Positions 1 to 64,000 of a stretch of DNA of 64,000 bases are shown here, piece after piece. The translations under genes were made by a program, and so were the position numbers. Within the stretch, counting starts at the first letter, position 1. Every line of letters begins with the position of its first letter. This DNA comes from Ginglymostoma cirratum (taxonomy: Eukaryota): positions 19,267,707 to 19,331,706 of the forward strand of contig JAHRHZ010000140.1 in assembly GCA_024137785.1 (NCBI GenBank), in the 5' to 3' direction. The notes under the pieces are model-generated. The model saw nothing but the letters and a program-made list of their open reading frames with translations, was not told the DNA's origin and searched no databases.

Positions 1-245
1 CGTCAGGGATCTGGGTTCGATTCCACCCTCGGGCAACTGTCTGCATGGGTTTCCTCCAGGTGCTCCGGTTTCCTTCCACAATCCAAAGACATGCAGGCTA
101 GGTGGATCGGCCATGCTAAATTGCCCCTAGTGTTCAGGAATGTGTAGCTTAGGTGGCTTATGGGGGGTCAGGGTGGGATGCTCCTAGGGTTGGTGTTGAC
201 TTGTTGGGCTGAAGAGCCTGTTTCCACACTGTAGGGATTCTATGA
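1..245 (+). mobile_element. HE1-like tRNA-derived SINE (V-SINE), cut at its 5' end by the window edge
   Basis: Box-B-like gggttcgattcc, V-domain ggtttcctccaggtgctccggtttccttccaca, CR1-type tail ...gtagggattctatga; homologous to the copies at 9941, 26464 and 28672. Confidence 0.8.
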
Positions 246-445
246 AAGGGTCATGGGGAGAAGGGGGTAATTTAGGGGAGGATTTTTCACACAGAAGGTG
301 GTGGATGCCTGGAACACACTGCCAGTGGAGGTGGTGGAAACAAGCATGTTAGCAACATTTAAGATTCACCTTGATAGACACACAAACGGAAGGCAAACGA
401 TGGATGGAAACTGTGTACTGGCAATAAGTAGAAAATAAGGATTAG
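246..445 (+). mobile_element. CR1/HER1 LINE 3' fragment
   Basis: ttcacacagaaggtggtggatgcctggaacacactgccag...gtggtgga resembles the other CR1 3' ends in the window. Confidence 0.6.
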
Positions 446-559
446 GAATCAGCGCAGGCTTACTCTCGGCTACTTCATATATAACATTTCAGAAAGTACA
501 GTATCAATATCATTTCATAAACATTTATACAAAAACAATGAACTAACATACAAGCTCTA

Positions 560-665
560 AAATAAAACAAGAGAACTGTAAATGCTAAAGATCTGAAATG
601 AACAAAAGCAGAAACTGGTGGAAAAACTCAGCAGGTCTGACAGCATCTGCAGAGAGAAAACAATT
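560..665 (-). mobile_element. Decayed PLE terminal-repeat fragment
   Basis: gaaaaactcagcaggtctgacagcatctg matches the reverse complement of the PLE end at 6930-6999. Confidence 0.55.
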
Positions 666-878
666 TCAGAAACTTTCAGAATGAATTCTGTACTTCCAAG
701 AAAGGGTCAAAATATTATTCTCCTACGCTTTTTATTTTTCTTTGCTTAAAATAAAGGCTGTGTCTAATAACTGCATTAACAGGGCCTTGAATTTTCCTTA
801 AATTAGCTGTTTTTATAACTAACTACTTCAATTGTAAGTTTTCAGAAACAATTCTTTCCTAACAAAGCTAACGCCTAC

Positions 879-1097
879 CTGGGCATTGAATAAAAGCCCA
901 TTCATTGTTTTTGTCTTTTGGACAAAGATCCGTATCAAGTGTCATTTCTTGGACATTCTTGCCAGCAGATTTCATTGGTCCTCTTGAAGAGCCTTCTACA
1001 CATTGTCCTTTCCCTGTATTTGCAGGATCATTACACCAACCACAACCAGGGTGTTCCAAACACTGTTGACATGTACGAAGTCCAGAACAATTTTGAG
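879..1097 (-). CDS. ATRNL1: ATRNL1 exon, 219 nt (PSI)
   Basis: tctcag|CT CAA AAT TGT...TGC CCA G|gtaggc; QNCSGLRTCQQCLEHPGCGWCNDPANTGKGQCVEGSSRGP...WAFIQCP. Confidence 0.95.
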
Positions 1098-1394
1098 CTG
1101 AGAAAGAAATGAAAAAAACATTATTAAATCTTAATTTAAATAAAAATTCAGAGATATTGCCTTCTTCTCACAAATACAACGTTCAAATTAAACATCCATT
1201 GGATAGAACAAATTGTTAACTCAGCCAGGTGAGAAGTGTAATGTGAAATATTATACAATAAAAGTTTAACAGTGAACAATCTGTGCAATTTTCATATTTT
1301 CTTTAAAACTGACAGTTATCGCAGATCTCAGAGTATGCTTCTCCATTATTATTCAATGATAAAGGTCTACATTTTCCATGTAGTCAGAACTGCC

Positions 1395-1530
1395 CAGTTC
1401 TGATGAAGGGTCACTAGACTCAAAGCATTAATGTTCTCTCTCTCTATAGATGTTGCCCAACCTGCTGAGTTTCTCCAGCACTACAACTTTTTGTTTCAGT
1501 TTTCCAATATCCAGTTTTTTGTTTTATTTT
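1395..1530 (+). mobile_element. Decayed PLE terminal-repeat fragment with degenerate hammerhead core
   Basis: cagttCTGATGAagggtcactagactc(aaag)...cctgctgagtttctccagca; homologous to 6896-6999. Confidence 0.6.
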
Positions 1531-3743
1531 AGAGCACTTCTCAATTTGTCTTCTCTTTGATTATCATCAATTCCATCTGCCTTTGTATTCCTAACGCATT
1601 TAGTTTTCTCTATGGAATTTGTTGGGTTGTTTTTATAAACTCCTCAGTTTAACCTTTCATCCAGGTTGATAAATTTGCAAATGGCAATTAAAGTACACAA
1701 TGATAGCCAACTGGTTTCATAGTTCAAGACTACTGGCAACAGAAACTAACCTATTATTAGGGTCCTCACTTTGTGCCATTTCCAAGAACGTCATCTGAAG
1801 GCTGGAAGCTTAGTTCCATTTTGGCAAGACTCATGACAGGAAAGTATAAATCATTCAGCAATCAACCCATTATAATGCTTTATTACAAAAAGTCAAACAA
1901 AGTTATGCACTTTTAACCTGCCCTTTTTTAAAAAGAAATTCTCGGACAATATGGTATTCTTTTTCTGTACAGGCCTATTTCACTTTAATTTGTCGCCTTC
2001 TAAAACAATTCCCAAAGCAAAAAGCAACAGTTAGAATGTACTCATTGAAGATGCAATCTTTTCCACTGAGCAAGTAAATTAACTCAAATCATCTCCATTC
2101 CCAAATACAATTACGTCTAACGATGATGGAACCAGTACTAAAAAAAAACCAAAAATATTTTGATTTAAATTTAATAATTTAAATATTAAATGTTATTTTA
2201 AAGGCCTCATCCCCTGCCAAGTTTCTCACCAAGTCAGCCTCTTTCAATCATTTCATACTAGACTGAAAATTCAGCAACCATGAGGTCACAAATTAAAACA
2301 CACATTTTGATTCTCTAAAATAATAGGCAGATAGCTGCACAATAAATGTTTGCCACATTTTTATGAAAACGAATTGAACAAAAAAGTATATGGACTCTAC
2401 ATTTTTCTAATTCTTACGTGCTCGAACTCTCAAGGTTATGTGTAAGTTTAGAACTGTCACAATCAAAATTGTTTTAAGTTTCAGGGAAATACAGAAATCT
2501 GAATGAATAGAAATCTACAATGTGCCATTTCTTTGTCACATCACTGTGTCGACATATGACATTTCAACAATATACTCTGTCATTAAGGTATTTATTACAA
2601 ATGATCTATCTTTTGATACAGAGGTTTTAAATATTGATCTTTTCACAAAGAAGCTTCAAATGGAATATTTTTGAAAGGCACTCTCTTTACTGTCTTTCCA
2701 ACTGCAGAGTGAGAATGCTGCAATGGCTCATTTAGCAACTTGCCTGACTCGCATTTAAATTAAACGTTCTAACAAAGGCCATTCAGTTGTCAAATTTGGT
2801 TTTCTACTAGTTTCTTCAAAACTGGTTCTATGCTGTAATCAATAGCCTTTCTACATTTGTTTACCGATTTCTTATAGACAACACACTAAATTATTTATGA
2901 CATGAGTATCAGCTCAATATTTGCCAAAATAAATTAGGAGTGATCATCACCTCAACCTTTGAACAAAAATTAATTCAAACAAAAGGAAAATCAGAATGAT
3001 AATGAAATACACAAGTAAAGTGGCAGACAGTGAACTGAATAGGTAAATAAGCATTCACTCCCTAAATCCCACACTTTTTTCTCCACCTAGTATCTGTTCT
3101 GTATTTTCCAATATTTTCCAGCAACTCTGCCCTCAGTCAATTGACAGAACTCAACGTAGGCAGTAGGCTCTCAACTGCAGCTGGAGAACTGGCCAGACGT
3201 TTGCATCAGCTCCTTTGGGAAAGAACATCAAACTGGCCAGCAGTAGAACGTCCTCAAAATCAAAGAGTCTGGGGTGGAAGTCCAACCCATCATGAGTAGT
3301 GACCAGTCAAAGGCAAACAGCTATTCACTGCTTGGTAGAACTGTTGGGTAAACCCAAGGTCACCAGTGAGTGGCAGTAGGAGGTGCCACTACAGGGTTGA
3401 AGTCACAGGGGATAGGGAGAGGGTCAACAGCAAAGGCAGGGCTCTCAGAAGTTCATTTATGATGCTCAGTCCCTTAATCACAAAATGAACATTGTCCTTA
3501 GTGATTGCCTTTCCAGCTTCATACATGGTCTCTCTCACCCACGGTGGGTCAAGAAAATCCCTAATTGAGCACTGATTGACCACTCAATTGACATTGGGTG
3601 GGATGGTTGTCCACGAGCCTGCATCCTTACTAACCTAATGGGGACAGAAGCAGGAAGGAAAAAGAGATCTAATTAAATTTCCCTGCCACCAAACACATTA
3701 AACTTACCCCATCCCAATTTTGACAGCAGCTTTACTTCAATAC

Positions 3744-6700
3744 TGTTATAATCTGTTTAATGTAAAGTCATCCACGTGGTCATAAATTTAGCTTTACTGA
3801 TTTAGTTGATTTTTCTGATGCCAGCTATAATTTACTAACCTAGAATGATTATGAATTTGTTGAATTGAGAGAGTTTTAGAGTCAGAGGCACCAAAAGGGA
3901 TTGAAAGGTATTAGCTTGCTTTTGATTTAGAAGAATCAAGAAGTGACTTTTTGTTTTTACTAGGAAAGGTCCAAAGTGTGGTTTCAATTCGCAGAATACC
4001 TGGAGGAGATTAAATCCGAGAACAATTTCTCTTGGACAAAGAAGTTAGTTCAGGACAAGTCAGAAAGAGGTTACTGTAGTGCAGGGTTTTAGTTTAAATT
4101 CCAGACCAAAATTTTTAGTTGGAACCACGAATGGGTTATTTGAAGTTAACAAAGTTTAAGCCGTGATGTTCAACATTCCATGGATAGCTGCTCTGACCGC
4201 ATCCAGAGGTCAACACTCAGTGCCATGCAGTGCCACATGCACACTCTCCAAAAGCATCACAACACACTGGCTCAGGGTTGCATCACTCCGCAGTTCCACT
4301 TCATCCTCCGGCTCATTCATCATTCTAGCAATAAACTTTTTCTTGTCTGTTCAGGCATCAAGGCCCACAAGATGCAACAACCCAAAGATACCCATGGCCC
4401 TCTGGAACCTTCCGGTCCTCCCCTTCCTTCTGACTCCATCCCCTCCCCCAACACCCACGCCCCCACCACCTCCTGTCAGGTATTCACCATCCCTCCTAAC
4501 CTTCCGCTCTCCAATGCTAAACGTTCTGTACTCAGCAAAGGCCTCAGCTTTAATCCTCTGCGTCCCCACCTTAACAAATTTCAGACACAACATGATGCTG
4601 AACTCTTCTTCTGCCATCTTCGCCTCCGTGCTCATTTCTTTGGACAAGAGTCCTCTCCCTGTCCACAGACCCTTTCGACCAGTTCCAACACTCTCCCTCC
4701 ACCTGGACCCCTCCCCCTCTGGCCTTTTATCTGCACTTGATCTGTTCATGGAGAACTGTCAGCATGATATTGGTCGCCTCAATTTCTCTGCACCTCTCAC
4801 CAAATCCAACCTACCTCCCTCCGAACTGACTGAACTCCATGCACTCAGATTTAACCCTGACTTTGTTATTAAGCTTGCCAATGAGGGTGGTGCTCTTGTA
4901 GTCTGGCGTACATACCTCTACCTTGCAGAGGCTGAGCGCCAACTCTCCAATACCTCCTCCTCCCCTGGACCATAACTCCACCATGACACATCAGGCCATT
5001 GTATCTACTACAGTAACTGATTTCATTTCATCCTGTGATCTCCCCCACCTCTGCTTCCAAGCTGATAGCCCCCCAGCCCTGCACAGCTCGCTTCTACTTC
5101 CTCCCAAAAATCCACAAACAGGACTGTCCGGGCAGACCCATTGTTTCAGCCTGCTCCCGTCCCACAGACTCATCTCTTCCTACCTTGACTCAGTAATCTC
5201 TCCCCAGTCCAATCTTTGCCCACATACATCCACGATTCCTCCGACGCCTTACGCCAGGTTCAAAACTTCCAGTTTGTCAGTTCCAGCCAACTCCTCTTTA
5301 CCATGGACGTGCAATCCCTTTACATGTCTATTCCTCACCTGGAGGGTCTTGGGGCTCTCCGTTTCTTCCTGGAACAAAGACCTGAACCATCACAACGCAC
5401 CACCACCCTCCTCCACCTGGCCGAGCTTGTCCTCACCCTCAACAACTTCTCTTTTAACTTGTCTCATTTTCTTCAGGTGGCCATAGGTACCCACATGGGC
5501 TCCGGTTATGCCTATCTGTTTGTAAGGTACGTGGAACATTCCTTGTTCCAGTCCTATTCCAGCCCCCACCCACAACTCTTTCTCCAATACATCAATGATA
5601 TCATTAATGCTGCTTCCCTCTCTCAACCGTAATTGGAAAACTTCATCAATTTCCACTCCAATTTCCACGCTGCCATCACTGTCACCTGGTCTCTCTCTGA
5701 CTCCTCCCTTCCCTTCCTCGAAATTTCTGTTTTGATTTATGGGGATAAACTGGCCACTAATATCCACCACAAACCCACAGACTCCCACAGCTACCTGGAC
5801 TATACATCCTCACACCCTATTTTCTGTAAAGACTCCATCCCGTTCTCTCAGTTCCTCTGTCTCCGTCGTATATGTCCAAATGAAGCCAACTTCAACAAGG
5901 GAGCCTCCGAAATGTCCACCTTCTTCCTCAACCGAGGATTCCCTAGCTCAGTGTTTGACACGGCCCCCAACTGGATCTGATCCATCTCCCGCACGTCTGC
6001 CCGCACCCCTTCTCCTCCCTCCCTCAACAGCAATAGGGTTCCTCTTGTCCTTTCCCATCATCCCACCAGCATCCACATCAGACGCCATTTCCGCCACCTC
6101 CAGTAAGATGTCACCACCAGACACCTATTCCCTTCCCCTCCCCTCCCCTCCCTTGTCCGCCTTTTGCAGGGACTGTTCCCTCTGGGACACCCTGATCCAC
6201 ACTTCCTTTACCCCCAACACCTCCCCACAGCCCTACGGCACTTTCCCCTGTACCCAGTGAAGATGCAACACCTGCCCATTTACCTCTCCCCTCCCCAGTA
6301 TCCAAGGGCCCAAACATACCTTCCAGGTGAAGCAACGCTTCACATGCACTTCCCAGAATCTCGTCTATTGCATTCGCTGCTGACGAAATTGGTCTCCTCT
6401 ACATTGGGAAAATGAAGTGTAGACGAGGTGACCACTTGGCAGAACATCTACGTTCTACTCGCAAAAAGACCCTGAACTACCGTTGCCTGCCACTTTAACG
6501 CACCACCCTGTTTCCTGAACAACATCTGTCTCTGGGTTGCTGCAGTGTTCTAGCAAAGCTCAAGGCAAGCTAGGAGAACCTCAATTTCCGCTTGGGGACC
6601 CTGCAGCCTTCCGGACTCAATATGGAGTTCAATAATTTTAGGGCCTAAACTCTCCCATGTCCCACCCCCCACCCACACACCAAGCCTTGTTACCACGTAG

Positions 6701-7386
6701 CCTGCCATTACAAACTACCTGTTATTAGTCACTAATAGTCCCCATGAAAACTATTCATCCTCCCAACCTGATCGTTATCAACTCTGTCTGTCTCAATGTT
6801 CTTCTCTCTCTTTTGGCTCTATCCTATCGTTTACTCCCTTCCCCATCCCCCTCCCCTTTTTTCTGCATATACAATGACGTTTTCCCAGCCACTATCAGTT
6901 CTGAGGAAGGGTCAGTGGACCCAAAACGTTAACTCTGTTTTTTTCCTTCTCACATGCTGATAGACCTGCTGAACTTTTCTAGCATCTTTGTTTTTGTTCC
7001 AAAGTTTAAGCTCAGTTGTGTGAATGATCAAGGAAGAGACTATTCACATCTCAAGATCAGAAACTGAAAAAGAAACAGTTATCTTAAACTTTTGGATGTG
7101 ATAAAGAAGGGAATTTGCTGATATTTGAACAGTGTAAAGTAATGGTATTGGGAACAGTTGGGATTTTATTTCAAATTGTGTTATACACTATGTAAATTGA
7201 TGAGTTTATCCTATTTATCTTCATTTCTTGTTTACTAAACTCCTGTTTTATTGTTGAAAGCAAATCTGCAGCATTGCGTGCTATTGTTTCAGTGAAAGAC
7301 CACTATGTTAAATTGAAATAAAATGATCTATCAAATCAGATATCAGTCTGGGACTGACTTGTCCAGTAGTACCATCAACTGGGACA
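3744..7386 (+). mobile_element. Putative solo LTR-like repeat interrupted by the PLE at 4162-6999
   Basis: Joined flanks (4130-4161 plus 7012-7385) align by eye with 12990-13366, which ends ...atcataaca; tgttata at 3744 is a plausible TG start. Boundaries approximate. Confidence 0.45.
4162..6999 (+). mobile_element. Penelope-like retroelement, near full length and frameshifted (RT plus GIY-YIG endonuclease)
   Basis: ORF pieces: VIKLANEGGALVVW (KPADKGGA-like), LFTMDVQSLYMSIPH, YIND (YIDD-like), HKPTDSHSYLDYTSSHP..CKDSIPFSQFLCLRRIC, and GIY-YIG region FTCTSQNLVYCIRC...LYIG. 12-bp TSD caaagtttaagc at 4150-4161 and 7000-7011. Confidence 0.9.
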
Positions 7387-8818
7387 AGTGGGATGTAGGG
7401 CCTTCTAATTGCTCAGTAGGGCAAGGGTCTAGAACATTCCAACAAGTCCAAAAAGCAGCAAGGTTTGGGTAGGGGTTAAGAACAGTGAAAACCAGAAACC
7501 TAACTCAAGAATGCCCAATTATTCATGAAAGTATATCACAGTTCTGGACCTAATTGTCTTAATGCGAAAGGCAGCTACAATTACCCTATTGCCATGGGGC
7601 TCCTCCCTGAAAGTCTAAGTAGTCAAAGCCATAAAAATGTCAACTGTACGAGAAGTCCTACAGTTAAAGGCATGAGTAGAACAATAGCTTTATACGAAAC
7701 ATTGTTTGGGCCATGGTTAGAGTACAGACTTCAGATTTAAGTCTTTTTTTTGTTGAAAGAGCTTCAAACACAAAGAAAGTGTATAGCTCTACATTCAACA
7801 GGATGATGCCAGCAACAAAAATGGAAAGTTGAGACATGTCGTGAGAGATTAGGCCAATCCTGACTTTTATATGCTCTACAGTCGTAAGGTATTTTGAAAT
7901 GCAATATTCTATATTCACACAAGTAGTTTATGGCTTTTATTAACATTCAGTAAAAGCATAGCCACCGTTAGAATATTATACAAGTAGGCATGAGACACTA
8001 CAGTAATCCGCTTCAATTTCATTCAGAGTTAATAACATGCTAAATAGCATATAATAAAACTATTAGTGTCAAAATTAAATTCTGCTCAATGATTTCTTTG
8101 AAAACAATTTGTAAGATGGCATTCAAATATCTCTTTCTGGTATCTAAATGAAGCATGGTGAACAATATTAAGTCGACATAAAATAATTATTTTGTCACCT
8201 GTGGAAATGTGGATAAATACATAACTGCAGTTCGTTCTACTGTAAACTGTTGTACTACTTGATCGACGTGGATCTAAAAGGTTGATATTTTCTACTTCTT
8301 GGTGATTCAGTAAATAAGCATCAGATTCTCTTTTCAGTCTTTAATTCCAAAAAGACTTGAAAAATGATAAAAGAGTTTCAATTTTTAAACATGAGAAGCT
8401 AGTATAACACCTACGTTTTGGACTTTTGGAGAGATTGATTGAAAAAAAAATCACGTATCATACCATTCCCTTGTTAATTTTACCCTCTCCTTTCCTATGC
8501 ATATTGGCTCTTTACTGCAAAACAGTTACACAGGCACCAGCACCATCGAGCAAATTATTTGGTGACTAATTTTTTAATGCATGACTACTGCTATTTAACA
8601 TTCACATCTAGATTTCATCCAGTACTCTTACAACAGCCACATACATTTGCTTCGAGCACAGGTTATTGGGAAACACCTTAAAGTGGCTATCTTCGTCATT
8701 ATTTATCCTCGTTGCGTGTATTTAGGTCAATTGCAGTATCCCATCATGAGATCCTTATTGGATAAAGTTGCTATTCAACCAAGAGATGCCTTGTAAAACA
8801 AAATAATCAAGTACTTAC

Positions 8819-9007
8819 AAAGACAGTTCACAGTTTGCCACTCCATGCACTGTCCATATGGAAAAGAAATTACATATGTATTTGAATCCACACAACGCTT
8901 AGCACTGCTGCACCACATACATTCCACATTCTGGCTTGTGCAGTTCGAACAAGTTGTTCGGAGGGAGCAAGGTGTCTTGCAGGGTCTGGCTTTTTGATTT
9001 GGACTGA
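8819..9007 (-). CDS. ATRNL1: ATRNL1 exon, 189 nt (PSI)
   Basis: tttacag|TC AGT CCA AAT...TGT CTT T|gtaagt; SPNQKARPCKTPCSLRTTCSNCTSQNVECMWCSSAKRCVDSNTYVISFPYGQCMEWQTVNCL. Confidence 0.95.
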
Positions 9008-9643
9008 CTGTAAAAGAAGAACATGTCTCTTACTCAGAATTAAACTAAGCAATAAAATTACAGCACTTTTCAGTCAGAATATCAATTGTTTACAATTTGT
9101 TCCCAATGTGTGGCTATCACGCAGAAAAATTGGAACAAGAGGAATCCATTTGGCCCTTCAAGGCCATTCCACAATTCATTATGATCAAGTTTGATCATCC
9201 AACTCAGTAACCTGCTCGCACTTTCACCCTTTCCCCAGCAATGGCGTTAGCCCCATGAAATGCATCTATTAAATTTTTTTGGCTTCAACTGCTTTCTGTG
9301 GCAAAGAATTCCATAAACTCACTACTCATTGGGTGAAGAAATTTCTCCTCATTTAAGTTCTAAATGGGCAACTTTCTATTCTTAGACTGTGTCCCCTGGT
9401 TCAGGAACATCCTTCCTGCGCTTATCCTGTCTAGCCCCGTTTGAATTTTACAGGACTCCAGAAGACTCTTCTCCCCTCATTCTTCTAAACTGCAATGTAT
9501 ATAGGTTCTAACCAACCCAGTCTCTCATCATACATCAGTCTTGCCATCACAGGAATCAACCTGGTAGACATTCAATGCACTCCCTCCATAGCCAGAACAT
9601 TTTTCCTCAGATAAGGAGACCAAAACTGTACACAACACTCCAG

Positions 9644-9868
9644 GAACAAAAACAAAGTTGCTGGAAAAGCTCAGCAGGCCTGGCAGCTTCTGTAAAGGAA
9701 AAAAACAGTGTTAGCGTTTTGGGTCCGGTGAATTCTGAGGAAGGGTCACCGGATCCGAAACGTTAACTCTGTTTTTTTCCTTCACAGATGTTGCCAGACC
9801 TGTTGAGCTTTTCCAGCAACTTGGTTTTAGTTCCTGATTTACAGCATCCACAGTTCTTTTGGTTTTTA
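9644..9868 (+). mobile_element. Non-autonomous inverted-repeat element made of PLE termini
   Basis: About 87-nt inverted arm, direct arm and about 30-nt tail; TSD acaacactccag/acaatactccag (9632-9643, 9869-9880); same family as the 3' end of 4162-6999. Confidence 0.85.
9730..9769 (+). ncRNA. Minimal type-I hammerhead ribozyme motif (GUU site)
   Basis: gaauu CUGAGGA A GGGUC-ACCG-GAUCC GAAA CG UU aacuc; core intact, stem I has one mismatch, stem III reduced to the ACGU palindrome. Confidence 0.65.
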
Positions 9869-9940
9869 ACAATACTCCAGATGTGGTTTCATCAAGGTTT
9901 TGGACAATCACAGCAAGACATCTCTGCTTTTGTACTCAAA

Positions 9941-10256
9941 TCATAGAATCATAGATCATAGAATCCCTACAGTGGAAACAGGCCCTTCAGCCCAACAAGT
10001 CCACACCGCCCCTCAGAGCATCCCATCCAGACCCATCCCCCTATATCCCACCTAATCTACACATCCCTGAATACTACGGGCAATTTAGCATGGCCAATCC
10101 GCCTAGCCTGAACATCTTTGGACTGTGGGAGGGAACCGGAGCACCCGGAGGAAACAGACAAGGGGAGAACATGCAAACTCCAGACAGGTGGAATCGAACC
10201 CAGGTCTCTGGCGCTGAGAGGCAGCAGTGCTAAACACTGTGCCACCATGCCGCCCC
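9941..10256 (-). mobile_element. HE1-like SINE
   Basis: Minus strand: ggggcggcatggtggcacagtg...gggttcgattcc...V-domain...(ttctatga)n tail. Confidence 0.85.
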
Positions 10257-10287
10257 ACACTACGAAGGCCAACATATCATTTACTTT

Positions 10288-10385
10288 GAGATAAAACGTT
10301 GTGGAGCTGGATGAACACAGCAGGCCAAGCAGCATCAGAGGAGCAGGAAAGTTGACGTTTCGGGTACAGAACCTTCTTCAGAAAA
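10288..10385 (-). mobile_element. PLE terminal fragment with hammerhead-like core (10354-10382)
   Basis: Minus strand: ttCTGAAGAaggttctgtacccGAAACGTCaactttcctgctcctctgatgctgcttggcctgctgtgttcatccagctc. Confidence 0.75.
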
Positions 10386-10454
10386 TAGATACTTTATATA
10401 TAGGAAGAAGTTAGAAGTACTTTATATAGAATATATATTTTATATGCCTGTATA

Positions 10455-10460
10455 TATAAA

Positions 10461-10503
<43 letters not shown>

Positions 10504-10530
10504 ATATACTTTATATACTTCATATACTTT
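10455..10530. repeat. (TA)n microsatellite and AT-rich palindromic low-complexity tract
   Basis: About 18 TA units at 10463-10498 flanked by tatataaagtat motifs. Confidence 0.9.
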
Positions 10531-10665
10531 TTCTAAGAGGTCTTCCCTTTATTCTAAGGCTATGCCCTCAGGTCCTCGTCTCTCCTACCAATGGAAGCAT
10601 CTTCCCCACATCCACTCTGTCCAGGCCATTCAGTATTCTGTAAGTTTCAATTAGATCCCCCATCA

Positions 10666-10905
10666 TCTAGGCCAGACCAGGTAAGGATAGCATTTTCCTT
10701 CCCTAAAGGACATTAGTGAACCAGATGGGTTTTTTTTCTGACCATCAACAATGATTCATGGTCATCATTAAACTCTTCATTCCAGAGTGATTTTTTTTTT
10801 CTACTGAATTCATATTCCACCATCTGACATGGGTCCTCAGAACATTACCTGGGTCTCTGGATTAACAGTCAAGTGATAATGCTACAAAGCCTTCGCCTCC
10901 CCCTG
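10666..10905 (-). mobile_element. Second SINE family (tRNA-like head plus body)
   Basis: ccagaccaggtaaggatagcattttccttccctaaaggacattagtgaaccagatggg; homologous to 13425, 19455, 27650, 41530 and 45830. Confidence 0.7.
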
Positions 10906-11265
10906 CACATAACTATGGCTCAGGGCCTTCAGGGTATAGCATTCTCCAGAATGAGGATAATCAACGTAATAGAATGCATGCCACAATATTCACAGTTGAT
11001 ACAGAAGCAATATATTGACATGCACAGAATGCATACAATACTTTAGAGATTGGGCTAGTTAGTGGCACTTTTGGTGCCAATAAGTAACTGCCAGTTGTGT
11101 CTCAAATGGCGGCCCTTCCAGAAGGCCATCCAAAAGTTGAGGCAGTCAGTAATGCAAACAAGAGAGCCTTCTCTCATGGATGCCATCAAATCAATTGCCT
11201 CTTTGGTTCAAGTGAAGGGATCATTATACAGCAAAATCCTGCAACTTCGGCTGCTCCAGTAGTCA

Positions 11266-12931
11266 GAGATAACAAGGTGTAGAGCTGGATGAACACAGCA
11301 GGCCAGGCAGCATCAGAAGAGCAGGAAAGCTGACATTTCAGGTCTGGATCCTTCTTCAGAAATGGGGCAGGGGAAGGGGTCTCTGAAATAAATAGAGAGG
11401 GGGAGGCGATGATGGAAGGTGGATAAAGGAGCTGATAGGTGGAGAAAAGATGGGCAGATCAAGGGGGCGGGGTGGAGCCAGTAAAGGTGAGTGTAGGTAG
11501 GGAGTTGGGATGGGGGTTGGTCAGTTGGGAAGGAGGGAAGATGGACAGGTCAAGGAGGCAGGGATGAGGCTCGTAGGTAGGAAGTGGGGGTGGAGGTTGG
11601 TCAATGGATAGTTGGGAGAAAAGACGGACAGGTCAAGGAGGCAGGGACGAGCTGGGCTGGTCTTGGGATGAGGTAGGGGGTGGGGAGATTTTGAAGCTTG
11701 TGAAGTCAACATCGAGACCATTAGGCTGTAGGGTTCCCAAGCGAATTGAGGTGCTGTTCCTGCAGTCTTTGGCATCGTTGTGATACTGGAGGAGACCTAT
11801 GATGGACATGTCGTCTAAGGAGTGGGAGGGGGAGTTGAAGTGGTTTGCGACTGGGAGGTGCAGTCGTTTGTCACGAACCAAGCGTAGGTGCTCCACAAAG
11901 CGGTCTCCAAGCCTTCGCTTGGTTTCCCTGATGTAGAGGAGATCACATCGGGAACAGCAGATACAATATACCACGTTAACACATGTGCAGGTCAACATCT
12001 GTTTAAGGTGGAAGGTTTTCTTAGGGCCTGGGATGGGGATGAGGCGGGGAGGGGGGTGTAGGGGCAGGTGTAGCACTTCCTGTGGTTGCAGGGAAAAGTG
12101 CCAGGGGTGGTGGGGCTGGAGGGCAGTGTGGAGCAGACAAGGGAGTCACAGAGAGAGCAGTCCCTCCGGAAGGCAGATAAGGGTGGGGAGGGAAAAATGT
12201 CCTTGGTGGTGGGGTCAGATTGCAGGTGGCAGAAGTGGCGGAGGATGATGCGTTGAATCCCGAGGTTGGTGGGGTGATATGCGAGGATGAGGGGGATTCT
12301 GGTCATTGTTGTTATTGTGGGAAGGAGATGTGAAGGATGAGTTGCGGGAAACACAAGAGATTTGGTCAAGGGCATGGAACACCTACGCTCGGTTCATGAC
12401 AAACGACTGCACCTCCCAGTCGCAAACCACTTCAACTCCCCCTCCCACTCCTTGGATGACATGTCCATCCTAGGCCTTCTCCAGTGTCACAACGACACCA
12501 ATCGAAGGCTGCAGGAACAGCACCTCATATTTGACTTGGGAACTCTACAGCCCCATGGTCTCAATGTGGGGTTCACAAGCTTCAAAATCTCCCCACCCCG
12601 ACCTCAACCCAAGACTAGCCCAGCTCATCCGCACCTCCTTGACCTGTCCGTCTTTTCTCCCACACAACTAACTAACCCCCCATCCCAACTCCCTACCTGC
12701 ACTCACCTTTACTGGCTCCATCCCCACCCTCTTGACCTGCCCGTCTTTTCTCCACCTAACAGCTCCGTTATTCACCTTCCATCGTCGCCTCCCCCTCTCT
12801 CTATTTTTTTCAGAGTCCCCTTCCCTTCCCCCATTTCTGAAGAAGGGTCCAGATCTGAAACGTCAGCTTTCCTGCTCCTCTGATGCTGCCTGGCCTGCTG
12901 CGTTCAATCCAGCTCGACACCTTGTTCTCTC
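11266..12931. mobile_element. Inverted pair of PLE 3' portions (minus arm 11266-12372, plus arm 12375-12931)
   Basis: GIY-YIG remnants on both strands (LTCTCVNVVYCICCSRCDLLYIRETKRRLGDRFVEH; EHLRSVHDKRLHLPVANHFNS). Outer termini are reverse complements; hammerhead-like core CTGAAGAagggtccagatctGAAACGTC at 12837-12864. Confidence 0.88.
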
Positions 12932-12934
12932 AAT

Positions 12935-13366
12935 ATAAGGAGTTTAACAAACATTTCAGTCCAGAAGTGTTTGATTAAAATCTCTGAAGGAGTTATTTGA
13001 AACTGAGAAAGTTTAAGCTCAATTGAGTAAAAGGTCTAGGAAGAGGCTGTCAAGAGGTTCTCAAGACTGGGAGTCAAAGCCACAGTTAAAATAAGCACTA
13101 TAGAGATTAAAGAGGAGGAAATTCCTCCTGATATGAATACTGTGCTTTTGAGATTAACAGTATTATATCTTGAGTTGTTTTGAAACCTTTAAACCTATAT
13201 CACATGTAAATAGTTTGATTTCTGTTTTTTCACAAACAAAATCTCCAGCATTGCATGCTAAGGCTTCACTGAGAATCCAGCTTGTCAAAACCAAATAAAA
13301 ACAAAAAGCCAGATTTCACACTGGGATCTGACAAGTCCAGTCATGACATCAGCTGCAATCATAACA
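12935..13366 (+). mobile_element. 3' part of LTR-like repeat (second copy)
   Basis: Similar to 4130-4161 plus 7012-7385; ends in TAACA. Confidence 0.45.
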
Positions 13367-14542
13367 AAACAGATTCATGTCAACCAAACTAGGTTAAGAA
13401 TAACAGACTCCCTTGATTGAAGAAAAAAAACTATTGAACAAGATAGGTTTTATGACAATTGATGATGGTTGACATTGTCACCATTAGTGATGCTAGCCTT
13501 TTATTCCACATTTTTTATTAATTGAATTTAAATTCCACCAGCTCCTGAAGGGAAGGTTTTAATTTATATCACAGGGCACTAACCTGGACCTTTGGATTAA
13601 CAGTCCAGAGGCATTACCATCATATCACATTTCACTCCTTCAATCCCAAGAACAGAGCTGTAATTTTACATCTATTAACATTGGGTAAAGAGTACTTTTT
13701 TTTTTAAATGCTCCACAGCTTGGTTTTGATCTGTGACTCCTGCGTTTCAAGTTGTTCACAGGCTTGGGATTTGGCAATTTGAAATTAAGAGCAGTCTTCA
13801 AATGTCCATGATTTCAGGTTCAGCTCTTATCTGTTACAATGCAAAATATGTGTCTGATAATAACTGTTCAATTTTTAACTGTGTCCCTTTGTACAGGTTT
13901 TACTCAACTATACAGCTGGTGTTTTCTTCTGAAGGAGAGATTAAACCAAGGTCCAATTTGCCAGTTATTTTTTTATTTACTCACGGGACATGGGTGTCAT
14001 TGGCTAGCCAGCATTTATTGCCTTTCCCCAGTTGTCCTTCAGAAGATGGTGGTGAACCGCTACAAAAAATTTTACTAGTAATGTGGTGGAACAAATTCAA
14101 GCTTAGCGTATGTTCATCAGTTTTAGTCTGCGGTTTGAACACATCCAAATTTTAGATTGTGAACTCAGCAGGGTCTCCCTTTCACAAATGGCTTGAAAAT
14201 CTTTATTTTAAAAATATAGATGGCATGATCAGTAAACCCTGGATGGCATCAGGTCCAGGGATCCTAGGATTTGGGGTCAAATTAATCGTTAGCCAGGAAT
14301 TAGACAAGTTTTTAATCCTCTACCTTTTCCTGGGCAATTATTAAGCTTAAGTGTGCTGCAACCATCAAAATTTATGATACTGAGGAGCTTTCTTGAAGGG
14401 TTGTAGACGCTTGTTGGAATTTACAATTTACTATGCAATTCCCTTAATATCCACTCCATTTACAATTCCACGTGGTCCGAACATGGAACTCCAGTCTGCA
14501 GTGCTGCCACAGTTATCTAGCCATCTGAATATTTTGGCCATA

Positions 14543-14731
14543 TTTACATAATAAAACAAAGAATTGCATGTGATGGAGATCTGAAACAAAAACAGAAATG
14601 TTTGGAGAAACTCTGCAGGTCTGTGAGGGGAAAGCAGAGTTAATGTTTCAAGTCTGGTGATTCTTCAATGGAACTCATTTCTCCAGCAATTTTAGTTCTC
14701 TGGGATCCACAGTTCTTTGCTTTATTATGTA
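14543..14731. mobile_element. Older, internally deleted PLE-derived inverted-repeat element
   Basis: Ends tacataataaaacaaagaattg ... cagttctttgctttattatgta are imperfect reverse complements; interior matches the PLE terminal repeat. Confidence 0.6.
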
Positions 14732-15644
14732 ATTATTGCCTTCATTATATCCCGCACAGTTTGGTATTTCCAGAAAAATAAAATCTCCTGCATTGATTTA
14801 ACATTTTTGTCAACCATAGAAGGTGAAGCATTTTACCACAATGACATCATTTTGAAAGATTAGTTCTTGCTGCAATGTGGACAACTTAAATGCTATTTTT
14901 AATTGTCACAAAACCATAGGATTTAGATGCTACCTCTCCCAATGCTGTGCAGAGAAAACAGTGAAAATTTATAGCAAGAATGTTTTATCATTAGAATGCA
15001 AATTTGGGGTAGCCCATCAGTACAAATATCCTTATTTTTTTCTCCAACTAAAAAATGCTGGATTCTAATAATCACATTCTTATTGTTTCAGAATTGTACT
15101 TAAATCTTTACCTTTTCCAGAAACATTGATGTTATGTAATTGGATGCCATTAGCAAAGTTCATGAGTTTGAATGGATAAATCACATTTTCTCATTCTTGA
15201 CCATTCTTGAATTTAAATATCTATCAAAGTTCGGGATTGGTAATTGCAACATTAGTGCATAAATGAATGAAAATATTTCCAAATATAGGAGCCAGCATAT
15301 TCACTAGAGCACATACAGCAAAATAATTAGTTGAGTAGACAATTTGACCAGTATACCAAAACAAATCTAGAGTTTCAGATTTTATTCTTAACACATTTAG
15401 TTATGCAAAAATATCTTGCCCATTTCCCTTACTTATTATTTTTCCTCTATATAAAGTACTTTTAACTTCTTCCTATATATAAAGTATCTAAATTAGAACA
15501 AGCTTACATTTATCAAGTGAAAGAAACAAAAATCAAGTATTGAAAATGGTTCTAGCTGCTTTAACTCTACAGCACGTCTGCCCTCTAGAGTACAAAATGA
15601 AGATTAAAATATTAGACAAACACAGAAAGCACGTGATTAATTGA

Positions 15645-16582
15645 AAGTACAATACAGGATGCTGGAAACATGAAATATAAACAGAAAATGCTGAAGAATC
15701 TAAACAGGATTGGCAGCAATTGTGGAGAGGGAAACAGAGTTAACATAGATTCCAAAGGCTCTTCTTCAGAACAACTCTGAAGTTCCAAAGATGCCCTTTG
15801 GACTGAGAGTCATAGAGATGTACAGCACAGAAACAGACCCTTTGGTCCAACTCATCCATGCCAACCAGATATCCGAAATTAATCTAGTCCCATTTTCCAG
15901 CATTTGGCCCATTTCCCTCTAAACCCTTCCTATTCAAAACACATCTCAAACCTATGCCTTCTCGTATTGGACTTCCCCACCTTGAGGAAAAGACCTTGTC
16001 TATTTACCCTATTCATGCCCCTCACAATTTTATAAACCTCTATAAGGTCACTCCTCAGCCTCCGATGCTCCCGGCAAAATAGCCCCAGCCTATTCAGCCC
16101 CTCCCTATAGCTCAAACTTCTCCAACCCTGGCAACATCCTTGTAAATCTTTCTGAAGCCTTTCAAGTTTCACAACATCCTTCCTATAGCAGGGAGATCAG
16201 AACTGAATGCATTATCCAAAAGTGGCCGAAGCAATGTCCTGTACAGCCACAACATGACCTTCCAACTCCTATTCTCAATGCAACGACCAATAAAGGCAAG
16301 CATTCCAAACGTCTTCTTTACTATCCTACCTACCTGCGAGTCCACTTTGAAGAAACTATGAACTTGCACTCCATGGTCTCTTTGTTCAGCAACATTCCCC
16401 AGGTCCTGCCCTGATTTGCCTTTCCAAAATGCAGCACCTCACACTTATCTAAATTACACTCCATCTACCACTTCTCGGCCTATTGGCCCATTGACCCATC
16501 TGATCTTGAAGCATTAACTGTTTTTCTTTCCACAGATGCTACCAGACCTATTGAGTTTCTCCAGTATTTTCTGTATTTATTA
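15645..16582. mobile_element. Old PLE-derived inverted-repeat element split by a CR1 insertion
   Basis: Left arm 15645-15804 and right arm 16500-16582 are diverged reverse complements (aaacagagttaac / ttaactgtttttc). Confidence 0.55.
15805..16497 (-). mobile_element. CR1/HER1 LINE 3' end
   Basis: ORFs LSYREGLNRLGLF..RRLRSDLIEVYKI and MLAFIGRCIENRSWKVMLWLYRTL; tail ...catctctatgactc. Confidence 0.85.
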
Positions 16583-17051
16583 CAGTAAATACATGACTTC
16601 AGGCACATTACAATTCAAAGACGTGTTTCATAAGAGCACCTTGTGAAGAAACCTCAAGACAGGTTGCGAGAGTCAAGTTGTCACATTTTAGAAATGTAAG
16701 AATATAAAAAGTAACCATGGAACATTGAAAACTAACCCTGACACAAATTTAGTATAGTCATCTCAAATGATAGACAATTTTACATCATGAAAGTATATAT
16801 CACAGAACAAGGTGTGAACAAAGTATGTGAACAAGAGCAAAACATTGGCGACCAAACAGAATGCAAGGTGGTGGTGAGGAAGGGGGTTAGAAGGATAGAC
16901 TAGAAGATCCAGGCTTGAAGGAGACTTTTGAGAGAGGAACCAAGTCACAAAAACTGACAGATGCTTGTACAATGCCCCGTAGTATGTACTGAAAAAAAGT
17001 TTGCCTCTGAAGCTGAAAGCAGAATGAATAAAAACAAGACTCAAAAGGCAG

Positions 17052-17616
17052 AGATAAAAGGTACTGCAGATGCTGGAGAATCCGAGATAACAAGCATGGG
17101 GCTGGATGAANNNNNNNNNNNNNNNNNNNNNNNNNNNNNNNNNNNNNNNNNNNNNNNNNNNNNNNNNNNNNNNNNNNNNNNNNNNNNNNNNNNNNNNNNN
17201 NNNNNNNNNNNNNNNNNNNNNNNNNNNNNNNNNNNNNNNNNNNNNNNNNNNNNNNNNNNNNNNNNNNNNNNNNNNNNNNNNNNNNNNNNNNNNNNNNNNN
17301 NNNNNNNNNNNNNNNNNNNNNNNNNNNNNNNNNNNNNNNNNNNNNNNNNNNNNNNNNNNNNNNNNNNNNNNNNNNNNNNNNNNNNNNNNNNNNNNNNNNN
17401 NNNNNNNNNNNNNNNNNNNNNNNNNNNNNNNNNNNNNNNNNNNNNNNNNNNNNNNNNNNNNNNNNNNNNNNNNNNNNNNNNNNNNNNNNNNNNNNNNNNN
17501 NNNNNNNNNNCCTAAACCCTTCATCAGATGAAGGGTTTAGGCCCGAAACGTCAAGTTTTCCTGCTCCTATGTGCTGCTTGACCTGCTGTATTCATCCAGC
17601 CCCATGCTTGTTATCT
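17052..17616 (-). mobile_element. PLE-derived hairpin element spanning a 400-N gap
   Basis: Perfect 16-bp TSD aagactcaaaaggcag (17036-17051, 17617-17632); nearly identical to 51750-51952. Confidence 0.85.
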
Positions 17617-17849
17617 AAGACTCAAAAGGCAGTCAGACTTGTAAATATCACAAGCAGCCTTTCACAACTGAGGCTGGACACCATACAAGTTCAAGCTAAA
17701 AAACATTTATGCATTTAGTATCAAAAATTATTCACATCACGCTACATCCACCTCCCTCCAATCTAAAGTCATTGATGCCATCCCTAGGTCCTGCAGAAAT
17801 TTGACTTATCAGCCTGATTATGTTCTTAATGCCTCTAGAGAAGGTTGAT

Positions 17850-20400
17850 TGTATTGTATTGTAGAATGAGTGTCTTCCTGCAGATGCACATATGAACCAG
17901 TTAATCAGTTAGTCAGGCTGTCATCCTGTCATCTAGGTAAACTGGTCCAGTCCAGTGGTGTTTGTTAAGTAATAAATTGCTGTCCAGAGCATTAGTGAGC
18001 TCCCTAGTTCTTGAACGTTTCATCGAATTTGTATGTCGCGCTGATCTACAAGATCTAGACAATATCCAAGCCTTGGCTGACAAGTTACAAGGCCTGCTAA
18101 TGGACACCAGCACACATGTTTCTCCTGATTGCCCCACTGATCAGGTGATCCTAAGAAAGTGGATGAATTGATTGGCTCAAAACCTAGCTTTTCCAATTTT
18201 TACGAAAAATACAAATAGACTCTCCTGGCTGGAATGATGGTAAGACTTGTGCTTTTTGGAAATAATTGTAGTGCAATTTGTTCAAGTACTATTTCAGAAT
18301 GCAACTGCCAGTAACATGCAATGACCAGTATGTAATATAAACCTGGCATCTGTAAAAAGTCAACATAAGCTTTCTGGAATGCACAAATTTCTTCAGTTTC
18401 TAGCTAGCTGCTACGTGATATAGGAAGCAAAGGATTCTGCACAATATATCTGGAACTGTGAGGACTACCCCAGTGGAGTGTGGGTCAACACATCTGCAGC
18501 ATGGATATGCTCTGTAGTAACGTCAAATACCACATATCATGAGCAAAACCTATACATTCAAGGAAGTATTTTCATCAATTCTTTGGTACTGAGCATGTCC
18601 AATGACTTATAGTCTGTCTGAATAGTAAACTAGAGGTCTAGTATGTCAAAGTCCTGAGGCACAGCATATCAATCTTTGAGAACCCTTTTACTCAATTTGG
18701 AATAATATAGCTCCTGGCCTAATGAAAGCATATAAGTCACAACAATGGTGGATCATTCTGGGTCATAGTGAGCCAGTGTTTCTATTGAAATAAGCATATC
18801 CTTGATTTTATAAATGTTCCTTTCAGTGCCTGGCCTGGCTCTGCTTAAGCAGTTGGCACAGATGCTCTTGACGTGCACTAAACTGGACAGGAACTTCCTC
18901 AATTGGAGCTCTAGAGCATTAAGAGGTAGAGGGAAATCAATCATGGCTCTTGTTTTCTGGGAGTCATCTGGATACTGTGCACTTTTATGGCTAATTGAAA
19001 GGCTGGTGGTCTGAAAGTACTACAATACTGACTCTGCCATCTTGATCCAAAAAGTGTTACATCCCTGAATGAGATTGTCATCCATGTGACAGATTACCCC
19101 TGTGCCCTTCCAAAATGCTGGCCAAAAGTTACAAGAAAATCTCAGGCACTGAAGCAATTCCAACTGGTAGCTGTTTGAGGCAATATTGCCCAAAGTATGA
19201 AATACATTGTTAGCAACTTGAATTGTTCACTTAACAGCTGCTGCTCGAAACTGAAGGTCCAAAGAAGTGTCAACTTTATTTCTCCATGTGCAAATGCTTC
19301 CTGATCTACTGAGTTTCTCCAATACTTGGTTTTTATTTAGAAATTCTAAACTTGAAAGCAACCTGTTGTCCAGGTTAATAATGAGCATTCTTATTTTGAA
19401 AAACAAACAGCTTCTGCCATTTCCCTTCCATTATACTGTAGCATAGCAGTCAAGGAAAGGCGACAGTCGACTGGTATTATCACTGGACTGTTAATCCAGA
19501 GGACCCCAGTAAAGTTACAGAGACCTGAGTTCCAAACACGTCATGGCAAATGGCAGAATTTGAATTCAATAAATATTAGAATTAGCAGTCTATTGGTGAC
19601 CAAAAAACTGTTGTTTCATTTCCTTTAGGGAGGGAAATTGTATCCTTACCTTGTCTGGCCTACATGTGACTCCAGACCCATAGCAATGTCGTTGATTCTT
19701 AACTGCCCTCAGTTAAATGCTCCCAGACTGTAAAATTATATAATTTAAGAATAGAGAAAATCAGGCTTCAATCGCTTTTGTATTAGGAAGATTTGACACT
19801 TGTACTCCCACGTCACTTTGGAAATTTCTTCTGCGGCCTTTGAACATAATGTCAGCACACCGAAAATCTTCCTTGGGCTTTGTCCAGACCCAAAAAAGGC
19901 ATTTTAAGATCACCCATATCCTCTAGCTCGTGGACACAGTTGGACCTAACAGATTTCCCTTTACATTTTTGATTTGGAGTTCCAAGTTTTCTGCTGTGGC
20001 ATGATGCTTTAAAAGATCACCTCTTCTTGCAGAAGTGGGACACTGCTAATAACTGATCAAGCCTCGACTTTTCCCAACAAAACTGGACAAGGAGTAAAAG
20101 CAGTGACTGCCCCTCTGCCTTCCAATTCTGCTATGTAGGCATTCTGGGCATCCTCCCATCTCCATGCTAAGCTGTTGCCCAATAAACTCTACTCGCATAA
20201 GTATAAACTTTTTCTACTGCACCTTGGATGTCCACACCAAATTTCTCCCAGTCTAAAATGGTGCCCCTTTGAAACCTGAAGTATGAATCAAAGGCTGTAA
20301 TTACCTCCTCACATTTAGCAATTTCTTCATCAACCCATTGCCACATTAAAATATGATTGATTGATTGATGTTGCTGATTATATACAGAGCACACTGATCT
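17850..20400 (-). mobile_element. Highly decayed Ty3/Gypsy gag-pol relic (interrupted)
   Basis: Minus-strand motif order: gag-like VITAFDSYF (about 20280), RT GVICHMDDNLIQG (about 19062-19100), connection IKDMLISIETLAHYDP, RNase H-like FTIQTDYKSL (about 18600-18630). Confidence 0.6.
19455..19712 (+). mobile_element. Second SINE family copy
   Basis: ggtattatcactggactgttaatccag...ctgagttccaaac...ccttaccttgtctggcctacatgtgactccagaccc. Confidence 0.7.
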
Positions 20401-20812
20401 AAATAAAAACTATAAGAATTGTGGATGTAGTAAATCAGGAACAAAAATAGAAGTTGCTGTAAAGGTTCAGCAGGTCTGGCAGCATCTGTAAAGAAAAATC
20501 AGAGTTAACATTTTGGGGCCAGTGACCCTTCCTCGGAACTGATGGCAGCTGGGAAAATGTCAGTTTAAATGCAGCACGGGGCGGGGGGGAGCGGGGGATG
20601 GGTGGAGGTGGTGGGGAAGTAAACAATAGGTTGGGATAGAGCCTGAAGAGGGAGAACAGTTGGACAAACAAAGGAACAATCTGGCAAGGAGGATGAATAG
20701 CTGTTAATGGAGACTTTTAATGGCTAACAATAGGTTGTGTGTAATAGCAGGTTATGTAATAACTAGGCCTGTTGTATGGGGTAGGGGGCCAGGACACAGG
20801 AGAGATGTGGGA
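20401..20812 (-). mobile_element. PLE 3' fragment (same family as 4162-6999), including tail
   Basis: Reverse complement aligns with 6650-6999 and with the tail at 9837-9868. Confidence 0.75.
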
Positions 20813-22125
20813 ATAGCATTGTATCAGACAGATGTAACAAAAAGCCCCCAAAAATGCCAAAGATATAAAGTATGGGGAACTAGCATACATGTGAAAGCTA
20901 ACCCCATGACTGTGAACGATACTGTCAAGGGATTACATAAATAAAAATGAGAGCAAGGCAGGCTGGTGTGATGGAGCTAGTTGGAGAACACAGATGATAA
21001 AGATGCAGAGTGATCAATTATGTCAAATACCAAAGAAGGATTAAGGAGACTGCAAAGAAATAGTGCAATGGTTACACTCACACAATATATCATTTATAAC
21101 TTCAATGAAGATGGTCTTGGTGCTGCAGGAAAATAGAAACAGGATTGAAAAGAATGGAAAGAGAGAGCTTTAAAACAAGAAGCGTGGAGTTGGTCATAAC
21201 AACAGATCACGTTAGGCCAGGACAATTCAAAGATGGAATAAGAGCAGAGCAAGGAAAATCCATTTCAAGGGAGGAAACTAGTGGAAGACTTAAAAGTTGG
21301 GGCACCAGATCTGAAAGGTAGAGAGCAATTAAAATGGCAGACAGCATTGGGTCAGGTAAATACACCTACTGAATACAAAGTCAGTAAGCAGGCAAAGCCA
21401 CAAAGGAAGTGTCTTAGAGAAGACCAACAGCAGGAGGACTGGGAAGAAAAAAAGAGTAGGCATGTAATGACAGAGGGTCTGGGTAAGGAGATGGCTAAAT
21501 CTGTTTAGCAGACATTGATCTTTGAAAGTATAAAAACAAGTTCCTTATTGGTGCCAAAAATGGAAAATGGGAGTGCACAAGAATTTGAAGCAAACAAGGA
21601 AGTTTACAAATTTCTACTTCAAGAAACTTCGTTTTTTTTAAAAAAAACTGTAAACCAGGAATAGAGTAGCAACAAATATTTTGTACAGATTTTCTTTTTC
21701 ATGCTGACATTTTCAAGTTCTGTTCCGCTGATATTCAAAACTGGACAGTGCAATCTACCATCTGACCAACACAAAAAGCTAATTGTGTGTGAGCAGGAAT
21801 GCAGACACAGAAAATAACTGCTCATTTGGCGCATAACACGTAAACATGATTTACTATGTAAACTGTTCAGATACAATTCAACAAATGTAACTCAAGTGTG
21901 AGCAACCTAGAGTGAAAATTTCAATTGTTTTGTTATATACAGTCAAGTCCCAATTAAGATCTTCATACAGAAATTTACAATTTTATCATCAATATCAAAT
22001 GATAGATTGCCTGTTCTGGTTTCACAACCTTAAAAACGCCCCATTTCTTTTTTAACTATTTTCATTTTTTTTAAAAAAAGAAATCATGCTGAACACTTCT
22101 GTATTGAGGTAAGTTAAAAACTTAC

Positions 22126-22339
22126 CAACTGGTTTTTCACAAACTAGACCACTTGCCATTTCAGTGCACGCATAAGCCTTCAATCCAACAATTTCAGCTC
22201 TTACTAGATATGCACAGAAACCAGAGTCATTGGGTTCACCAGGGAGCCACTGCAGAGTTGTGTTTGTAAAAGGTGACATATCTTCCCAGCCCCAGTAGGA
22301 GATGTTAATTTTGCGCAATCCAACCCAAGGTGATATTTT
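22126..22339 (-). CDS. ATRNL1: ATRNL1 exon, 214 nt (C-type lectin, C-terminal part)
   Basis: gatag|AAA ATA TCA CCT TGG...CCA GTT G|gtaagt; KISPWVGLRKINISYWGWEDMSPFTNTTLQWLPGEPNDSGFCAYL...CEKPV. Confidence 0.96.
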
Positions 22340-23439
22340 CTATCATAACAAAGGCAAAAGAGAAGGAACAATTAGCCTTTTCATTAAACAACTTACATTT
22401 TCTCCAGATTTAAATCAATACTGTTCTGATATATTTTTTCTGCTCTGGTTATGCTTAGCTTCATTGATTTTCTTTTACAGGAACATAATTTGAATATATT
22501 CCAGTTAACAGTTCATTTCTTACAATCCACTGTAAAACAGCCATTAATAATGGCTCCAATTTACCATAGATAGCAGGTTATTTGCATTGTACACCATTCC
22601 ACGTGACATCTGCTCAGTATCAAAAAAGGCTGCCACACTTTCCTTTGATTTCTGTAACATTGACAAACAGGTTTGATATTTTATAAAGCTGTTGTATAGA
22701 GGAGGTTCCCAATATATTATCATCCGGGAGTTTGGATGCGAAAGCAGAGGTGAATAATTTAGTGCATTACAAATAACAGTAGAAGGGAGAAACAAGATTA
22801 GGCTGCTGTTTAGCAACAATGTGTCCTCTTGCACAGGAAGACAGGAACAGAAATAAGTGCACTTAAGAAGGCAGCATACAGGTTTCTTTTAAAGGGAAAC
22901 AGGTAAGTTAAGAGAAACAATCTGTAACAGCAACAGTGTAGTTAAATTATCTCCAGAACAATCCTGGAAGTGGCTCTGGGTGATTTCGAAGTTAAATTAA
23001 AGGCTCCAGAGGTAGGAGGCTTCAAGGTTTTAAGAAGAAAGCATTCTGCAAGACTGTCGATTGCACAAGTTTGTGAAATATATTAAGGAGTAAGTGAACT
23101 GAGGTAGCAGCTTTTTCAGGAATGTGGCATATACGAAAGAAGACAGCATCGAGTGAATGCAGATGACAGCATGATAACAGCAGGGACAAATTAAAAAGCA
23201 AACAGTGGAAACTGGGATATCTTCACTGAGGTTTCAGGATCTAAGAAGTGGTTATTGAGGGCTTAAAGGATTGAATCTCTATTTATGACATTTGTATTAA
23301 GCCATTTTTAAATTATTCTTGAATAGTGCAACAGGGAGTTTTTCTTGATTTTGTGTATGTCGAATTTGGATGTTCTTTTTAAAAACAAAATTGGTCATCT
23401 CTTGTGAATATGTCCAGCGATTTTTTTTTTTAAATGGAG

Positions 23440-24185
23440 AGGCTCTCTAAAAATGTGCAACAGAGAAGAATCTGAGTGTTCTTGTGGGCAAAACACAAAA
23501 AAAAAATTAGCATGCAAGCGCGGCAAGTAATTAAGACAGCAAATGCAATTTTGGGCTTTATTGCTAGGGGTTTAGAGTTTATATATATGGAAGTCTTGCT
23601 ACAACTGTACAGGTGTTGGTAAGGTCACACCTAGAGCACTGCGTACAGTTTAGTCCCCATATATGAAAAGGATATGCTGGCATTGGAGGCAGTTGAAAAG
23701 AGATTCAGTAGGCTGACTCCTGGAATGATGGGGTTGACTTATCAAGAATGGCGAAACAGGCTAGGCTTTTATTCATTCGAGTTCAGAAGAATAAGGCAAG
23801 GTCTTATTGAAACATACAAGATTCCAAGACAGCATGACAAAGTACATGTTGTGAAGGGATTTCCAATAATAGGGGAATCTCAAACTAGGGGATATAGCAA
23901 CAGAATAAGGCCATACTTACTTAAAACGGAAGGAATTCCTGCAAAAGAATGTCTTCTCCCAGAAGGTAATGTATGTCTGAAACTGTCTACCCAAAGTGTT
24001 GTGGAAGCTAGCTCACTGAACATATGTAGAAATAGATAGATCTTTCAAACATTAAGGAGTTGAGGACTATGAGGAGCTGCCATGAAAGAAGATTTGATAC
24101 CTGGGGTAGATCAGTCATGATCTTATAGAATGATGGGGCAGACTTGAGGGGCTGAATGGCCAACTCCTGCCCCTGCTTATTATGT
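23440..24185 (+). mobile_element. CR1/HER1 LINE 3' fragment
   Basis: ORF MLALEAVEKRFSRLTPGMMGLTYQEWRNRLGFYSFEFRRIRQGLIETYKI. Confidence 0.85.
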
Positions 24186-26463
24186 TAACCACATGGTAAA
24201 TAAATAGTAAAACTAAAACTAATTGTCTCATCAAGCCTGGTTTCATTCTGTCCAATACTACTACTGGCTGGCACCATAACAGTTGTATCAAACTAGCCTG
24301 TTTAGAAGCCAAAGTAAATGTGTTATCTACAATCCTTAGCAAAGGTATAATGCATCATCCATTTTTAAATAATACGTATGCCTTCTTACTCATACAAGAA
24401 TAACTTTTCAGTAGAAAATACCTACCAAGATTCCATATCAGACTTTTCTTATGTAAAAACAGAAAAATGTATTAAGTGTTTAGTTTGCTCTGTATAAAAT
24501 GCTATTCAAAACACTCAATGGAACAAATAAAAATAACTTTTAAATCTATAGTAATACAATGTCAGGGTAGACAAACCTTAGAATCCAGCTGGGTTGAGGC
24601 CCAGGCAATGTAATTTAACATTTCAGCACTGTACTAGATGCAAAGATCAAATTTCTAGACAGTAGTTTCAAAATATAAAATTGCCTACTGTTGACATAAA
24701 ATTCAGCAGTTCAGTCAAAGAAGATTATTTAACATTGAAAAATATTCACGCTAGTTTAATAGCAAATGTGCTTGTGAGGTCACTGTCAATTTTTCACTTA
24801 CTTTACCTCATTATGCTGTGCCATCTGGGTTATACTCCAGGCAAAACGTACACACCCTTTATGTTATGGCTTAATGAAAGGCTTATAAACAATTCCAAAC
24901 TGCAAAACAAAGTATAGTCAAGCACATACCACGTACACTCAAAACCTACAATATCCAACCTATGACAAAGTCTACCAGAGTAAAGTAACAGACTTCAGAA
25001 ACAGAAAGGAAATAGAAGTCGGAGCTTAAGGCGAGGTATCTGAAGTCACCTCCATCAGTGGTGCAGCAATTAACAACAGGGATGTTCAAGGGCACGGAAT
25101 TAGAACAGAGTAGTTTCAGTGTTGTGTTGTTGGTCTTGAACAGGTACAGAGATATGGAGAACAAGGGAGAGCCAAAGTCGCTGAGGGATTTTAAATAAAG
25201 ATGAGAAATTAAAATCAAGGTCTAACAACTGCTTAATTTATATGGTTTGGCAAGATTATTGCAGTTTTATTTTATAACTGGCTGACAGTAAGAGCCTTAA
25301 TAGAGCAAGTGTTTCATTAAATACTGATCAATAATGGCGTGGGGATGGAGAAAGAAGTGGGCACGGAGAAAGGAGTGGGCACGATAGCAGCAACAGAAAG
25401 AAAATAAAAAAGCCATTGTAACTCAGCAGAACAAATATTAATGTAGAAGCAAGAATTGGATGGATCAAAGAAACAAAATCCAGGAAAGCAAAAGAAAAAG
25501 TCTTCCATTTATACGGGCATTGAAGTATTTCTGAAGTGTACACACTTATGATGCAATTAACATGCAGCCAGCTCCGACGAACATTGCAGCCAGATCAATG
25601 GATGGATTTTCCACTAGCCAGATGTTCATTATTCTGGTGTAGATGAGAGTTACACACTAGGACCTTGTGGAATCTCCACAGTAGTGCACTCAGATGGACT
25701 TATCCGGGAAATTGAATTTTCTGCTGGGCAATTCCTCTATCTGAGGTGCCTTCTGAAAGACTCCACTTAAATGGAAGTTTCAGATCGTTCTAATGTAATT
25801 CAATAAAATAATTACACAACAGAAGTTAGACTATTAGTCCAACTCCTAACTCCTAGTCTAACTATTAAACAAACTCATACTTGCTTCATACAACTGATGG
25901 CCCCGACCACAGATTGCCCTGCCCCTGCCAAATCTGATCCAATTTGAAACCCCCACACTCTACACCCACCTTCTCAACCTGACCAAAGTTCCCCACCCTC
26001 TCAACCTACCTAAACGTTGCATCACTCTTGGCCACAACACCTAGATATTGGTCTAATCATCTTCAAAATAGTGCCATAGATATTTCATTTTTTTGCCCAA
26101 GATGGTTTATTTAATAATACATCAAATTTAGTCCTGTATTTAAATGTCAGTACATTGTTTTTTTTCCTGCGTAGAGGTTGTGGAGTGAACCCAGAACCTT
26201 CTGACTCAAATTAGTATGCTACCTGAGTCACAGCTAATGTGGTGCATGTTTTTAAACACATCTGTAATTGTGCAACAAATTTTAAAAGTAAGATTGATAA
26301 GCTACATAAAACAAGTTGCCACACAGAGCTACAATAATAATGACCACAACAAATACCTTACTTTAACATGGGCCATGACAGAAAACAATTATCTGGCAAA
26401 AATGTATTTCCATGGGATAGAGAAGGAATAAAGACAGGGCTGTAGGTGGCAGTGTAAGGCAAT

Positions 26464-26807
26464 TATAGAATCACAGAATCCTAGAATCCCTACAGTGTGG
26501 AAACAGGCCCCTGGGCCCAACAAGTCCACACCAAACCTCACAGCATCGCACCCAGACCCATCCCCCTATGACCCACCTAATATACACCCTCCACCTCCCT
26601 GATCACTACGGGCAATTTAGCATGGCCAATCCACCTAACCTGTACATCTTTGGACTGTGGGAGGAAACCGGAGCACCCGGAGGAAACCCACGCAGACATG
26701 GGGAGAATGTGCAAACCCTACACAGACAGTCGCCCGAGGCTGGAATCAAACCCGGGTCCCTGGCACTGTGAGGCAACAATGCTAACCACTGTGCCACCGT
26801 GCCACCC
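26464..26807 (-). mobile_element. HE1-like SINE, full length
   Basis: Minus strand: gggtggcacggtggcacagtggttagcattg...gacccgggtttgattcc...V-domain...tail. Confidence 0.9.
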
Positions 26808-27649
26808 AAGAACAACATTTAGGGTTCAAAAGTTGAAACTATTTGGATTAGTTAAGGAAAAAAATTGAGTTACATTGCTAAGTATTTAAAATGGACCATC
26901 AAACAGTGAGAACAGAGAGAGAAGTAAATCTGCAAGTACATTTCAAAGAAATCTTAAAATAATGCAGCATATTAGTAAGAGACTTCAATTGCTGTAATCC
27001 GCAGTGGAAAAAAAATGCATAAAAGGCAAGGGTGATAAAGAATTTGTGGACTATGTACAAACAAACTTCCTAATCAAAATGTTTCCAAGTCAACAAGGAG
27101 CAAAGCAGCCCTGGATTTCACCAGCAGAATTAAGTACAGGATGGAAACAATGGGAAATGTAAGTGGGAGTGCAAAGTTTTCAACAAGCTTATACAGGTAA
27201 AAGGAGAGTGAGAGGAACGATAGGATTGATTAGAGATATAAAATGGAAATCTTCTTGTGGAGGTAAAGGGCGTAAATCATTTGAATTTGCTTTCACAAAA
27301 GCTGGAAAACCTAATCTCATTGCACAGTAAGCTTCTGTTCTAACTTGCCCCATTTTAGGTTACGCTGTTGCAACATCGTGGCCATAACAATGCAAGGTAA
27401 GTGCATGTAGAATCATGAGTTCTGTTTTAGCATCATTTTACACCAAGGCCAAAGTAGCATCGCATGGCCCAAATGACACCATTTGAAGCAGGTATTCCTG
27501 TTCCCCCACCCTCTCCAGTTCACTGCGTCCCCATTGCCCTTTCCCCTCCCCCACCTCCAAATCTCCCAATTACCAGTAGTCTCATTCCCTCTCAGTTACA
27601 AACCGTCTCCCAAGACCTTGCTCAGAAGACAAGGAAGTCAAGAGATTTG

Positions 27650-27990
27650 TTTTTCTTTCTTTCATGGGACATTGGTGTCACCAGCAAGGTCAGAACTTAT
27701 TTTTCATCCCTAATTCCTGTTGTTCTGAGTGACTTACATCATCAAATAGATGAAAGTTATGAGTATGTGGATCTATGATAGATAGCAGATATCCGTCCCT
27801 AAAGGATATCAGTGAACCAAAGGATTTATGACCATTGTTAACTATTTCATTTTTTAAAAATTCGAGTTATTCATTGAATTTAAACTTGACTAACTACTGC
27901 GATTGGGTTTCAACCCATTTCCGTACAGCATCTGTCTGGGTTGCTGGATTACTAGTACAGTTACATTACCACCATGTTACCACCTTCCCC
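27650..27990 (-). mobile_element. Second SINE family copy with its 3' tail
   Basis: Head (gggttgaaaccc), body, and tail aattagggatgaaaaataag...cccatgaaagaaag. Confidence 0.6.
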
Positions 27991-28399
27991 AAATGGTAAA
28001 ACTGGAAGAGAGGTATTAATAGGTTGGCACCAGTTAAAATTACTATGTAAACAAGGGCATACAAGATGTACAATGATTCAAAAAGGGTGAGGAATAATTG
28101 CAACAACAATTGCGTTAGAACTACAAGACCATTGAGAAGCATGGATTATTTTAGGAACAATAATCAGAAGCAAAGGTGTTTTATTAATTTGACTGAGCTT
28201 TTTCCGAGCGCAGATACGATAAGGCCATGAAGTAGCTATTGTACATTTGGACTTTCAAAAGCAGTTAATAAAATGCCACATAACAGATATTCTTGGAAAA
28301 TAAAACCAAATGGCACCGAAGGGACAGTAACAATTTGAGATAAGAATGCAGTGGGGGCCCTTAGAAGTCTGTATTAAAACCAAAGATCTTTCACATTAT

Positions 28400-30290
28400 A
28401 TGTAAAAGACATGTACTACCTCACAGAGTTCTTTGACACATTCTCTTCATTGAAGGATGATGTTTTCTCTGTCTCGCAAAAGGGTTCCATCCTTACTCTG
28501 GCTTGAAGCCAAGGGTATGGATCATTTATTACCTCGATAGCACTGAAAAAATCTCGAGCGTGTTGTTGTCAGCAAGGAGTTGCAGCTCCTTAACTTTTTC
28601 AGTCCACCATTGGTTCCTGACTTCCCTAATTATTCATTGTAACTTTGCTTTCTGTTTGGTAATATTGTTCTGAATCATAGAATCCCTAGTGTGTAAGCAG
28701 GCCATTCAGCCCGTCGGGTCCAAATCAACCCGAAGAACATCCACCCAAACCCATCTTCCTACTCTATCCCTGTAACCTGCATTTCCCCTGGCTAACCCAC
28801 CTAAAACTACACATCGTTGGACACTATGGGCAATTTAACATGACCAATCCATCTAACCTACACATCTTTGGACTGCGACAGGAAACCAGAAACGCACGCA
28901 GACACAGGGAGAATGGACAAACTCCACACACAGTCACCCAAGAGTAGAATTGAACCTGGGTCACTGGTGCTAAGAGACACCAGTACTAACCACTAAGCCA
29001 CCATGCCGTTTTGCCAGACACAGAACTTTCCTCTTCTTGCTGATGAGGTCTTGATTCAAAAGGTCATTTTCAAACATTGGTCTTATACCCAATGGTTTCT
29101 TCACAGCAGAAGATGATGGCATTCTTCAAATTTTTTCCAGATTTCATACACTCCATTAACATGAACCCTTCGGAGATTTTGGTGAAGACAGTATTGGAGG
29201 TTGGCTAGTCTGCTCAGCTCTTGAAGTTGCTCAATGAATTTTCTTCCAGAGATGTTTTTCCTTCTTCAGCTGCTTCTGGTGGCACTTGATGGAGATAAAG
29301 GAATGGACAAATTGGTCATCTGTCCAGCAGTTATCTGCACTGATCATTGCTTTGGTCATGGTAATAATTACTTTTAGTCTCAGGGCTGAATGATGACTTG
29401 GTCAATTATGTGCCAGTGTTTTGATTATGAATGTCTTCAAGAAGTCTTGAACTTGTCGGTTTGGTGGAACGGTGTGTTAATGATGATCAGCTGGTATTCC
29501 TCACATTTAGTGAACAGGAGTTGAGTCCTGTCGATCCTGGCGTTGAAGTTTCCAAGGAGGATCATTTTATTTCCCTTGAGCATTTTCGTGTGTATGGTAT
29601 CCAGGGTAGAGTTGAAGCTTTTGTTGGACTAATTTGTGACATCAAGGTTTGGAACACACAGACTTACAACCATTGCTAGCTGGTTCTTGGCAAGTTGCAG
29701 ATGGGGAGTCATGAGGCAATTGCTGATGCCAACAAGGAACTCAGAGTCAACAGACAAATTTGGTCTTGATGACGAATCAGATTCTGCTCATCCTAAGTTG
29801 ATCCTCAGGTTTTCCTCTCCAGAAGGTGTAACCACCATCTTCTTCACTCATTTGCCCTTTTCCTGCTCTTCGAGTCTCCTGCAAGGCTGCAATACCCAGG
29901 CTGAAGTACCCGAGTTCATGGGCAACAAGGGCAGTTCTTCATTGTGGATTATGTTTTGTTCTTCATCTGAGAGAGTTCACACTTTCCAGGTTCCAAGATT
30001 GACATTGATTTTCAGACCACAAGTAGATCAGTCCGCTTTATGCAGTTTTCCAGCCAGGTTGGTGTCTGAAGAGACCATTTTTAGGGCCCTTTTCTAGCCT
30101 TTTCAACATGAGGGGTGAAGAACAGATCCTGAGAGGGCTACTCAGCCATGAAGAAAGCTGTCAAAATACAGTGCCTATTCTAAGAGTTAAACAACTGAGT
30201 CAAACTCCATTGCTCACATGCAGTCAAAAGACGGCGACAGCCATGCATCGTGACCTCGTCCCCATCATTCTTGCCATTTGCCACAGGGCA
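28400..30290 (-). mobile_element. RTE-clade LINE fragment (APE domain and linker), interrupted by HE1 at 28672-29008
   Basis: Minus strand: GTWKV*TL...RTALVAHEL...IAALQETRRAGKGQMSEEDGGYTFWRGKPE, and NQWWTEKVKELQLLADNN, typical of RTE ORF2. Confidence 0.7.
28672..29008 (-). mobile_element. HE1-like SINE
   Basis: Homologous to 26464-26807. Confidence 0.8.
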
Positions 30291-31367
30291 TGTGTATGTG
30301 TTTGAGAGTGGTGTGTGTTATGAGAGAGTGGTGCACGCACTAGTCTTCATGCGTGTCTCACTTCTTTCTGTATGTGTGGGGGTCAGTGTCTGTCATGGCA
30401 AGGAAACCTCGATGACTGGATAGATGTATAAATAAGAAAGATATGGAGGTTTATGGGCCAGCAGTAGGCATGTGGGACTAGTTTAGTTTGGGATTATGCT
30501 CAGCCTGGGCTGGTTGGACTGAAGGGTCTGTTTCAGGCTGCACGACTGTGACTCTATGACTGGAAACCTCCCTACAACTGCAGCTGTCATCTGCTGTTAG
30601 AGCCAATCATATCATATACAAATATCTTCAGACTGGATCGTGGTTTCCAAACTTGTTATGGATTCAGCTTTATCTGGTTCTTTCCCTCCAATCTTACCAC
30701 CATGGATCACCCAAACAAGAATTGATAATTTTTTCTTTCAAAAATATACTTTCTTCATAAAGAATATCTTTGTTGTAGCAGCCCATGACTAAGTTGACAA
30801 GACAGCCACTTGGGATTTTTTGGCGTACACAGGATGGCCAAAAGGAATTGACAGTTATGTACAGCAAATTCTCACAGCTATACTTATAGTCTCGATACAG
30901 GTGTATTAAATAAGACGAGAATCTCCAATGGAAGGAACATTAGAGAAGTTAATCAGGTTTCTGAAACCAGGCAGCTCTACAGTTATAAGCATTTTACTGA
31001 GGAACATTTTTGTAAGGCCTAATTTAGCCACAGTCCCAAGTTTGTTACTTAATAAAAAGTAGAAGGAAAAGTCTGATCCTACAGTATTTCGATCTGTTTA
31101 GGTAACCGTAGAATTAGAAGGGCAAGTGATAAATTAGTGTGAAAAGGTTAGAGGCCCAATGCATCATTAGGGACGATAAAGCAATAAGTGGTGTAAACAC
31201 AACCTTCAAAAAAGCCATTAGCCAGTTTGTAAAAAGAGGTCATGACTGAGAGAGATAAACAATTGAAACTTAAGTGCAGACAAAGATAATCCAAACAAAT
31301 TCTTACATCCAAAGACAGGGTAAAATATCACACAACACCAGGTTATAGTCCAACAGGTTTATTTGAA

Positions 31368-31406
31368 GATACAAGCTTTCAGAGTCTCCCTCCTTCTTCA
31401 GGTCTC
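31368..31406 (-). ncRNA. Hammerhead-like motif with AGCU stem III palindrome (CUU site)
   Basis: Minus strand: gagac CUGAAGA A GGAG-GGAGA-CUCU GAAA GC UU guauc; some pairs are decayed. Confidence 0.5.
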
Positions 31407-33419
31407 AGTGAGAGAGGTGGCATCAGGCAGAGAATTTATCAGCAAAAGATCAAAGGGTCATAGAGATGATGTGATTGCGTTGAACAAACCTGAGATGGCT
31501 GTTAAATCTTTAATCAGTTAGAAAGTATTAATATGCAAATTTCAGAATTTCTTTCAAGTCACTGCTCCAAGATAACTAAAGGTTTAATTAGTTCCCTCAG
31601 CATACCAGAGGTGACATCCTGGGTCAGACCATGCACTTAAGGTGGAGGCCTTGTTTAGGATCTGGCAATGTATTAACTTGGAGTCCGACTGGTTTATTTC
31701 CAAAGTAGGAATTTATAAAATGCCACACTGACTGTCTACCAATTGTGTGGTTTTTGAACAAAATAGAATGCATCTGAATTAAAATTCTGCAAATGCATAT
31801 TCACCCTATAGATTTGTGTGTGTGTGCATGAGACAGAGTTTGTGTGTGAGAGTGTGTGCGCGCACATGTATGGCGTGGTGGGGTCACCTATATCGTGACA
31901 TGAACCCAAGATCCCAGTTGAGCCATTCTCATGGGTACCGAGCTTGGCTATCAGCCTCTGGTCAGAAATTCTGAGTTGTTGTGTATCCCGAAGTCTGCCT
32001 TGGAGGTCGTTTCCCCGAAGATCTGAGGCCGAATGTCCCTGACTGCTGAAATGTTCCCCAACTCGGAGGGAACATTCATGTCTGGTGATTGTTACACGGT
32101 GTCCATTCATCCACTGTCATAGCGTCTGCATGATTTCACCAATATATTATCCCTCAGGGCATCCTTACCTGCAGCATATGAGATAGACAACATTGGCCAA
32201 GTCACATGAGTATCTGCCGTGCATGTGGTGGGCGGTGTTCCCATCTGTGATGCTAGTGTCCATGTCGAAGATCTGACATGTCTTGCAGAGGTAGACATGA
32301 TAGGGTCGTGGTCGACGTTGTTCTGAAGGCTGGGTAGTTTTTTTTGGTGGTTGTTTGAAGGCGAGAAGCGGAGGTGTAGGGGAGATCTTGGCGAGATGCT
32401 AATTGTCATTGATAATGTTTTGAAGGCCGNNNNNNNNNNNNNNNNNNNNNNNNNNNNNNNNNNNNNNNNNNNNNNNNNNNNNNNNNNNNNNNNNNNNNNN
32501 NNNNNNNNNNNNNNNNNNNNNNNNNNNNNNNNNNNNNNNNNNNNNNNNNNNNNNNNNNNNNNNNNNNNNNNNNNNNNNNNNNNNNNNNNNNNNNNNNNNN
32601 NNNNNNNNNNNNNNNNNNNNNNNNNNNNNNNNNNNNNNNNNNNNNNNNNNNNNNNNNNNNNNNNNNNNNNNNNNNNNNNNNNNNNNNNNNNNNNNNNNNN
32701 NNNNNNNNNNNNNNNNNNNNNNNNNNNNNNNNNNNNNNNNNNNNNNNNNNNNNNNNNNNNNNNNNNNNNNNNNNNNNNNNNNNNNNNNNNNNNNNNNNNN
32801 NNNNNNNNNNNNNNNNNNNNNNNNNNNNNCGGCCTTCAAAACATTATCAATGACAATTAGCATCTCGCCAAGATCTTCCCTATGTCTCCACTTCGCGCCT
32901 TCAAACAACCACCAAACCTTAAACTGACCATTGTTTGCAGCAAACTACCCAGCCTTCTGGACAAGATTGACCACAACACTATATAACCCTGTCATGGCTA
33001 CCTCTGCAAGACATGTCAGATCTTCGACATGGATACTATCACCACACATGGGAACACCACCCACCACATGCATGGCAGATACTTATGTGACTCAGCCAAC
33101 ATTGCCTATCTCGTACGCTGCAGGTAAGGATGCCCTGAGGCATGGTATATTGGCAAAACCATGCAGACGCTACGACAATGGATGAATGGACACCGTGTAA
33201 CAATCACCAGACATGAATGTTCCCTCCGAGTGGGGAACACTTCAGTAGTCAAGGACATTAGGCCTCAGATCTTCCGGGAAACGATCCCCAAGACAGGCTT
33301 CGGGATACACAACGATGCAGAGGTGCTAAGCAGAGCTGACAGCCAAGTTCGGTACCCATGAGAACGGCCTCAATCAGGATCTTGGGCTCATGTCGCACTA
33401 CAGGTGACCTCACCCACAC

Positions 33420-33454
<35 letters not shown>

Positions 33455-33543
33455 CCTCTCTCAAGCGCGTACGCACGCGCACACACACTGACTCAGCCTC
33501 TCTTTCTCTCTCTCTCACACACACAAACACACACACACACACA
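33420..33543. repeat. (CA)n/(CT)n microsatellites within the PLE 3' UTR
   Basis: Direct inspection; a shorter (TG)n counterpart lies at 31815-31860 in the other arm. Confidence 0.9.
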
Positions 33544-34869
33544 GATCTATGGGGTGAATATGTATTTGTAGATAGATTCTATTCTGTTCAAAAACCATAC
33601 AATTGTTAGACAGTCACTGTGGCATTTTATAAACTTCTATTTTGGAAATAAAACCAGTCTGACTCCAAGTTAATACATTGCCAGATTCTAAACAAGGCCT
33701 CCACCTAAAATGCATTGCCTGACCAGGATGTCACCTCTGGTATGCTGAGGGAACTAATTAAACCTTTAGTTAACTTGGAGCAGTGACTTGAACAAAATTC
33801 TAAAATTTGCATGTTAATACTTTCTATCTGATTAAAGATTTAACAGCCATCTCAGGTTTTTTCAACACATTCGCATTAGTTCTATGACCCTTTGATCTTT
33901 TGCTGATAAATTCTCTGCCTGATGCCACCTCTCTCACTGAGATCTGAAGGAAGAGGGAGACTCTGAAAGCTTGCATCTTCAAATAAACCTGTTGGACTGT
34001 AACCTGGTGTCGTGTGATTTTTGACCTTGTTCTCCCCAATCCAACGCCGGTACCTCCACATCATTACATCTAAAGATCAAGGGAAGAGCAACAAAGGCAT
34101 ATTACAAAATAAAGAATGAAGATGTGGCTGTCCCCTAGCTGTTTGTGGAATCTGAACAAGCTTTATTTAATGGCTCGGTAGAGTAGTAAAGTGATTGCAT
34201 TTCACCCTCATCAGGGGAGTTCAAACAGATGCTTTTTATTAAGATAATTAATAATGGAAACTGTTCAGAGTGAACATAGTAAAATTTTACTTAAACACGA
34301 AACTTCAGTTTAAAATCCACTTACACATGTAAATAGCAGGAATCGTAAACTGCAGTTCTAAGTCAGAGGGACTGTTTTTTGATCTCTCAGGCTAATGAGA
34401 GAGAGTTGTTCACAATTTTTCAGCTGTATCACAGTTACTTTACATTAGAGCTGATTTCAACCACTTCATAACAATTAGTAGAAATTAACATCCTTAGCCG
34501 AATTCGGAAGCTATTTTAGTGAAAAGCAACTATTTAGGTTATTGGTGAATAATGCATTACAGCTGGCAAATTTCTGGGAAGGAATAAAACTGTCAGATGC
34601 GTTCTGAGATCCCAAAGACAGATACTGGAGTTATCTTGTAAACATCATGAGATTATGGAAGGACGTAGGACTATCCATAGATGGCTGTCCATCATTGATC
34701 GTGTGTTTACTGGATTGAATGTATAGATTAGGGGATTGTGGCTAACAATGATATCAATGTTGCATGTAATTATTCTAACGCAAAGGGTATAAAAATGGTC
34801 TATTTCGCCGGGGAACTCAGAGCTTCATTGCCCTCCAATCTGAGCTGTATATTAAGGCGGCAACTTCGA

Positions 34870-35700
34870 CCCACGTAAAGGCCAGATTTGGAGTGGTCTC
34901 TGGTCTCTCCCACATATGTGGTAATTCAGCTCTGAATGAAGGTCACTCGTACTAAGGAACACAGGATGCAAGGCTCCTCTTTGATACTTCTCCTTACAAC
35001 AATACACAGTCATAAATGGTTTTGTACAGTAGTATATTATGGAAACAAACATTGGAGTTTGGGTTTATCTAAATAAATCAAAGACATATTTTACCCACAC
35101 AAGACTATATTTACATGCATTTGAGGCACTAGGAGGATCTGATAACTGAACAGACCCCCACTTAATTTCAGCCGAAAGACCTCAGACAGAGGTCTTTCCC
35201 CACTGTGCCTCAGTGGCACCTGGTGTGACAGTATTTCTCTCAGGCTCAACAGAACACTCAAGCCATCCACTGTAGCAAAATGACAATCCATAGAAAGGTA
35301 GTCCACTTTACTTAGAGGCTTACTGTGGATCTTGATATTTCGTGTGAAGTGCTGCACAGCGAGAACCGTCTGGTACAGGATATGTTGCCTAAGGTCCATT
35401 TCTTTCATATACCTCTCTGGATGCATAGATGATGGCTTGGAGCTCAGCCTTTAAGTATGTACACAAGTATTATCTGCATACTGCAACTCAATATCAGAAG
35501 TCACAGTTGTCTTGATTTGGGATTGGAAGCAACACAAGTTATACAGTATCCCACTCATCCTGTAGAAAGACCACACTCCACCGAGGGCCTCAATGGATAT
35601 GGGGTAGAATGCTGTGATGAGGAAGATGGAGAAGAGTGTTGGTACAATGAAAGACCACAGTTTCTGTTCGTATTGGATATGTGGTGGATTCATTGGTGAG
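34870..35700 (-). mobile_element. RTE-clade LINE RT fragment
   Basis: IVPTLFSIFL...YRMSGILYNL...KTTVTSDIELQYADNTC matches the RTE-type APTLFSIF...YRTDGKLFN...LQYADD pattern. Confidence 0.7.
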
Positions 35701-37221
35701 AACTACAACATGCATATCAGGATGCAGCAGGCAGAGATAGTGACAAATTTCTGCAGGCAGTCTGCAAGTTTGCTAAACTACTGGTCACTGTCTCTAAATA
35801 ACAGACAGGATAATATCATAAAAAATACAATTTTAGAGTATGATAGTCACATTAATGATGAGGTTCAATGATGCTTCTTCATAAACCTATCAGGCAGATG
35901 AACAATAAGTAAGTTCCTGAATTGTCTTGAAAACTCAAGCAATTGAACACCTGACTGTTAATGTAAATGTTGCAGATCCAAGACCACTGCCTACCTGCCA
36001 TTCATTTTGAATTGCAACATAGATAGGCAAGACTAAATTCCTAAAGAGATCTCTAGGTACACTACCATGCAGGAACCAAGTCCACCACTGTGGGAAAACA
36101 AGAACTTGAATTAGATCTACATGCCTGGATATTAAAGTCTATGGTGTGAGTAGCTACTGACTTTGAAAATAAATCCATCTACTCCAACAAGCAAATAAGC
36201 TGAAACAGTGTGTATAACACATTCATTTTGCATTTTATTCACATAGCAAGCTGGAGGATATTTATTTCAAGAGCATTGATATTCTATTATATAATGTGAA
36301 CTACCTCTATTCCACACCAAGTGGGGTAAACTATCCTTTGAACGGTTTTAAACACACAGAGGTATTAAATTCACTGAACTGCTTCAGTCTTAACTCCTAT
36401 TTTCACCATACATTCATACAACAAATGATAATTTAGCTTCACAACCCCAAATAATAAAGTTAGCTGCCAAATTTGCAGTCTTTACTTTCAGCTATGATTT
36501 CACATGACAAAAAGAAGTCCAGCTATGCCAGATTTACAGCAGTAGATATAGATTAATTGACTCTCGTCATAATGTTTCTTCTGCATCAATGTAGTACTGC
36601 ATTGGAGAATATCATTTTTCCCCAGTCAGGTATTAAGGAATGCAACTTTCATGAGTAAAATTCTCATGTCTCTATATATAAATAACATATATTGACGAGG
36701 ATGTCTTTAATTTTTAAATTGTGAAATTAAATTTTAATTTTTAAATTTTAAATAACATCCTTTAAAGCACTAATTTACAGCATCAAGTAGTTCATATAAT
36801 CAAGACAGAATGTCAATAACCCATTAATTTTAAAGGAATCATATTAGACATTCTGAAGTGAAAACAGCCAAAAATATCTTACTGTCACAACATTATGTCA
36901 GAACTTAATGCTGTGAAATAAAATATCACTGTCCACAGGCAGTTGGGTTGGAAACAGATGTGTTACAAATGATTAGCCAAAGTATTGTGTGTTACAGTTC
37001 CCAATTATATACTCCAGTACATCTAAACAAACTAGATTCTATGCTGTCAAGATGGTCAACTGAAGATAGGTCTTTAAATCACATTTCGCCATGTTGGTGT
37101 CCCCAAGATACAACAGTTTAATAACTCACTTACTATTGTTCATGTTTCATACTGTACAATCTCCAAACATGCAAAATTGCCGAAGTTGGAATAGAAAAAA
37201 AAGCTACTTAATCTGAAATAC

Positions 37222-37403
37222 CTGAACTGTATATTTGTGTAGCTCATCTAGAACAAATTCAACTTCTTTCGACGTGGTAAGAGAGGCAAGATTGCCACTC
37301 AGATTGTAGCAATAAAGTTTTGCGTTATCATAGTTTTCTCGACTTGTGTTGATCCGGAGGCAGACATCTCCAACATGACTCCAACCTTCTCCACAAAGAT
37401 GAG
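37222..37403 (-). CDS. ATRNL1: ATRNL1 exon, 182 nt (C-type lectin, N-terminal part)
   Basis: tttcag|CT CAT CTT TGT...GTT CAG|gtattt; HLCGEGWSHVGDVCLRINTSRENYDNAKLYCYNLSGNLASLTTSKEVEFVLDELHKYTVQ. Confidence 0.95.
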
Positions 37404-38313
37404 CTGAAATTGTAGGAACAAACTCAGTTTTTGGACCTCTTTCAATATCTTGAAATACAGTGACGTAGGGTGAAAAAGCACAAAGAAACTATGAATTTTA
37501 TGACATTTATAAACCTTTTCCATTGTGACTTTTCTCCCCTTCTAGTCTGCCAGTTTGTTCTTAAATCATTTTAGGCAAAATTCAAAAGTCGTCTTCCACG
37601 TAATTTCCCCTCCAACACATCACAAGAAGTCATTAAAATCATAACTTCCTCAAAAATCTGCTAAACTAATTAGATATTGACAGAAGTTGAGTTTAAAATA
37701 AATTAAATATGTAACTCTTTTATTCAACACTTCCACATTTAATTGTTTCGCATAAAAATTACTTCATCATTTTCTAAGGGCAATGCTTTTTTATTTAAAC
37801 TCAAGGAATTAGTTTATTTCTCAAAACATTTTGCATTTTCTAAAGTTAATGAAAGTTTGTATATCTTTAACATGTTGCCTTCTCCACAACTTTTCTGGAA
37901 AGATTACTTTATCATGTGATCATCCACAATTTGAAGTGTGGAAGGATCTGAACTCTGAGGCAGGAAAAGCAAATAAAACCATCAAATCAGACCCAAAAAT
38001 TAGACATGATTAACATCAGCAGGCAGAAAAAAAAGTCATACTTTTCACTTTTTCAAAAGATCTTTAAGTGGTACTGTGGTTGGTAATCATATGTCATATA
38101 TCGCGATGAAGGGGACAACAAATTAACAATAAATTATTACAAAAAATTTTAAGGAGCCGGAAATGATTATTTTATAGGATAAAATTTGAAATAATTAGCA
38201 GAATCGGTTATTTAGCAGCTGATAACACCAACAGCCGTATATTATTGGAATGTCGCAGGTAGAAAATGGTCCTACAGCAAAAATCATATGCTATGGACTG
38301 TTCAGACCTTTAC

Positions 38314-38446
38314 CTGGCAGAGCTTGACATTCTTGGTTCCGCTCATCCCACTGACAGTTAAGCTTCATTGAACAGGTCTTGCAACTTGTAAATTTGCTAC
38401 AAATGTGCATATTCCGTACACGACATTTTGTATTGTTTCTTACAGA
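38314..38446 (-). CDS. ATRNL1: ATRNL1 exon, 133 nt (PSI)
   Basis: cctag|TCT GTA AGA AAC...CTG CCA G|gtaaag; [44 protein letters not shown]. Confidence 0.93.
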
Positions 38447-39649
38447 CTAGGAAAACAAATGGTTAAAATTGCCATTGGATATTTACCAGAGTCTCGCAAA
38501 AGTATTCCATAAAACATCCCATGCAACTTTTCAAGAAATATCTAACACTGATTACTGATAAATAATTGCATATATTAAAATATAATTTCTTTATCCACAA
38601 CTGGTTCAAATTTGAGAAAAAGATTTTAAAATGTCAGACGGAATAGATTAGATTTTTCAAAAGGTCTTAATTTCAAACATCATACCATTGAAGCAGAGAG
38701 AAAAGGATCGGATCAATGTATTATTGATAAAAGTGAAAGACGGCAAGGTGTTAGGCCAAGATATGGAGATTTATTTGTTTCCAGTCACTCCAAGTTAGTT
38801 AAGAGCAAAAACATTGGTAGAGCAATGATGGCTGGCACACTACACTAAGAGTTTGAACCTGCCGGCCACCGTTTTAGATAATACTATCCCATAACAATCA
38901 CATAGGATTTTCAGCAAAATTTCTTTTTTGAAAAAAAAGGAAACTGGGAAAGTAGGGTTGTGTACAATGGAGAATTAGAAATAAACAGCCAAGTAAATTG
39001 AAAAGCGTATTGTATTAAATAGTATGCATATGTACTCAATACAATTCAGTTTAATCTTTTGAAAGTTGCCAGCAATTTCACTGAATCAGAGTAATGAAAC
39101 TACTAAGCCAAAGTTACTATCAGAGTTAGAATTTTCTTTACAAGTTTATCGTCGAATTTAGATATTTTATTTCAAACAACTGTGTTTTTAAAATTGCAGG
39201 ACTATCAAGACAAATGATGTGTTTGAGGGGAGGTTAGACGTGTATGCGTGAGGAAGAAGGGAAGATTTTTACAATGGTAGACTCAGTTGAGAATAAAATG
39301 AGGGCAGATTCAAGTAGAACGTGAAGTATGGACAGGTTAGACTAAATGTCCTGTTTCTGTGCCATACATTCTCGGTTTGTAATTTAACTGATGTAAAGAC
39401 TTTGTAAAGACAAAGCTGGTTACAGCGTATCTAAATCACATTCACTAATTTTGAACAGATAATCCAATATTATTACGCCAGCTTTTCTCTTAAAACATTT
39501 TTTATAACTTTTAAGTGTTACAATGTACACTGCTTGCCACAGAAGTTTACAGCGCCGAAGGCTTCCCAGGTCACATCTGTCAGCTTTTTTACCTCAAACA
39601 ATTTCTATCTACTCTCGCTGTTCCAAGCCTTCCCATCACTCTGCAAATT

Positions 39650-41530
39650 CATCTCCTTAAAATGCCTCTGACAAACACAACCACCTTCCTTTGTGCCAAG
39701 TATGACTCCAACAAGTGCAGTTTGCCACTGATAGCAGTTTTGCATGGGCTTCTTGATGCCACACTTGGCCAAATGCAGCCTTGACGTCAAGGGCTGTCAC
39801 TCTGAATGCACCTCTCAAATTCAGCTCTTTTGTCCATGTTTGAACCTTGGCTGTAATGAGGTCAAGAGCCGAGTGGCCCTGGTGGAACCCATTGAGCAGA
39901 TTATTGCTGAGCAGATGTTGTTTGAATGTACAGTTGGTGAAACCTTCCAGCATTTCATTGATGATAGAGAGAGTAAGCTGGTGAGATGGTAATTGGCTGG
40001 GTTGGACTAGTTTTGCTGTTTGTATACAGGACAATACCTGGCCAGTTTTTCATATTGTCAGATTGATGCCAGTGTTGTAACTGTACTGGAACAGTGTGAC
40101 TAGGGAAGTGGCAAGTTTTGAAGCAAAGGTCATCAGTATTATTGCTGGTATGCTATCAGTGCCCATAGCTTTTGCAGTATACAGTATCTCCAAATATTTC
40201 TTAATATCAAACACAGTGAATGGACTTAGCTGAAGACTGGCATCTGTAATGCTGGGGACTACTGGCAGAGGCTGAGATGGATCATCACTTAGCACACCTA
40301 GCTGAAGGTTGCTATGAATGCTTCAGCCTTATCGTTTACACCGATGCGGTGGGCTCCTCCATCATTGAGGATGTGGATATGGATATTTGTGAAACCTCCT
40401 GCTGCAGAGAGTAGTTGTCCACTATTATTCGTCTGGATGTGGCAAGACTGTCAAGCTTAGATCTGATTGGTTAGTTGAAGGATCACTTAGCTCTATCTAT
40501 CACTTACTGCTTATGTAAGTAGTTCTGTTTTGGAGCTTCACCAGGCTGACATCTCATAATTAGGAATGCCGCATGGCATTGTGCACACTCCACTGAACCA
40601 GGGTTGACCCCCTGGCTTGATCAAAATGGTTGAGTGGGGGATATACCAAGCTACCAGGTTGCAGACGGTGTTGGGAGTACAATTCTGCCGCTGCTGATGG
40701 CTCACAGCAGCTCATGGATGCCGTCTTGAGTTGCTCCATCTGTTTGAAGTCTGTCCCAATTAGCACAGTGATAGTGCCACACCACATGATGGAAGTTTTT
40801 CCTAATGTAAAGATGGGGCTTGCTGGTGCAGTAATCACCCTTATCAATACTGTCATGAACAGATGCATATGATGCCTGCAGACAGGTAAGAATGAGGTCA
40901 AATATGTTTTTCTCTCTTGTTGGCTCCCACGCCACCTGCCACAGACCCAGTCTAGCAGCTATGTCTTTTAGGACCCAAACAACTCAATCAGTAGAGTTGC
41001 TTCTAAGCCACACTTGGTGGTGAACACTGAAATCCTCCATCTAGAGTGTATATTGTGCCGTTGCCAACCTTAGTGCTTCCTTTAAGTTTGTTCAACATAA
41101 AGAAGTACTGATTCATCAGCCGAGGGATGACACTAAATAGCGGTCAGCAGCAGGTTTCCTTGCCCAGGTTTAACCTGAAGCCGTGAGACTTCAGGAGGTC
41201 CAGAGTCAACATTAAGGGCTCTGAAGGCAACTCCCTCCTGACTGCATATCACTGGGCCGCCACCTCTGCTGGATTTCAATTGCCAGTGGGACAGGACATA
41301 TCCAGGGTTGGTGATGGTGGTGTCTGGGACATGATCTGTCAAGTATGATTCTGAGAGTATGATTACATCAAGCTGTTTCTTCACTAATCTGTGAGACAGC
41401 TCTCCCAATTTTGGTACCTGTCCCCAGATGTTGGTAAGGAGGACTTCGCAGGGTTGACAGGGCTGTTTCTGATGCCTGGGTCGATGCCAGATGGTGCACC
41501 AATTTCATTTCTTTCTTGAGACTTCATAGT
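39650..41530 (-). mobile_element. CR1/L2-group LINE ORF2 relic (APE plus RT N-terminus)
   Basis: DVIILSESYL...PGYVL...SRGGG; EPTREKNIFDLILT; KAMGTDSIP; GFHQGHSALDL...VTALDVKAAFGQVWH. Confidence 0.8.
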
Positions 41531-41800
41531 GATTGATGCAACTGAGTGGCTTGCTGGGCCATTTCAGAGGGCAGTTAAGAGTCAATAACATTGCTGTTGG
41601 TCTAGAGTCACAAGTAGACCAGACCAGGTGAGGATGGCAGATTTTGTCCCTGAAGGACATCAGTGAGCCAGATAGCTTTTTCTGATAATCAACAATGGTT
41701 TCATGGCCCTCAGTAGATTCTTAATTCCAGACATTTTTTACTGAATTCAAATTCCATTATCTGCTGTGGTGGGATTCAAACCTGGGTCCCCAGAACAAAG
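41530..41800 (-). mobile_element. tRNA-like head and body (second SINE family) directly upstream of the LINE ORF
   Basis: Minus strand: gacccaggtttgaatcccaccacagcagataatggaatttgaattc...; contiguous with the LINE start. Confidence 0.7.
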
Positions 41801-41829
41801 GGTAAGTGCACAAAACAGTGATTTCATCC

Positions 41830-42740
41830 ACGTCCAGGCGGGTCTCCCTCATCCCCCAAGTAGGTGTATGAATTTCTTTCAAAAGCCTTCCCTTCATCCA
41901 AGCCCATAAGGTAGGTATCCACCCCTTGTCTTGCACGTAGGCAATTGTATCCCTGAGGAGCGCGAGGCTCTTGGGAACCTTTGTGCCTGGTACAGCACAC
42001 GTTTGATTGGAGTGAATCACTGATGCCACACATAACTGACCTGGTTGGCAATGACCTTGGACAATATTCTGTAGTCCACATTCAACAGTGAATTTAATTG
42101 CCAATTTCGATTTTCGTCCCTCTCCCCCTTCTGCTCACAGATAAGGGTGATGATACCTTTCCTTGTGGAGTGGCACATGCTACCTGCAAGAAGCAAAGTA
42201 CAATGCAATTGGCTGAAATTTGCCAATTCAAATTTCTCCTCCATTTTTGTGGAGAGAACAGCTTTGAGCAACTTTCCACATTTTCAGGCTAATCAAATCC
42301 CATGGAGCTGGATCCAACTTGGCCAGTAAGGTGCCACTTCCAGGAGTTTTATTCTTTTCAAAAGATTCAAGAGCCTTTGTCAGCTCATCCAGAGATGATA
42401 ATTGGTTTAGCCTCTTCCATGTGCTGTCGTCTAAGATTTCCATGATAGAGGTCAGGAACAACTGGAGAGGTCATGCTCTCTATGGGCTTCATATCATACA
42501 GTATGGCATAAAAGGATTTACTGATCCACAGGAAGTCAGACTGAGATGACATTTCTGAACCATCCACTTCCATCAGGCTGTTGATCACAGGGCTCTCCTT
42601 GGTCACCTTCTCCAGGAAGAAACACAAGCACATCTCATCTTGTTTGATGGAGCAAACCATGGACTGAAAGATCATCTTGGAGGCCTCAAGGCAAAGAGCA
42701 AGGCTCACTGGCTCTTCACCTCCTTGAGATCCTCCCTTCC
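41830..42740 (-). mobile_element. Tx1/L1-clade LINE RT fragment
   Basis: SLDELTKALESFEKNKTPG; RKGIITLI..KG; LLNVDYRILSKVIAN; IHSNQTCAVPG; LLRDTIAY; LDEGKAFER. Confidence 0.8.
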
Positions 42741-44519
42741 TGTTGTCTCCAGTTTTACTGGGGCTTCTTGATGCCATAATTGGTCAAATGTTTCATTGAT
42801 GTCAAGGCAATCACCGTTAGCTCACCTCCTGCGTTCAGCTCTTTAGTCCGTGCACGGAACAAGGCTGAATTAAGGTCGCAGCTGAGCAGCCCCAGCAGAA
42901 TCCAAACTTAGCAATAATGAAAGGGTTATTTTGGAGCAACTGCCGTTTGTTAGCACTGTTGATAACAATAACACATGCTGCAGATGATAAGTACAATGCA
43001 ATTGGCTGAAATTTGCCAATTCAGATTTGTCCATCATTTTCTGCAACTTTCCACATTTTCAGACAGATTCCAGCATTGTGTACGATTAACAAAGTTGTCA
43101 GGATCACCATCTTTACAGCATCCCAATGTCTTCACACATTTCCCAATATTAAATAAAATGAATACAGTTGGCCAAAGACTTGTACCTGTGATGTCAGGGA
43201 CTTGAGGAGGAGTCTGCGAATGGACTATTCATTTGGCACTACTAGCTGAAGGTGCTGGCAAACAATTCAGCCTTGTCTTTTGCACTAACGTGCAGGGCTC
43301 TCCATCATTCAGAACAGGAATGGTTGTGGAGCCTTCTCCTCCAGATATTTGTTTAACTGTCCACCATCATTTATGACTGCATATGGCAGGACTACAGAGC
43401 TTAGACTTGATCTGTTAGTGTGGGATTGCATAGGTCTGTCTATCACACATTTGTTCCACTGGTATTGCCTTTCTGAATAAATTTGGTTGAATTTCTCCTC
43501 CAAACTCACATCTTAAACAGTGTTATCTGGTTGACTTAGAAGCATATATGGATATTCACTGTATTACAATGAACAAAAATTGAAAACAATACCAGCACAA
43601 AATCAAATGCATTGCACTACCAACTTCAAATTCCCCCAATAACTCAAATAATATTGTCAAAACACACTTGGGAGAATAATCAGAATGTGACCATTAAATT
43701 TTTGAAACAAAATACAATAATTCCTTTCAAATAACCGTAAATCAACCACTAATGAAATTAAATACATTCCTGCCTTATTCTGCCAGATAGGGAAGTAAAA
43801 TTTAAATGACTGCTGCACAAACAAAAATTGCACTTACTGTATTTGAGGCCTTTTTTTTAAATGGACTGATTTGCATAATTCACTGTGTGGAATTAGTTAA
43901 TACTTTTACTATGCCATTGAATTCATCAGAGATCAATGTTACAGATACAAATGCCTATTGTCAGCCATAAGCATACTGTTGAATTAATGGATGATCTGAC
44001 AAATCTCATGTGATAACACCAAAAAAGTTGGAAATACTCAACAGGTCAGACAGCATCTGTGTAGCTAGAAGCAGAGTTACTGTTTCAGGACAATGATTTT
44101 CCGTTACAACGTAATAATAGATTTTAAACAAGGTAGAAAGTGGGAAAATAGGGAAAGTCTCTGATAGAGTAGAAGACAGTGCCTTTATTTTGAAATGAAA
44201 GGAAGCAATTAACCTAAACTACATTAAAGAATTATTACAAATAGGAAATAGACTAGTATCTGTATGGAGTGAAGTAGTGTACACTGTCTTCTGAAGCATG
44301 TTACGTCCAAGGACAGCTAAGCATTGCAACATCCAAGCCAGAGGAGATAACCTATTGACAGTTATCTCACACATTCACCTCAAGGATACTTGGATGACTT
44401 TCTAACTGCATTAAACTGCTCAGTTTTCACTCATCTAAAGCCAAAACCACTTTGCAGCAAATGAAAACTATGCTATTTAGTAAGATTGAAAATTCAAATA
44501 TAATTGAAACATTCAATAG

Positions 44520-45190
44520 AGGGGTTCAGGTACATAATTCTTTGAAATTTGCACTGCATGTATATAGAGTATTAAGACTGTGTTTAGCATGGTTGTGTTC
44601 ATTGCTCAGACCACCAAGTATAGGAGTTGGAACATCATGCTGAGATTGTACAGGATGTTGGTGAGGCCACTTTAGGAGTACTGCGCACAGTTCTGGTTGC
44701 CCTACTATAGGAAGGATATTATTAAATTGGAGAGGATTAAGAAAAAGTTACTAGGATGTTGCCAAGACTTGAAGGTTTGAGTTATATGAAGAGGCTGGAT
44801 AGGCTGGAGCTTCTTTTCCTGGAGAGGTGGTGGTTAATGGGTGACCTTGTAGAGGTTTGCAAAATCATGAGGGGCAAAGATAAGGTGAATATCATAGATC
44901 TTTTCTCTGGGGTTGGGCAGTTCAAAACCAGGGGACATATTTTTAAGATGAGAGGAGAAAGATTTAAAAGGGACCTGAAGGGAACTTCTTCAGAGAGTGG
45001 CTCGTATGTGGAATGAACTGCCTGAGAAGTGGTAGATGCAGGTACAGTTAGAACATTCAAAAGACATTTGGACAGGTACATGAATAGGAAAGGTTTACAG
45101 AGATATGGGCTAAACACAGGCAAATGGAAAAACTTAGTTAGCATGGACAAGTTGGACTGAAAGGTCTGTTTCTGTGCTGAATGACTCTAG
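44520..45190 (+). mobile_element. CR1/HER1 LINE 3' end
   Basis: ORF MLPRLEGLSYMKRLDRLELL...GDLVEVCKIMRG; tail ...ctgaatgactcta. Confidence 0.85.
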
Positions 45191-45261
45191 CACTGAATCA
45201 AAAGACAGTTTGCACAGAAAATTGATATCCGATAGGTATTCCAACTTTTACTTCAACTTAC

Positions 45262-45380
45262 CACAGAGCAGTTGCTGGTTATAGAAATGCATTTCTTATC
45301 CTCACACCACTGACACCCATTCATATTGGCTGTACAGCTGCCACAGTCTGTATATTTGAAACAGCTGTCATCTGTAGTTG
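45262..45380 (-). CDS. ATRNL1: ATRNL1 exon, 119 nt (PSI)
   Basis: ttgcag|CA ACT ACA GAT...TCT GTG|gtaagt; DDSCFKYTDCGSCTANMNGCQWCEDKKCISITSNCSV. Confidence 0.95.
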
Positions 45381-47082
45381 CTGCAATACAAATAAGTGAA
45401 GAAATTAATTTCTGAAAAGGAACTGAATTTAAAAAGGTTTCATCCAAGCAGATGACATTCTTGCTCTAACTGCAGTGTCACTGACAGGTTCTCGCTTTAG
45501 CTAGTGGACAACTTTATGAATACTAGCTAACAACTAACAAATTTGCAGTCATCAATATCACAGTTACTAATTTCACAATTGTTTCCAATAACTTCGCTCA
45601 GCATTTCAACTTTATTTTCTATGTTTACTTTAAGAGCATTGATCCTGGTTTTATATGACACGGTTATAGTTAACATTATTGCAGAGCTGAATAGTTTCAA
45701 TGTAAAGTAAACTGGAAAATGAAAAACAAAACTACAGAATAACTCTTTCTCAAATGGATGCTTTGCATACGTTCATGTTACCAAATCTGCTCTTTCGCAA
45801 TGTACTTTGATATCTGCTACAGTGGCCCATTTTTCTTATTCAATCACAGCATGTGGGCATTGTTAGCAAAACCAGTGTTTACCATCTTGTTGACAACTAA
45901 GTGGTTCGCTATACAATTTCAGAGACTAGTTAACAGCCAACCACATTACTCTGAACTTGGGAGTTAGCAGACGAGGCAAGGGCAGATTTCCTTCTATTAT
46001 ACAACATAAGAGAACCAGATGGGTTTGTAGGTAATCTGGTGGTGGAATGGGGATCATTAGTGGTCCTATCTTTTTATTCCAGATTTATTGAAGTGTCTAA
46101 GTTTAAATGCCTCAGTTGTCATGGTGGGACTTGGGTGCATGGAGTAGAATCTTAGAAATCTGAAGAAAATGGGATATAGCAACTTTTGTGGCAGAATCGA
46201 ATGAGAAATCCATATCTAGCATGACATCAGGAACATTATACTCTTGCTGAGCAGCGAAGCAAATTTCTCAACAAGCAGTAAGTTGCCAATTAAATGGATC
46301 ATTGTTTGGTAAATGACTTGTTAATGCCATATTCACCTAATTAATATTCAGCTTCCCATCTTACCAAACAGGCTGAACAAGCTAGGTGTACAGAAATCTT
46401 GACGTGGAAATCAGAGAGGATATCTGGCAGCTTAGCTCACCACTGGCTACAAACAGGCTCCCATGTTGGTCAGCACAAACCAATTCAGAGCATGATCCAC
46501 AGGCACCAGCTGCATTCAACTCTCATCCACGTAAACTGGCATCTGGCTTTTGCAAACTTATGATCATTATGGTACTTCTCTGATCCACTTGAAGGGTGCT
46601 TAGAAAGCAAAGACTTGCACTGTAACACACACCAGCAACTAGCATTGAAAGGTTGCAGTAGGAATACTTTGTGCTTAGGAACAAGCACCCAGCTCACAGA
46701 ACAATCCATCTCATTCTCAGGGCTGCTCACTTGCTGTCTTTAATGCTCACTTAGTGAGCAATTACCATCACTGTTGCAGAATCCAAGTCTTGACTTACCT
46801 TGCCTACCATGCCTCTTAACACTTCAGCCACAGCCAAAAGCCATCAATACTGTACTGACATGTTCATTTATCCAGACACAGACAGGCTGCTTGTCATGTC
46901 AACAGATTGTACTGACTGGCAAGAGGCTGGGGATCAGGGCACCTTGATGTAGGATACACAGAGATGCCAGTGGCATACACCCATCATTTATCCAGTTCTG
47001 AAGTCATATTGGACTTGAAACCTTAATTTTCATAACTCCTATCAGAGATCATGCTAAACCTGCTGAGTTTCTCCTGTTTCAC

Positions 47083-47677
47083 AGATAGTAGGAACTGCAG
47101 ATGCTGGAGAATCTAAGTTAACAAGGTTAACAAGGTTATCTAAGTTAACTAAGTAAAAACCAAGTACACGAGAAACTCAGATAACAAGGTGTAGAGGTGG
47201 ATGAACACAGCAGGCCAAGCAGCATCAGAGGAGCAGGAAGTCTGNNNNNNNNNNNNNNNNNNNNNNNNNNNNNNNNNNNNNNNNNNNNNNNNNNNNNNNN
47301 NNNNNNNNNNNNNNNNNNNNNNNNNNNNNNNNNNNNNNNNNNNNNNNNNNNNNNNNNNNNNNNNNNNNNNNNNNNNNNNNNNNNNNNNNNNNNNNNNNNN
47401 NNNNNNNNNNNNNNNNNNNNNNNNNNNNNNNNNNNNNNNNNNNNNNNNNNNNNNNNNNNNNNNNNNNNNNNNNNNNNNNNNNNNNNNNNNNNNNNNNNNN
47501 NNNNNNNNNNNNNNNNNNNNNNNNNNNNNNNNNNNNNNNNNNNNNNNNNNNNNNNNNNNNNNNNNNNNNNNNNNNNNNNNNNNNNNNNNNNNNNNNNNNN
47601 NNNNNNNNNNNNNNNNNNNNNNNNNNNNNNNNNNNNNNNNNNNNCTGCTGTGTTCATCCACCTCTACACCTTGTTAT
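47083..47677 (-). mobile_element. PLE-derived hairpin element spanning a 400-N gap, inserted in an older PLE remnant
   Basis: Tail agatagtaggaactgcagatgctggagaatct plus mirrored arms; probable TSD ctgagtttctc(c/g)tgt at 47063 and 47678. Confidence 0.7.
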
Positions 47678-47721
47678 CTGAGTTTCTCGTGTACTTGGTT
47701 TTTACTTTAGGTATGGTAAAA

Positions 47722-48240
47722 TAGTGGTAGTGGTATTGTACTTATAATTCAGATGTTATCCTTACACAGTGTGAATCTAAAGCAATGTGATTGAGTGTTA
47801 ACTGCCCTCTGAAATGGCCTAGCAAGACAATTATGAAGACAGGTAAGAAATCCAAAATCAAAACAACCATCGAGCTTTGAAACAGATACAGATGGTACAA
47901 AGGCACCCAATTAAGCATGCAAAGTTCTCATTAGCAACTGGAGACTTGCATCACATTTGGAACAGCTTACCCATAGAATTGTTAAGGAATAATCTGACAT
48001 TGGCCACAAGATGTGCTTTTGAGTCTCACCAAGTTCCAGACACCTCTGCCACCATCCATGGAATATCTTGTCCTGGTGGTTGGGTGGATTCACCAGAGGT
48101 GGTTAAACAGGATATATTTGGGAGACTGTGGCCTGGAAACACTGATTTCAGACCCAAAAAATTTCATAGCACTCGTGCAAATATGAACAAGGAAACACAG
48201 TCTGCTGATTACCATCCACCACCTTCTCTCAGCTAATGTA
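47722..48240 (+). mobile_element. Decayed SINE-like head followed by the APE start of the CR1/L2-group LINE
   Basis: ttaactgccctctgaaatggcctagcaag, then ...gcaaagttctcattagcaac...ccagacacctctgccaccatcc; parallels 41133-41800. Confidence 0.55.
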
Positions 48241-49129
48241 TCAGTACACCACCTTATTAAATGCCACATAGAATTAGTATGGAAATCTACCCTGGACGGA
48301 GACCCCACCCCCCACCCCTCACCAAAAAGTGGTTCACCAACCCCACTTGTGAGAAAGTTGGTTAAGTCCAGATGGAAATATCTGCTAGACCGGGTTGGGT
48401 CTGTTCCCTCAAATTTACTTGTCATGAATACATCTAGCCTTAACAGTATTAGTAAGAGTGAACCCTGCACATTCTTTGTGGAGGTAAAGCTCCATCCTCA
48501 TTGAGAGCACTTCAGTGCACTGTGTGGCGCCATCACTGTGCTCAAAACAAAGTACTGTGCACAATTTTGGATACAATTGCATTGGAAACTGCAAAAAGGT
48601 TCACTCAACTGATTTTTGGGATGAAGTTGAAGTCTCGTAATATTATATCTATTAGAGTTTAGAAGTCTGAAAGGCTGGTCTCATTGAAACATACAAGCCT
48701 CCGAGTGGGCTTGACAAGTGGTACTGAAAGATGCATCCCTTTACTGAAACAAGGAGACCCACAGTTTAATACTATATCACTTGCCATAAAATGTAGAAGA
48801 AGAGATTTATTTTTCTCATCATTAGTCTCTGGAATTCTGTTCCTAAAGAACAGCAGAGGCACAGTCATTGAATATTTTTCAAGCTGAGTTAGACAGATTC
48901 TTGACTGACAAGGTAAACAGGAAGCCAGAGTCAGATTAAGCATGGTTTTATCAAATCATGGAGTAGATTCAAGGGACTAAAGGACTAACTCTGCCATTAA
49001 CATCTGGTATTATGCTAAAGGGCAATATGTTTTCAAGCTTTGTTTACATGACACCTCAGAATTTGTGAAGCTTGCTGTTCCTTACTTGAACCACATTGCT
49101 GATTCTATATCACGTTCTTTTTTGCCTTA

Positions 49130-49360
49130 AGCTTTAGAATTGCATCTAGTCTTGAAATCCCCCATTCCCCAACAACTATCATGAACTCCATCTATACCCC
49201 TCATTATTTTATAAACTTCCATAAGGTCACCACTCAACCTTCTACACTCCAGTGAAAAAAGTCCCAGTCTATTCAGCCTTTGTTTATAACTCAAACCTTC
49301 CATCCCAAGCAACATCCTAGTAAATCTCTTCTGAACCCTTTCTAGCTTAATAATATTCAA
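49130..49360 (-). mobile_element. CR1 fragment
   Basis: IKLERVQKRFTRMLLGMEGLSYKQRLNRLGLFSLECRRLSGDLMEVYKIMRG. Confidence 0.85.
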
Positions 49361-49716
49361 AGTCTTAAGGATACTACTAGTACTAGATTTTTAACAACTA
49401 CTAATTTAATGACTTCCATTCCACGGTACCATATTGTACTACAACAGAATATTTGATATATACACTTCAACGCCAACATTGTTTTGCGAAATCCTATTCC
49501 TCAGTACAGCCAGTTAAAAAATGAGAGTTAAAGCTAGCCTTGTTTGTCATACATAAGATAAAATGGACAAAACAAGAATTATAGATTAATTTACATGCCA
49601 TACTTCTACTATTCCCTAAATTATTCTAACAGTTCTGATTCACTGTAAGGAAGGAGCCTGCTTAACGACTGAAAAATTCTAGTCTAAGTTGATATTCACG
49701 TGTTATCAGTACTTAC

Positions 49717-49925
49717 TGGTTTTGAGGGGACATTTCACCTCATGGAAGCTACTATTACTTTGGCCTAGTTCCCACGGAACACAATGATGCTTGTGCCACA
49801 AACACCTAATACCTGGACCAGCATTCAAACAAAGATCTTCACTGAAGGCTTCACAGCTTGAAGGTTTGTACACGAGGACATCATTCAAAAGCATACTGGA
49901 GAAACCGCCAAACACATACATAGAT
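49717..49925 (-). CDS. ATRNL1: ATRNL1 exon, 209 nt (kelch end and PSI)
   Basis: ccag|A TCT ATG TAT...AAA ACC A|gtaagt; SMYVFGGFSSMLLNDVLVYKPSSC...CPLKT (ORF 49706..49951). Confidence 0.95.
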
Positions 49926-50482
49926 CTGGAAGAAGAGGAGAAAAGCATCATTCACAAGTACATAAAAACTTATTTCGCAATGTCTATAGCAGGTACTAAA
50001 ACAGGATAGCACTAGCATACAAATTAATGAGACACAGGTGATTACTACATTTCCCAACACGGGTTATCAGTTCAAGGACGAGGTACAAACTAAGTTCAGC
50101 AACATCGCTCACGAGGAATGAAGTGTGTTGAATTTGTCTGGTTCAGCACTGGCAGCACCAAGAGCATGCAAGTACATTCTCCAATACCCTCTCAGCCAAA
50201 GAACAAGCACTGTTTTCAAATTAAGGGCAGAAAATGCATTTTTTAAAAGGTCAGGCAAACATAACATGAAAAAAATAGTATGTAAAAGCTGGTCTAAAGA
50301 CTTCTGTTCCTAAATTAATGCACTTTTCCATCATTCACATTGCTAATTGGAGAAAAGAATGCCAAATTTTAGTCAATCAGCAACAAATGCCAGGAAAGAT
50401 AATAGTGCAATAAAGAAAAGTTTCTTTGACCACTGAGATAAATGGAATGAGAAAATAGACACAGAGGAAATAATGGACTCAC

Positions 50483-50567
50483 CCATTGCTTACAACTGCT
50501 GAGTGTCCAAATCTATTGAGGTCACGATGCAAATTGGGTTTTGGAAGTATTGTCCATTCATCACAGG
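50483..50567 (-). CDS. ATRNL1: ATRNL1 exon, 85 nt (kelch repeat)
   Basis: cag|CC TGT GAT GAA TGG...AGC AAT GG|gtgagt; encodes CDEWTILPKPNLHRDLNRFGHSAVVSNG; too short for the ORF track. Confidence 0.93.
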
Positions 50568-51749
50568 CTGGACAAAAGAACAGTGTTAATTATATTCATA
50601 AGCTGTAGAAAATGCAACTAATTACTCTTGAAGTTATTAAAAAGTCAATTTTTCTTTTCACACTGGAAACCAAATTGAAACAAAGAACTGGACAGTTTAA
50701 CTGTTAATTTTTCAAGTAGGAATGCAAGTAACACAAAATGAGAGAACACATAAAGCCACCTGTAAAATGACAGAAACCTGCTAAAATGGAACTTTTGTAT
50801 TTAGGTGAGTGAAGCATCCTGAAATGAATAATAGCTTTAAAACAGAATTAGACAGACACATAATATCATGTAATACAATATAAACAGTGTAAAATCTGTC
50901 TCAAAGGTTTTGTTTCCTTTCTTTGGGTTGTACAATGTGGAACAGTACAGAGATGCAGAAACCTTTTTCTCCTTCAAAGTATGGTTTATAATAAAGTTGC
51001 TTCAAAATATATTGCAAGCAACATAGAAAAAAATACATAACTAATATTGTTTCTCCTTTGATTTTTTATATCACATGTATTCAAGCAAAAAGTAGAGGAG
51101 TACAGTGAAAAGTGTATACTGTCACCAAACAAAGTGTCATTGTAAGTACAAGTACCTAGGTACAGAATCTTTAGAACAAGATAGAAAGAAAGAACAAAGT
51201 TAAAAGTTAAACATTACAACAATTATAGCATTGTGTAAACCCTACAAAATATGGTTAAAAGTTACAGTTCTTCTTAGTTTTAAGTAGAGAATAAAGAAAT
51301 AAAGCTGACAGTTCAAACATTACAGTCTTTCTTTAGTGCTTAGCCATGGTGGGATCGCACTTCGAGGAACCACCTTGAGACCATTAGTCCACAGTGAGGC
51401 CACACCAGGCTGAATGACTGCCACACTAGATGCGGTACCGATTCATATTTTGGAAGACCAAAACAATTTCTTCAGAATAACCAACAGAGATTTGCACTAA
51501 ATAATTCATGGCTTGAATTTCAGGATTATGAAGTATGCACTTAGTTGAGAAAGTAGTCTTTAGTTTGTCTTCAATTATAATTAAATGGCCTTTCTGATCT
51601 GCCATGTATGCATCACGTATAGGCAGGATGGTTAAAAAGGTGGTTGGCACACTTGCCCTCATTACTCAGTCCTTTGAGTGCAGGAGTTCGAAAGTCATGT
51701 TGAGATTGCACAGGACATTGGTGAGGCTTCTTCTGGAATATTGTATCAG

Positions 51750-51952
51750 AGATAAAAAGTACTGCAGATGCTGGAGAATCCGAGATAACAAGCATGGGGC
51801 TAGATGAACACAGCAGGTCAAGCAGCATCATAGGAGCAGGAAACCTTGACGTTTCGGGCCTAAACCCTTCATCAGAAGGGTCTAGGCCCAAAACGTCAAG
51901 TTTTCCTGCTCGACCTGCTGTGTTCATCCAGCCCCATGCTTGTTATCTCGTA
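51750..51952 (-). mobile_element. Complete about 200-bp PLE-derived hairpin element
   Basis: Tail plus arm 51781-51872 mirrored by 51875-51950; TSD ttctggaatattgt at 51731 and 51953. Confidence 0.88.
51844..51879 (-). ncRNA. Minimal type-I hammerhead ribozyme motif (GUC site), sense to the ATRNL1 pre-mRNA
   Basis: Minus strand: ccuu CUGAUGA A GGGU-UUAG-GCCC GAAA CG UC aagg; 4-bp stem I, 4-bp stem II, all core nucleotides present. Confidence 0.7.
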
Positions 51953-54519
51953 TTCTGGAATATTGTGTCCAGTTCTGGTCACCCAATTTTAGGAAAGGAC
52001 ATTAAGCTGGAGAGGGTTCTGAAGGGATTTACCAGGATGTTGCCAGGTATGAGTTTGAGTTATAGGTTTGAGTTATAAAGGAAGGCTGGAGACTTCTTTT
52101 CTTGAGTGTAGGAGATTGACAGGCGATGTTATAAAAGTTTATAAAATAATGAGGGGTAGAGATAGAGTTAATAGTAGTTGCCTTTTCCCCTGGATGGGGG
52201 ATTTAAAGACTAGGGGCACTTAAAGACTAGGGGCACATTTTCAAGGCGAGAGGAGAGAGATTTAACATGACAATTTATTTTTAAAACAGAGAGGGTGGTT
52301 CATGTGTGGAATGAACTTACTGAGGATGTGGATACAATTGCAACATTTAAAAGACATTTGGATAAGTACGTGAATAGGAAAGGCTTGGAGGGATATGGGC
52401 CAGGAGCAGGCAGGTGAGAGTGTTTAGTTTGGGATCATGTTCAGCATGGACTGGTTGAACCAAAGGGTCTGTTTCCGTGCTCAATGACTCTCCACGCAGT
52501 ATGCACTTTCTACATGACAGGTAACTGCAATGACTCACTAGGACTTCTTCATCAAACGAGAATTCCAACCTAACAATATTATAGGAATATTAAGGATGGC
52601 CTGATAAGGTAGTCAGAAAGCACATGAGACAATGTAGGACTACGGAACATAACCTACAAAATGAAGAATGGTCTTTCAGGAACAAAGTCGAGAAAAGCCT
52701 CTTACATGGAAAGAGTAATCAAACAGTGGAACCTTTTACTCAACAGTTGCTATTGCATCAATTATTTATTTTAAATATAACATTTGTTGATATCAATCTA
52801 AAATTTACTGACTGAGTTATCCAAAATGAAGTAAGTGAAATTGATTGAGGAGAAAACATATGAAGCCTGGTGATGACTTCATGATTTGAAAAGTCCCTGG
52901 TTTTAATGTGTTGCGCTTTGCTAAAAGAATGTGTATTTGTTTACATCAAGCATTGTAACTCAGCTGAAATGGATTGGACTGTCAAAATAACTCTGAAAAA
53001 GCTGAAGTCTTGTTTAAAAACAGACACAGTTAATTAGAGATAATAACGTGGATTATTCATCAGCTGAATCTGTGATCACAAGACAACTGCACTGTGTAAA
53101 TATCATACAATTTGATTAGATGTAAAAGCAAACACAAGCTAAAGCTAAGTTCAACGTTTATTAAAAGCAATAAGCTTCTTTGCAAAGAGACACAAGTAAG
53201 TCCTTATGATTTAATTGATTAAAGTGGTCATGATAGTTGAAGTGCTTGTGATGTTTACCAATGGTCAAACTAATCATTTGCTGGAGGTGCAGCTTCTTTG
53301 AATGGAAAGAGTATTTTTAAAAAAAATCTTGCCCTACTGCACAAATAGTTGGCTCTGGGAGTGGAGGTCATATGATCAGCAGCTAGAAATTGGGACAGAT
53401 TAGGTTGATCACCTGTTCTCATCAAATCTTCAGACAAGTCCAGATAAAAGCATTCACTTGTGATTGTAAGCACAGTATGGGCAAGATTTTTGGAGTTTTC
53501 TTTTGTACTTGAGCATATTCTGTTGTTAGAACGGCCTTGACATCCAAAGTAAACCTGACAGACGAGGAAAAGTGGGAATAAATGTCTTATTAGTAGATTA
53601 ACAGATTTCTGTTAGCCAAATTTCAAGATATGGGGCAAAAGCAGATATATAGAGTCAGAATGCATATCAGCCAGGCTCTGTTTGAATGACAGAATAGGAC
53701 TGAGTGGCTAATTATCCTACTTCCATGCTCCTTTCAATACCTTCATGACATGGTTTGCAGTATTCAAGAAAGATGTTCTTAAACAAATTGGTAATGGCAC
53801 AGAATGGCTTGCTGTACAGACAGCTGGTATGTAATCAGTGGGTTAAATGGTGTCCTGTGTTGTAATGGCTTGAGTGTATTGCTATGATTGCTTCTTGGAT
53901 ATCAGTCAAATTTTAACTGATACATGCAAGACTGCCGCATGAAATAATTCTGAAACATTTTCTAAGCGTCGTGTAGACTAACAGTTACGTACAGTGCCTC
54001 TGGAAATCATTTCTCCAAGGTCTTCAATATTATTGAGCCCCCAACTTCATAAAACCTGCTTCTACTTTCATTCCAACATTCACAAACGGCACTGCCCCAG
54101 TAGACCCATTATTTCAATTTGCTCTTTGCCTCAGAGATCTACCTTTTAAAACTTTACATTCATGAATCTTCTGTTGATCTTGTACTTTAATAAGTTCCTG
54201 GCTCTTAAAACTGCCCTGCATCCTCCTTGAACGGATATCCAACCAAGCAATATCTATAATGACTCTTCAATGCCTGGTTGAACTTGTTCATTCATTAACG
54301 CAACTTTTCCTTTTCCTGAAACAGAAGATGTTGCTATGGGAGCCTTTACAAGTCCAGCTGCAGATACCTTTTTACCAGGATATGGTGAATATTCTGGGTT
54401 CCAGTCCAAATTCCTCCCTCACCTCTTTTTGCCATTTCCTACTTTCAAGCCCAAACTAGAAAATCTCATCAACCTGCTTTCCAATTTCCACCCTTACCAT
54501 GCTTTACAGAATGAGGCTG

Positions 54520-56030
54520 GGAAATAATAATGAAGCGCAAGGAAATGATAGAGAAATTGAATAAATATTTTGCATCAGTCATCATGGTAAAAGGTACTAA
54601 CAGCATTCCAAAACTGATCAAGGAGCATAAGGGGGAAAGAAATGAAATACAATAACTAATCATTAGAGAAAAAAGTACTAGGGATTGAAGTTGATAGGTT
54701 CCCTAGACCTGATGGGTTGCATCTTAGGATATAAGAGGAAGTAGCTACAGAGACAGTGGACAGTGGTTGAATCAAAGAAGACTTCAATTCTGGAAAAGTC
54801 CTGGAGAATTGGTAAATTGCAAATATTCAAACAGGAAAGGATGCTAAAAACATGTTACTAGAGACTAGTTAGCTTAACATCTGTCACTGAAAAAATGTTT
54901 GAGTCTATTATGAAGGATGTAATAGCAAAGTATTTAGAAATACACAATAATAACAAAGCAAAGTCAACATGACTTCAAAGGGAAAATCAAGCTCAACAAA
55001 TTTATTAGAATTTATGACGAGGTAACAAGCAGGGTAGATAAAGAGGAAATCAGGAGATGTGGTATATTTGAATTTCCCAAATGCATTTAAATGAAAATAC
55101 TGCACATAAGTCTACTTAGTAAGATATGAGCCTGTGGTTTTAAAGATGGCATATTAGCATAGCTAGATGAATGGCAAACTAACAGGAAATAGGAAACCTT
55201 TGATCTTTTACTTATAAATTCTGTGCCCGATACAACCTCTCACACTAATACCCGAAGGAGGCCTGAGGCTCCAAAAGCTTGTGTTTTCAAATAAACCTGT
55301 TGGAGTATAACCTGGTGTCATGTGATTTCTGACCTTGTCCACCCCAGTCCAACACTGGCATCTCTACATAATAGAAAATAGAGTAGGGATAAGGAGAACA
55401 TTTTCAGGATGACAACCTGCAACTTATTGAGTGTCATGGGAATCAGAGCAAGAGCCACAATTATTTACAATATATAATAATGCTTTGATTGAGGTAAAGT
55501 AATGTACTATTACCAATTGTGTTGATGACACAAAAATAGGTGGGAAGCAAATGGTGAGGATGACAGTCTATTTAGGGATCTAGGCAGATTAAGTGTGCAA
55601 AAACTTGGCAGGTGGAAAATATGTGCAAAAATGTGAGGTCACGTACCTTGGCAGGAAACAATAGAAGGGCTAAATAGTATTTAAATGAAGAAAGGCTGAT
55701 TTCTCAATACAAAAAGCAAGCATACAAGATCTGCAAGTATTATGGAAGACAAATAGAACACTTCACTTTCAAGAGAATGGAATGTAAGAACAGGGAGGAC
55801 TTGACAAATCTGTACAAGATACTGGCCAGACTGCAACTAGAATACCGTGAACAATTTCGGTCCTCTTATCTAAGGAAAGATATATTGTCTTTGAAGACAA
55901 TCCAGAAAAGCCTCACCTCAGTTGATCCAAGGTATACAGGTTTTTTTTTTAATGAGGACAGCTTGAGTAGAATGGGCCTGTACTCACCGGAGTTTAGAAA
56001 GAGAGTTGACCTCTTTGAAACATGTATATT
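54520..56030 (+). mobile_element. Decayed CR1 ORF2 (RT region)
   Basis: KLNKYFASV, PRPDGLHLRI, DVVYLNFPNAF, ddtkig-like motif, LYKILARLQLEY. Confidence 0.7.
55196..55371 (+). mobile_element. Solo 3' terminus of the third PLE family, inserted in CR1
   Basis: Matches 33890-34063 including the tail (gaccttgtccaccccagtccaacactggcatctctaca). Confidence 0.75.
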
Positions 56031-59000
56031 TTTCATGATCGGTGATGACCAGAACTACAAAGCAACACTTCAGGCGTGACCTGACAAGGACTTTACAAAG
56101 ACTCAGGGTTCTCTACTTTTCTACTCCACAACACTATTTCAAAAGCCCAGAATCCCGTATGCTTTGCTAACTTCTCTCTCAATAACTCCTACCTTTTTCA
56201 AAGGCCTATGCTCATGAACCCTCACATCGCTTTGCCCCTATACACTTCGTTTGGAACTGTCTCCTTCAGTGAATATCACTTCTCCTTATCTTTTTACTAT
56301 TATAATCAATTGACATCATCCCCATTAACTCCCACGCATACAGGCTTGATGTCATTGGCAAATTTTTGAGCAATGAAAAAGAAAGGAGAATATATTTCAC
56401 TTGGTCTGCACTCTACTGCAGCATGTTCACAACTTCAGAAAGCACACATGGTTAACTATTAAAAGACAGCAAAATTAACCTTGCCCTGACTTTTGGCCCT
56501 TTAGGAAAATAATAACTAGTCATGCGTGCCTAATAGATAAACCTGAAGAGAGATAACATGGGATTTGAATTCTGACCCAGACGGTCGCAGATAATACAAC
56601 TGAACAATAGCTTTCCGATTCAAGTGAAACTGGAAAACAGTTTTTGGAAAAAAAAAATCAAAAAGCTGATTTGCAACATTTACTGGTTGAAATGAACATT
56701 AATAGTGCAATTTTTATGCAAGAAAATTAAACTTAGAGAATCAGATTGATTCAGCTAAATGGGAACATTCACTTAAAAAAAACTGAAAATTCTAAATGGA
56801 AAACAATGAATTGTTTGAACTGCAGAAGTTCCAAATAACATAAAATGGGATAATGAGCCAATGAAGCGACTCTCAAAAGACTAAAATAACTATAACACTA
56901 ACCCAAATAGAACTAGTCTTAAATATGTATTATAGTGAAGCTACTTGGACTATGACACTGATTATATTGGAGCTAATCCAAAAACGTGACATATTAAATG
57001 TATCTAGCAAAATAGTATGTGAAGAGTGAAAGTAAAAAGGATTTCCTATTTCCTAAGATTTCCTATGTATCTGCCCTCAGCAGTCCAATATTATACTAGT
57101 TACCTTAACTAGGAGATGCACACAACACTCCAACCAATGCCAGCAAGTAAATTATTTTCCGTAAATTGAGTCAGCCAACTAATAGGCAAATTGACATAAG
57201 TAAGACTTTCCGGATATTTTGAATGAAAATTATTCTGCAAATCAAACCATTTCAAAGTAAATGGAGCAATTCAGTTATATTGTTTAAATGCTCTGACCAG
57301 TGTCAACTTGCCTACTTTAAAACTGAAACAAAGCCTGGCAGTTAACTGTCAATCAGCATTAATGGGTTAATTCTCCATAGCAACAATTCTACTGGAGTCT
57401 ACTGGCCAACCAATCTGCACTCTCCTCTCATGCAGTGTAAATGTTAATTTTCCTCTCCAAATGTATTCTCGCAAATTGTCTTGATGAATCCAAGAGAAAA
57501 AGCTTCAATAAAATGTGCCTCTTTTTCAGCAATCCCATGTTCTGTTCTACCAAATAATAATTTGGTAATAGCTAATTAACGAGCGCATATAGCTACGCTC
57601 AAAGTTCAACTGATAACATCAGTTGTGCATAGTTTCAAATACTTAAGGATTGAAGCATTCCAGTACAACATACAGAGACCATACTGATACAGAATACAGA
57701 AGACGAGCAGCAACTGATTTCATCTTCTGAAATTCTTTCTGCAAACTTCTGCTTAGGATTACGGAGGGATACGAGCTAAGACACCTCTGGACCATTGCCT
57801 AGATTGACTAGATGGATTAATTTGATTGTCCCTGAACTGAACTTGTGATATATCCACTGGACCTGCATTATGTTGCAAATTCAGTCTCCTTAATTTAAAA
57901 TAAACCAAGGCTATCACTGAAAGACTGTGCGTGAATCCCTGACAATGATCATTCTCAAGTAACAGAGATTTATGCAATTTTTGAAAGCACAAACTGGAGC
58001 TAATTCCACCACATATAGTAACCGTAGTTATCGAAATGGATCACATCACATTCCTGTGGTTCTAACACTTGTATAGTGCCTATGATGTTGCAAAGCAAAT
58101 TAATATCTCACATGGAACAAAACAAAGGCAAGAAGTGGGAACAGATGGAAGTGGGAGAAATACACAGTAGGCCACAGATTCAAAGCGATATTAAAAGACA
58201 AAAATAAAATATGGTTAGTAAATAACATTTCAAGCTGCAATTTTAGTATGTATAGCTTTGAAAAACAATAGTGTTAATTGATAGATAGACAGCATTCATT
58301 GAGAGGGACTAGATGGGACAGGCGTTATGTACGTAGTTTCAGTAGTGGACTAATAAATGAGGATGTAAGGGAAGAGATGATGAATGCACCTGAAAGTGTT
58401 TTTTACTCATCTGGGTGGGTAGCAAAACATAATAGTATCAAAGCCTTTGAGCTCTCGGTAGTTTAAAAATATAGCCTTATGTTTCAGGTATACGGATCTG
58501 AATCAAGATGAAACAAATCACAGATAAGAAGATTCACTTCCCAATTATCACTAAAGGCCCTCAAGGAAATCCCAATCTTTTTATAGGAACTCACAATGAA
58601 CAATTCAACAGCAAATCAACTATAAGAATCAACCACAGTACCCACACAGAATGAACAGGACACATCATAAACATTACAAATTTGGGAATTTGGAGAGAGC
58701 AACAATTCAGTGCAGGCAATTCAGGGAAGGCAGTGTTGTTTCTTCCACCACGAGCTATCATGGGTTGTGCAAGCTTGAGGCAATAACATGTAATAAATCA
58801 TTCCTTTCATTGGTCATCATTGCTGTACATTAATTCTTGCATTACGATTAATCAAAATCAAGAAGTTCACTTGTCAGACAGCAGTCAAAATGGCCAAAAT
58901 AGTGAAAAAAAATTCCATAGCTCAAAAACCAAACAGAAACTTTACAAGTTAAAACTACATAAAATATTCATATGGACTACAAAGCTGTGTTCAACATCTT

Positions 59001-59253
59001 CCTGGAAACTCTAGGTGATACAATTCCTGAATTTCAACAGAGGTAGAAGCAGACTGCCCCAAGGAAGGAATAGATTTACGCTAAGTGTAATGGCATATGT
59101 TAAATCAACAGATAGGTAACATTGGTTGAGGGAGATGATAGCAATACATACATGTGTGTGATTAAGAGTGTCAGGAGTGGATTGATGAATGGGTATGAGG
59201 GAAGAAATGGATGCATGCACCTGCAAGTGTTCTATTGTGGAAGAAAAATTTTG

Positions 59254-59334
59254 CATCGCAAGGGTAGATGGGAATTTAGGCCAAGACAGAAATTACATCG
59301 CAAGGGTAGATGGGAATTTAGGCCAAGACAGAAA
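59254..59334 (+). repeat. 42-bp-period direct tandem duplication
   Basis: catcgcaagggtagatgggaatttaggccaagacagaaa present twice, identical. Confidence 0.95.
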
Positions 59335-60779
59335 AGGCAGCCATAGGAGAAACTGATGGCATAGAGAAAGAATTTTAATTAGTTTAGCATGTGGGATTTT
59401 AATGAGCTTAGCAGAAGTCGGGAGGTAGTTACTCAGACTGTGTTATCACTATGTGCATGTTACCTTAGCTAGAGTTAGAGAAGGATCTCTTCATATATTG
59501 TCACTATACCAAGGTTTTAGGCTGGATCAGAGATGTCCCTTGTATCCCCGTGGAGCCTAGTTACTGATAAGCTAGAGTTTCAATCAAACTGTATATCACA
59601 CCCTACGCTGGCAGCATGCCGAAGGTCATTTGAAGAAGTAATTATTAAGGTATCTGTAAGACAGCATTCCTGTTATCTCAAGCAGTGTCTGTTTTCTTTA
59701 AGCATACAATGAATGAATCAACAAACACGATGTCACGGGAACACCCTGCTGTGAAGTTAATTGTATAAATGAAATTGTTATATTCTGTATTAGCAGAGTC
59801 GGGTGCCGGTGGAGATCGACACTCACTCTCCTTGGTACTAAGAAAGAAAATAAACTGCTTCGAACGGGAACTGGAGTCTAGGCTCATTATTAGTTAAGCA
59901 GAAATAAAAATTTCCACGACATTTGTACTCATATGGCTAGGTAAGGAGTTATAGTTTGTCACTGAGTTAAACCAAGTACTCAGCACCTTCATCTGATATA
60001 GTGTGAATGGTCATGATGTAGTCAAACAATTGAAGGATGTCCAAATTTTCTATGGAAGGCTGAAACCAGAGACTTCACCAATAGAGTCACTTCGTTGCTA
60101 GTTTTTCGAAGTGGTTTGCAGAAAGCCAGGTGGTGCACCATTGAGAGGTGAGGTTGTCATCAGTTTGTAGTGTGGGGACCATGTTTCTGCAGGTACTTCA
60201 AAACAGTTTGTGGGTTTTTCTTTTGAGGTTGTATGTTGAATAAGAGTACATTTTTCATAGTCAGGAAGTGGTATTCTTTGACAAGGTGTTTTCCTTAAGG
60301 ACACCACGTGTTCAATATGTCTTAGCACAGACCAGCCACTCAACCTGTGTTGATCTTAACATTCAAGAAATAATTTTCAGTCTACCATATTTGTACGGCA
60401 GGCTCTTGAACCACGTTGAGCAGTAATACTCAGTCAGGAAGGAGATAGCAACTTTCATTTAATCCTCCTGTTAAAATTAACTTATCCAATTTGAAAAAAG
60501 TTCAAAAAAGAATTTAGTGAGAAACACATTCAATTTATATCTAAGATTCTGAGGCTGAGCCCAAAAAAAAAAGGATAATTAAAGAATTAAAATACAACAT
60601 AAAACTAGAACAAAAATCATACAAAAAATGCAAAAAGGGAGTATGAAAAGAAACTGAACGTCAGGAACAAATTTTTTAAAAATACATTCAGTAAAAGGGG
60701 AGATCAAAACCAATGTCTCTTCACAATGGTAACGACAATATTCAAGTAATATCTCAGTTATGAATGCAGATTGGAGAAG

Positions 60780-61725
60780 TTAATATGGTTTCCCTGAAGA
60801 TGACGAACGTGAGATTTGATGGAGGTATTTAAAGTGGTGAGGAGTCTCCCAGACTAGATGAAGGGAGAAACTATTTCAACTTGAGAAAGGATCAAAAGCA
60901 AGACCACACAGATTTTAAATAACTATTAAAAAAAGTAGAGGGGAATTTTGTTGACATAATAAGTGCTTAAGTTTTGGAATATACTGACCAAGAGTAAGAA
61001 ATTGGTAGGTTCATACAGGCCTTCAAAAAGGAAATTAGATAATTACCTGAAGAGGAATCTGCCAGATTGAAGGGTGGGGGAGGGATTGGTACGAAGCAAA
61101 CTGCTTGTTTTGAGAGCCAGTGCAAGCACAATAGGCTGAATGGCTCCTGTCTGCTCTGTAAAATTCTGAGATTTTGGGAACCATCTTGGATGAGCAGTTT
61201 GTAACTTTATAATTTACCACATTATGACTGTGGGCTGAAAAGGAAAATGAATGTTTTCATTTTCAAAAAAGTTCATTAGGTCGATCATAAGTGTGGAGGG
61301 GCTTTCTTTCGAGGACAGAAAGTTAAAAGAATGAGGTGTCCTTATTGAAATATACAAGCTTCTTGGGGGACTTGAAAAGGTAAATGTGGAAAGATTGTTT
61401 TCCCTTGTAGGAGAGTCTAGGACCAGAGTGCATAATCTCAGAATAAAGGGTCAACCTTTTAAATCAGATGAGGAGGAATTTCTTCTCCCAAGGGATAGTG
61501 AAATTGTGAAATGCTTTATCACAGAGGGTTGTAAAGGCTGGGCTATTGAGCACATTCCAAGCTGAGACAGACAAATTTTTAATCTGTAGGCAATCTTGGG
61601 TTATGGGAAAAGGCACAAAAGTAGAGTTGAAGATCACCAGATCAACTATAATCTCACTGAATGACAGAACAGACCCGGTGGACTGAATAGTCCACTTATG
61701 CTCCCACGTCTTCTGGTCTTATAGT
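60780..61725 (+). mobile_element. Two decayed CR1 3' fragments
   Basis: gatttgatggaggtatttaaa...; cttattgaaatatacaag...aggaatttcttctcccaaggg; CR1-type tails. Confidence 0.6.
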
Positions 61726-63019
61726 TCCTATTTAAATGCTCCACCTCTTTCTTCTTTTCATTTTGAAGTTCCTAAAACCTAACTCCTTGACCATGTTTTT
61801 GGTTGCTTGCTCTAATATCTCGTTGTGTGGCTTGGTGTTAGTTTTTCCTCTACATTGCCCATGCTATGGCTTCAGATGTTATAAACGTATAGATGCTTTA
61901 TAAAATTTTATTGTCAAAAAGCAATGCCAGTATGTAAGAAATATTCTGCAAAAGCATGGTTAAGCTGCTTTTCTCACTAACTCACAAGCAGAAAAGAAAA
62001 CTTGCCACAACACCTTTGTTTCATTTTGTTACAAAATATTCCCCTCAAAAGTCAAAGAATTGTTTACATTCTCATAATAATTAAAATTCCACAAAATCAA
62101 TGCTTCGTCCAGTATTTTCAAATGTTAATGTGCTTCTGTCATATGTTTTGTTATTCATCGATGAATCAAGCTGCTGATTCTATTTTAAAAACACTTTGTC
62201 AATTACTTGCTCTTTGCATTTTCTATACAAGCATTGCTCACTATTGATTTTACATTTAATTACTTGGGAAATAACAACTCATTATCTCTTGCATACTTAG
62301 AAATTACTTAAGGTATTACTATCGAAGTTGTAAATCAAAGTTATGTTCCGTAAGAGCTTTACTGAAAACCTTCCTCATTGTCACTAGTTTATAAAATTTC
62401 AACTATATTTCAAACAATTTCCCAAGTTCCTTTCCCAGAAACAAAGCAAACTACTTTGTAGCTATTCTAAAAACAGGAGCACATGTTCACACAAAGAAAC
62501 CTCTGCTTTGGATTGGTACAGAAAGCACAGGTTTAGTTATGATGGTTTGAGCATTGGTTTCTATAGGGATTATAACAGTACCGACAATGTTTTTAATGAG
62601 AGATAAATTTTGCAGGCACCAACAGAAATTATTGGAAGACAATATTTAATCGTTTCAGTCTTTTCTTGTTGTCAGGGTGGCAATTATACAATATAGAAAA
62701 ATCTTAATGGAAAGAGCAAAAAGATTCAACCAGATACAAAGCAATAAATCTTTATAACCAAGCTCAGGGCACTTTATTCACTTTAAGATTTTTTTTTAAA
62801 CTGACTTTTCAGAAATTTTCTGTCTCTCTCAGGGTTACACGCACTTCTCAGCCTTTCTCCATGTAGTACTGCAACAGTTTAAGGCACCTTTTCAGTACTG
62901 CAGCCTGGAGACTTCCTCAAACTAGTCTCTCAGCCTAGAGATGCCTACAGAACTCAAACTGCCCTTCTATCACTATGACGTCTCTTCTTCTAAAGTTGTT
63001 CAGCTGGCAGCCCATGCTA

Positions 63020-63450
63020 CCAATTGCAGGCTATTAGGAAAGCTAATGGAATGCTAGCTTTCGTTCCGAAAGGACTTGAATAAGGAATAGTGAAGTCTTG
63101 GTTCAACTGAATAGGAACTTGGTTAGACCTCACCTGGAATATTGTGTTCAAAAGTTCACCAGATTTGTTCCTGAATGATGGAACTGTCCTACAGAGAGAG
63201 ATTGGACAAACTGGACCTATTGTCTCCAGAGTTTTGAGAAATGAGACATAATTTTATTGAAATATACAAAATGCTTAAGGGATAGACAGGGTTCAATGCA
63301 GTCAGATCTTTTCTGTGATCAGGGAATCTAGAACTGGGGGCACAACTCTAAAACAAAGAGGATGCCATTTAGCACCAAAATGAGAATTTTTTTTTTAAAA
63401 ACGTGAATCATTGGAATTCTGTGCCCTGAAGGCCATGGAAACTCAGTCAC
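63020..63450 (+). mobile_element. CR1 fragment
   Basis: aggaaagctaatggaatgctagcttt...ggttagacctcacctggaatattgtgttca (KANGML..LVRPHLEYCVQ). Confidence 0.7.
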
Positions 63451-64000
63451 GACTGCTGAAAGCTTAAACTAAAAATCCTGGCTCTTTGGCAGCTTGTCCT
63501 CACCCATTCAGGCTGCTTCTATGAATCCAACTTCAAACAAAAAACCACCGTCTCACAAGCTATTTAGAAGTTTTCAACAAACAGCTCAGCACATCTGCCT
63601 TGAAACCCCTCTTCAAAAGAAAAAACCAAGACAAATACACCTCTTAAAAACATGGTACTGTCACAAGCCAAACCTCCAAATCCCTCTTTGGGCATCCATT
63701 GTATTTAACTGCATACTATCTAGAAAGTACCATTTTAAGTACATGTTTTCTTGGAAATATTTGAATTCCCTTTTTCAAAAAAAAACTTTGACCCTGAAAA
63801 TAAAAAGTCCCTTTCTCAGAACTGAAAACTAAAATCCATTTTTCCTCCACTTTTGAATCCAAATTTCCCATATCAAATGAAAAACATAGATTAAAAAGCC
63901 ACAGAGGGCAGGAGCATAGGCTTGTCCACTCTGTCCACTTTTCTTTTTCATTTTCTTCTTTTTTTCTTTTCATATTTTTCTTTCAGATTTTAGCTTTTTT

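What the first reader, a model, noticed from the sequence alone, without database searches (positions are those of the whole stretch)
9644..9868. Family of about 200-bp TSD-flanked hairpin retroelements built only from PLE termini
Seen: four insertions (9644-9868, 17052-17616, 47083-47677, 51750-51952) share one plan: an inverted arm, a hammerhead-core centre, a direct arm, and a 30-nt tail on one side only. Each has a 12-16-bp TSD and no coding sequence. They come from two PLE families (GAAACGTT type and GAAACGTC type), and older decayed versions occur at 14543 and 15645. The 17052 and 51750 copies share diagnostic bases (caagcatgggg, cctaaacccttcatcaga). Inference: either a self-propagating non-autonomous, ribozyme-bearing, MITE-like retroelement, or the stereotyped minimal product of PLE integration with inversion. 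In both cases the truncation/inversion point sits almost exactly at the hammerhead.
Basis: partly seen in the sequence, partly recalled or inferred. Interest (0 to 1): 0.75.

Follow-up and report, generated by a model that had tools for sequence, protein, structure and literature searches.

The report
Minimal fold-back Penelope retroelement insertions, shark
The small hairpin-shaped insertions are real and are the shortest form of the already described inverted-copy-plus-tail layout of Penelope-like retrotransposons; their mirror half is likely built anew at each insertion, and their sharp cut-off just before the hammerhead motif likely marks where the element's RNA begins.

Summary
The hairpins are real. 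Two of the four (9644-9868, 51750-51952) are fully visible: head-to-head Penelope-like (PLE) 3' ends, a 33-35-nt tail on one side, and a 12-14-bp TSD. The other two contain 400-N runs, so their size is inferred. The plan is the published PLE layout (inverted 5'-truncated copy, optional tail, TSD), and the window also holds it at kilobase scale (31314-34066). Junctions differ in all three visible hairpins and in four more recovered from database gene models. The listed opposite-strand read joints also all differ. Solo copies stop at the same point. This favours a stereotyped insertion product over a self-copying MITE-like family. In a relative's DNA contigs, 315 end 3 nt upstream of the hammerhead core and run into heterogeneous flanks; the next listed 5'-side site has 79. 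That point is the start of helix I, not the cleavage site. Most likely both cut target strands prime cDNA near the RNA's 5' end, both run off, and the ends join (inferred). The scan noted this before in two other shark genomes. No genome was held, so the clade test was not possible.

The parts
9644..9868 (+). Hairpin E1, GAAACGTT family: inverted arm 9644-9731 (5' end at +11 from hammerhead C3), direct arm from about 9731-9733 (-2 to -4), core CTGAGGA at 9735, tail 9834-9868
9632..9643 (+). Left TSD of E1 (right copy 9869-9880; 12 bp, 1 mismatch)
17052..17616 (-). Hairpin E2, GAAACGTC family (caagcatgggg subfamily): tail 17052-17084, left arm broken by 400 N, centre 17511-17541 (arms end at about 0 and +2), right arm to 17616; 16-bp TSD 17036-17051 / 17617-17632
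47083..47679 (-). Complex fold-back E3: tail, slipped repeats (47117-47150), inverted copy of 28 nt of right flank (47151-47178), arm, 400 N, short right arm; inserted in an older PLE end; TSD 47063-47077 / 47678-47692 (1 mismatch)
51750..51952 (-). Hairpin E4, same subfamily as E2: tail 51750-51782, tail arm to 51877 (-2), non-tail arm from +5, 3-nt TTC/GAA overlap at the junction; 14-bp TSD 51731-51744 / 51953-51966
10288..10384 (-). Solo GAAACGTC-family arm without tail or inversion, 5' end at -3 from C3
11266..12931 (.). Long head-to-head PLE insertion, arms 1105 and 557 bp, with GIY-YIG coding remnants; junction far from the hammerhead; no recognisable tail or TSD
4163..6999 (+). 2.8-kb 5'-truncated PLE (decayed RT and GIY-YIG ORF), parent family of E1; no inversion, no tail, exact 12-bp TSD
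31314..34066 (.). Kilobase-scale hairpin of a third PLE family (GAAAGCTT core): arms over 1.1 kb, 400 N at the centre, tail on the right only, 13-bp TSD with 1 mismatch
14543..14736 (-). Old decayed fold-back: left arm reaching about -4, short right arm, tail-like sequence on both sides
15645..15790 (-). Old solo arm with tail and a 6-bp mini fold-back just 5' of the core
20404..20804 (-). GAAACGTT-family copy with tail that continues at least 250 nt upstream of the hammerhead
1385..1531 (+). Old solo arm with tail and a 9-bp mini fold-back 5' of the core

Best explanation
The hairpins are head-to-head pairs of Penelope-like retrotransposon ends flanked by target duplications, and each is likely a one-off, dead-end insertion made when both cut strands of the target prime reverse transcription near the start of the element's RNA. 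Steps: (1) The GIY-YIG endonuclease makes a 12-16-nt staggered cut. The TSDs are shown here; cutting and extension of both strands was shown in vitro for the anole element (PMC11167929). (2) Each 3' end primes cDNA at one of two internal start sites about 33 nt apart, which gives a tail or no tail at that end. Two sites were shown for the anole element; their use here is inferred from matching geometry (+93/+126 and +99/+134 from the core). (3) When priming occurs at the copy of that site nearest the RNA's 5' end, the cDNA runs off after about 95-135 nt, at -2 to -4 from the hammerhead core. The hotspot is shown; that it is the RNA 5' end (transcription start or processing site) is inferred. 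(4) The two cDNA ends are trimmed by a few bases and joined through 0-3 nt of microhomology. Different junctions are shown; the joining route is inferred. Priming at the far 3' copy gives the long versions, and priming on one strand only gives solo arms.
For: Layout in print: inverted 5'-truncated copy, 30-40-bp tail often at one end only, and assembly trouble (PMC8557442); inverted pLTR, 31-bp tail, 8-10-bp TSD and junction palindromes (PMC3846280). Continuum in the window: the same plan at 2.7 kb or more (31314-34066), an asymmetric 1.7-kb hairpin, a solo arm and a long uninverted copy. Junctions differ in 3 of 3 visible hairpins: -2 to -4/+11, -2/+5, about 0/+2. Four of 11 database gene-model hits carry head-to-head arms, and all four junctions differ. 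All 6 opposite-strand joints among the 15 joints shown differ. Hotspot independent of inversion: 315 contigs of a related species end at -3 and continue in sequence of 0.36 agreement, against 79 at the next listed 5'-side place. The solo at 10288 ends at the same base. Tail pattern among six scorable fold-backs: one side 4, both sides 1, neither 1, as expected if each end chooses its start site independently (small n). The anole template needs ORF +172, beyond the +111-118 start, a stretch that an inserted arm would lack. Folding puts the core inside a long stem.
Against: No genome was held, so there is no copy census and no tree. The 5' end of the RNA was not seen: no pile of read starts or ends in two raw RNA runs (table 6; library design may hide it). 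The -3 site is also where the reference turns purine-rich and subfamilies diverge. One run (X22) shows 520 reads loose at the same base that are a long divergent copy, so part of the 315 may be of that kind. Only 6 loose ends per run and 15 of 206 joints were shown. No symmetric near-centre joint was among those shown, so the share of hairpins versus solos is unmeasured. E3 has arms 63/63 identical, including 28 nt of flank, which points to DNA-templated copying (or an assembly artefact) and not to two independent cDNAs. In a rotifer, pLTR sequences alone sufficed for mobilisation in trans (PMC3846280), which weakens 'dead end'. The gene-model evidence is protein-level, from an unnamed species, and may be spliced.
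Confidence: 0.68

Rival explanations
1. Same products, other route: a single cDNA runs to the hammerhead border, folds back on itself and self-primes, so the second arm is a DNA copy of the first and is then cut or joined to the target.
For: The E4 junction is a 3-bp stem with a 4-nt loop, as snap-back would leave. E3's left arm is an exact copy of the right junction including 28 nt of flank. Old copies at 1400 and 15769 have 6-9-bp mini fold-backs just 5' of the core. Self-priming was proposed for PLE junction palindromes (PMC3846280).
Against: The E2 junction has a 1-nt loop, which cannot form by snap-back. The untailed arm ends exactly where untailed solo and long copies end, which two RT start sites explain without a further step. 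Tails on both sides or neither side occur. Read joints include very unequal arms (+73/-3, +44/-530).
Confidence: 0.17
2. A non-autonomous hairpin (or arm-only) family that is transcribed and re-inserted by PLE protein in trans, MITE-like or retrozyme-like; best candidate is the 17052/51750 subfamily.
For: That subfamily is abundant (5,605 and 5,894 loose-end reads) and no long member of it lies in the window. Its frame from the core ATG is interrupted. The E2 and E4 junctions differ by only a 3-nt indel. pLTR-only mobilisation in trans is reported (PMC3846280), and non-autonomous PLE families exist in algae (PMC8557442).
Against: Junction heterogeneity. No arm-specific change shared by E2 and E4 is visible (most of E2's tail arm lies in the N run). 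The plan recurs in three families and at all lengths. The core is predicted to be buried and helix I is clipped. There are no tandem hammerheads as in retrozymes. The RNA needed downstream of the tail in the anole system is missing.
Confidence: 0.11
3. The fold-backs are assembly artefacts at scaffold gaps.
For: All three 400-N runs lie inside inverted repeats. Arms of E2 (26/26) and E3 (63/63) are perfectly identical.
Against: E1 and E4 have no gap, diverged arms (88% and 95%) and TSDs. E2 has a 16-bp TSD. The arms beside the third gap differ at 6 of 87 bases. Opposite-strand joints occur in raw reads and contigs. This can apply to details of E3 at most.
Confidence: 0.04

Closest known systems
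Complex insertions of canonical EN+ Penelope-like elements (Penelope/Poseidon type): inverted pLTR + tail + TSD (PMC8557442 Fig. 2 legend; PMC3846280; PMC2377424)
   Same: Head-to-head inverted 5'-truncated copy, 30-40-nt tail usually at one end, TSD, palindromic junction, hammerhead in the terminal repeat, gaps in short-read assemblies.
   Different: Here the whole body is absent, both arms are only about 90-135 nt, and 5' ends pile up within a few bases of the start of helix I. The passages read describe variable truncation and do not report this hotspot.
Poseidon element of Anolis carolinensis (PAc; PMC11167929)
   Same: Hammerhead followed about 120 nt later by the tail end; two RT start sites delimiting the tail; both target strands cut and extended; no RNA reads ending at the cleavage site.
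   Different: In vitro work on one element; fold-back products are not described in the parts read. The ORF starts at stem II in PAc, which is not shown for the shark families.
Minimal hammerheads of metazoan PLEs (PMC4209133)
   Same: CUGANGA core, extra base before helix II, G-C closing pair, palindromic AC/GU in place of helix III, short helix I. Pairs on opposite strands 100-700 bp apart were noted in Schistosoma and ascribed to truncated PLEs. In D. virilis the intron end maps to the 5' end of helix I.
   Different: Here the two cores overlap at one junction, only one is complete, helix I is clipped and the motif is predicted to be buried in a 90-bp stem.
Retrozymes (PMC6155905 passages) and MITEs (recalled)
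   Same: Short, non-coding, hammerhead-bearing (retrozymes); inverted repeats and TSD (MITEs).
   Different: No direct-repeat hammerheads to release a circle. The inverted arms are retroelement 3' ends joined at a variable centre, not transposase-binding TIRs around a fixed interior. TSD length varies (12-16).

Membership tests
EN+ Penelope-like element insertion | Parent element encodes RT followed by C-terminal GIY-YIG endonuclease | tested here: met
   Arms match the 3' ends of 4163-6999 and 11266-12931. Those regions match 894-927-aa proteins with RVT_1 then GIY-YIG (RVT_1 below its cut-off in all three, GIY-YIG at or above cut-off in two of three).
EN+ Penelope-like element insertion | Inverted 5'-truncated copy adjacent to the 5' end (head-to-head) | tested here: met
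   E1, E4, E2 centre, 11266-12931, 31314-34066
EN+ Penelope-like element insertion | Optional 30-40-bp tail at one end | tested here: met
   33 nt (E2, E4) and 35 nt (E1); tailed and untailed loose ends in reads and contigs
EN+ Penelope-like element insertion | Target-site duplication | tested here: met
   12-16 bp at E1, E2, E4, 4163, 31314; offset at E3; none at 11266, 10288, 14543, 15645 (with null)
EN+ Penelope-like element insertion | Minimal hammerhead motif in the terminal repeat | tested here: met
   Core, helix II and palindromic AC/GU read from the sequence against the description in PMC4209133; no Rfam hit
Poseidon clade specifically | RT phylogeny; no Zn-finger-like linker between RT and EN | not tested
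   No tree was built; the assignment rests on geometry shared with PAc and is a lead
Active minimal hammerhead ribozyme | Self-cleavage after GUH, as a dimer or with protein help | not testable with these tools
   Predicted folds bury the core; no read-end pile at the site, which is weak
Non-autonomous MITE-like or retrozyme-like family | Many copies of one fixed structure with the same junction | tested here: not met
   3 of 3 window junctions, 4 of 4 gene-model junctions and 6 of 6 listed opposite-strand joints differ; small samples, no genome census
Non-autonomous MITE-like or retrozyme-like family | Short copies form their own clade | not testable with these tools
   No genome held
Retrozyme | Hammerheads in direct repeats releasing a circular RNA | tested here: not met
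   Cores are head-to-head and overlapping; circular RNA itself not tested

The most novel reading that the evidence does not exclude
The 17052/51750 subfamily is a non-autonomous, arm-only Penelope parasite. Each arm of about 125 nt carries its own RNA start at the hammerhead border and its own RT start sites. It is transcribed outward from inserted copies and re-inserted in trans by PLE protein, with the hairpin rebuilt by two-ended priming at every round, so that junctions vary while the family still propagates without any long member.
Probability: 0.12. Interest if true: 0.62.

Novelty: new variant of a known kind. Interest (0 to 1): 0.3.

Why it matters
How PLEs make inverted repeats and one-sided tails is still an open mechanistic question (stated as such in PMC8557442). 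If shark genomes hold many minimal fold-backs with a fixed run-off point, their junctions, tail combinations and arm identities form a ready natural data set to decide between two-ended priming and snap-back, and to locate the 5' end of the PLE RNA. Practically, these hairpins can be mistaken for MITEs or microRNA precursors (Rfam's weak match at 51839-51906) and they coincide with assembly gaps. As a new class of element the case is weak.

Tried and rejected
Whole-genome census: no genome held. Rfam at E up to 1: 5 weak matches, none a hammerhead, all far below gathering scores. Pfam on six PLE ORF fragments of the window: no family; family identity came from homologues instead. Test that the arms are the ORF N-terminus: the frame is open for 30 codons in the 11266 copy, but two searches returned only 11 short proteins, ten chimeric gene models and one unrelated repeat protein (P0034), and no full-length PLE protein: inconclusive. 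Hammerhead cleavage as the cause of truncation: rejected, because arms keep 25-30 nt upstream of the site; one read joint lies at +25. A splice acceptor at -2 fits the GAAACGTT family (CAG before TTCTGA) but not the GAAACGTC family. Initiator-like motifs at -6..0 occur in both, but the same bases are helix I, so their conservation does not separate the readings. Expression: no RNA holder listed. Reads lay equally on both strands, which does not show a hairpin transcript. Eulor/UCON link: nothing relevant in the passages of PMC5753468. Sequence and place look-ups in earlier findings: empty. The GenBank-format supplement of PMC11167929 could not be read and its two PDF supplements gave almost no text; they may bear on where anole copies end.

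Full report
Setting. The window is repeat-rich intron sequence of a gene with PSI and C-type-lectin exons ('attractin family' is my recalled label). The best named relatives of its retroelement proteins are from sharks and rays (whale-shark P0012 is 75-81% identical over the 11657-12321 region). Penelope-like elements are reported as expanded in whale-shark introns (10.1101/443036, two passages). No whole genome was held.

Observation. E1 (9644-9868) and E4 (51750-51952) are complete hairpins with fold z-scores of -17.5 and -19.8, tails of 35 and 33 nt on one side and TSDs of 12 bp (one mismatch) and 14 bp. E2 has a 16-bp TSD. Random flank pairs gave an exact repeat of 11 or more in 2 of 287 trials. 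E2 and E3 each contain exactly 400 N, as does the centre of a third, much larger inverted repeat. I read these as fixed-size assembly gaps (inference). E2 would be 215 bp if it resembles E4. E3's size and core cannot be seen. It carries slipped repeats and an exact inverted copy of 28 nt of its right flank, with arms 63/63 identical. The two 'older versions' differ from the plan: 14543 has tail-like sequence on both sides, 15645 is a solo arm, and neither has a TSD above chance.

Identity. The arms are the last 90-100 nt of PLEs that also occur in long form in the window. These are 4163-6999 (2.8 kb, 12-bp TSD, no tail, no inversion), 20404-20804, the head-to-head 11266-12931 (arms 1105 and 557 bp) and 31314-34066 (arms over 1.1 kb, tail on one side, 13-bp TSD). 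The long copies match proteins with RT followed by GIY-YIG. The centre is a minimal hammerhead by motif (description in PMC4209133). Rfam does not detect it.

Breakpoints. Numbered from the C of CTGA, tail-bearing arms start at -2 to -4 (E1), -2 (E4) and about 0 (E2). Their partners start at +11, +5 and +2. The solo at 10288 starts at -3. For an outside test I laid four public runs on the long arm 11240-12370 at 80% likeness. In X4 (DNA contigs of a related species; 85,147 records laid, 10,175 only in part) the six loose ends shown are four at the 3' end (316, 882, 446, 299 contigs), one at -3 (315 contigs, agreement 0.36, T-rich) and one at -166 (79). Low agreement means the contigs leave into different flanks, so most are likely solo arms. 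In raw RNA reads (X21) depth falls from 38,190 and 18,869 over the terminal two full bins to 3,747 in the bin holding the border, against 2,206-4,790 in the six best ORF bins. Against this: depth also tracks divergence; the -3 site borders a purine-rich, subfamily-variable stretch; 520 reads of run X22 loose at the same base are a long divergent copy; and 2,413 loose ends and 191 joints were not shown. The six opposite-strand joints among the 15 shown are +73/-3, +65/+17, +56/+25, +44/-530, +42/-5 and -794/-851 (offsets): all different, two at the hotspot, and none a symmetric short hairpin. No pile of molecule starts or ends was found. Separately, 4 of 11 proteins found with a 30-40-residue translation of the arm are gene models that read through a head-to-head junction. 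These align to -3/0, -2/-3, +15/+6 and +62/-3. Only one of the ten related hits extends beyond -3. These are protein-level, from an unnamed source species and possibly spliced.

Mechanism. For the anole Poseidon element, protein cuts and extends both target strands. RT starts at two internal sites that delimit the tail, the template must extend to ORF +172, and hammerhead cleavage is not needed (PMC11167929). The shark ends have the same geometry. I infer that both strands prime, each choosing a start site, and that priming at the copy nearest the RNA's 5' end gives cDNAs that run off at the start of helix I and are joined by short microhomology. The tail pattern among six scorable fold-backs (four one-sided, one two-sided, one with none) fits independent choice but is a small sample. 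The run-off point is 28-30 nt upstream of the cleavage site, so ribozyme cleavage does not set it. Whether it is a transcription start or a processing site is open: an initiator-like motif is there in both families and an acceptor-like CAG in one, and in D. virilis the intron ends at the 5' end of helix I (PMC4209133). Snap-back self-priming remains a rival, favoured by E4's junction, E3's flank copy and PMC3846280. A self-propagating family is disfavoured by junction variety, by solos and long forms, and by burial of the core. It is not excluded for the abundant E2/E4 subfamily, for which no long member was seen, and pLTR-only mobilisation in trans has been reported (PMC3846280).

Comparison with what is known. 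PMC8557442 describes the inverted 5'-truncated copy, the tail often at one end only and the assembly problems. PMC3846280 adds TSDs, junction palindromes and solo pLTRs, and notes that the pLTR and tail hold the first 12-22 codons. PMC4209133 notes opposite-strand hammerhead pairs 100-700 bp apart. Eight library searches listed no paper whose title or abstract start describes body-less PLE hairpins in sharks or a truncation hotspot at helix I. Most subscription journals, Dfam and Repbase are outside that library. What I saw: PMC11167929, parts 1-2 of 4 plus two near-empty supplement PDFs (its GenBank file was unreadable); PMC4209133, abstract and parts 1-2 of 4; PMC8557442, PMC3846280, PMC2377424, PMC6155905, PMC5753468, PMC8969392 and 10.1101/443036, passages only. 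Two earlier notes of this scan on other shark genomes (e1-7789271, e1-7858806) reached the same reading. They were seen after I had recorded mine and are not independent evidence.

Verdict. A real feature; the shortest form of a known PLE insertion layout, with a sharp 5' hotspot that I did not find in print and that could make the integration mechanism testable. Best explanation 0.68, snap-back 0.17, non-autonomous family 0.11, artefact 0.04. Interest 0.30.

Noticed in passing
window 47117-47178: Inside E3, slipped repeats of the arm end followed by an exact reverse-complement copy of 28 nt of the right flank: a possible snapshot of template switching onto the already joined other end, or an assembly artefact.
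   Followed up: partly
window 31314-34066: Kilobase-scale fold-back of a third PLE family (GAAAGCTT core) with one-sided tail, 13-bp TSD, GIY-YIG remnants and an N run at the centre; a direct copy with tail lies at 55197-55372.
   Followed up: partly
window 10385-10500: AT-rich imperfect repeat and (TA)n tract directly at the 5' end of the solo PLE arm.
   Followed up: no
window 1385-1400 and 15769-15790: Old PLE arms with 6-9-bp mini fold-backs immediately 5' of the hammerhead core.
   Followed up: partly
window 46995-47081: E3 is inserted into the 3' end of an older PLE copy; E4 sits in a repeat that recurs at 44632 and 63093.
   Followed up: no
window 868-1167, 22052-22339, 37204-37488 (minus strand): Exons with PSI and C-type-lectin domains, likely an attractin-family gene (recalled label) hosting all these insertions in its introns.
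   Followed up: partly
window 17111-17510, 32430-32829, 47245-47644: All three N runs are exactly 400 long and all lie inside PLE inverted repeats.
   Followed up: yes
proteins P0027-P0037: Database gene models frequently absorb the open frame of this PLE end as a false exon.
   Followed up: partly
window 11267-11356 (minus strand): The frame starting in the hammerhead core is open for 30 codons in this subfamily and interrupted in the 17052/51750 subfamily; whether it is the real ORF start is unresolved.
   Followed up: partly

What the first reader, a model, noticed from the sequence alone, without database searches (positions are those of the whole stretch)
51844..51879. Intact minimal hammerhead ribozyme on the ATRNL1 sense strand, carried by a PLE-derived hairpin element
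Seen: the minus strand reads ccuu-CUGAUGA-A-GGGU(UUAG)GCCC-GAAA-CG-UC-aagg. All catalytic core bases are present, there is an extra A after A9, and stem III is loopless, reduced to the ACGU palindrome. Established: PLE terminal repeats carry minimal type-I hammerheads that are thought to cleave as dimers through the palindromic stem III, and some intronic amniote hammerheads are proposed to derive from PLEs. Inference: this copy is transcribed in the ATRNL1 pre-mRNA about 1.3 kb upstream of an exon, with a predicted cut between 51848 and 51847. Its stem I 5' strand (ccuu) comes from the opposite arm of the palindrome, so the inversion appears to complete the fold.
Basis: partly seen in the sequence, partly recalled or inferred. 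Interest (0 to 1): 0.75.

Follow-up and report, generated by a model that had tools for sequence, protein, structure and literature searches.

The report
Hairpin-locked hammerhead from a shark retrotransposon
This ribozyme-shaped sequence in an intron of ATRNL1 is one of about 30,000 identical ends of a Penelope-type jumping gene in this genome, and here it is predicted to be locked inside a long hairpin and so likely does not cut; the copy is ordinary, but the copies as a group suggest that the jumping gene's RNA likely begins at the ribozyme's first base.

Summary
The motif is there as described (minus strand 51844-51879, in an ATRNL1 intron, 1,277 nt before an exon), but it is transposon debris. 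Its 31-nt core occurs 30,099 times in the genome and belongs to the pseudo-LTR of a young Neptune-like Penelope element (RT + GIY-YIG). The parent already has stem I (AUUU/AAGU). The inversion replaced part of that strand rather than completing the fold, and the CCUU/AAGG stem rests on a base change found in 1 of 296 copies with this junction. The complementary arm is transcribed first, so the core is predicted to be buried in an ~85-bp hairpin (hammerhead fold costs 34-44 kcal/mol). Minimal hammerheads in PLEs and inverted, tailed insertions are published. Family-level lead: 36 of 70 clean 5' junctions fall within -6..+9 of C3, and only 1 at the cut site. Two families have a TATA-like box 29-31 nt before an initiator-like A that is the first base of stem I, and 48 of 56 hairpins pair one long and one short arm. 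This suggests a capped RNA starting at the ribozyme and copied by run-off reverse transcription. No earlier scan note on this sequence was found.

The parts
51844..51879 (-). Minimal type-I hammerhead motif (C3=51875, C17=51848; stem II GGGU/GCCC; ACGU palindrome instead of stem III; 4-bp stem I CCUU/AAGG, of which CC comes from the other arm and the last G is a private change)
51741..51877 (-). Long arm: PLE pseudo-LTR 3' part from position -2 to about +134 (C3=0), with the ~35-40-nt tail; lacks the parent's TATA-like box and initiator-like A; 3 private substitutions against natural copy L044
51875..51950 (+). Short inverted arm: element +5 to +95; lacks CUGAU, has G12 changed to A and a 14-nt deletion, so it holds no intact core
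51871..51874 (.). 4-nt loop of the ~85-bp hairpin (UGAU on the minus strand, i.e. U4-U7 of the catalytic core)
51731..51744 (+). Target-site duplication, left copy (14 bp)
   Evidence: the two flanks are contiguous with a ~14-bp overlap in other copies of the host repeat (L051, L054, L126, L189)
51953..51966 (+). Target-site duplication, right copy (14 bp)
51613..52200 (+). Old, decayed interspersed repeat into which the element inserted (translation resembles CR1 LINE ORF2; the label is recalled, Pfam gave no hit)
50483..50567 (-). Next ATRNL1 exon downstream (Kelch/beta-propeller region); no upstream exon found before the window end, so the intron exceeds 13 kb
17050..17616 (.). Second long+short head-to-head insertion of the same young family in another ATRNL1 intron, centre lost in a 400-N gap

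Best explanation
This is a 5'-truncated, head-to-head inverted insertion of the pseudo-LTR end of a young Penelope-like retrotransposon, and the hammerhead it carries is predicted to be base-paired into an ~85-bp hairpin in the ATRNL1 pre-mRNA, so it likely does not cleave and is likely neutral. Shown: the parent (RT + GIY-YIG ORF, partial tandem), the copy number, the 14-bp target duplication, the long + short arm anatomy and the private origin of the outer stem I pair. Predicted by folding: sequestration. Inferred mechanism of origin: the element's RNA likely starts at the first base of hammerhead stem I (TATA-like box at -31, initiator-like A). The element's enzyme nicks the target and starts reverse transcription inside the RNA about 94 or 130 nt downstream, as shown in vitro for the lizard element PAc. 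It then runs off the RNA's 5' end, and the cDNA end joins an inverted second copy through the 3-nt TTC/GAA microhomology, by fold-back or by priming from the second target strand. The hammerhead is a passenger whose function, if any, is in the parent's RNA.
For: 30,099 exact cores, control 0; 109,281 with a free 12-nt stem II, control 36. Parent ORF with RVT_1 and GIY-YIG in 3 of 3 long copies scanned; CNRRKCYTC linker; partial tandem L212 in which the tail runs on into 5' UTR and ORF. Native stem I strand in 16,144 copies; window-type junction 296 times but with AAGG once. Hammerhead fold costs 39.5 kcal/mol in context and 34-44 during elongation, against 6-11 in native context. 35 of 90 unselected matches have an inverted arm within 600 nt. 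3' ends cluster at +88..99 (39 of 90) and +124..128 or beyond (47 of 90); 48 of 56 head-to-head pairings are long + short. 36 of 70 clean 5' junctions lie at -6..+9, at least 9-fold the upstream per-base rate; 33 of 45 copies of a second family lose the parent sequence at the same place. Published: monomeric min-HHR inactive, dimers weak (PMC4209133); inverted truncated copy and one-sided tail typical of PLEs (PMC8557442, PMC3846280); two internal RT starts, both strands extended, hammerhead dispensable for insertion (PMC11167929).
Against: Folding is computed, not measured; ADAR editing or proteins could open the hairpin, and PAc's hammerhead is protein-assisted (PMC11167929). No RNA data bear on the locus. 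The start-site inference rests on motif spacing (consensus recalled) and junction positions. The cap-like G before ATTT is enriched genome-wide (G 1,315, A 698, T 287) but weak in unselected subsets (C 10, A 8, G 7, T 2). It can often be explained by slip-back (8 of 30 end in CTG) or by the opposite arm (5 of 30 end in CAG), and only 1 of 8 loci with a clear duplication shows a lone extra G. The junction sample comes from the first 5.7 Mb of one contig, counts both arms of some insertions, and sets aside 20 of 90 next to assembly gaps. Fold-back and double priming were not separated.
Confidence: 0.88

Rival explanations
1. The hammerhead does cleave ATRNL1 pre-mRNA now and then (after the hairpin is opened by editing or by the element's protein, pairing in trans with another core through ACGU) and trims ATRNL1 output, as an early step of domestication like the intronic amniote hammerheads.
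For: All core bases intact, sense orientation, and a 4-bp Watson-Crick stem I stronger than the parent's. Stems covary between families. PLE hammerheads can be protein-assisted (PMC11167929). Intronic amniote hammerheads are proposed to derive from retroelements (PMC6155905, passages).
Against: 34-44 kcal/mol penalty with the masking arm transcribed first. Even the bare 36-mer prefers an alternative long stem (constrained fold 3.6 kcal/mol higher). An intact core is expected in a ~2%-diverged copy. About 1-2 AAGG copies among 296 are expected from mutation alone (inference). Monomers were inactive and dimers weak in vitro (PMC4209133).
Confidence: 0.04
2. The relevant product is the hairpin, not the ribozyme: the ~85-bp intronic dsRNA, like thousands of sister hairpins, is likely edited by ADAR or diced into small RNAs that silence the element.
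For: Near-perfect hairpin, -148.7 kcal/mol over 182 nt. 35 of 90 unselected matches are in inverted arrangements, out of 53,251 anchor matches. ADAR/Dicer handling of such hairpins is recalled knowledge.
Against: No small-RNA or editing data were available. This is compatible with the best explanation and says nothing special about this copy.
Confidence: 0.25
3. The 5' junction pile-up is not a transcription start but a reverse-transcriptase stall or dissociation point at the base of stem I or at the start of the C-rich tract.
For: The parent sequence turns into a long pyrimidine tract right upstream of -4. About 40% of junctions in the hot zone (15 of 36) lie inside the core at +1..+9. The G-before-ATTT signal is ambiguous.
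Against: The second family has the same boundary without a comparable C-run, and both families have a TATA-like box at -31/-29 and an initiator-like A exactly at -4. A stall would be expected on entering a structure (3' side), not after finishing it (inference).
Confidence: 0.3
4. The hairpin is an assembly artefact.
For: Most young hairpins in this assembly end in 400-N gaps, and some show the same junction on both sides.
Against: This copy has no gap; its arms differ at 4 positions plus a 14-nt deletion; it has a clean 14-bp duplication; the left flank up to the duplication is matched at 100% by two contigs of an independent run.
Confidence: 0.02

Closest known systems
Minimal type-I hammerheads (min-HHR) of metazoan Penelope-like elements (Cervera & de la Pena 2014, PMC4209133)
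   Same: Full core, extra base between 9 and 10.1, G10.1-C11.1, palindromic 15.2-16.2 without stem III, short stem I, location in the pseudo-LTR, thousands of single copies; opposite-strand pairs 100-700 bp apart were already noted there.
   Different: Stem II is only 4 bp. Copy number (over 100,000 cores) exceeds the 4,000-9,000 given for coelacanth and Xenopus. No shark was found in the text parts read or in the 2 supplementary files searched (one file could not be searched). This copy is masked by its own inverted arm.
EN+ PLEs of the Neptune type; inverted pLTR + tail insertions (Craig et al. 2021 PMC8557442; Arkhipova et al. 2013 PMC3846280)
   Same: RT + C-terminal GIY-YIG, CX2-5CxxC linker, partial tandem, 5' truncation, inverted truncated copy with palindromic junction, 30-40-bp tail on one arm only, target duplication, assembly breaks at such sites; a putative TATA and Inr in a rotifer pLTR were noted.
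   Different: Here most insertions hold no ORF sequence at all and begin at the hammerhead. Clade placement was not tested with a tree.
PAc, Poseidon PLE of Anolis carolinensis (Frangieh et al. 2024, PMC11167929)
   Same: Two internal RT start sites a tail-length apart, downstream of the hammerhead; inserted copies keep the hammerhead uncut; no ends at the cut site.
   Different: In PAc the ORF starts at stem II; here the long ORF appears to start about 165 nt after C3 (L212). The passages read do not map a transcription start or a 5' junction hot spot.
Non-LTR retrozymes of animals (Li, Clavereau & Pollet 2026 preprint 10.64898/2026.07.22.740005)
   Same: Non-coding, PLE-pLTR-derived, type-I hammerhead, frequent in introns, present in Chondrichthyes.
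   Different: Retrozymes are direct tandem repeats with at least two cores; this is one core in an inverted pair.
Conserved intronic hammerheads of amniotes (RECK etc.; as reviewed in PMC6155905)
   Same: Type-I hammerhead on the sense strand of an intron.
   Different: Those are conserved across birds/mammals or reptiles at one locus; this is a ~2%-diverged member of a 30,000-copy family inside an old repeat, predicted not to fold.

Membership tests
PLE minimal hammerhead (min-HHR) | Conserved core CUGANGA ... GAAA ... UH | tested here: met
PLE minimal hammerhead (min-HHR) | Extra base between 9 and 10.1, G10.1-C11.1 pair, palindromic 15.2-16.2 | tested here: met
   G-C at stem II pair 1 in 66 of 75 distinct family rows, CG at 15.2-16.2 in 61 of 75; features from PMC4209133
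PLE minimal hammerhead (min-HHR) | Lies in the pseudo-LTR of a PLE | tested here: met
PLE minimal hammerhead (min-HHR) | Covariation of stems across copies or families | tested here: met
   Between families: stem I pair 3 is U-G in 54 of 75 family-1 rows and G-C in 11 of 17 family-2 rows; family 3 (4 rows) uses other pairs in both stems; reversed control 0 of 4 paired. Within the young family only decay is seen. The core was fixed by the search pattern.
Active intronic ribozyme at this locus | Hammerhead fold accessible in the transcript | tested here: not met
   computed penalty 34-44 kcal/mol
Active intronic ribozyme at this locus | Self-cleavage as monomer or dimer | not testable with these tools
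   needs an in vitro assay or end sequencing
Rfam hammerhead families | Covariance-model match | tested here: not met
   none among the matches at E<=1 (window) or E<=10 (121 nt)
EN+ Penelope-like element (parent) | Single ORF with RT and C-terminal GIY-YIG | tested here: met
   3 of 3 long copies hit both families; 2 of 3 pass both curated cut-offs
EN+ Penelope-like element (parent) | Partial tandem pseudo-LTRs, inverted 5'-truncated copy, one-sided tail | tested here: met
   L212 tandem; inverted pLTR upstream in several of 20 long loci; 48 of 56 long+short
Neptune clade | CX2-5CxxC linker between RT and EN | tested here: met
   CNRRKCYTC in L006; shared with Nematis per PMC8557442
Neptune clade | RT phylogeny groups with Neptune | not tested
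   no reference RT set was at hand; hence 'Neptune-like'
Non-LTR retrozyme | At least two consecutive direct repeat units each with a complete hammerhead | tested here: not met
   one intact core; the second arm is inverted and broken
Domesticated intronic hammerhead | Locus-specific conservation across species | not testable with these tools
   no related genomes are held for G000; youth of the family (99% identical copies) argues against

The most novel reading that the evidence does not exclude
In at least two shark Penelope families the polymerase II start site is the first base of hammerhead stem I (TATA-like box at -31/-29, initiator A at +1), so the ribozyme is the capped 5' end of the element's mRNA. 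Reverse transcription started 94 or ~130 nt downstream runs off the cap and mass-produces tens of thousands of 100-135-nt solo copies and long+short hairpins, this locus among them. Self-cleavage would then release a ~32-nt capped piece, acting as a decapping/off switch rather than cutting out unit-length RNA, and cleaved RNA is almost never inserted.
Probability: 0.45. Interest if true: 0.55.

Novelty: new member of a known kind. Interest (0 to 1): 0.25.

Why it matters
For ATRNL1 it most likely does not matter: an intact core on a sense strand is expected about once per 80 kb in this genome. It is a caution for scans of cartilaginous-fish DNA, where such motifs will recur. The family is more useful than the copy. 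The role of PLE hammerheads is called unclear in PMC8557442, and how inverted, one-tailed insertions arise is also open. This genome holds tens of thousands of very young insertions whose 5' ends, 3' ends and arm pairing can be counted. They give a base-exact prediction (capped start at stem I base 1, no insertions from cleaved RNA) that one CAGE or 5'-RACE experiment can test.

Tried and rejected
Rfam search: no hammerhead family hit. Footprint of in vivo cleavage in genomic copies: 1 of 70 clean 5' junctions at +25..+30 (cut at +27/+28), and that one is an inverted junction; none seen, which does not show that cleavage never happens. A pile of 8 apparent junctions at -247/-252 is an alignment stop at an indel (flanks are element sequence) and was not counted as real; without them the hot-zone excess rises from about 9- to about 13-fold (by hand). 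Cap-G test: suggestive only. Two-RNA origin of the two arms, including the idea that the ACGU palindrome pairs two template RNAs: arms mostly share subfamily and even rare variants (22 shared minor alleles at common sites in 42 gap-free pairs), while 33 discordant common-site calls come largely from a few young/old neighbours and from loci chosen for likeness to the window arm. This is inconclusive and leans to one template or to conversion between arms. Sequencing runs: no RNA holder listed. Four runs laid were contigs swamped by the repeat; no piece spans the hairpin, and 22-nt-side joints that skip it cannot be assigned to this locus, so expression and polymorphism stay open. Lunse et al. 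2016 on dimer cleavage is not held; only its title and a review's summary (PMC6765202) were seen. Literature searches for Penelope + TATA box + hammerhead gave 0 papers; for Penelope-like + hammerhead + truncated + capped + insertion junction, 3 listings, none on this by title. The library lacks most subscription papers and Repbase notes, so absence from print is not established. Earlier scan notes: nothing by sequence or in this genome; 358 notes on hammerhead + Penelope in other genomes, the 8 shown unrelated.

Full report
1. Observation. The host gene is ATRNL1. The exon at 49718-49933 hits shark attractin-like protein 1 at 86%, and tblastn with that protein finds 8 exons, all on the minus strand. 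The next exon starts at 50567, 1,277 nt after the motif. No Rfam hammerhead model matches. A loose core pattern is barely enriched in the window (12 against 7.5), so the motif's reality comes from its family, not from the window.

2. What carries it. The motif sits at the centre of an inverted repeat. Against a natural copy (C3 = 0), the long arm (minus, 51877-51741) is element -2 to about +134 with 3 private substitutions. The short arm (plus, 51875-51950) is +5 to +95 with G12 lost and a 14-nt deletion. The arms share a 3-nt microhomology. A 14-bp duplication (51731-51744, 51953-51966) flanks the unit, and the two flanks are contiguous in other copies of an old host repeat (its CR1 label is recalled, Pfam gave no hit). 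The exact 31-nt core occurs 30,099 times in the 4.36-Gb genome, reversed control 0; with stem II left free, 109,281 times, control 36; a downstream 41-mer 53,251 times. Longer copies lead upstream into an ORF with RVT_1 and GIY-YIG (3 of 3 scanned) and a CNRRKCYTC linker, which PMC8557442 gives as a Neptune/Nematis trait; no tree was built. L212 is a partial tandem in which the tail runs on into the 5' UTR and ORF start about 165 nt after C3. So the hammerhead lies in the parent's 5' UTR and again in its 3' pseudo-LTR.

3. The inversion does not complete the fold. In the parent the bases before C3 are AUUU, pairing with AAGU; 16,144 of the 30,099 copies keep this. The window's junction type occurs 296 times (gap-side duplicates inflate this somewhat), so it is a recurrent product. 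0 of 30 such loci inspected have AAGG, 0 of 161 distinct sampled copies have G at that place, and the full 36-mer is unique in the genome. One or two such cases are expected from ~2% divergence (inference). Only CC of 'ccuu' comes from the other arm.

4. The fold is masked. The bare 36-mer prefers another long stem (hammerhead-constrained ensemble 3.6 kcal/mol higher). Six more bases each side raise the cost to 13 kcal/mol, and the full context to 39.5. Because the complementary arm lies 5' in the pre-mRNA, the core pairs as it emerges: cost 34-44 kcal/mol at the 4 lengths tested, against 6-11 for native-context copies. Only U4-U7 stay unpaired, as the loop. In vitro a monomeric min-HHR showed no cleavage and dimers were weak (PMC4209133; parts 1-2 of 4 read, 2 supplementary files searched, one not searchable). 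Family copies lie on both strands throughout the window, so sense orientation is unremarkable.

5. Among 105 distinct motif rows in 891 kb of held sequence, stems are paired well above the reversed control (0 of 4) and differ compensatorily between families: stem I pair 3 is U-G in 54 of 75 family-1 rows and G-C in 11 of 17 family-2 rows. The core was fixed by the pattern. This supports a selected hammerhead in the parent elements, not activity of this copy.

6. How such copies arise. I took the first 90 of 53,251 matches to a 41-mer downstream of the cut site (contig C1, first 5.7 Mb; both arms of some insertions counted). 20 border assembly gaps and were set aside. Of 70 clean 5' junctions, 36 lie at -6..+9 (21 at -6..-1, mode -4), 1 at +25..+30, and 8 at -247/-252 are alignment stops at an indel; the per-base rate in the hot zone is at least 9-fold that upstream. 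3' ends fall at +88..99 (39 of 90) or +124 and beyond (47 of 90), and 35 of 90 have an inverted arm within 600 nt. Of 56 head-to-head pairings (sample enriched for hairpins, some from multi-arm clusters), 48 are long + short, 2 long + long, 1 short + short and 5 other, one of which is the window copy, long + short by eye. A second, older family loses its parent sequence at the same place in 33 of 45 copies (one probably misclassed). In both families a TATA-like box starts 31 or 29 nt before an initiator-like A that is position -4, the first base of stem I, and 11 of 12 native family-2 copies keep a TATA-like word (consensus motifs and spacing recalled). The base before ATTT in non-parent junctions is G 1,315, A 698, T 287 genome-wide, as copying of a cap would give (recalled). 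However, in 30 G loci 8 end in CTG (slip-back) and 5 in CAG (other arm), only 1 of 8 with a clear duplication shows a lone extra G, and unselected subsets show little excess. Arm-to-arm comparison leans to one template or conversion and does not separate fold-back from double priming.

7. Known work. Inverted 5'-truncated copies, palindromic junctions, a 30-40-bp tail on one arm and assembly trouble are standard for PLEs (PMC8557442, PMC3846280; passages), and the latter notes a putative TATA and Inr in a rotifer pLTR and proposes self-priming. PAc starts reverse transcription at two internal sites, extends both target strands, and inserts uncut RNA; its hammerhead needs protein (PMC11167929; parts 1-2 of 4 and passages). 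In D. virilis the start site lies 46 nt before a 75-nt intron (PMC2377424, passages) whose end maps to helix I (PMC4209133). Retrozymes in vertebrates, including one chondrichthyan, are tandem (2026 preprint; part 1 of 5 and passages; supplements closed). Conserved amniote intronic hammerheads: PMC6155905, passages. Dimer cleavage: PMC6765202, passages; the primary paper was not held. I found no paper placing the start site at the first base of the hammerhead, within a library that lacks most subscription journals.

8. Verdict. It is a new member of a known kind, most likely inert at this locus (0.88). Interest is 0.25, nearly all from the family-level lead (probability 0.45, interest 0.55 if true). 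Public runs gave no usable evidence on expression or polymorphism.

Noticed in passing
window 17050-17616: Second head-to-head insertion of the same young family (long + short arm, ~16-bp target duplication, different junction), centre lost in a 400-N gap, also in an ATRNL1 intron.
   Followed up: partly
window 49138-49351 and 52001-52221: Two old repeat fragments in inverted orientation (77-92% complementary over 25-98-nt pieces) bracket two ATRNL1 exons (49718-49933, 50483-50567), an arrangement that could favour exon skipping or back-splicing (inference).
   Followed up: no
window 9643-9838 and 47083-47688: Older PLE hairpins: a family-2 hairpin with its junction at the hammerhead, and an older family-1 pair around a 400-N gap.
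   Followed up: partly
window 10354-10381, 11332-11359 (minus), 12837-12864, 6897-7001 (plus): Further decayed hammerhead cores of older subfamilies on both strands of ATRNL1 introns.
   Followed up: partly
L039:2688-2780, L006:1441-1500: TATA-like box at -29/-31 and initiator-like A at the first base of hammerhead stem I in two different PLE families.
   Followed up: yes
L067:942-975, L068:389-491, L211:4025-4058: A third hammerhead-bearing repeat family with an 18-nt stem II region and different stem pairs; parent not identified.
   Followed up: no
L217, L218, L107, L048 at their 5' junctions: Short re-copied stretches of the first bases of the core (slip-back repeats) at junctions, reminiscent of telomerase-like template translocation (likeness recalled).
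   Followed up: partly
G000-wide (e.g. L046/L047, L064/L065, L144/L145): Many 400-N gaps in this assembly sit at the centres of young PLE hairpins, so these elements are a major cause of assembly breaks and counts of junction types are approximate.
   Followed up: partly
L212 (minus) 2560-6627 in oriented coordinates: Near-full-length partial-tandem copy showing the 5' UTR, an ORF start about 165 nt after the hammerhead, and a low-complexity Pro/Thr/Ala/Asp repeat in the N-terminal ORF region.
   Followed up: partly
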